Source: Fibrobacter sp. (GTDB lineage: Bacteria > Fibrobacterota > Fibrobacteria > Fibrobacterales > Fibrobacteraceae). Taken from it: a stretch of 32,000 nucleotides of DNA. Both the position numbers and the translations under genes were made by a program. The notes below the pieces were generated by a model, which was not told the DNA's origin, did not search any database, and worked only from the letters and a program-made list of their open reading frames with translations. The stretch lies in the NCBI GenBank assembly GCA_045599625.1, contig JAZRWJ010000002.1, forward strand, positions 3,222 through 35,221, in the 5' to 3' direction. Of the stretch, positions 1-32,000 are shown piece after piece. How positions within the stretch are numbered: position 1 is the first letter of the stretch; the number at the start of each line of letters is the position of its first letter.

Positions 1-1486
1 ATTTGTCAACGGAGCCTTCGCGAATACACTTTACGGTTTCCATGGCTGTCAGCATACTGTGGTCCATGTTGTTGTATTTGTGCATGCCGTTACGGCCCAT
101 CAGGAACAGGTTTTCGATATTGTCCAGATATTCGCGAATCTTATGGAATTCGCCGTAAGTTCCGAAGTAGGCCGGATAAGCCTTCTTGACGCGGAATACA
201 ACGGAATCGCGAACAGACTCAGGCTTTGCCACATGAATCCTGTCCAGTTCTGCAATGGCAAACCGGATGAAGTCGGCATCGGGCATGGTCCACATTTCGT
301 CGCCTTCGTTAACAAAATATTCCAGGCCAATCCAGACCTTGGACGGATCACTAACCAGATATGGACTCCAGTTGTTGAACACCTGAATACGACCCAGCTT
401 TACATCGCTTTCCTGAACGTAAATCCAGTTGTCCTTTACATTTCCTATTTCAAGTTTATCCAGCAACAAGCCGACGGTCATAAAATCCCGATAGACGAGT
501 CCTTCCGCAACTCGTTTTACTCCGGCGGGAACAGGAGTCTCGGGCTGATTTATGGCGGCAATCAGCTCCTTCACAGGCATGGAACTGAGGAAATAGTCGC
601 ATGGAATTGTCTCGACACCTTGACCGTTATCAACGGCTACACTCACCACGCGATTCTCAATCCGATTTACGCCCACAACCTTTGCGTTCATCACAATTTC
701 ACCGCCCATGTCAAGAATTTTCTGGGCGACAGTTTCCCAAAGCTGGCCCGGCCCAAGTTTTGGATATAGGAACTGGCCGATTAAACTTGTTTCGGTATTT
801 TTCTGACGGAATTCATCGGCGCGATCCTTATCAATGGCGTGTCTATTATTTTTGAAAATTTGCTTTACCGCATGAATCACAGTCTTTGTAATGGAAAGCC
901 CTTTAATGCGCTGGCCGCCCCATTCCGGGCTGATTTTATTACAGGGAACGCCCCAAAGCTTTTCGGTGTAGTCCCTGAAAAAGGTTCTATAAAGTTCAAC
1001 GCCGAAACGGTTGATCATAAAATCTTCTAGACTCTTTTCGGAACGGGCAGGAAGCAACTGCACCTTAAGATAGCTCAGACCAATTTTCATCATTCGCCAA
1101 AATCCAAGTCCGCGAATGGTATTTCCGTTCAAGGCTACGGGGTAGTCGAAGAGTTTCCGCAGGAACAAGATGCGACTTAGCCGGCTACGGCAAAGCATGA
1201 CCAAATCGTCTTTTTCTGGATGGGGCCCGTCCTTGGATTCCAGGGGAAGAATGTTCAGCCACCAGTCCATTACAGCATCGCTCTTGCTGAAAAATCGATG
1301 GCCTCCAATATCCATCCTGTTGCCTTTGTAACAAGCCGTCCGGGAGATTCCGCCAATTGTATTTTCTGCTTCGAAGATTACAGGCTTTACATTTGTGGTG
1401 CGAAGTAATTCCAATGCGGCCGTCAAGCCTGCTGGCCCGGCACCTGCGATGATAGCAATTTTTGGGGATTCATTTTCAGTGGTCAT
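1..1486 (-). CDS. NAD(P)/FAD-dependent oxidoreductase (amine-oxidase / UDP-galactopyranose-mutase-like); C-terminus runs off the left edge
   Basis: Absent from the ORF track because it has no stop inside the window. Hand translation of the minus strand from the ATG at 1486-1484 gives [28 protein letters not shown]...TIGGISRT...DIGGHRFF, with a GxGxxG dinucleotide-binding motif. The frame stays open to position 1. The stop of the upstream GtrA gene (1488) is 1 nt away, so the two look like an operon. Plus-strand ORFs 59-769, 839-1030, 1220-1408 and 1395-1796 are antisense shadows of this gene. Confidence 0.8.
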
Positions 1487-1487
1487 G

Positions 1488-1901
1488 TCAATCCTTTTTT
1501 TCTCGGAACAAGGTCAGCTTTCGCGCTCCGAAGTTCCACATCAAAACAACTGCCGCGGCAATCATCTTGGAAATCATTTCCTGCCCATGGAGCAAGTCCA
1601 CCAGGAAAACCATCAACAGTTCGTTAAGCGCAACACCTGCAAAACCAATCACGGCGAATACGGCAAACTCTGCAGACTTGCGCATTTCAAGTCTGCGTTT
1701 ACAATCCGAGAAAACCCACCTAACGCTAAGGGCATAGTTGAGTACCAGACCAGCAACCAACCCGATGAAATTCGCAAGCAGATAATGCCAGCCTAGAACA
1801 TACAGGCAAAAAGCGAATAGCCCAAAATCCACTAGAAAGGCAAATCCACCCACTAGTAAGTAACGTGCTAGTTGCGCTAGCACTCCTTTTATTTCAACCA
1901 T
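1488..1901 (-). CDS. GtrA-family membrane protein
   Basis: 137 aa, about four hydrophobic helices. [16 protein letters not shown] ... [10 protein letters not shown] is typical of GtrA-like proteins. Abuts the oxidoreductase gene. Confidence 0.85.
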
Positions 1902-1919
1902 AATGTTATCGTTTAGTTT

Positions 1920-3149
1920 TTACAACAGAGAAGACTTGAACCATTCTCCGTATGAAATGGCATTTGAGCTCGGACTGTAACTACCATCTTCACATTTCCA
2001 AATTTCGCTTGATAAGGGCTTGCGAATACTCTCAGGTTCGGTAGCCCCTATGCTGCCGTCACAGTCTTCAACAAGAAAATATACCGAGATAAAGTTGTTG
2101 TTATGCATGCATTTTCCACCGGGGGAAACGCTGGTAAATTCCAGGAAGCCGTCAGATATGCTGGTCAACACATGTCCCATTGGCTGGCCACCATCATCGA
2201 CCATGGTCATAAAGTACCGACAACCTTCCTTATTTTCCGCAGGATGTTCCTTCATGATTTTGGCTGTCATTGGAAAACAGACGGAAATGACATCTTGATT
2301 TATCTGGAACAGTGGCGCTTTTTGCACCACGTCCGTGGGAGAGACTCCTGTTTTTGCGTAGGCATAATCCATGCAAGCCTTCGAGGTTGTTCCATTGTAG
2401 GCAATTACGTGATCGTCAAAGAAAAGTTCTTCACAATTTGCGACGTACTGCAGAACATAATTTTCAAGAGTACGCCCACTGTCAATGGAAATTTCCTGAT
2501 TGTTGTTTGCGCCGCAGTTTTCACAAATTTCAAGAGCATCAATTGAACTTGATGAACTTGAAATATCATCCTGTTTTGATGAAGATGAAGGCGATTCAAA
2601 CTTTCCTGTTGATGATTGCGCATCCTTTGCCATTTCTGCGCAACGATCGGCTGCGACATTACTAAAGTAAGAAATCAACATTGAAATAGAGTCCGATTCG
2701 ACCTGGCTCATTCGACAAGCTGCGTCAAAGTTTCCATTTTTACACCCATCGCTAATACTAAAGAATTGACTATTCGACTTTTCTAAGCAGCCAACCTTAA
2801 AGGCCGAGTAAGATGAATCACAAGAACCGTCAATTTCAGTTCCCTGTAATGTGAAAATCGCGAAGGATCCGGAAATTTGGATAGTCATTGCAAGAGTTGA
2901 ACTATCCGCGATACATTCTGCTCGCGCACCAGAGCCGTCATTCAAAACCGCTATCCTGCCCCCATCTATTTTTGCATAGGCTGCTTCATGTAATCCCGTT
3001 CCGTACTTATACCACTCATTAAGTTGATCAACGGAAATTGCATTTTGATCTTCAATAGAGCCACCATCAGCAACTCCATCCGTATCTGAACAAGAAACGA
3101 AAAACAGAGCAAGAAATCCTTGCAAAAACAGGAATAGATTTTTCTTCAT
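1920..3149 (-). CDS. Cys-rich secreted lipoprotein, unknown function
   Basis: The track ORF starts at a TTG (3158). The ATG at 3149 gives MKKNLFLFLQGFLALFFVSCSD, a signal peptide plus lipobox Cys. It has a poly-Ser linker and many Cys. It shares the motif GC.xG.F.AAC with the next gene. Confidence 0.7.
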   Translation of the reverse strand: MKKNLFLFLQGFLALFFVSCSDTDGVADGGSIEDQNAISVDQLNEWYKYGTGLHEAAYAKIDGGRIAVLNDGSGARAECIADSSTLAMTIQISGSFAIFTLQGTEIDGSCDSSYSAFKVGCLEKSNSQFFSISDGCKNGNFDAACRMSQVESDSISMLISYFSNVAADRCAEMAKDAQSSTGKFESPSSSSKQDDISSSSSSIDALEICENCGANNNQEISIDSGRTLENYVLQYVANCEELFFDDHVIAYNGTTSKACMDYAYAKTGVSPTDVVQKAPLFQINQDVISVCFPMTAKIMKEHPAENKEGCRYFMTMVDDGGQPMGHVLTSISDGFLEFTSVSPGGKCMHNNNFISVYFLVEDCDGSIGATEPESIRKPLSSEIWKCEDGSYSPSSNAISYGEWFKSSLL

Positions 3150-3182
3150 TATTAGCAAACCTTAAAGGTCATTCCAAAGGCA

Positions 3183-3923
3183 TTATATTTTATCACAAAC
3201 CAATCCATGTCTTGTATCACCAACACACTGTTCACCAGGCATTATATTTTCTTCAGGAAGTTCCGCGACAAATGCTTCACATTCACTTTTCAAGCTATCC
3301 GCTATGGTTTCTAACTTAGTGTTAGCAGAGACCTTTGTCACGCAAGCTGCTTCAAAGGATCCTGCGGAACAACCCCTATTGTACATTTTATAAAGACCAC
3401 CATTTTCATTGCACGTTTTAACAAAGACAATACTATCTGCTTCACAGCGTTCAACCGCATTTTCAGAATACAGCTTGAAATGGCTTTCAAACTTATAAAG
3501 GGAATCCTCATTTTCACGAAGATAAACTAAAGCATCATCGCTATCTTCCCCAGGGTTATCTCCTTTTACAGACTTGGAATAATATATTCCATTTTCTTCT
3601 TTATAAACATTCACCCAACAGCTACCTGTTGACCTCAATTCACTAAAAGCTGATTCCGGTTCGGTCTTGAAAGAATTTACAGCGGCAGGAGAAGCAGAAA
3701 GAGATCCTCCTTCCGTCGGGACCGCATCATCCAAATTCACGCCATCAGAAACAACTTGGCCATTTCCAGATTCACCAAGCATTGTTTTCATAAAACAAAC
3801 GTCTGCATCAGACAATTTTTCAGAAGAATCTTTTGCTTCCGCAGATGCCTCGACTGAATTATTGTCGGAACAAGCCTCAAAAGCGAAAATCATAGCGACT
3901 ATGAGTAGAAATTTCTTTTTCAT
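3183..3923 (-). CDS. Cys-rich secreted lipoprotein, unknown function (paralog-like of 1920-3149)
   Basis: MKKKFLLIVAMIFAFEACSDNN gives a signal peptide plus lipobox. RGCSAGSFEAACVT resembles DGCKNGNFDAACRM in the neighbouring gene. Confidence 0.7.
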   Translation of the reverse strand: MKKKFLLIVAMIFAFEACSDNNSVEASAEAKDSSEKLSDADVCFMKTMLGESGNGQVVSDGVNLDDAVPTEGGSLSASPAAVNSFKTEPESAFSELRSTGSCWVNVYKEENGIYYSKSVKGDNPGEDSDDALVYLRENEDSLYKFESHFKLYSENAVERCEADSIVFVKTCNENGGLYKMYNRGCSAGSFEAACVTKVSANTKLETIADSLKSECEAFVAELPEENIMPGEQCVGDTRHGLVCDKI

Positions 3924-3955
3924 GTTATGACTCCTTTTTTAGAGCGTTTCTATTT

Positions 3956-4771
3956 TCAAACTTTTTCAGTTAAGGGAAACAGTTGTAAATTCAATCGATA
4001 AACACGATTTCCACCTTTCTTCGCTGTCGCTATGGAAATAATTCTTTTTCGACAGGCGTCCAACTCCTTTACAATTGCAGCGTAATCCTCTTCATCAATC
4101 CCGATGGTGACTCCGGAAAAATTTCGTTCTTCCACGGGATACTTATCTAACGCATCTTTGGCTGATCCAGCCATTTCTTTATGCATTGAACGAACTAGCA
4201 TGGGTAAGGCTGTCACAGATACCTGGAGAGATCTATTCTCTTGCTCATACACATCCTTCGCCAACTTCTTTAAAAATTTAGCCCTCGTCAAAAAGGCAAG
4301 TGCATCACGAACTTCTTCGGCAGAAAAAGAACCTCCACAAACCTTAGCCATATCGCTAGGTTTTGCCCCAGGCATCATGGGAGCCAACTCACGAAGCATC
4401 GGATATTTCCAAGATTGATAGAAAGAAATGGATTCACCTTCTAGAATGCGAACTTTTTGGGTCTCAGCGATTTCCATCATTTCTGCATAAGCAGAATTTC
4501 TAACATTTTCCTTCTTCGCTTGACCAAACCTAACAAGCCTACGAAAATATTCACGTTCAGTTCCTATAAGATCCATCGCCTCAGCAACGTGTTCAATTCC
4601 AGGCTCAGACAAGCCGCTCTTTCCATCACAAACGACCTTCAGATAGTTAGGCGATGTAAATCCACTATTTTTCGCGAATTCTCGCCATGAAAAAGCAGAA
4701 GTTCGCTTTTTCCACAAGTAGTAATCGTTCATATAGGAACGATAATCATCATATTCAAATATAGATTTCAT
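3956..4771 (-). CDS. TIGR02147-family protein (Fibrobacter paralogous family, unknown function)
   Basis: 271 aa. The N-terminus DDYRSYMNDYYLWKKRTSAFSWREFAKNSGFTSPNYLKVVCDGKSGLS matches my recollection of the TIGR02147 signature (YR.yL.dyy..rK.....S.R.FA...G..sp.yLk.v..GkR.Ls). Confidence 0.7.
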   Translation of the reverse strand: MKSIFEYDDYRSYMNDYYLWKKRTSAFSWREFAKNSGFTSPNYLKVVCDGKSGLSEPGIEHVAEAMDLIGTEREYFRRLVRFGQAKKENVRNSAYAEMMEIAETQKVRILEGESISFYQSWKYPMLRELAPMMPGAKPSDMAKVCGGSFSAEEVRDALAFLTRAKFLKKLAKDVYEQENRSLQVSVTALPMLVRSMHKEMAGSAKDALDKYPVEERNFSGVTIGIDEEDYAAIVKELDACRKRIISIATAKKGGNRVYRLNLQLFPLTEKV

Positions 4772-4869
4772 TTCAAAACAAATATACTCATGAACTTCTC
4801 TCTAAAGAATCAATTTTCCATACAAAATCTGAGCTTTCAAACGCGTTTGTATCATAAAATGTATAACAA

Positions 4870-4896
4870 AAACCGTGGTGAAAATCACCACGGTTT
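4870..4896 (-). terminator. Perfect 12-bp hairpin; terminator-like on the minus strand, with no assigned upstream gene
   Basis: AAACCGTGGTGA / TCACCACGGTTT with a 3-nt loop. Read on the minus strand it is followed by TTTTTGTT. It sits in the divergent intergenic region 4772-5100. Confidence 0.3.
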
Positions 4897-5024
4897 CCTA
4901 GCAAAAAAAATAGTTTCAAGTCTAGCTACGGGGTAAGAAAAATCCCTTAATGCAACTCATATTACGGAGGCAAACCTGAATATGATTCTTCTTACGGGGT
5001 ATAGATAACTTCGTAACAAAACTC

Positions 5025-5088
5025 TTGACTATACAAATAAGACTATCTATATTAGACTATACAAAATAGATAGTCTATTCTGTATAAT
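5025..5088 (+). promoter_or_regulatory. Sigma70-like promoter with an overlapping inverted-repeat operator, upstream of the AAA ATPase gene
   Basis: TTGACT (5025-5030), a 17-nt spacer, then TATATT (5048-5053). A perfect 11-bp inverted repeat AGACTATCTAT (5040-5050) / ATAGATAGTCT (5066-5076) overlaps the -10. GACTATACAAA occurs as a direct repeat at 5027-5037 and 5055-5065. A second TATAAT lies at 5083-5088. Confidence 0.4.
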
Positions 5089-5100
5089 TGAAGAGATTTT

Positions 5101-6228
5101 ATGGATAATCCATTCATACTCAAACCTTATGGCGGAAAGGATCTGTTCTGTGATCGAGAACAGGAATGCAGAACCATTGTTAACTATCTGCTCAATGGAT
5201 CCAACGTCACATTGATTTCGCCCCGCAGGTACGGAAAAACGGGACTAATCTATAGAGTTTTGGATGAATTGAATCAATCCCATCCCGGGATTATTTCTTT
5301 TTACGTGGACATTTATTCATGCAATAACCTTGACGATTTTATCGCCAAGCTATCTACCGCCATCATAAATTCTGCGCCAAAGGAAAGTTTCACCCAAAAA
5401 TTCATCAATGCCATCAAGGGTGTTCGTCCCATAATGAGATTTGACGCACTAAGTGGGGCGCCTGAAATTTCCATCACCTATCTGGCTCAGACTGAAAAGC
5501 AGGAAACCCTCAAGTCCATATTTGATTATCTCAGTTCACTCAAAAAGCCAATTGTTATCGCAATAGACGAATTTCAGCAAATCCGCAATTTTCCTGAGCC
5601 AAATATGGAAGCCATACTCCGGAGTCATATCCAAATGCTTCCGAACATTAGATTCATATTCTCAGGAAGCCAGAAGCATATCATGAGTGAAATGTTCACT
5701 TACGAAAAATCGCCTTTTTATGAAAGCACGCGATGCATCCATCTTGAAAAAATTGACCGCGGTATTTACGGAGAGTTCATTAGAAAACTTTTTGGAAAAG
5801 ACAAACGCATTCTTACAGACGAAGCACTTGAGTTTATCCTAGACTGGACCCGTGTTCATACCCACTACACCCAAGTGCTTTGCAATGTTCTGTTCAGTAT
5901 GAACTTTCGCAAAATAGGTATTGAAGAAGTTTACGAAGGTGCCTTAAAAATTTTACGAGAAGGCGCGGCCGACTTTATGGATAGACGAAGCCTAGTCACG
6001 CCCGCCCAATGGAATTTTTTGACCGCAGTCGCAAAGGAAGAATCCGTATCCAAGCCCACAGCTGCAGAATTTCTCGTAAAGTATAATATCGGTCAACCCG
6101 CAAATTCACGACGAATTTTGCAAGCTCTTTTGGACAAGGAACTTCTTCTAGAAACCACTACTCTTGACGGCAAACACTACAGCGTTTACAACGTCTTTTT
6201 GAGTCGATGGCTTGAACGACTTAATTAA
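5101..6228 (+). CDS. AAA-type ATP-binding protein (archaeal-ATPase / ATPase_2-like with a DUF234-like C-terminus)
   Basis: 375 aa. Walker A is ISPRRYGKTGL and Walker B is VIAIDEFQQI. The overall layout is typical of the PF01637-like 'ATP-binding protein' family. Confidence 0.75.
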   Translation: MDNPFILKPYGGKDLFCDREQECRTIVNYLLNGSNVTLISPRRYGKTGLIYRVLDELNQSHPGIISFYVDIYSCNNLDDFIAKLSTAIINSAPKESFTQKFINAIKGVRPIMRFDALSGAPEISITYLAQTEKQETLKSIFDYLSSLKKPIVIAIDEFQQIRNFPEPNMEAILRSHIQMLPNIRFIFSGSQKHIMSEMFTYEKSPFYESTRCIHLEKIDRGIYGEFIRKLFGKDKRILTDEALEFILDWTRVHTHYTQVLCNVLFSMNFRKIGIEEVYEGALKILREGAADFMDRRSLVTPAQWNFLTAVAKEESVSKPTAAEFLVKYNIGQPANSRRILQALLDKELLLETTTLDGKHYSVYNVFLSRWLERLN

Positions 6229-6231
6229 AAA

Positions 6232-7764
6232 TCACTTCTGTCCGCGGGCCGCCAGTGCAGCGGCGCTGGCGGCAGCCTGCTCACGCATGCGCTTGCGGGC
6301 GCGGGAGCCGGGGCGGTTACGGCCGATGGTTCGGCGGTTTAGATTATCGCCGTTCTGCGGAGCTGCAGAACGCTGCGGGCGGTTTTCTCCGCGGCCTTCT
6401 CCCAGCTGCATATTTTCACGAGCCATTTCCGCAGCACGAGCATTGCGCTTGTCGGCCTGGTGCTTGCGCCAGTCAAACTTTGCTTTCGGAGTACCGCCAG
6501 ATTCCCCGTCAAGCGGGGAATGACCTGCGTTTTGACGATTGTCACGGCCACCTTTCTGGCCACGGGGCATTCTACCGCGAGCATTTCTCAGTTCACTTTC
6601 GGGAGTTTCCTTCTGGGGAGGCGGCAGCTTTTCAAACACGCTTGCGTCACCTTCGGGAATTTTCACGCGGGTGAGCTTCTCGATTCCGCGCAAGTCAGAT
6701 TCTTCGTCCGGTGCGCAGAAGGAAATGGCAACGCCTTCCTTCCCTGCGCGGGCGGTACGTCCAATGCGATGCACAAAGGTTTCGTGTTCGTTGGGCAGGT
6801 CATAATTGAATACGTGAGTCACGGCATCCACGTCAATACCGCGGGCGGCAATATCTGTTGCCACCAGCACGCGAATCTTTTCATCCTTGAAATTACCAAG
6901 CGCTTCTTGCCTACGATTCTGGCTCTTGTTGCCGTGAATGGCGGCGCACTTAATCTGAGCCTTTTCCAAGACGCGCACAATTTTATCTGCGCCGTGTTTT
7001 GTGCGAGTAAACACCAAAACTTTTTTCATTTCTTCGTGAGAAGAAAGCAGCTCCTTCAGCAAGGCGCCCTTACGGCGTTTGTCGATGCGGTACAGTTCCT
7101 GGCGAATGCGTTCAATAGGAGTGCTCTGGGGAGCCACTTCCACGCGGACAGGGTTGGCGCTCAAAATAGTCGAGGCCAGGTCAGAAATTTCCTTAGGCAT
7201 GGTGGCGCTGAAGAACAGGTTCTGGCGCTTGCCCGGAAGCATGCCCACCACCTTGCGGATATCATGAATGAAGCCCATATCAAGCATACGGTCCGCTTCA
7301 TCCAGCACAAAGAATTCCACGTTCTTCAAGGTCACGGCATGCTGACCAATCAAATCCAGCAAACGGCCCGGAGTAGCCACCAGAACATCAACGCCACGAA
7401 CCAGAACATTCTTCTGCTTCACATCGCTGACGCCGCCAAAAATGCAAGCGGTAGAAATGGCGGTGTACTGGGCGTACATCTTGAAGCATTCTTCCACCTG
7501 GATCGCCAATTCGCGGGTGGGCAGCAAAATCAGGGCACGGCAAGTCTTTGGCTGACGGAACTTTCCGGATTCCAACAGACGCTGCAAAATGGGGAGCGCA
7601 AAGGCAGCGGTCTTACCCGTTCCCGTCTGGGCGATGCCCAGCAGGTCCTTTCCTTCCAGCAAGCTGGGGATGGACTGTTCCTGAATGGGAGTGGGGTTTT
7701 CGTAGCCTACAGTGCGAACGGCACGCTGGAGCGGATTTGCCAAAGGAAGTTCTTCAAATTTCAT
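6232..7764 (-). CDS. rhlE: DEAD-box ATP-dependent RNA helicase (RhlE-like) with an Arg/Gly-rich C-terminal tail
   Basis: Motifs seen: Q motif ...YENPTPIQEQSIP, AQTGTGKT, PTRELA, VLDEADRMLDMGF, SAT, HRIGRTARAG. The track ORF starts at 7845, but MKFEELPLANPLQRAV at 7764 matches the canonical DEAD-box N-terminus. Confidence 0.85.
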   Translation of the reverse strand: MKFEELPLANPLQRAVRTVGYENPTPIQEQSIPSLLEGKDLLGIAQTGTGKTAAFALPILQRLLESGKFRQPKTCRALILLPTRELAIQVEECFKMYAQYTAISTACIFGGVSDVKQKNVLVRGVDVLVATPGRLLDLIGQHAVTLKNVEFFVLDEADRMLDMGFIHDIRKVVGMLPGKRQNLFFSATMPKEISDLASTILSANPVRVEVAPQSTPIERIRQELYRIDKRRKGALLKELLSSHEEMKKVLVFTRTKHGADKIVRVLEKAQIKCAAIHGNKSQNRRQEALGNFKDEKIRVLVATDIAARGIDVDAVTHVFNYDLPNEHETFVHRIGRTARAGKEGVAISFCAPDEESDLRGIEKLTRVKIPEGDASVFEKLPPPQKETPESELRNARGRMPRGQKGGRDNRQNAGHSPLDGESGGTPKAKFDWRKHQADKRNARAAEMARENMQLGEGRGENRPQRSAAPQNGDNLNRRTIGRNRPGSRARKRMREQAAASAAALAARGQK

Positions 7765-7809
7765 ATTGAGGGCAAAAATAGAAAAGTGAACACCCCATTT
7801 AAAGGGTAT

Positions 7810-7840
7810 AAAAAAAGAGATCCCGGCGCAGGGCCGGGAT
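7810..7840 (-). terminator. Rho-independent terminator of glk
   Basis: ATCCCGGC-gcagg-GCCGGGAT (7820-7840), a perfect 8-bp GC-rich stem. On the minus strand it is followed by ctcTTTTTTT. It lies 28 nt after the glk stop. Confidence 0.6.
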
Positions 7841-7868
7841 GACAATTACGCAGTTCGCGTCTTTGCGA

Positions 7869-8936
7869 CTACTTTTGCAGATTCAGGCTTGCGTTAGCAG
7901 CGCCGTACAAACTAATGCTGTAATCCTTGATCACGTACACCGGAATCTTGTTCAGGAGCGGGCGGATGTTGGGGTTATAGTTCTTTTCGAAGTACTGCAT
8001 GAACAAGTTATCACGTTCCAGCCAGCGCAGGTCCTTCTGCACGGTACCGCCAGCCAGGTAGAAACCACCCAACGGGAGGAACAGAGTAGAAGCGTCAGAA
8101 GCGAAGCGGGCCAGCATCTTCACGAAGAGACGCATCATTTCTGCAGCAACAGGATCGTTGTCGCTTGCGCGGGAAATGTACTTCGGGCGTTCATTAGGTT
8201 CCGTTTCTTCAATCTTCTGGAAGTATTCGTTGTTCGGAACGCCGCGGGTTTCCTTCCACCATTCGTACATGTTGCGAAGGCCCATGCCAGAAACGAGAGG
8301 TTCTACGCCAGGAACAACGCCAAGCTTCTGCTGCATGTAATCGTGGAATTCCTGAGAGTCCTTGTCGAAAGGTGCGAAAGTAGAGTGGCCACCTTCAGAG
8401 GAAGCGGGAATGTACTTCTGACCGTCGAAAGCCAGGAAGCCAACGCCCATGCCTGTACCCGGGCCAATCACTGCCTTAGTAGCAGCCTGGGGAGCGGGAG
8501 TGGTACCATCGGTGTGAACCAGCTTGTGAATCTGTTCCGGATCGTCCACATCCAGAGTGGGAATGCCATAGCTGATGGCCATGAAGTCGTTGATCACGAG
8601 AGTGGGAATGCCGGTAGCGGCAGAGAGAGCATCGCCATCCACAGACCAGGGCAGGTTGGTCATGACGCACTTGTTGTTAGCCACAGGACCTGCAGCACTG
8701 ATGCAAATATGAGACGGCTTCAAATCAGCACGGGATTCAACAGCAATCTTCAAGGTTTCGCGAATAGGAGCATCCAGACCATCAATGTCCTTGGAGGGGC
8801 AGACAGTTTCCAGGATCAGAGTGAACTTGCCATCCTTGTAGCCTACGATACCCAGGTTGGTGTTGGTACCGCCGATATCGCCAGCCAAAACAAGGCGGTC
8901 AAACTTTGCGTCGGGATTTTTCCATTTGATTTCCAT
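7869..8936 (-). CDS. glk: Glucokinase
   Basis: 355 aa. LAGDIGGTNTNLGIV is the ATP-binding motif of Glk-family (PF02685-type) glucokinases. Length and downstream motifs are consistent with that family. Confidence 0.8.
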   Translation of the reverse strand: MEIKWKNPDAKFDRLVLAGDIGGTNTNLGIVGYKDGKFTLILETVCPSKDIDGLDAPIRETLKIAVESRADLKPSHICISAAGPVANNKCVMTNLPWSVDGDALSAATGIPTLVINDFMAISYGIPTLDVDDPEQIHKLVHTDGTTPAPQAATKAVIGPGTGMGVGFLAFDGQKYIPASSEGGHSTFAPFDKDSQEFHDYMQQKLGVVPGVEPLVSGMGLRNMYEWWKETRGVPNNEYFQKIEETEPNERPKYISRASDNDPVAAEMMRLFVKMLARFASDASTLFLPLGGFYLAGGTVQKDLRWLERDNLFMQYFEKNYNPNIRPLLNKIPVYVIKDYSISLYGAANASLNLQK

Positions 8937-9030
8937 AATAAAACTCCAGTTTTTAGACCGTCAAAATATACTAAAGGACCTACGCGGGGGTAGTTCTCAC
9001 AGGTCAAACGACCCCATATAAGTACTTTTT

Positions 9031-9059
9031 TTGACAAATACAAAGCACGGACCGATATA
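9031..9059 (+). promoter_or_regulatory. Sigma70-like promoter of the SLOG-PTH2 operon
   Basis: TTGACA (9031-9036), a 17-nt spacer, then GATATA (9054-9059). The same GATATA(C/T)CAAT -10 region occurs at the 12510 and 19957 promoters. Confidence 0.4.
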
Positions 9060-9098
9060 TCAATTGGGAAAATAAGTAAGAAATGAAGAGGTTCGTGT

Positions 9099-9617
9099 AT
9101 GAACAAAACATACGCAGGAATTGGCAATCGGGAAATTTCGGGAGCGAAGGATGGTGACCACGGGCTGCCTGTGGCGAAAGTTTTGACGCATCTCGGCATC
9201 GAACTAGAGAAATTGGGCTACACGCTGTACAGTGGCGGAGCCAAAGGTTGCGACAGCGCCTTTGCAAGTGGCGTAAGCGCAGAACACTGCCGGATTTTTA
9301 CGGCAGATGATGCTACGGATGAAACCCGCGCCATGGCACGGGCCCACAAACAGCCTTGTGAAATTTTGCTAGGTCGTAAGCTGGACTTGTACGCTCGCGA
9401 AGCCAATCAGATTCTTGGTCCTGACTTGAAAAGCCCTGTAGATTTTGTGCTATGCTACACCCGTGACGGTTGCGAAAGCCATGAAACCCGTTCCGAGAAA
9501 ACAGGGGGCACAGGCTACGCCATCGAACTCGCCAGCCGCCGTGGCATTCCCGTCATCAATATCAAGAACGAAGGCTGGGAAGAAAAGTTGAAAACAATCA
9601 TGGAGAATAATGTATGA
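9099..9617 (+). CDS. Stand-alone DprA/Smf-like (SLOG-superfamily) Rossmann-domain protein
   Basis: 172 aa. YAGIGNRE...LGYTLYSGGAKGCDSAFASG...NQILG...DFVLCYT.DG...TGGTGYAIELA..GIPVINI follows the DprA/Smf Rossmann-domain pattern (GIGSR..., SGGA.G.D.A, TGGT). There are no SAM or winged-helix extensions. Confidence 0.6.
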   Translation: MNKTYAGIGNREISGAKDGDHGLPVAKVLTHLGIELEKLGYTLYSGGAKGCDSAFASGVSAEHCRIFTADDATDETRAMARAHKQPCEILLGRKLDLYAREANQILGPDLKSPVDFVLCYTRDGCESHETRSEKTGGTGYAIELASRRGIPVINIKNEGWEEKLKTIMENNV

Positions 9618-10012
9618 GACGTTTATTCATTATTCGCAAGGATTTAAACCTGTCCCCGGGAAAACTTGCCGCTATGGTGGGGCATTGCGCCGAAGGTTAC
9701 TGGATGCAGTTACTCCTGCGAAACGAGCCAATTCCAGATGACATCCGCGAAGAGTATGTAAACGGAATCTTCAGAAAAATCATTTGCGGCGCAAAGGACT
9801 TGTCACACTTAATGAAAGTCGAAGCCACCGCAAAGGAACTTGGCTTTGTCGAAAACGAAGACTACGGTTTTATCGATGACTGGTGCTTTACCGAAATTAA
9901 GCCAGAATTCACAGACTCCCAGGGAGTCGGCAGATGCCGCGTAGGCATTTGGTTCAAGCCGCTTCCAGACGAAACCAGCAAACTTCTAAGCCGCAAGTAT
10001 AACCTGTACTAA
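9614..10012 (+). CDS. PTH2-family (archaeal/eukaryotic-type) peptidyl-tRNA hydrolase-like protein
   Basis: 132 aa. FIIRKDLNLSPGKLAAMVGHCA resembles the PTH2 core ([22 protein letters not shown] in human PTRH2). The C-terminus ...SRKYNLY resembles ...GHLKLY. The start overlaps the previous stop as ATGA (9614-9617). Confidence 0.7.
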   Translation: MRRLFIIRKDLNLSPGKLAAMVGHCAEGYWMQLLLRNEPIPDDIREEYVNGIFRKIICGAKDLSHLMKVEATAKELGFVENEDYGFIDDWCFTEIKPEFTDSQGVGRCRVGIWFKPLPDETSKLLSRKYNLY

Positions 10013-10029
10013 AATATGGAAATTTTAAA

Positions 10030-10755
10030 ATGACTACCGAAAATACAAAAACTATTTTCAAAGTTACCATAGTAAGATTATCGTCTTACGATGACGCAGC
10101 CGATTACGAGTTCAACGAAGAAGGTGAGCTCTCTTGTTGCGCTTGGAACAGTGAAACCGCTTTCTTTGATTCGCTGGACGAATCGGAATCTTTTATTCGT
10201 CAAGTTGCCGCACAAGTGCCCTCGGAAGATGATAACCCCATTCATCATTTTGAAGTAACAGAACTTCCGTTTGGCACATGCTTTCCTAGTTTTGAATGGC
10301 TTTCAAAACGTTCCTACCTGCCAAACGGAGAATTTTGGGAAAGCAATCCACTATCCACGCTGCTAACCGAAGGAGATCTTGATGTTTTTGAAGGTCGAGA
10401 CAGCGAAAATTGCCACTTCCGAGAAGGCGACATCGTTGAAGTTTATCGTGGTGATGTATATCTAGGCATCGTCAGTTTTCTTCCGCCATCAAAAAAATGG
10501 ATTGCAGAAACCCTTGAAAGAGTCAAGCAAGAACTTCCGTATAGCGCAAAGCGTAAAGGTGGGTACCCTCATTCGGATTATTCAGATGACTGCTACATGG
10601 TAGTCTACGCTTACAAGGATAAAGATGGCTCCATCCATCCCGACCATTCCCACCCCGATGTTTGCGATGTGTTCAAACCCTGTAAAAATGCCTCTGCGGA
10701 AATTGAACAGACACTCCGAAATTGCCTTGAAAGAAGTTCAAAAGGTGAATTGTAA
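10030..10755 (+). CDS. Hypothetical acidic protein (third gene of the SLOG-PTH2 operon)
   Basis: 241-aa ORF starting 17 nt after the PTH2 stop on the same strand. I recognise no family. It contains a beta-barrel-like motif, FREGDIVEVYRGDVYLGIV. Confidence 0.55.
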   Translation: MTTENTKTIFKVTIVRLSSYDDAADYEFNEEGELSCCAWNSETAFFDSLDESESFIRQVAAQVPSEDDNPIHHFEVTELPFGTCFPSFEWLSKRSYLPNGEFWESNPLSTLLTEGDLDVFEGRDSENCHFREGDIVEVYRGDVYLGIVSFLPPSKKWIAETLERVKQELPYSAKRKGGYPHSDYSDDCYMVVYAYKDKDGSIHPDHSHPDVCDVFKPCKNASAEIEQTLRNCLERSSKGEL

Positions 10756-10883
10756 ATCACTATAGGAAACAATATGACGAAGTTTTTTGACAGTTTTACA
10801 AATCCCAATTCCGCAACATACGGCGAACTGTACAGCAGCCACGCCTCAGGTGAAATCCTCCCCCGCCATATTGGCTTAAAAAC

Positions 10884-12218
10884 TTAAAACAAGCTCGTCA
10901 TATACACAGGCTTTAGCTCCAAGCCCTTATCATTGTCCACATCCTGCTGCGAGAACAAGATTCTACGACTAATATGGCGGCTGTACTTTTGGAAGAACGC
11001 ATCTATGGATTCATGATTCTTTGCAGCAGAAGACTTTACTTCTATCGCAATTAATTTTGCACGATCCTGAATTAAGAAGTCAACTTCATAACTGTGAGTG
11101 CTGTTATCTTTTTGCCAAGTGTGATAATACAAGTCCTTGCCCATTGACTTTATGGCCTGGGCCACTGCATTTTCATAGAGATAGCCAAGATTGGCAGGAA
11201 GCTTGTCTGCAAGAAGTTTGTTATAGATATCCTTATTCGTTTCTGTCCCGTCATTAAAAAGCATTGTAGTGAACAAGCCCGTGTCAGCAAGATAAAGTTT
11301 GTATGTATCCAAGGATTTCGTCTGTGCAAGACTTACACTTGGGTCATTCACATTGTGGCATATCATCACTGTTTTCGAATCAATCAAATCCGAAAGCAAT
11401 TCTTCGTCCTTCGTAGTACGCTTCTTGCCCACAGCCTGCGAAAGCATAAAATGTTTGCGCTTCATCGCCAGCTGACTCGGCACAGCGTTAAATATCATAG
11501 AAACCCTTCCGCTCGCATCAATTTTACGGAAGTCATCCATATACAGTTCCAAAATTTTCTTTTTGATAAAATCAATTTGCTGAAAATTTTTCTTTTGGAC
11601 AAACGCCTCTACAGCCTGCGGCATTCCCCCTACAGCCATATACAATCGAAAATCCGCCATCAACTTTCGATTTACGGCATCGCCTAACTTCTTTTTGGAA
11701 GCAGCCATTGACTTTAGGTTCTCGTAAATTCCTGCCCCATCTTCTTTAGTCGCCCATAGAAACTCTTCGTAGTCCATGGGGTACACATCTATCTTGATTT
11801 CTTCAGAGGGAATAACAATATTCTTTACATTCTTCTTGATACTGATCAGAGAACCCGTTTCGATGTAATCGTAACGACCATCCTTCACCAGGTGCTTAAT
11901 GGATTGTCTTGCTAACGGAGCAAGCTGAACCTCGTCGAATACAATTACGGACTCTCGACGATAAAGAGTCTTGCCCATGAAGCTCTGCAACCTTGCGAAA
12001 AACAAATCCAAGTCGCTGACATCTTCAAACAACGCCAGGACCTCTTTACGGACTTTGGAAAAGTCAATCAGGATATACGAACGATACTCGTTTTTGGCAA
12101 ATTCCTCGACAATCGTGCTCTTGCCTACACGACGGGCTCCCTGTAGGAGAGCCGCATAACTCCCCGCCCATTCCTTTTTCCATTCCAAAAGCCTAGAATA
12201 CGCCTTTCTCTTGAACAT
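10884..12218 (-). CDS. AAA ATPase, AAA_14 + DUF4143 family ('ATP-binding protein')
   Basis: 444 aa. Walker A is GARRVGKST and Walker B is VIVFDEVQ. Length and C-terminal region are typical of the DUF4143 family. Confidence 0.8.
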   Translation of the reverse strand: MFKRKAYSRLLEWKKEWAGSYAALLQGARRVGKSTIVEEFAKNEYRSYILIDFSKVRKEVLALFEDVSDLDLFFARLQSFMGKTLYRRESVIVFDEVQLAPLARQSIKHLVKDGRYDYIETGSLISIKKNVKNIVIPSEEIKIDVYPMDYEEFLWATKEDGAGIYENLKSMAASKKKLGDAVNRKLMADFRLYMAVGGMPQAVEAFVQKKNFQQIDFIKKKILELYMDDFRKIDASGRVSMIFNAVPSQLAMKRKHFMLSQAVGKKRTTKDEELLSDLIDSKTVMICHNVNDPSVSLAQTKSLDTYKLYLADTGLFTTMLFNDGTETNKDIYNKLLADKLPANLGYLYENAVAQAIKSMGKDLYYHTWQKDNSTHSYEVDFLIQDRAKLIAIEVKSSAAKNHESIDAFFQKYSRHISRRILFSQQDVDNDKGLELKPVYMTSLF

Positions 12219-12233
12219 AAAACCCCTTACAAA

Positions 12234-12317
12234 TCCATTTTTTCAACATAAAAATACACAAAATAGTCCATTTTTTCAACATAATTTAGGCAAAAACAAT
12301 CCATTTTTTCAGCATAA
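12234..12317. repeat. Three direct repeats TCCATTTTTTCA(A/G)CATAA, phased at exactly 33 bp
   Basis: Copies at 12234-12251, 12267-12284 and 12300-12317, with variable 15-bp spacers. They begin 16 bp upstream of the ATPase start codon (12218). Confidence 0.85.
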
Positions 12318-12330
12318 TCAAGCTTTCGTT

Positions 12331-12373
12331 GTGTGAAACATTTTCACGCAAAACAAGCATATTTGTTTCACAC
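12331..12373. promoter_or_regulatory. Inverted repeat, possible operator
   Basis: GTGTGAAACA (12331-12340) and TGTTTCACAC (12364-12373) form a perfect 10-bp inverted repeat 23 bp apart. An extra TTTCAC half-site lies at 12342-12347. Confidence 0.4.
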
Positions 12374-12460
12374 AAACAAGAAAAATCGACGCAAAACAGC
12401 CTAGTAAAGCTCAAATAATTAAGATCTTGACACTCCGGTATCAAGATTTTCTTAACCAAA

Positions 12461-12509
12461 ATTTTGACAGATTCCTTTTTTCACCTCGATATACAATACG
12501 AGGTAAAAC
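12461..12509 (+). promoter_or_regulatory. Promoter + 5' leader module (copy A) of the four-gene operon
   Basis: TTGACA (12464-12469), then GATATACAAT, then GAGGTAAAAC immediately before the ATG. By hand alignment, 44 of 52 positions are identical to 19909-19959. Confidence 0.5.
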
Positions 12510-12821
12510 ATGACTTCTCATGCAAATTTTAAAGAGGGCGAAATTTATCAAGTCAAACAGGGCGAAAAAACATACGACGCCGTGTTCTTGAAGACTTATA
12601 AAAACGACAAGTATTCCTTTATCTTTGGCGACAATCTTTTAGATTCAGACTATCCATTGACCGTAAATGGCAAGCCAATGTTGATTGCCAGCGCAAGGGA
12701 ATGTGTAAATCCTAGAACCATTGTTAAATGGACTAGAGTTACAGGAAGAACTGAAACTTATTACGAAAGGATTGTCTTCAAGTTCCCCGAAGAATCCAAG
12801 AAAAAGGTTAAGAAACAATGA
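12510..12821 (+). CDS. Hypothetical protein (103 aa)
   Basis: First ORF behind the promoter module. Contains the motif FKEGEIYQVKQGEKTYDAVF and has a Lys-rich tail. No family recognised. Confidence 0.55.
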   Translation: MTSHANFKEGEIYQVKQGEKTYDAVFLKTYKNDKYSFIFGDNLLDSDYPLTVNGKPMLIASARECVNPRTIVKWTRVTGRTETYYERIVFKFPEESKKKVKKQ

Positions 12822-13003
12822 AAGACGATGCAACGGCAAAGAAACAAGAAACGGAAAACGAAGACTCCGAAATCACTAAAGACGATTTGATCGATAGCGA
12901 TGATGAAATCACCTATACCGTTGAAGATGCAAGAAAATGGACAGAAAAGGCTTTAAGGGATTACTATGAAAAACATTATGGAGAACAAAGTTCCAAACGA
13001 TGA
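12818..13003 (+). CDS. Hypothetical highly acidic small protein (61 aa)
   Basis: Its start overlaps the previous stop as ATGA (12818-12821). Rich in D/E. Confidence 0.45.
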   Translation: MKDDATAKKQETENEDSEITKDDLIDSDDEITYTVEDARKWTEKALRDYYEKHYGEQSSKR

Positions 13004-13199
13004 TTCTGAAGAAAAGAATCCGTATCAACAGGTTTTAGATTTGCCAGAAGATTTGCCAATACCAATTGAAGAAGGTATGGAAATGGTTAAAGAGGCTTTA
13101 TTATGGCTGTCCCGCCATCCAGAAGAAGCTGAAAAAATTAGAAAGAGCAAGGCAAATCAAGCGAAGGCAAAAACGTCGGCACAAATACAGGAAAAATAA
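12966..13199 (+). CDS. Hypothetical acidic small protein (77 aa)
   Basis: Overlaps the previous ORF by 38 nt in the +1 frame. The start could also be the ATG at 12978. Confidence 0.4.
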   Translation: MKNIMENKVPNDDSEEKNPYQQVLDLPEDLPIPIEEGMEMVKEALLWLSRHPEEAEKIRKSKANQAKAKTSAQIQEK

Positions 13200-13229
13200 A
13201 ATGTCATCGCGAACGCCAAGGAGCCTCCC

Positions 13230-14114
13230 ATGACAGAACTATCAAAGCAGGCCAAAGAATTATGGGAACAGATGCTGAAAAAAAGCAAGGAAGAGGACGC
13301 CGGGATGTGGAAGCATCTCTCTGATGGCGAGATTACGATTCTTGCGCCTGAAGATCAAGATTTCACTCGGTTGCTTGACTATCTGTTGAAAGAGGAACTG
13401 AACGGAGTAACATTGCTAAATGACATTGTCAGGGAAATGTGTATCCAAGAAGTTTTTCACTACATACTGGAAGATGACTGCGATTTTCGAAAGCATTACT
13501 TGAAAAAAAGAGGCAAGGCGTTAGAGAGCGCTTACGATGTTTTTTTACGGTATTGCAAGCAGTCCATTGAAAACCTGACCTATGAAACAGATATCATGGA
13601 GGAGCCTTTCAAGCTCAAGTGCATCGCCGACGACGAAATGCGAAAGGTTCTGGAGAGCACCTTAACCGCAGCAACAGGGTACAACTATTTCGACAGGCTA
13701 GATGGAAAAGATGTGATCATCGCAGATAACTCCCTTTCGGAAAATGGAATATATTCGATGACAAAAGCGATAAGAAACGGTCATAACCCGCGTTCCATTT
13801 CAGTTCTCGCGTTTGATCCGAAAGAAACTGAATTGTCGATTCCGTCTGAATACCCGGAAAGGATTGAAAGAATTTTCCGCCTTATCAGCAAACTGTACGG
13901 CATTTACGACGAATGTGGCGTTGACACCATGACGCCTTACATGAAGCAAAAGCTCACAGAATGCAGAGCGCTCATCGAGCCTTATAACGATGACAGAGCA
14001 AATAGTTGCAAGCAAAGGTGCGATTGGCTGTTGAAAGAAATTCCGACGCTTGAAAAAATGAATCAAGGAAATTCCTGTAAAAAAAAGAACAGCCATGCAA
14101 TCTGGTGCGGGTGA
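13230..14114 (+). CDS. Hypothetical protein (294 aa)
   Basis: AAGGAG lies 6 nt upstream of the ATG. Long clean ORF. No family recognised. Confidence 0.6.
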   Translation: MTELSKQAKELWEQMLKKSKEEDAGMWKHLSDGEITILAPEDQDFTRLLDYLLKEELNGVTLLNDIVREMCIQEVFHYILEDDCDFRKHYLKKRGKALESAYDVFLRYCKQSIENLTYETDIMEEPFKLKCIADDEMRKVLESTLTAATGYNYFDRLDGKDVIIADNSLSENGIYSMTKAIRNGHNPRSISVLAFDPKETELSIPSEYPERIERIFRLISKLYGIYDECGVDTMTPYMKQKLTECRALIEPYNDDRANSCKQRCDWLLKEIPTLEKMNQGNSCKKKNSHAIWCG

Positions 14115-14126
14115 ACACATCCCTTA

Positions 14127-14155
14127 TTGACCAGGCCCCCAGGTTTATTTATATT
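14127..14155 (+). promoter_or_regulatory. Sigma70-like promoter inside the 13230-gene / R-M spacer
   Basis: TTGACC (14127-14132), exactly 17 nt, then TATATT (14150-14155). Confidence 0.4.
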
Positions 14156-14161
14156 CTTGAC

Positions 14162-14378
14162 GACATAGTTCAGTTTTGCGAAAGCGAGACTGAACGCAGG
14201 TTTTATTGAGTTTTCGACTCTTATTCGCTGACGCAGAAATTCACCACTTCAAAAGTCAATCCACGAATAAGGCGAGTGCTCACGTCCCGTTTGGGGCGTG
14301 GGCCGTTTGCGCCTATGGATTGATGGGTTGTGGTGACCCTCTGCGTCAATAGGTGCATTCGGTTCCACGCCTTTTTTT
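14162..14378 (+). ncRNA. Candidate structured non-coding RNA or regulatory leader upstream of the R-M gene
   Basis: Hand-folded helices: (a) a 12-bp hairpin at 14168-14195 capped by a GAAA tetraloop; (b) ACTC..TTATTCG (14217-14227) with CGAATAAG..GAGT (14264-14278); (c) CACGTCCC (14281-14288) with GGGGCGTG (14293-14300); (d) TGACGCAGA (14229-14237) with TCTGCGTCA (14340-14348); (e) GGCGTGG (14295-14301) with CCACGCC (14365-14371), followed by T7 (14372-14378). No convincing ORF. The boundaries are guesses. Confidence 0.3.
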
Positions 14379-14435
14379 ATTTGGTGTTCGACAAACCGAA
14401 AGCTCCCTAAAAGTGTTGAAAACGACACTTTTTCA

Positions 14436-17207
14436 ATGGAGACCACTATGGCCAAAACAAGAAGTTTTGAAGACGACGTAGTTGACTGGTGTAAGGATCA
14501 TCTAGACCATTTCTTCAACAGAACCGAGAGCATCAATCCGGAAATCGATAACGCTCTAAAAATCGCCCCCAGTAAACAAGGAGGTAATGGGCCAAATTTT
14601 CCAGACCTCAAGTGTCTGATTACACTTGGCTGTAGAAATATTCCGGTCATGATAGAGTGTAAGGGAACTAAGGGTGACTTCATTAAGCAAAATAAAAATG
14701 GAGACATAATTCTATCTGATAAAAGCGGTAATCCTGATTATACGACTATCGCCAAATATGCGGTAAACGGAGCTATCCATTACGCAAACGCGATTCTAAA
14801 CCATACCGAAAGCTACAAAGAGGTTATCGCCATTGGAGCGAACGGTTGGGAAGTCAATGGTCAACTAAAAACAGAACTAGGCGTTTATCTCCTATCCAAG
14901 GAAAATTTATTCATTCCCAAGAAAGTTGATGATTATTCCGATCTTTCTTTTTTAAATGAAAAAAACATCAAAGGATTTGTTGAAAAAATTGATGAGCTCA
15001 AGCTTACGCCCGAAGAAATTGAATCCAAAAAATTTGCATTGGAAGACGAAATTGAAATTCGGCTTAAACGATTGAATCAAACCATGCACGACGACCTTCA
15101 AATTACAGTAGAGTCTCGAGTCAAGTTGATTGCCGGTATGATTATGGCCGGACTTGGAGTAGAAAACATTTCCGAAGGTCTCAAAATCGAAGACCTGAAA
15201 GGCGAAAAGGGCAAGAAGTCAAATGATGGACAAAAAATTATAGACAAGATTGAAGATTTTTTAAAGTCGAAGAATCTGCCAGAAGAAAAACAGGAAGTCA
15301 TATTAAATGAGTTGGCCAATGTTTTTAAAAATACGAGCCTATATACGCCACAAAACGGAGAGAGCAAACTAAAGACAGTCTTTACCGTAGTCAAATCTGA
15401 AATTTTGCCTTTCCTATCTTCGGACTTGCACAACATTGATTTTACTGGAAGACTATTCAACGTTCTAAATGACTGGGTTGCAGTTCCTGACGGAGCGGAA
15501 AACGATGTAGTCCTGACTCCACGTGCTGTTACAGAATTAATGACAAAGCTGACCCAGGTTAACAAGGACAGCTATGTTTGGGATTATGCTACAGGTTCTG
15601 CAGGATTTCTAATTTCCGCCATGCACCACATGATTGATGATGCTAAAAAGAAAATAAAGAATCCTGACGAACAACGAAAAAAAATTGCGACAATCAAGGC
15701 AGAACAACTCCTCGGCATTGAAAAACTTCCCGAAATCTACATTCTAGCCGTACTGAACATGATTCTAATGGGCGACGGCTCTTCAAACATTATTCACGCA
15801 GACTCACTAAAAGATTTCAGCGGGAAATATGAGCAGGGACAAAAAAAAGGACAGGAATTTCCTGCTAATGTTTTTCTGCTGAATCCACCATATTCTGCAG
15901 CAGGCAAAGGATTTGTCTTTGTTGAAAAAGCTCTTAGCAAAATGAAGTCAGGAAAGGCAGCTGTACTTATTAAGGAAAACGCAGGAAGTAACAAAGGTGA
16001 CGGCTACCCAGCTGAAATTTTAAAGCATAGCACCTTGCTTGCTTCCATTCATATGAATACAGATTTGTTCATCGGAAAATCAAACGTTCAAACAGCCATT
16101 TATGTATTTGATGTTGGTATCCCCCACGATATAGGAAAATTGGTAAAATTCATCGACTTTTCAAACGATGGTTACGCACGACAAAACCGTAAAACATCAA
16201 GCCAAAAGAACAACCTGAAAAATGTCGACCACGCCAAGGAAAGATATGCCGAAATCGTTGACCTTGTTGTTCGCGGCAAGGGAAAAGATGACAAAAACCT
16301 CAATTATTATAAAGACTGTTATGTTGAAGACTACATAACCCTTGAGGGAAACGATTGGACCTACAGTCAACACAAATTGGTAGAATCAAAGCCAAATGAA
16401 AATGAAATTCAAGCTGTTATAAAGGATTTCTATTCATGGAAAATCGAAAATTTCATTAGAACAGGATCTAATCAAGGTATTAACGAAAGCAATCTCCTAC
16501 AGGAATTATCTGAGCAAGAAATAAAATGTATGGAAAATTATGCAAATAATAAAGTTTATTTAAAAGAAGTGAGACTTGGAGATTTTTTCGACATTCATCC
16601 TACAAAGTGCTATAGGATGACGAATGACGAATTATTAAAAAACAAAGGAACTGTGCCTTTTGTGGCAAATTCCTCTGGAGGAAATGGAATTGGCGGCTGG
16701 GTAAATTTAGAAGCGACTGAAGCAGGGAACATAATCACATTTAGCGACACAACAACATCTGAAGCTATTTTTTATCAGCCATATGATTTTATTGGATATC
16801 CACACGTTCAAGGACTATATAAAAAAAAGAACATTTGGGACGAAAACAGTCTTATGTTTCTTGTGGCAACATTTCGAAAGTGCGCATCAGGACGATTTGA
16901 TTACACAAATAAATTTAATCGAGAAATCGCCATGGAAATGAAAGTTTCATTACCAATCAAAAGTTCTGTATGCAAAGAGGGGGGCTTGTCAGAAGAATCC
17001 AAAATATCGGAGGAAAATATTGACTTCGAATTCTTAAAACATCTAATCAAAGCCCACAAAAAAATAGCTATCAAGCCCTTAAAAAAGTGGTTTTCCTCAC
17101 AAGACGACGATAAATCTTATAATGTGAAAACAATATCATTTGGAGGATTTCAATTTAACGTTCCTGTTGATATTGCAGCAGACACTTCATCAAAGTTAAA
17201 AAAATAG
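14436..17207 (+). CDS. Single-polypeptide Type IIG (IIC/IIB-like) restriction-modification enzyme: PD-(D/E)xK nuclease + HsdM-like N6-adenine methyltransferase + HsdS-like target-recognition domain
   Basis: 923 aa. The N-terminus FPDLKCLITLGCRNIPVMIECKG fits PD...ExK. The methyltransferase has LTPRAVTELM, motif I DYATGSAGFL, LAVLNMILMG and motif IV NPPY. The C-terminus VRLGDFFDIHPTK...GTVPFVANSSGGNGIGGWV is typical of an HsdS target-recognition domain. The start could also be the ATG at 14448. Confidence 0.8.
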   Translation: METTMAKTRSFEDDVVDWCKDHLDHFFNRTESINPEIDNALKIAPSKQGGNGPNFPDLKCLITLGCRNIPVMIECKGTKGDFIKQNKNGDIILSDKSGNPDYTTIAKYAVNGAIHYANAILNHTESYKEVIAIGANGWEVNGQLKTELGVYLLSKENLFIPKKVDDYSDLSFLNEKNIKGFVEKIDELKLTPEEIESKKFALEDEIEIRLKRLNQTMHDDLQITVESRVKLIAGMIMAGLGVENISEGLKIEDLKGEKGKKSNDGQKIIDKIEDFLKSKNLPEEKQEVILNELANVFKNTSLYTPQNGESKLKTVFTVVKSEILPFLSSDLHNIDFTGRLFNVLNDWVAVPDGAENDVVLTPRAVTELMTKLTQVNKDSYVWDYATGSAGFLISAMHHMIDDAKKKIKNPDEQRKKIATIKAEQLLGIEKLPEIYILAVLNMILMGDGSSNIIHADSLKDFSGKYEQGQKKGQEFPANVFLLNPPYSAAGKGFVFVEKALSKMKSGKAAVLIKENAGSNKGDGYPAEILKHSTLLASIHMNTDLFIGKSNVQTAIYVFDVGIPHDIGKLVKFIDFSNDGYARQNRKTSSQKNNLKNVDHAKERYAEIVDLVVRGKGKDDKNLNYYKDCYVEDYITLEGNDWTYSQHKLVESKPNENEIQAVIKDFYSWKIENFIRTGSNQGINESNLLQELSEQEIKCMENYANNKVYLKEVRLGDFFDIHPTKCYRMTNDELLKNKGTVPFVANSSGGNGIGGWVNLEATEAGNIITFSDTTTSEAIFYQPYDFIGYPHVQGLYKKKNIWDENSLMFLVATFRKCASGRFDYTNKFNREIAMEMKVSLPIKSSVCKEGGLSEESKISEENIDFEFLKHLIKAHKKIAIKPLKKWFSSQDDDKSYNVKTISFGGFQFNVPVDIAADTSSKLKK

Positions 17208-17280
17208 GTTCGTCCCAAATGTCAAAAATCTACGAATACGGATTTTTGAAATGATCAACCCTCCCCCGCCAGCCCTCACC

Positions 17281-17371
17281 GGCATCGGGGATTTTTTTTC
17301 AAAGCAGCACCTCCAGGTAAGTTTTCAGAATTTTGGAAACCCGAAGTTTCTTCGCATATTCAACAAGTTTA
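17281..17371. repeat. ~90-bp direct repeat, copy 1 (carries a detached 3' fragment of an AbiEi-like gene)
   Basis: About 90% identical by eye to 17742-17831. Its reverse complement reads ...KLVEYAKKLRVSKILKTYLEVLL*. Confidence 0.8.
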
Positions 17372-17475
17372 TATAAACTCTTGACAATCGCCAAATTTAT
17401 GCCCCCCCTTGATTTAACAAAATTCAATATATACATTATATATATGAATAGGAAAACCAGCAAAACAAGGAGAAA

Positions 17476-17715
17476 ATGATGAAGTCAAATTATGATTTTT
17501 CCAATGCAGTTCAGAATCCTTATGCGAAAAAATTGAAGAAGACCATCTGCATCAAACTTGACGAGGATGTCATTGATTATTTTAAGGACCTTGCCGAAAA
17601 GGTCGGTGTTCCGTATCAAGGGCTGATCAACATGTTTTTGCAACAGGTCAAAAATCAGAAAATGGTTCCCCAATTCGTAAGCACTCCAAGAGGCCGAAAA
17701 ACGCGAGCAGCTTAA
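17476..17715 (+). CDS. BrnA-family (CopG/RHH-like) antitoxin, with no BrnT partner
   Basis: 79 aa. DFSNAVQNPYAKKLKKTICIKLDEDVIDYFKDLAEKVGVPYQGLINMFL fits the BrnA pattern (DFS.A..., K..ItIRLD.DVldwFK, GYQtlIN). AAGGAG lies 2 nt upstream of the ATG (17468-17473). Confidence 0.7.
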   Translation: MMKSNYDFSNAVQNPYAKKLKKTICIKLDEDVIDYFKDLAEKVGVPYQGLINMFLQQVKNQKMVPQFVSTPRGRKTRAA

Positions 17716-17741
17716 TGGGGTATGCCGACGCACATCACACT

Positions 17742-17831
17742 GGCATCGGGGAGTTTTTCATAGCAGCACCTCTAGGTAAGTTTTCAGAATTTTGGAAACC
17801 CTAAGTTTCTTCGCATATTCTGCAAGCTTAT
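17742..17831. repeat. ~90-bp direct repeat, copy 2 (3' end of the AbiEi pseudogene)
   Basis: Partner of 17281-17371. The two copies bracket the brnA-like gene. Confidence 0.8.
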
Positions 17832-18233
17832 TTAAGTCCTTGCCATCCCATGCAGCGAATCTTTTAATTGCCGTAAGCAAGAGTTCGTTGCTTACGCGAG
17901 ATCTGTTTTTGATCAAATCGCAAATTGTTCTTTTCCAGATCGTAGCAGCGGACGGTATTACCAAAAGGAGTTTTCACCTCAGTCACACCCAAGTCAAATA
18001 GCTCTGGCTTGCAAGTGAATACCTTGCAGACATTTTTCAGCGACAATGATGGAGCATGCCCAAAGGGAACTGTTATTGAATGTTCAAAAGGCGTCCGTCC
18101 CGAGAAGCCATGTAAGAAATAACTGGGCCCGCGAAACTCCCACTGACTCGGATTTTGAGGAAAGCACAACCCCATTGTAAGCGGCAGCCACATCTTTCAG
18201 CAAGCCAATTTCTTTTTTCTCTTTAAAACTCAT
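17758..18233 (-). pseudogene. Frameshifted AbiEi-like antitoxin pseudogene
   Basis: Homologous pieces lie in three different frames. From the ATG at 18233: MSFKEKKEIGLLKDVAAAYNGVVLSSKSESVGVSRAQL, then a stop. In ORF 17864-18193: GVTEVKTPFGNTVRCYDLEK. In ORF 17758-17964: TICDLIKNRSRV...LNKLAEYAKKLRVSKILKTYLEVLL. These parallel GVTNAKISGYNVRIFDLEKSVCDAIKFRNKIG...LAKLLNYAKILRVSKIIEMYIAMGV in the intact AbiEi. The span is 476 nt, not a multiple of 3. Confidence 0.65.
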
Positions 18234-18334
18234 ATCATAAAATTACATCTTATTTTATGATATTTGTCAATATAACTGATTAAATATTTCCGTTCACCTT
18301 GTACAAAAACACTACAAATGTTTATATTTGTAGT
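18234..18334. promoter_or_regulatory. Divergent control region with two perfect inverted repeats (candidate AbiEi operators)
   Basis: ATCATAAAAT (18234-18243) / ATTTTATGAT (18252-18261). ACTACAAAT (18311-18319) / ATTTGTAGT (18326-18334), which overlaps a TATATT -10-like box 15-20 nt upstream of the abiEi ATG. Confidence 0.45.
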
Positions 18335-18345
18335 AGGTACATACA

Positions 18346-18906
18346 ATGAAAAAAGAAAAGTTTTTTACAACAAATATGGTTTGCGCCGAAAGTCGTGCTA
18401 AATATTACGCAACACTCCAAAAGGTTCAGTGCGGTTCTCTTGTACGAGTAAAAAGGGGTGTTTTTGCCAAGCCCGACGATCTCGCTAATATAATGATTGA
18501 TATTGAAAAAATCATTCCCGGAGGCATACTCTGTATGTATTCAGCCTGGGCTCACTACGGGCTTACAACGCAAATTCCGCAACAATATGACGTCGCAATT
18601 AAGAGGGGCCGAAAGGTTGCACTTCCTCAATACCCATCATTTTCTATCCATAATTTAACCGATTCAGTTCTTGAAACCGGCGTCACCAATGCCAAAATTT
18701 CGGGATACAATGTCAGAATTTTTGATCTAGAAAAATCAGTTTGCGACGCAATCAAGTTCAGAAATAAAATCGGGTTAGATGTATGCTCGGAAATCGTAAG
18801 GAACTATTTAAAACGAAATGACCGAAACCTAGCAAAACTTCTGAATTACGCAAAGATTCTTCGCGTTAGCAAAATTATCGAAATGTATATCGCAATGGGT
18901 GTATAA
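18346..18906 (+). CDS. AbiEi-family antitoxin / transcriptional regulator (type IV toxin-antitoxin)
   Basis: 186 aa. Sits directly upstream of a DUF1814 nucleotidyltransferase gene. Its size and the ...VRVKRGVFA... wHTH-like N-terminus fit the AbiEi_4 type. Confidence 0.75.
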   Translation: MKKEKFFTTNMVCAESRAKYYATLQKVQCGSLVRVKRGVFAKPDDLANIMIDIEKIIPGGILCMYSAWAHYGLTTQIPQQYDVAIKRGRKVALPQYPSFSIHNLTDSVLETGVTNAKISGYNVRIFDLEKSVCDAIKFRNKIGLDVCSEIVRNYLKRNDRNLAKLLNYAKILRVSKIIEMYIAMGV

Positions 18907-18907
18907 A

Positions 18908-19786
18908 ATGAAAAATTTAGAACATTCTATACGAGAAAAATTGCTTAACATCGCAAAATCACAACATGTAGATTATCAAGTAATTCTAATCCGATATTTT
19001 CATGAAAGATTTCTTTTTCGCTTATCCAAAAGCAGATTTTGCAATCATTTTTGTTTAAAAGGCGGGGCCTTGTTTTATGCCTATGAGCAACTTGCGGCAA
19101 GACCGACCATGGATGTAGATTTTTGTGCAAATAAAATTCACAACGACATACACATTATCCAAGATGCAGTTGCTGAAATTTGTCATGTCCCCTGTCCAGA
19201 GGACGGTGTTATATTTGACGAAAAGAACATAACCGCAGAGATAATTACCGAGTTCAAGGATTATCACGGAATTCGGATTCATTTGGGAGCAAAATTACAA
19301 TCCATTCAGCAGAACATTTCTATGGATTTTGGCTTTGGTGATGAAATCTATCCATCCCCCAATATCATTGATTATCCGAATCTTTTGGATAATATGCCTA
19401 TTGCTAAAATTAGCTCTTACCCGCTAGAATCAGTTATTGCGGAAAAATTTCAGTGTATCGTCGATCTTGCTGGTAGAAACACTAGAATGAAAGACTATTT
19501 TGACATCTACAGAATATTGAAGAATCACACTCTAAGCGACAATACATTGTTCGAAGCCATTCATCGGACATTCGAAAACAGGAGGACAGTCTGGAATTCT
19601 GAGAATGAAGTATTCGACGACCAGTTCGATCAAAATCCTACTTTAAATAAACTATGGATTTCATTTCTACGAAAAATCAAATGGAACGAAAACTTATCAT
19701 TTTCAGATGTTTGGTCATTAATTCGACAAAAAATTTTGACCAAATACGATAATCACGAGGCCGGGTGTTGGCAACACCACGACTGA
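18908..19786 (+). CDS. AbiEii/AbiGii-family nucleotidyltransferase toxin (DUF1814)
   Basis: The track ORF begins at a GTG (18899). The ATG at 18908 lies 2 nt after the abiEi stop. LKGGALF...RPTMDVDF is the NTase G[GS]...D.D motif. About 290 aa, typical of AbiEii. Confidence 0.8.
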   Translation: MKNLEHSIREKLLNIAKSQHVDYQVILIRYFHERFLFRLSKSRFCNHFCLKGGALFYAYEQLAARPTMDVDFCANKIHNDIHIIQDAVAEICHVPCPEDGVIFDEKNITAEIITEFKDYHGIRIHLGAKLQSIQQNISMDFGFGDEIYPSPNIIDYPNLLDNMPIAKISSYPLESVIAEKFQCIVDLAGRNTRMKDYFDIYRILKNHTLSDNTLFEAIHRTFENRRTVWNSENEVFDDQFDQNPTLNKLWISFLRKIKWNENLSFSDVWSLIRQKILTKYDNHEAGCWQHHD

Positions 19787-19908
19787 GAACCGTTTCTAAC
19801 TTTTCGGCAAAATACATTAGTCAAGAACCTCATTTTCATTCATGTCACAAAACAATCTGCGTCCTTGACTTTGGGCGCAATACGTTTTTTAACATTCTAG
19901 TGACAAAT

Positions 19909-19956
19909 TTTTTGACAAAATCCATTTTTACCACGATATACAATAAGAGGTAAAAT
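19909..19956 (+). promoter_or_regulatory. Promoter + 5' leader module (copy B) of rtcB
   Basis: TTGACA (19912-19917), then AAATCCATTTTTACCAC, GATATACAAT and GAGGTAAAAT before the ATG. Near-copy of 12461-12512. Confidence 0.5.
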
Positions 19957-21123
19957 ATGCAGCAGATAGAAGGCAAGTTCACAAGCGCAAGTATTTTTGC
20001 AAACACCATCGAGGCAGAAACTGTTGAGCAGATAAAGCGGGTTTGCGACCACCCCATTTTCAAGGATTGCAGCATCAGGGTGATGCCGGACTGTCACGCG
20101 GGCGCGGGCTGCGTCATCGGTTTTACGTCGGACATGCCCCACAATGGAGAAATCATTCCCAACATTATCGGTGTGGATCAGAGCTGCGGCATGTATGTGG
20201 TGAAGCTTGAAGATTCGCCGCTCCTGAACGACTACGAAAAGCTGGACAAGGTCATCCGCAAGCATGTGCCCTGCGGTTTTGACGGGCGGGACATTGTAAG
20301 CAACGATATTCCCGAAGACTTGTACGAGGACGTCCGCCGCATTTCTACGGACATCCTGAAGGACAATTATGTTTCGCACCTGAAGAAGATCGGTTCCCTG
20401 GGCGGGGGCAATCATTTTATCTCCATCGAAAAGGGCGAAACCGGAACCTACCTAATTATTCACAGCGGTTCCCGGAACTTCGGAAACAAGCTGGCGGTTC
20501 ACTTCCAAACCATCGCCAACGAAAAGCACTGCTACGGCGAGGGCGTTCTGAAGACGCTTTCGTACATCGACGGCAAGGATGCCGAGGAATACCTGAAGTG
20601 CGCCGATGTGTGCAGGCGTTTCGCCCATTGGTCCCGCAAGATTATGGCAAAGACCATTATGGTGAGCATGCGCTGGAAGGAGGAAAGTTCCTTCGAGACG
20701 CTTCACAACTACATCGGGAGCGACAACATCATCCGTAAGGGCGCCATCAGCTGCAAGGCCGACGAAAAAGTCTTGATTCCGCTAAACATGCGGGACGGCT
20801 CGCTGATTTGTATTGGCAAGGGAAACGCCGAATGGAACAACAGCGGTCCCCACGGCGCAGGCAGAGTACTTTCCCGAACCGCAGCCCGCGAGCAGCTTTC
20901 CATGAAGGAATACAAGAGCACCATGGAAGGCATCTGGACCAGCTGCGTAAACGTTTCCACCATCGACGAATCGCCCATGGCCTACAAGAACGGCGACGAA
21001 ATCAAGTCGCTTATCCAAAGCACCGCCACCATCATTGACCACCTGAAGCCGGTTTACAACTTCAAGTGCGCCGAAGAAGCCTCGTTCATCAAAAGACGGA
21101 AAGAGAAGATGAGGGAAAGGTGA
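19957..21123 (+). CDS. rtcB: RtcB-family RNA 3'-phosphate/2',3'-cyclic-phosphate ligase
   Basis: 388 aa. MPDCHAGAGCVIGFT, GGGNHFISIE, HSGSRNFG, HNYI and GPHGAGR are the conserved metal- and GMP-histidine motifs of RtcB. Confidence 0.9.
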   Translation: MQQIEGKFTSASIFANTIEAETVEQIKRVCDHPIFKDCSIRVMPDCHAGAGCVIGFTSDMPHNGEIIPNIIGVDQSCGMYVVKLEDSPLLNDYEKLDKVIRKHVPCGFDGRDIVSNDIPEDLYEDVRRISTDILKDNYVSHLKKIGSLGGGNHFISIEKGETGTYLIIHSGSRNFGNKLAVHFQTIANEKHCYGEGVLKTLSYIDGKDAEEYLKCADVCRRFAHWSRKIMAKTIMVSMRWKEESSFETLHNYIGSDNIIRKGAISCKADEKVLIPLNMRDGSLICIGKGNAEWNNSGPHGAGRVLSRTAAREQLSMKEYKSTMEGIWTSCVNVSTIDESPMAYKNGDEIKSLIQSTATIIDHLKPVYNFKCAEEASFIKRRKEKMRER

Positions 21124-21229
21124 AATTCACAAAAACAAAACATGATGAAGAAACTAAAACAAACATAAAAAAATTATAATTTCATTAACAACCTATTCAA
21201 AAAATTAAAGGTTTTTCAAGAGGTCCATA

Positions 21230-22129
21230 ATGAGATTGAGCGACGCGGGCGAAAGTATCGTTGATATCGTAAAGGAGGAATTCGACCTAGATATTCCCGT
21301 TGATTCAGACGATGAGGACATCCTTGTAAAGTACCTTTTCTCGGAAAAGAATTCCAATCGGCTTAACAAAATTATCAACCACCTGCTCGGTCTGGGAGAC
21401 AAGGACATTACCGATTGCATTTGGAGATACTTCCCCCTAAATGTAGAAAGTTACCATTTTGAAGGTCCGCTGAAGGACATGGCTGAAAAAAGAGTTAAAG
21501 TCATCGAGGAATTTTTCCAGAACGGCGGAAATCTCTACAACAAGACAGAACGCATCCCCTTCTCAAAGGGCATCTTGATGCCCCTGGGCGATAGCCACAG
21601 AAACAAGCTGAAGCAGATTATTGAAGAAGAAGCCTCCGACGAGAATTTGCCCCCAAAGGAGCAACAAGAAATAAGCAGTTTTTCCGATGAATTGTCGGGC
21701 AGCAACAAAAGCGAAGGGAGACAGCCTTCATTCGTTATTTTGGACAACGATGAAAATATCGTCGGGCATATATGTATATCCCTTGGTGCATATTTTTCAT
21801 TGAGGTCCTCCAAAGATACCTACAATCTTTCTTTTTATACAGTCCCTGGGTACCGCGGAAAGGGCTTCATGAAAGCGGCCCTGCAAGCGCTAATCAAGGC
21901 CGCATCAGAAAAAAAGATTTTGGTTCTCAAGCAAAATCCTGTCGTAGAATATGATGCAGAAGTCACGGAGCTTCCCATACGACTTTTGAACGCAATTATC
22001 TACAAAGAAAACATTGCAAGCATCAAAACCATCCAGGCCGTCGGCAACTTCGAGGACATGGGATGCGTAAAACTAGTGCGCAACGACAATGAAATTGACG
22101 AATGCAGGATATTCACGCTGGAACTTTAA
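21230..22129 (+). CDS. GNAT-family N-acetyltransferase domain protein with a ~165-aa N-terminal extension of unknown function
   Basis: C-terminal FVILDNDENIVGHICISLG...YTVPGYRGKGFMKAALQALI contains the acetyl-CoA-binding motif A (R-x-x-G-x-G/A). I do not recognise the N-terminal half. Confidence 0.65.
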   Translation: MRLSDAGESIVDIVKEEFDLDIPVDSDDEDILVKYLFSEKNSNRLNKIINHLLGLGDKDITDCIWRYFPLNVESYHFEGPLKDMAEKRVKVIEEFFQNGGNLYNKTERIPFSKGILMPLGDSHRNKLKQIIEEEASDENLPPKEQQEISSFSDELSGSNKSEGRQPSFVILDNDENIVGHICISLGAYFSLRSSKDTYNLSFYTVPGYRGKGFMKAALQALIKAASEKKILVLKQNPVVEYDAEVTELPIRLLNAIIYKENIASIKTIQAVGNFEDMGCVKLVRNDNEIDECRIFTLEL

Positions 22130-22199
22130 ACAAAGCAATGTCATCTATTAAAAAAAAAGTATATTATTTGACAGTAAAATTTTTCTTATAGGATAAAAA

Positions 22200-22883
22200 A
22201 TGTCCAATACTATTAGTTTTGAAGCAATGTCCCTTGACGACTTGAGAGACGATCTGGAAAAAAAGAAAGCTATTCTCGAAAAAGCTGCCGTAGAACAGGG
22301 CATCACTCCCGAAAACCTCGAAGAAAAGCTGCATATCGAGCAGCAGATTCTTACCAAGAAGTTGGCTGAACTGCAGAAAAAAGCATTTGACGCAGCAATC
22401 GAGGGAAATGTCGGCAACGCAGAAGAAAGCCTCCGTGAAATGCAATCCTTGATGGAAAATAGCTGGGTTTTGGCCTACTCAAAGTACAACAAAGGTGTTA
22501 GCGCTCTCAAAGAAAAGTCCTCCGCAATTCTGCATTTATTGGCATCCGTTCCTACACTCATCTCCGAGTTGAACGAGAAGTACAAAAAATACCGCGAAAT
22601 TTCACTGAACGGCCAAAATGCAAACGGAGTAAATGAAGAAAACCTGCAAGAAAAATTTCAAGAAGAACTTGACCGTCTAGGAAAAAGCGGCAAGGAACTC
22701 TTAAGCAAATTCGACGAAGCCGTCAAGGCAGGCAATAATCAAGAAGCCCAAAAATATATGAAGGAACTGCAAGATCAAAATAAAAATTCATGGGCAATCG
22801 CTCTAACTCAAATTACCCAAATTCGCAAAGTTGAAGAGGCCTTCCATACTATTATTGAATACTTCGGCGATACGTCAAAGTAA
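22200..22883 (+). CDS. Hypothetical helical/coiled-coil protein with an internal duplication
   Basis: 227 aa. KKAFDAAIEGNVGNAEESLREMQSLMENSWVLAYSKY parallels SKFDEAVKAGNNQEAQKYMKELQDQNKNSWAIALTQI. Confidence 0.55.
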   Translation: MSNTISFEAMSLDDLRDDLEKKKAILEKAAVEQGITPENLEEKLHIEQQILTKKLAELQKKAFDAAIEGNVGNAEESLREMQSLMENSWVLAYSKYNKGVSALKEKSSAILHLLASVPTLISELNEKYKKYREISLNGQNANGVNEENLQEKFQEELDRLGKSGKELLSKFDEAVKAGNNQEAQKYMKELQDQNKNSWAIALTQITQIRKVEEAFHTIIEYFGDTSK

Positions 22884-22908
22884 GAACTCACTGCACAGCA
22901 AATTAAAG

Positions 22909-22940
22909 AATTCTAGACCAGGTGTCTAGAATTTTTTTTT
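22909..22940 (+). terminator. Rho-independent terminator
   Basis: AATTCTAGAC-caggt-GTCTAGAATT, a 10-bp stem, followed by a T9 run (22932-22940). Confidence 0.7.
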
Positions 22941-23034
22941 GACACTCTAGTGACAAAATTTCATTTTATATTTGAAATTGAGCAAACAACTACGTCGGAA
23001 GCGACGATATACTTTATGGAGGGGCTGCAAAACT

Positions 23035-23292
23035 ATGACAGATGACGAATTCGAAAAAAGAACAAAGAAAATTCTAAAACGAATCAGCCATACTATGGGT
23101 GCCCTGTTAAAAGACTATGGGAACGCCGGTGGCGATACCACATCTATAACGGATTTTTCAGAATACCTGGATTTCTGCAAAATGACGTTCATCACTCTTG
23201 CCGACGAAATCAAATCACAGGCAGACGCGAAATTATTTATAGACGACATCGAAACAGAAATTCAAGAATACGTGGAAACAGAAACAAACTAA
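23035..23292 (+). CDS. Hypothetical small acidic protein
   Basis: The track ORF starts at a TTG (22972). The ATG at 23035 (MTDDEFEKR...) is preceded by GGAGGGG about 10 nt upstream, so I prefer it. Confidence 0.45.
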   Translation: MTDDEFEKRTKKILKRISHTMGALLKDYGNAGGDTTSITDFSEYLDFCKMTFITLADEIKSQADAKLFIDDIETEIQEYVETETN

Positions 23293-23311
23293 ATTCAACA
23301 AAGGATTTTTT

Positions 23312-23854
23312 ATGAGATACACACCCTCAGAACAGGAAAATCAAGACTTTGACGTGAAGGAATTCGGCTATATGTATAGCTGGGGCGTCGAAAATTTTAA
23401 CGTCAGTCAAACCGAAGCCTTGCAAACATACATTGAAACATATTTCGACATCACTGGCGGCAGCGCCACAGAAGACGAAATCAACAATTTCTTTAATTGT
23501 GTCGGCTGTCAGGATTTCGTTGAATTCCTACGCGAAAGCGATCATAAGCCCGATGAAATCGAAGCTCGCATAAAAGCCGACATGAAAACCTACAAGGAAG
23601 AATTGGAAGAAGAACAACAGCGAAACAAAAAGCGCGAAGAAAAGCATGAGGCCGAAGGCGACGCTCTCATGAAGCAGTACTTCGGCACCACTCTCGACGA
23701 GCTTGCGAATCGTCTGATTCAAGAAAATCCCAAGGATTCCAAAAAAAGCATCAGAGATCACGCCTGTGACATCACCATTGATTTCCAGATGCTTTTTACA
23801 GGGTTGGGACTTCGTTTGGAACGACTCGTACAGAGCAAGCTTGAACAAGGGTAA
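23312..23854 (+). CDS. Hypothetical acidic protein (180 aa)
   Basis: Clean ORF with AAAGGA upstream. It has a charged helical middle segment (EELEEEQQRNKKREEKHE). No family recognised. Confidence 0.55.
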   Translation: MRYTPSEQENQDFDVKEFGYMYSWGVENFNVSQTEALQTYIETYFDITGGSATEDEINNFFNCVGCQDFVEFLRESDHKPDEIEARIKADMKTYKEELEEEQQRNKKREEKHEAEGDALMKQYFGTTLDELANRLIQENPKDSKKSIRDHACDITIDFQMLFTGLGLRLERLVQSKLEQG

Positions 23855-23872
23855 AACGCCATTAGAACGCAC

Positions 23873-23903
23873 AAAAAGCGCCTCCTAAGGAGGCGTTTTT
23901 TTT
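23873..23903. terminator. Bidirectional rho-independent terminator between the island and recD
   Basis: AAAAA-GCGCCTCC-taa-GGAGGCG-TTTTTTTT, a GC-rich stem flanked by an A-run and a T-run. It serves both convergent transcripts. Confidence 0.75.
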
Positions 23904-25860
23904 AGTTCTTGGACAAGTTGATTCCTGTATCTCGTTTTTCAGCAACCATAAGACCTTTCTCAAAAGCTTCTTGATTGGAGATTACAATACAAGAATATTT
24001 GGCACGAGATATGCCTGTGTATATGATTTCATTGCTCATCAGAGGATGATTCTCTGATTCAGGCAAGAACATCAATACATGGCCAAATTCAGACCCTTGA
24101 GACTTGTGGATAGTCATCGCATAGGCTGGTACTAGAGAACTGTAATCAAAATCAGAAAGAGCAAAACGCTTGTACTTTTTTTCCTTTGAGAAAACTAATT
24201 GCAAAGACTCTTCCCCTTGCGCATTCTTTTCCGAAATAACAAGACCCACGTCGCCATTGAATACGCCAAAGCCTTCCATATTTCTTGTAAGCATCAGCAT
24301 CTCTCCGGCAAAGAACGGTCCATCCTTTTTGGCAGGATGAATTTTATTCAGCAAAAACTCATTCACAAGATTTATACCCATTCGGGATTGATGTTCTGCA
24401 CAAAGAATTCGGGCCGTTTCAAGTTGTTCCTTAAACATGCATTCCAGGATTTCATCAGAAAACACGTGTTCTGCACCTTCGGCAAAATATCCCGCAAAAT
24501 TATTCGATGCCTTAGCATAGAATTTTTCGTACCAGGATTTCAGTATATTTTCCTGGGCTTTTGAAAGTTCAGATCGTTTTCCCTGGGATATTTCAAAGAA
24601 TGTCACTTTGGAATTTTTCTTGCAGATTTCGCCACCTTCAGAAAGACTTTCATTAAGGAAATTCTGCAACTCGATTTTATCCGGGCTCATTTCGAAATCA
24701 AACTTTTTAGCGACGCCCGTTTTCTTCACTTCAAGAACATCGTCAACAACTTCAAGTAATTTACCATCAAAGCGGTTAGATTCATTAAGCTTAACCATAG
24801 CGTCTTCTTTCTGGGCAAGAAGACTTCCAAGAACTGCGCCGGCATCCACTGATGGTAACTGATGCTCATCGCCTAGAAGAAACAGCTTTGCAGTAGAAGG
24901 AACAGCCTTAAGTAACGCGGCAAACAGATTGATGTCTACCATACTGGCTTCATCAATAACAATGACAGAATTATCCGGAAGTTGATTATCTTCGTTAAAT
25001 CCGAAGTTTTGACTACCTGGATTATACTTTAACATGCGATGTATGGTTTTTGCTGGAGGCATAATACTCCAATCCAGATTTTCATCTTTCGCATGCTTTA
25101 CTGCATTGCCCAAACTTTCATTCATACGATCAGCAGCCTTTCCGCTGGGAGCCGCCAATAGGATTTCCTTGACACCACCCTTTTTCAGTAAAGATCGCAA
25201 TATCGAGAAAACCACGGTAGTTTTGCCAGTGCCAGGGCCGCCCGTGACAATCAAACTCCCCAAGGAGCCCTTGGCTACGGCTTCTGCCTGTTTTTCCTTT
25301 AGCTCATACCCTAGAACGTCTTTAGACTCTTTTTGAATTGATTCAATGAAAGATTTTTCCACGGTTTGTTTCTTGAACAAGTCGTTAATACGATTTTCAA
25401 TGCAAACCTTGGCTGAAAAATATTTTTGAATAAAAAGGCGATTATTCTGATTGATAAAGGGAACAGCCGCAGAACCATCACTAGAAACAATTTCTGCATA
25501 CTTACCGTCTTTTATTTCTGCAATGGCAATGGAAAAACATTCTTCGACGCATGCAGAAATATCTCCTTCTGTCATTTCATGTTCTTCAAGTATTGCAGCA
25601 AATTTTTCTAGAAACAAACTTTTTTTAGTGCTCAAGTATTCATTAAAAATCTTTGCGGCAACACCATTCTCTAGAGAAATCAAGGTAGATCCTTGAGACT
25701 CACGAATCATTAGGAACAGGAACAACATCTTTGCGGAATCAGACAACTGGATTTTCAGATCGTCTTCCAAAAAGCGAATCATTCGACATTGCATCGCGGT
25801 AACTGCTTTTACCCCGTTCAGTAGGTCTACAAAAATTTCGTAATTAAAATTATGTTTCAT
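23902..25860 (-). CDS. recD: Exodeoxyribonuclease V alpha subunit (RecD)
   Basis: 652 aa. Motifs seen: GGPGTGKTT, VIVIDEASMVD, LLGDEHQLPSVDAGAVL and AMTIHKSQGSEF. Last gene of the recC-recB-recD order. Confidence 0.85.
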   Translation of the reverse strand: MKHNFNYEIFVDLLNGVKAVTAMQCRMIRFLEDDLKIQLSDSAKMLFLFLMIRESQGSTLISLENGVAAKIFNEYLSTKKSLFLEKFAAILEEHEMTEGDISACVEECFSIAIAEIKDGKYAEIVSSDGSAAVPFINQNNRLFIQKYFSAKVCIENRINDLFKKQTVEKSFIESIQKESKDVLGYELKEKQAEAVAKGSLGSLIVTGGPGTGKTTVVFSILRSLLKKGGVKEILLAAPSGKAADRMNESLGNAVKHAKDENLDWSIMPPAKTIHRMLKYNPGSQNFGFNEDNQLPDNSVIVIDEASMVDINLFAALLKAVPSTAKLFLLGDEHQLPSVDAGAVLGSLLAQKEDAMVKLNESNRFDGKLLEVVDDVLEVKKTGVAKKFDFEMSPDKIELQNFLNESLSEGGEICKKNSKVTFFEISQGKRSELSKAQENILKSWYEKFYAKASNNFAGYFAEGAEHVFSDEILECMFKEQLETARILCAEHQSRMGINLVNEFLLNKIHPAKKDGPFFAGEMLMLTRNMEGFGVFNGDVGLVISEKNAQGEESLQLVFSKEKKYKRFALSDFDYSSLVPAYAMTIHKSQGSEFGHVLMFLPESENHPLMSNEIIYTGISRAKYSCIVISNQEAFEKGLMVAEKRDTGINLSKN

Positions 25861-25867
25861 TTGGGCC

Positions 25868-28800
25868 TCAAATGTTAACGCGTTTCATCATTATCTTGTC
25901 AAATGCAGCCTTTAAGCTCGGATAATCCCAAAATTCAAATTTTTCCGACGCCATATTTAGGTCTTTGGGCTTATCAAATAAGTGGGACAGAATGGTCTGC
26001 TCATCATTTTCCGCACCGCGAGCAAAGACATAGTAGATGCCACCGAAATGCTTTTCAAAAATCTCATTTTCGTCTTTGGGATAATCCGGGAACGTCTTAA
26101 GCCACTGTATCAAGTAATAAGTATACAGCACCTTCTGAACAGAATACTCACGTGACTCGACTTGCAAAACCATTCGGTCGTCATTGTACACTTCCAAGCC
26201 ATCAGACTTCCAGTCCAAAATGTAATAGCGACGTTTATCGCCATCACCACGAACAAACAATAGGTCGATAAAGCCCTTAATTATCACATTAGGGGCGATG
26301 GGGTCGGAGTATTGGAAAAGCATTTCTCGTTTCGTCTGATTCTGCTGAAGATCCGCCAATACAAACTTTTCTCCATTACGATCAGCAATCGTTTCGTGAA
26401 GAACATTGTAAACAACCTTCTTCAGCGGCTCCCCATGCTTCTCCACGTCAAATTTCAAATGCTCCTCGCCAAAGGAATTTTTCATGACATTCATCAATTC
26501 AACGCTAGATAGATATTCTTCATCAACCTTAGAGAAATCAGTCAATTCAAAAATCTTATGAAGAGCATTGCCAAAGTGCGAACCACGAGGAAGCTTCGTC
26601 TTTAGGAATACAAATTCGTTATCTTCACCACAGCCCGCCTCCTCCTCAGAAGGGTTAGGAGCGTCTTCTGCCTGACTCAGAAGATTTTGTTTATTTATGG
26701 CCGCTTTTAGATCCGATTCCGAAATATGCTTATGATGCGTAATGGAGGAATAAGCCCTTTGCTTTGTAACTTTTGATGGCAATTGAAGATTCTCTAATTT
26801 TACATCGACGGTCGCACCAGTTATGGGTAAGCAATCCTTTTTGGAAAGCTTATCTACGCTGTCGGCGATTACGTCTTTTACATCGGGAATTGGATCAAAT
26901 TCAGACTCCACAAAACCGTCACTAAACTTTTTTCCTTCCATAGCAGTTTTGACAAAGGTATTTATAGGAGCGCCTTCCGTACCATCTTTCTTAAACCAAG
27001 TCAGCACCAAGAATTGAGCACGAGTGTAGGCTACATAGAAAAGCCTTCTACTTTCTGAAAATTCAATTTGATCGGAGTGATACCCAAACTCTATTTTACG
27101 CCTTTCATTAACAAGGTCACCTAAAGATACAGAAACACTTGTATATGGCCCAGAAAAACCACCAAACATAATGACAACAGGGAATTCCAATCCTTTAGAA
27201 GCATGCATCGTCATTAGCTGTACCGCATCCAGGTCCGACCCCTTCGCTACAGTTTTCACGTCATCTTCCGTAGAGTTTCCATTGGACGCTCTTGTATTTA
27301 ATTGGCGTAAATGTTGAGCCAAGCCGGTCAATGTATAAGATCCTGAAATAAGGCATTCCTGCGCATATTCTCCCACTTGTCGAATACGGGCAAGGAGCCC
27401 CATATCCTTCGGATTCGAAAGATACTGCTCTATACCGGTTTCCTTGTAGATTGATTCAAACAAGGCAATCCATCTCTTTTGAGCCGCATACCTACGCCAC
27501 AAACCAAACATGGATAAAAGAGATTTCTGGCCCACCTTCCCCATTGTCTCAAAAGAATAATTTTCTACCTGCAGAAAACGTTTTTGTGCATCCTTGGCAA
27601 AGAACGGCTTAAAGAAATCCGTAAGTAAGGCTGTCCGCAACGCTCCCTGAAACTCGCGAGATTCATTTGCAGATGCTATAGCACGAAAGAGCCATTCCCA
27701 CTGAGCGCATTCTCGCCCATCAAAAAGAGTCGTATCTTTATATCGCAAAAAAGGAATCCCGGCAGAAGAAAGCTTTTCTTCAATCACGGCATACTCTCTA
27801 CTTTTGCGAACCAATACAGCTACATCGGAAAACTTTAAATTTCTTCCCTTCACCTGCATATTGGTTTTTCCGTCTGCATCTACCTTAAAGATTTGTGCCA
27901 AACGTTCTACGCAGAAATCGGCAAAGCCACGTTCATCCTCAGCAGAAGAAACCCAGAAGGGCTTGTAACTTTTATCTTTATTAATCGAGGCAACATTAGC
28001 CATATTTCCAACAGCAGCCGGAATAAAAGACTGGCTTTCGTCACCGAACAGAGACAACTCTTTTTCGTCAGCGGGAATTTCTGGTTCCCCGCAAAATAAA
28101 GCATTACATGCCTTAATCATTTTTTCCGAAGATCGGAAATTTGCTTCTAGCGTATACAGCTTTCCCTTATTCTGCCCAGCACAGGAAAAATCAATTATTT
28201 TCTCCTTAGCCTTTTTGTAGATTTCAATATCACCACCTTGGAAAGAATAAATAGACTGCTTCGGATCTCCCACGACAAGAATATGATTCTTGTCGTTCAG
28301 GAACAAGGCTTCAAAGATACCCCACTGTACGGCATTGGTATCCTGAAATTCATCAATGATGGCCATTTTGAATTTCTTTTGCAAGGTTTCCTTAAGTAGG
28401 GATTTTTCCTTATTCAATTCGTGATTTACACAAGAAATCAAGTCATCAAAGGTCTTCTGCTTATTTTCGCTCTTGCTTCGTTTCCAATCATCATAGAGTT
28501 TCTTTGCAACATCAATGGCAAAGGTCCGTTCTATTGATATTCTGATTTTTTTAATGTCGGTTTGGGTAGCGACAGGCTTTAAACATCTGCGAATGTTTTC
28601 TGCTTGATTGTATAAGCCTCCAAATTCAGGATAAGTCTCATCAAAAGCATTGAATATCTTTTGATTGTCCTTACTAATAGTTCCACTTACCTTACTTTTC
28701 CACGCGGCAAGGTATTCTATCAATTCACTCACAGACTTTGAAGTTCTTGGCCCCGTTTTGACGGATTCCTTTTCATACGGCTTCAGCTTTTTTAAAAGTT

Positions 28801-29485
28801 CATCCAACTGGGCTATATAATTTGCATACACCGAAGACGATTCACAATGAACAAAAGCTACTTCCCGCAATTCCTTTTCTGTAAAAATCTGCTTGAAAAC
28901 TTCATAACTATCATCTTTATAGGCAGGGAATTCGGTGGTGTCTTCATTATATGTCCGAAGAATTTCTTGTACAACATTTACAAGATTTTCAATATTTGCG
29001 CCGTATTTGATAGGATCGTAGAAAGAGCCCTTCACCCATTCATCGCGGCAAGCCTTTTCAACTACCGTTTCTACACTTTTCTTGCTTATCAAATCAAAGG
29101 CAAACGGCAAATTGGCATCATAGGCATAAGTCGCCATCATCTTTTGACAAAAGGCATGGAACGTGGAAATCTGTGCAGAGTCAATGGAATCTACAGACTT
29201 ACGAATCTTTTTACGCTGCTCCAAAGTCAAGGATTCATCATCAACAGCCTTCTGTAAAGCCTTAAGGATTCGCCCACGAAGTTCGCCCGCAGCCTTTTCT
29301 GTAAAAGTCACAAGCATCAATTGATTTAAATCAATAAAATTGCTGGGGCTCTTTACCAGTTCTACCACTAAATTTTCGATGGTATAGGTTTTACCTGTTC
29401 CTGCCGAGGCTTCAACAATACAGTGTTGAACATTGCCATTAATTAAGTCATTTGCAATTTCTTGATACTTGTCAGCCATATTCAC
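25868..29485 (-). CDS. recB: Exodeoxyribonuclease V beta subunit (RecB): UvrD-type helicase + C-terminal PD-(D/E)xK nuclease
   Basis: 1205 aa. The N-terminus has EASAGTGKTYTI plus UvrD/Rep helicase motifs. The C-terminus GFIDLLFVRG...YYILDWKSD is the RecB nuclease motif. Confidence 0.9.
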   Translation of the reverse strand: MNMADKYQEIANDLINGNVQHCIVEASAGTGKTYTIENLVVELVKSPSNFIDLNQLMLVTFTEKAAGELRGRILKALQKAVDDESLTLEQRKKIRKSVDSIDSAQISTFHAFCQKMMATYAYDANLPFAFDLISKKSVETVVEKACRDEWVKGSFYDPIKYGANIENLVNVVQEILRTYNEDTTEFPAYKDDSYEVFKQIFTEKELREVAFVHCESSSVYANYIAQLDELLKKLKPYEKESVKTGPRTSKSVSELIEYLAAWKSKVSGTISKDNQKIFNAFDETYPEFGGLYNQAENIRRCLKPVATQTDIKKIRISIERTFAIDVAKKLYDDWKRSKSENKQKTFDDLISCVNHELNKEKSLLKETLQKKFKMAIIDEFQDTNAVQWGIFEALFLNDKNHILVVGDPKQSIYSFQGGDIEIYKKAKEKIIDFSCAGQNKGKLYTLEANFRSSEKMIKACNALFCGEPEIPADEKELSLFGDESQSFIPAAVGNMANVASINKDKSYKPFWVSSAEDERGFADFCVERLAQIFKVDADGKTNMQVKGRNLKFSDVAVLVRKSREYAVIEEKLSSAGIPFLRYKDTTLFDGRECAQWEWLFRAIASANESREFQGALRTALLTDFFKPFFAKDAQKRFLQVENYSFETMGKVGQKSLLSMFGLWRRYAAQKRWIALFESIYKETGIEQYLSNPKDMGLLARIRQVGEYAQECLISGSYTLTGLAQHLRQLNTRASNGNSTEDDVKTVAKGSDLDAVQLMTMHASKGLEFPVVIMFGGFSGPYTSVSVSLGDLVNERRKIEFGYHSDQIEFSESRRLFYVAYTRAQFLVLTWFKKDGTEGAPINTFVKTAMEGKKFSDGFVESEFDPIPDVKDVIADSVDKLSKKDCLPITGATVDVKLENLQLPSKVTKQRAYSSITHHKHISESDLKAAINKQNLLSQAEDAPNPSEEEAGCGEDNEFVFLKTKLPRGSHFGNALHKIFELTDFSKVDEEYLSSVELMNVMKNSFGEEHLKFDVEKHGEPLKKVVYNVLHETIADRNGEKFVLADLQQNQTKREMLFQYSDPIAPNVIIKGFIDLLFVRGDGDKRRYYILDWKSDGLEVYNDDRMVLQVESREYSVQKVLYTYYLIQWLKTFPDYPKDENEIFEKHFGGIYYVFARGAENDEQTILSHLFDKPKDLNMASEKFEFWDYPSLKAAFDKIMMKRVNI

Positions 29486-29487
29486 CC

Positions 29488-32000
29488 CTACTCCAAGCTA
29501 ATTCCGCAGAAAAGTTTTTCCATTTTTTCTACACCCATCTGCAAGTCCCTCTCAAGCCATTCATTAGTAAATTGGCAATCTCTGTAGTCAAAAATTTTGA
29601 ATAATGGAAAATACTGCGATTTATACTCAGCGTAATCTCCCTCGGTAAACGTCCTAAAGGATTTTTTGAACAGTTTCGCTCGCTTATCAGAATCCGATTC
29701 CTTGATGGCCTTCCAAACGAAGTCTACAGGCAGTAACATCCTAAACTTTTCACCGTAGGCAAGTTTATAAATTTCTAGCAACCGCTGCATTGCGGAATCA
29801 TTATCCAAATCAATGCGGGCCTTTTGAATACCATTAGAAAACAGGACAACGCTAGAAACACTTTTGCATTCACCACAAGCAAGCAGCATTAGCCCTTGGA
29901 TATACATCTGCAAGTGCTTTTTGACTTTTTCCACTTTACCTATAGTCTCATGACTAGGATCAAACAGAATGATTGTAGAGCCATTCCTATAGAAAGACTT
30001 TATTTCCGTTTCCAAAATCACATTTTTTTCAAGTTCAACAGACAGTTTCAACGGCTTTTCATTCAATACAGATTCGCCACATATTTCAGACAAGATTTCT
30101 ATCTGGAACTGAAGTAAATTTCGCAATTGCTCCTTTACTTTTTCATTAAAAGGCGCGGCAGGCAGCACCCCTTCATTTTCGCTTTGTGTAAAATCAAAAT
30201 CTTTCTGTCCCGTGCGCAAATATTGATCCACGCTTTGATGGTTTATTTTATACTGACTCAAATAAGAAGCGCTAATAGGCTCGTATGATTCCCTGGAAAC
30301 GTTTTCATCCTCATCTCTCAAGCCAAGGGATACGGTAACCTGAAATTCAAATGGATTTTCTAAAAATTTTTTCAACTGACGAGCAGTAATAACAACTTTA
30401 TTTTTGTCTTCTTTTTGCTCCCGCAGAATGACAGTATAGTCGTTATCACTTGCTGCCGTAATGCGATTGGCAATACAGAAATTTCTAAAACTACGACGGG
30501 TATAGATTTCATCGTAGGTGCGATCTTCATCTAGCTTTCGATTAACACAGAAGGACTTCATCTCGCAGGGATTCTTTAGGATGGAACGATTAATAAAATC
30601 AAATAATTCCACCACCACGCTGGATGGTTCCAACTCCGCCGCCTTTTTCAAATTCTGATTGACATAGCTGATATGGAATGATTCCTCGGCGCTCATTAAT
30701 TGGCAAAGAAACACATACTTATTCTTATCTATGTTATTATCGTCACCCAGCTTTCGTCCGGCAACGATTCGCAGATCCAGCGAGCTATCGTCGTTTGCCC
30801 CAGGGTACTGCTCCATTCCCACTCCCAAAAGGAACAGGTGTCTGGCAGGCACAATGCGATTCGGCATCAACTTCATGAAGGATATGCCATCTATAAACAA
30901 CTTGTCGGAACTGACCTTGGTATTGCCAATCGCCTGCTTTAAACTGTGGTAAACAATTTTAAAGGGGATTTCACCTACTCCAGAAGCAAAAATCAGCTTA
31001 AGGGAATGAATAGCTAGGCGGAGTCCACTTAACGCAGAAACTTCTTCAGAATTTCGCAGCCACATGAACAAGTTGTCCGCCAGCTCATTTAATTCAGTCT
31101 CGCCCTTTACCGCAGTCTTGTCTGAACTTTGAGATAATTTTTCCAGGTCATCCAACATGGAAATGAACCTTGACAAAGAACGTTCATCAGATGTTTCCAT
31201 GGATGCGAAGGGAACAATATTTCCAAAGGGCTTGTCCATCCACTTACTTAAAAGCAAGCGCTTGATCGCCCGACTCCACGAGAAAGCGTCCTCCGTATCT
31301 TTATGACGATAGGCGGGAACCGCATTCAATATTCCCTGGTAATTTTCAACATCAATTTGCGAAATACCCCTAGTCGCCTGTACTACGGGATTTCCCATAA
31401 GCGAGAGCAAATGTTCTCGGTTAAAATTACCCGTATTACGAATATCTAGAAGGGTATTCAGAGCTTCTAAGGTAAAGGACTCTCCGTCCTTGGAATCAAG
31501 AATCTTGTATGGGACGCCTTTTTTGTAACCAGAGCTTTCAAATACTTGAATGATGGCGGCATGATAATCGTCTAAATTTGGTGCCAATACCAAAATATCG
31601 TTGGCCTTACCCCCACGCTCTAAAATCTTACATATTTGGGTATGCAGTTCTTCAACTTCTCGGATTCGGGAAGGTGCCGCAGAAATGACAAAAGACCCGT
31701 CTTTTTCCAAGCGAGGAACTGCAGGATCAAGATCATCCAAATTACATTTTCGGTTTAAGACAAGGGATTGGGCCGCATGCAAAACAGAATCGTACATTTC
31801 CTTCTTTGGAATAGGAGCAATATCATAATCAACCAGCTGATTCCAAGTACGGACATTTTCGCGGCCACTTTTTCCAAAGCGAATCAGCAAAGGATTTTCA
31901 TCGGCTGGACAATTACCATATTCGTCCAGGTCCGCATTGTACTGAACACTTTTATAGTCCGCCGAGTCTTCCCAGAATTCGCTGCACGGGTTCTGAATAA
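29488..32000 (-). CDS. recC: Exodeoxyribonuclease V gamma subunit (RecC); N-terminus runs off the right edge
   Basis: LKKFLENPFEFQVTVSLGL...YEPISASYLSQYKI matches the conserved RecC NP..F / EPF..L..Y region. The track start at 31890 is a TTG. Hand translation shows the frame stays open from 31891 to 32000 (...IQNPCSEFWEDSADYKSVQYNADLDEYGNCPADENP-LLIRFGK). Confidence 0.85.
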   Translation of the reverse strand, partial: IQNPCSEFWEDSADYKSVQYNADLDEYGNCPADENPLLIRFGKSGRENVRTWNQLVDYDIAPIPKKEMYDSVLHAAQSLVLNRKCNLDDLDPAVPRLEKDGSFVISAAPSRIREVEELHTQICKILERGGKANDILVLAPNLDDYHAAIIQVFESSGYKKGVPYKILDSKDGESFTLEALNTLLDIRNTGNFNREHLLSLMGNPVVQATRGISQIDVENYQGILNAVPAYRHKDTEDAFSWSRAIKRLLLSKWMDKPFGNIVPFASMETSDERSLSRFISMLDDLEKLSQSSDKTAVKGETELNELADNLFMWLRNSEEVSALSGLRLAIHSLKLIFASGVGEIPFKIVYHSLKQAIGNTKVSSDKLFIDGISFMKLMPNRIVPARHLFLLGVGMEQYPGANDDSSLDLRIVAGRKLGDDNNIDKNKYVFLCQLMSAEESFHISYVNQNLKKAAELEPSSVVVELFDFINRSILKNPCEMKSFCVNRKLDEDRTYDEIYTRRSFRNFCIANRITAASDNDYTVILREQKEDKNKVVITARQLKKFLENPFEFQVTVSLGLRDEDENVSRESYEPISASYLSQYKINHQSVDQYLRTGQKDFDFTQSENEGVLPAAPFNEKVKEQLRNLLQFQIEILSEICGESVLNEKPLKLSVELEKNVILETEIKSFYRNGSTIILFDPSHETIGKVEKVKKHLQMYIQGLMLLACGECKSVSSVVLFSNGIQKARIDLDNDSAMQRLLEIYKLAYGEKFRMLLPVDFVWKAIKESDSDKRAKLFKKSFRTFTEGDYAEYKSQYFPLFKIFDYRDCQFTNEWLERDLQMGVEKMEKLFCGISLE

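Follow-up and report, generated by a model that had tools for sequence, protein, structure and literature searches.

A DprA-like SLOG domain, a PTH2-type hydrolase and an acidic 241-residue protein encoded side by side in Fibrobacter: a candidate mosaic accessory array

Do three closely packed genes in a Fibrobacter chromosome make up an undescribed functional module, or has a more loosely organized set of genes been brought together? The genes lie on one strand of a stretch of Fibrobacter DNA of 32,000 nucleotides, which we call the window. They were originally predicted to form a module comprising a SLOG domain, a peptidyl-tRNA hydrolase of the PTH2 type and a protein of 241 amino acids, here termed P241. 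We find that SLOG-PTH2-P241 is not a fixed three-gene system. The explanation that we favor, judging it somewhat better than even, is that they represent a compact local form of a mosaic accessory array, encoded on a single strand, originating largely in the gene pool of large rumen phages and situated at the edge of a defense island.

The three genes and their products

The locus comprises the following features.

9031 to 9059, + strand: putative promoter, TTGACA (9031–9036), a 17-nt spacer and GATATA (9054–9059)
9099 to 9617, + strand: stand-alone DprA-like SLOG (Rossmann) domain protein, 172 aa (phrog_768, AF2/Foldseek)
9614 to 10012, + strand: PTH2-type peptidyl-tRNA hydrolase (subfamily 1), divergent, 132 aa (PF01981)
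10030 to 10755, + strand: acidic 241-aa protein P241, of an unnamed family (HMMER family, AF2 model)

These coordinates confirm the tight packing that had been described. The letters ATGA at 9614–9617 contain both the stop codon of SLOG and the start codon of PTH2, an overlap of 4 bp, and PTH2 is separated from P241 by 17 bp. The overlapping junction is common to the window and two of the contigs with which it was compared, L001 and L010, and its presence in three contigs suggests that it is no one-off accident. Orthologs are found in four other contigs, with amino acid identities of 82–99%. The values of dN/dS are 0.08–0.09 for SLOG, 0.03–0.06 for PTH2 and 0.12–0.33 for P241; all three genes are real and under purifying selection. 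The promoter has fared less well. Its letters are present as described, but the second hexamer is weak, agreeing with TATAAT at 3/6 positions and missing the final T; it was not listed by a consensus promoter scan, and the 13 promoter-like matches in the region are not above the chance expectation of 9.4 ± 3.4. We therefore count it as unverified. The sequence upstream of position 9081 differs between the window and contig L009.

The SLOG protein matches phrog_768, annotated as 'DprA-like', with E = 5e-30. It matches no Pfam family, that of DprA included, and no NCBIfam model. Its AF2 model (pLDDT 96.3) is a single Rossmann domain, for which the top eight Foldseek matches are all H. pylori DprA (E = 3e-4 to 2.5e-3, probability 1.0, TM 0.53–0.55), with type II LOG, further DprA structures and the SLOG domain of ThsA ranking next. 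DprA chains were also the best matches when the family profile was compared with solved structures, at a marginal E of 0.04. The phrog_768 match and the structural model thus bear out the assignment as a stand-alone DprA/Smf-like SLOG domain. Across 43 members the family motif is GGTGxAIxxA, and the position of the catalytic glutamate of LOG is not conserved. On this ground, and with a structure nearest to DprA, we reject a LOG or Thoeris-like role. The same two results lend no support to the nucleotide-sensing switch that had been proposed, DprA being a binder of single-stranded DNA. The SLOG protein matches 378 cultured-phage records and at least 364 IMG/VR stretches.

The PTH2 protein matches PF01981 over residues 4–100 (E = 2.5e-9, 37.8 bits against a gathering cutoff of 23). 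Against the NCBIfam equivalogs NF003314 and TIGR00283 it scores 38.8 bits versus 126 and 32.3 versus 82, far below both, and on these scores it belongs to a divergent subfamily rather than being an orthodox Pth2. It also matches the solved Pth2 structures 1rlk, 1rzw and 1q7s. K17 aligns with the lysine of GK(I/L)AAQ in 1rlk and 1rzw, and D89 with the aspartate of DxGxT(E/Q)(V/I); these two residues and T93 do not vary among 33 family members. We take K17 and D89 to be the counterparts of K18 and D86, the archaeal catalytic pair of S. solfataricus Pth2, whose roles were reportedly the subject of work by Fromant et al. in 2005. With a Pfam score above the cutoff and conservation of the lysine and aspartate that align with the catalytic pair, the prediction of a PTH2-type hydrolase holds.

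A search returned 983 relatives of the PTH2 protein. Looking up its exact sequence gave no record, and there was no match at E = 1e-5 among 50,697 cultured-phage records. The nearest relatives outside Fibrobacter lie on phage-like contigs, the longest of 438 kb, which encode terminase, Thg1, PARG and an NMN transporter as well. In cultured Treponema the same subfamily occurs as a lone chromosomal gene amid genes of housekeeping type.

P241 is indeed acidic (pI 4.56) and devoid of recognized motifs, with no match to any Pfam, PHROG, NCBIfam or PADLOC model. It has just two close protein clusters, to which an exhaustive HMMER search adds 160 distant relatives. The AF2 model has pLDDT 93.3 and pTM 0.90. 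Foldseek comparison with the PDB and BFVD gave nothing below E = 0.02, just partial barrels resembling SH3, Agenet or KOW, and a profile search of PDB sequences gave nothing. A Pfam scan of 83 members produced weak SH3_2 matches in 5/83 and assigned no Pfam family. Nine residues, R123, D134, E137, D183, D186, D187, Y189, H206 and H208, are conserved in 63–82 of the 83. A family of some 160 members, with a confident model lacking a structural neighbor and with a conserved cluster of Asp, His, Arg and Glu residues, makes a clearly delimited object for structural and biochemical study.

Gene order and chromosomal setting

Are the three genes held together elsewhere? We compared the window with contigs L001/L048, L009, L010, L011, L012 and L162, of which the related ones are of Fibrobacter type. 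All three genes occur together only in the window, L001/L048, L009 and L010, and they are adjacent in the window and L001 alone, in the order SLOG, PTH2, P241. In L009 SLOG is followed by six genes, PTH2, one gene and P241, the whole spanning 5.6 kb. L010 has SLOG, a PTH2 broken by a frameshifting deletion of 211 bp, one gene, P241 and a further gene that we call fam4; the neighbors of the broken PTH2 are intact. L011 has no PTH2, and carries only SLOG and a DSP-phosphatase-like gene, inserted beside trp genes. All three reading frames are intact in the window, L001 and L009. Evidently the proposed three-gene module is not conserved, its members being spread out in L009, one of them broken in L010 and absent from L011. 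Between the window and L009 the dS values of the three genes are 1.04, 0.70 and 0.32, and this threefold spread is consistent with a recombinant history.

Other genes recur beside SLOG. A gene denoted fam2 adjoins it in L009, L012 and L162, and a DSP-PTPase-like gene does so in L009 and L011; comparison of fam2, another protein denoted fam6 and the DSP-like protein with the sequences of solved structures gave nothing usable. P241 has paralogs, with up to four copies in L009. Its family occurs in defense-island-like settings in L162 and L244, and in L162 a distant relative is found in a similar array with SLOG, adjoining PDC-S01 and an MmeI-type restriction-modification gene. Searches of viral contigs with the single P241 protein gave nothing, and a pattern-based scan for the family found one IMG/VR contig. 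With the family so nearly missing from viral contigs, the label 'phage-derived' is not applicable to P241.

In the window the array is flanked by genes for glucokinase and RecBCD and lies beside PDC-S01, a type IIG restriction-modification gene, AbiE, RtcB and GNAT. Matches to PADLOC-DB 2.0 among the neighbors are PDC-S01, type IIG restriction-modification and AbiEi. Two features lie immediately downstream.

10884 to 12218, − strand: AAA_14/DUF4143 ATPase, PADLOC candidate PDC-S01 (Pfam AAA_14 + DUF4143; PDC-S01 E = 4e-93)
12478 to 12821, + strand: fam4, a 35-nt leader and a 103-aa ORF (ORF 82% identical to L010 1878–2198)

The PDC-S01 gene is convergent with P241; it is present at this position in L001 and absent from L010, and is a neighbor that stands outside the array. 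It separates P241 from fam4 in the window. In L010 fam4 follows directly after the P241 ortholog, which makes it a probable member of this array.

We reject an intact prophage or integrative element: the island has neither a tRNA gene nor a flanking direct repeat, the 23 window ORFs scanned include none from a Pfam integrase family, and the only PHROG matches among them are those of SLOG, PTH2, RtcB and GNAT. Integron cassettes are likewise rejected, since genes that overlap or are spaced at 10–70 bp offer no space for attC. An Rfam scan of the window returned no family. SLOG and PTH2 have both been listed already as jumbo-phage genes (PMC7824862). The possibility foreseen at the outset, of ordinary accessory genes sitting in a prophage, comes close to being realized, both genes being ordinary accessory genes in large phages.

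How might a mosaic accessory array work? That neighboring genes overlap by 4 bp or lie 17 bp apart suggests co-transcription of all three. The predicted PTH2-like enzyme would cleave the ester bond of peptidyl-tRNA or of N-blocked aminoacyl-tRNA to release free tRNA, which would be of benefit during an attack on translation or tRNA. SLOG would act like the Rossmann core of DprA, binding single-stranded nucleic acid, and would be neither a catalyst nor a sensor of small signals. P241 would be an independent component built around an SH3-like barrel, possibly an enzyme or a metal-binding protein. SLOG and PTH2 would be found near each other as members of the same accessory or counter-defense class, whose genes cluster in phage genomes, and not as obligate partners; the Fibrobacter host keeps the three genes under purifying selection. 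To judge from their context, the array genes possibly have a counter-defense function. If this ordinary reading is right, the locus is an instance of phage accessory genes being acquired, rearranged and retained at the margins of bacterial defense islands, and a false lead toward a 'new defense system' has been removed.

Proximity of SLOG and PTH2, and other explanations

The alternative that survives best is that SLOG and PTH2 work as a functional pair on a shared substrate, for which the single-stranded 3′ end of tRNA is the most plausible candidate. Damaged or blocked tRNA ends would be bound or presented by the DprA-like domain, and their acyl or peptidyl group would be taken off by PTH2, in a phage-type kit for tRNA repair or counter-defense with P241 as an optional accessory. 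We regard this as rather unlikely, though there is evidence on both sides.

Judged by the HMM of subfamily 1 alone, to which the window PTH2 belongs, there was zero co-occurrence of SLOG with PTH2; no SLOG or P241 relative lay within 10 kb of any of about 60 other subfamily-1 loci. That model proved too narrow. A weak match in contig L093, followed by a Pfam check, revealed two further PTH2 subfamilies beside SLOG, so the statement that SLOG and PTH2 are never co-located had to be rejected. Members of four separate SLOG clades, all of the window type, have a PTH2 within 4.4 kb, and these PTH2s come from three subfamilies; the two genes are on the same strand and 0.45–4.4 kb apart. The cases comprise the Fibrobacter arrays (with subfamily 1), subfamily-2 phages in IMG/VR (17/80 loci), L093 (a canonical PTH2 700 bp from SLOG, then 10 tRNA genes), Stenotrophomonas phage RAS14 and, by coordinates, CM1. 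The linked cases look independent, because each of the four clades is nearest to unlinked SLOGs. tRNA genes offer further support for a pair. They lie within 10 kb of 11/80 SLOG loci, and of 8/22 on contigs of at least 100 kb, and in roseophage RpAliso an array of about 30 tRNA genes encloses a SLOG of another family (DUF2493 type), a CCA-adding enzyme, a PTH2 and an RNase. The DSP-type phosphatase adjoining SLOG in L009 and L011 is also in keeping with it. Proximity of SLOG and PTH2 is commoner than a loose array strictly needs, and could reflect a direct functional link. The shared overlap junction, the lack of any mark of a mobile element on the island and the near absence of P241 from viral contigs also count against the array explanation.

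Set against a pair, however, is how often one gene is found without the other. No PTH2 of any kind is present at 75/80 viral SLOG loci, and besides the roughly 60 unaccompanied subfamily-1 loci, 63/80 of subfamily 2 lack SLOG. Spacing and order vary even in the linked loci, and other genes intervene. In L010 the PTH2 is a pseudogene, yet SLOG and P241 are kept. Moreover the 17 subfamily-2 cases are all from one phage clade, which leaves only three or four independent events.

The survey of gene neighborhoods has therefore given a divided answer, in that proximity of SLOG and PTH2 recurs in several phage lineages but conservation does not extend to the set of three. The original prediction knew of no described system that joins SLOG to PTH2, and none was found in PADLOC or in the literature searched. 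The recurrent neighborhood, with its three PTH2 subfamilies, four SLOG clades and occasional tRNA arrays, is itself undescribed in that literature, and it offers a testable clue to phrog_768, a family common in hundreds of phages and labeled by analogy with DprA alone. On a broader conjecture, which we consider unlikely, the stand-alone DprA-like SLOGs of phages would not be mediators of DNA recombination, but partners of PTH2 in the surveillance or repair of tRNA 3′ ends, holding the single-stranded acceptor end from which PTH2 strips a blocked acyl or peptidyl group. They would thereby counter tRNA-directed immunity, and would have been domesticated by Fibrobacter together with P241 as a new, enzyme-like family.

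Could the genes simply be functionless debris of a prophage or mobile element, adjacent merely as a result of deletions? Mosaic gene order with deletion variants, homologs that are phage genes and the lack of an intact mobile element around them would all agree with that. It is nevertheless improbable, given strong purifying selection on all three genes at dS of up to 1.0 between contigs, frames that are intact in three contigs, and conservation of the PTH2 residues that align with the archaeal catalytic pair.

Least probable of all, and in our view very much so, is a host defense or toxin-antitoxin system in which PTH2 is an effector that deacylates charged tRNA and so halts translation in infected cells, SLOG its sensor or antitoxin and P241 a third component; the defense island, with PDC-S01, type IIG restriction-modification and AbiE alongside, the ShosTA precedent for a DprA-like antitoxin, the operon-like packing and the settings of the P241 family in L162 and L244 lend it some support, but no PADLOC-DB 2.0 model, ShosA included, matches any of the three proteins, SLOG has PTH2 for a neighbor and no PRTase (the two results on which we reject a ShosTA-like role for SLOG), the three proteins do not travel together, the Treponema PTH2 stands alone, and the wide occurrence of SLOG and PTH2 in lytic phages argues for a role that benefits the phage. 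The loss of PTH2 alone in L010 suits a dispensable accessory gene better, although loss of a toxin might be tolerated. PADLOC gave no toxin-antitoxin or defense match for the three proteins.

Comparison with known systems

The window SLOG is like DprA/Smf in its Rossmann core, which is nearest to those of H. pylori, R. palustris and S. pneumoniae DprA, and in having GGAxGxD and GGT motifs in common with it. It differs in size, since 172 aa is too short for the N-terminal SAM or the C-terminal domain, and the full DprA architecture (SAM, Rossmann and C-terminal domain) is absent. LOG-type SLOG hydrolases carry PGGxGTxxE with a catalytic glutamate, whereas the window family does not. It strongly matches the stand-alone DprA-like proteins of phages (phrog_768), and the family is widespread in phages, in line with what has been reported for jumbo phages.

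The window PTH2 belongs to the same fold family as phage PTH2 (PF01981), judging by its HMM and solved-structure matches. It differs in belonging to a distinct subfamily with tightly conserved sequences MRRLFIIRKDL ... KKYQLY and a variable insertion, one that is chromosomal in Fibrobacter and occurs also in cultured rumen Treponema. The PTH2 of jumbo phages has been published as a ribosome-rescue or tRNA-recycling gene (Iyer et al., 2021; PMC7824862), and the Thg1, RNA-repair and NAD-salvage genes beside the nearest relatives of the window PTH2 agree with that picture.

ShosTA is comparable as a conflict system that pairs a DprA-like protein, the antitoxin ShosA, with an enzyme, the PRTase toxin ShosT. 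In contrast, the window has no PADLOC match to ShosA or ShosT, and its SLOG is accompanied by a PTH2 in a pairing that is not conserved; ShosA, moreover, is about 320 aa in length and has a SAM domain, compared with 172 aa here.

The anti-defense islands of phages and mobile elements differ from the window array in two respects: none of the three window proteins is a demonstrated anti-defense protein, and the window has no mobile-element hallmark, with P241 essentially absent from viral contigs. The likeness lies in small, fast-shuffling genes of mixed function on the same strand, next to or mixed with defense genes, and in the same families turning up near one another repeatedly but loosely.

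Gene organization and chromosomal setting

The window is chromosomal and comes from a Fibrobacter sp. The original prediction described three tightly packed genes on the same strand, with an ATGA overlap, and this organization is found as proposed:

9099-9617, + strand: SLOG, 172 aa
9614-10012, + strand: PTH2, 132 aa
10030-10755, + strand: P241, 241 aa

The ATGA at 9614-9617 is common to the SLOG stop codon and the PTH2 start codon, and a gap of 17 bp separates PTH2 from P241. Judged solely by this spacing, the three genes may be co-transcribed. The promoter proposed upstream of SLOG was only partially upheld. TTGACA (9031-9036), a 17-nt spacer and GATATA are present in the sequence, but GATATA agrees with TATAAT at just three positions and does not end in T, the combination was not among the matches reported by a consensus promoter scan, and the 13 promoter-like matches in the region do not exceed the chance expectation (9.4 ± 3.4).

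A variable low-GC island spans ~9.0-23.9 kb of the window, flanked by DEAD-box helicase and glucokinase genes on the left and RecBCD on the right. It contains SLOG, PTH2 and P241, a PDC-S01 (AAA_14/DUF4143) ATPase, a type IIG restriction-modification gene, AbiEi/AbiEii, RtcB and GNAT. The locus is also present in one metagenome-assembled genome, with protein identities of 94-99%. The dN/dS values (SLOG 0.08-0.09, PTH2 0.03-0.06 and P241 0.12-0.33) indicate purifying selection in each case.

Other elements were observed in the island. A 35-nt leader, TTTTCACCTCGATATACAATA[C/A]GAGGTAAAA[C/T]ATG, occurs at 12478-12512 and 19925-19959 of the window, and also in the related Fibrobacter-type contigs L001 (9733-9754) and L010 (1855-1876); the number of matches expected by chance is zero. 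In the window, the ATG at its end is the start codon of a 103-aa ORF (family fam4) in one case and of the unrelated RtcB gene in the other, and the leader's CCTCG-N10-CGAGG hairpin overlaps the GAGG ribosome-binding site. It is a possible translational or transcriptional control element common to island genes. Three copies of AATCCATTTTTTCAACATAA with 33-bp spacing (12227-12318), just upstream of the start codon of the PDC-S01 ATPase (12218, - strand), look like an operator or iteron. A 92-nt direct repeat (17295-17386 and 17754-17845; 88% identity, 459 bp apart) lies downstream of the type IIG gene, with shorter associated repeats at 17277 and 17738. The RtcB RNA ligase gene (19957-21123; phrog_1075, E 4e-116) has AbiEi/AbiEii on one side and a 299-aa GNAT protein on the other, and its distance from PTH2 is ~10 kb. 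With a GC content of 0.54, compared with 0.37-0.42 for the island, it is a foreign-looking RNA-repair gene amid tRNA-directed toxin families.

The three protein families

In HMM searches the first protein, predicted to be DprA/Smf-like, matched phrog_768, Pfam confirmed the PTH2 type of the second, and the third was assigned to no Pfam family. SLOG has no match in Pfam or NCBIfam; its match to phrog_768, 'DprA-like DNA recombination-mediator', has E 5e-30. An alignment of 43 sequences gives the family motifs YAGIGNR, SGGAKGxDxAF, DFVxCYT and GGTGxAI, and shows no conservation at the site of the LOG catalytic Glu. The AF2 model has high confidence (pLDDT 96.3), and its best neighbours in the PDB are DprA Rossmann domains, with H. 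pylori 5mll (E 3e-4, probability 1.0, TM 0.54) at the top; type II LOG and the ThsA SLOG domain come next. Taken together, these results show that the protein is a DprA-like SLOG domain on its own, lacking the rest of the DprA architecture. It is a common phage gene, found in 378 cultured-phage records (N4-like phages, O4, YerA41, PAU and others) and in at least 364 stretches of IMG/VR.

The PTH2 protein scores 37.8 bits against a Pfam threshold of 23 and matches the solved Pth2 structures 1rlk (E 2.5e-7), 1rzw and 1q7s, while scoring far under the NCBIfam equivalog cut-offs. A search at E ≤ 0.001 returned 983 relatives, and together they make up a subfamily of tight conservation (MRRLFIIRKDL ... 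KKYQLY) that includes a variable insertion. Three residues, K17, D89 and T93, show no variation across 33 members, aligning to the archaeal Lys and Asp that we take to be catalytic and to the Thr that follows. This is a distinct, previously uncharacterised subfamily (subfamily 1). It gave no match among cultured-phage records, and was found at 30 loci in IMG/VR (largest contig 424 kb) and in metagenome contigs as long as 438 kb, the latter also carrying terminase, Thg1, PARG and NMN-transporter genes. It is chromosomal in rumen Treponema, including the cultured T. bryantii and T. porcinum, the T. bryantii copy lying among DinB, DUF72 and TatD genes. The most consistent neighbour of the subfamily is a ~247-aa Shikimate_dh_N-domain protein, syntenic in large-phage contigs at 17 loci, 0.7-2.3 kb downstream (L002-L008, L018, L019, L027-L029, L032, L034, L044, L046 and L050); at L050 a Ro/TROVE protein is also nearby. 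A DprA-type SLOG protein and PTH2 have both been listed as jumbo-phage genes, and PTH2 has been proposed to clear peptidyl-tRNA in ribosome rescue after tRNA cleavage (PMC7824862).

P241 is, as predicted, an acidic protein (pI 4.56) without a recognised motif; SH3_2 matches are weak and occur in 5 of 83 members. AF2 modelled it with confidence (pLDDT 93.3, pTM 0.90), and comparison of the model with the PDB and BFVD gave no significant neighbour, only partial SH3/Agenet/KOW-like barrels at E 0.03 or worse. P241 belongs to an unnamed family without a structural neighbour. Exhaustive HMMER searching returned 160 relatives, compared with just two close clusters by a word-indexed search. R123, D134, E137, D183, D186, D187, Y189, H206 and H208 are conserved in 63-82 of the 83 members, a pattern of R, D, E, DxxDDxY and HxH positions whose conservation suggests a candidate catalytic or metal-binding site. 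In IMG/VR a pattern-based scan found the family on one contig only, and a single-protein scan found nothing. The distribution of P241 differs from that of SLOG and PTH2.

Variation of the array and linkage of SLOG to PTH2

Gene order in the window, in four related contigs (L001, L009, L010 and L011) and at more distant loci

Window and L001: SLOG, PTH2, P241, then PDC-S01 on the opposite strand
L009: SLOG, six genes, PTH2, fam6, P241
L010: SLOG, broken PTH2, fam6, P241, 106-aa gene; no PDC-S01 gene
L011: DSP-like gene and SLOG (84% identity) only, inserted beside tryptophan-biosynthesis genes
L012-L015: SLOG (51% identity), fam2, 204-aa gene, beside a McrBC or Macro-domain gene
L162-L163: P241-like (30%), fam2, SLOG (53%), then PDC-S01 and an MmeI-type restriction-modification gene
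L244: P241-like, without SLOG, beside AAA ATPase, WYL regulator, DUF2779 and SbcCD-like genes

These arrangements do not support reading the trio as an undescribed three-gene module. It is not conserved as a unit, its order and content differing in L009, L010 and L011. The six intervening genes of L009 encode a DSP-PTPase-like protein, two unknowns, SpoVG and two P241 paralogues, with another, partial P241 paralogue upstream. L010 has a SLOG-PTH2 overlap junction identical to that of the window, and its PTH2 is frameshifted by the absence of 211 bp (window 9709-9919); its 106-aa gene is the counterpart of window 12510-12821 (fam4). Synonymous divergence between the window and L009 has a threefold spread across the three genes, as expected after recombination.

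Several tandem P241 paralogues are seen in L009. A DSP/PTP-type phosphatase-like gene (phrog_5614) directly adjoins SLOG, on opposite sides, in L009 (2966-3397) and L011 (2930-3424); the protein has weak Pfam matches to DSPc and PTP-SAK. The gene family fam2 (167-211 aa) adjoins SLOG in L009, L012 and L162.

At none of ~60 other subfamily-1 loci (30 viral, 30 genomic) did SLOG or P241 lie within 10 kb, and an HMM of this subfamily found no member at any of 80 viral SLOG loci. Pfam-confirmed PTH2-family genes do lie close to SLOG at five loci (L093, L101, L107, L138 and L155), and fall into two further groups. In Caulobacter, Sinorhizobium and roseobacter phages, subfamily 2 (VLYILMRNDL ... DTCAYVF ... 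FSLHP) carries the annotation peptidyl-tRNA hydrolase; canonical PTH2 occurs in Mycobacterium, Xanthomonas and Stenotrophomonas phages. SLOG lies downstream on the same strand, at 446-4369 bp, in 17 of 80 subfamily-2 loci, and these 17 are all from one phage clade. At L093 the order is SLOG, two small genes, canonical PTH2 and ten tRNA genes. The two genes are 2.5 kb apart in the 320-kb genome of Stenotrophomonas phage RAS14, and coordinates imply the same proximity in phage CM1.

The PTH2-linked SLOGs belong to four separate clades, each nearest to unlinked SLOGs, so the juxtaposition has come about or been retained several times, with PTH2 of different types. The literature searched contained no described system pairing SLOG with PTH2, in agreement with the original prediction, nor any link between them apart from the jumbo-phage listing. 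The co-occurrence is loose. A PTH2 partner is missing at 75 of the 80 SLOG loci, most PTH2 loci have no SLOG partner, spacing and order vary, and L010 has lost PTH2 alone. While recurrence in four clades and the tRNA context (tRNA genes ≤10 kb away at 11 of 80 SLOG loci) favour a true functional pair working on tRNA 3′ ends, the many unpaired loci lead us to consider this unlikely.

In roseophage RpAliso (a Ruegeria phage; L160, record 1-17000), SLOG, PTH2, a CCA-adding enzyme and an RNase lie inside a ~30-tRNA array. This SLOG is of another family (DUF2493 type), annotated DprA-like, and by coordinates the layout recurs in DSS3P8, vB_RpoS-V10, DSS3_MAL1 and MD18.

A mosaic array and its relation to known systems

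On balance we think it somewhat more likely than not that the trio is a short local version of a mosaic accessory-gene array, drawn from a rumen phage/mobile-element pool and kept by Fibrobacter at a defence-island border, with the proteins acting separately. PTH2 would recycle peptidyl-tRNA or N-blocked aminoacyl-tRNA, SLOG may bind single-stranded nucleic acid by analogy with the DprA core, and P241 would act on its own, possibly as an enzyme. The loose recurrence of SLOG with PTH2 could then reflect the clustering of accessory and counter-defence genes in phage genomes. That the trio is inert prophage debris is improbable, being contradicted by the purifying selection on all three genes. 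Slightly less credible still is a host defence or toxin-antitoxin system, given a pairing that is not conserved, the wide occurrence of SLOG and PTH2 in lytic phages, and the failure of PADLOC to match SLOG, PTH2 or P241.

Of the described systems in which a DprA-like protein is paired with an enzyme, ShosTA is the nearest, and its defining features are absent here. The PTH2 and the DprA-like SLOG are new members of known phage families, and two modest leads remain: the repeated proximity of SLOG to PTH2, and the P241 family.
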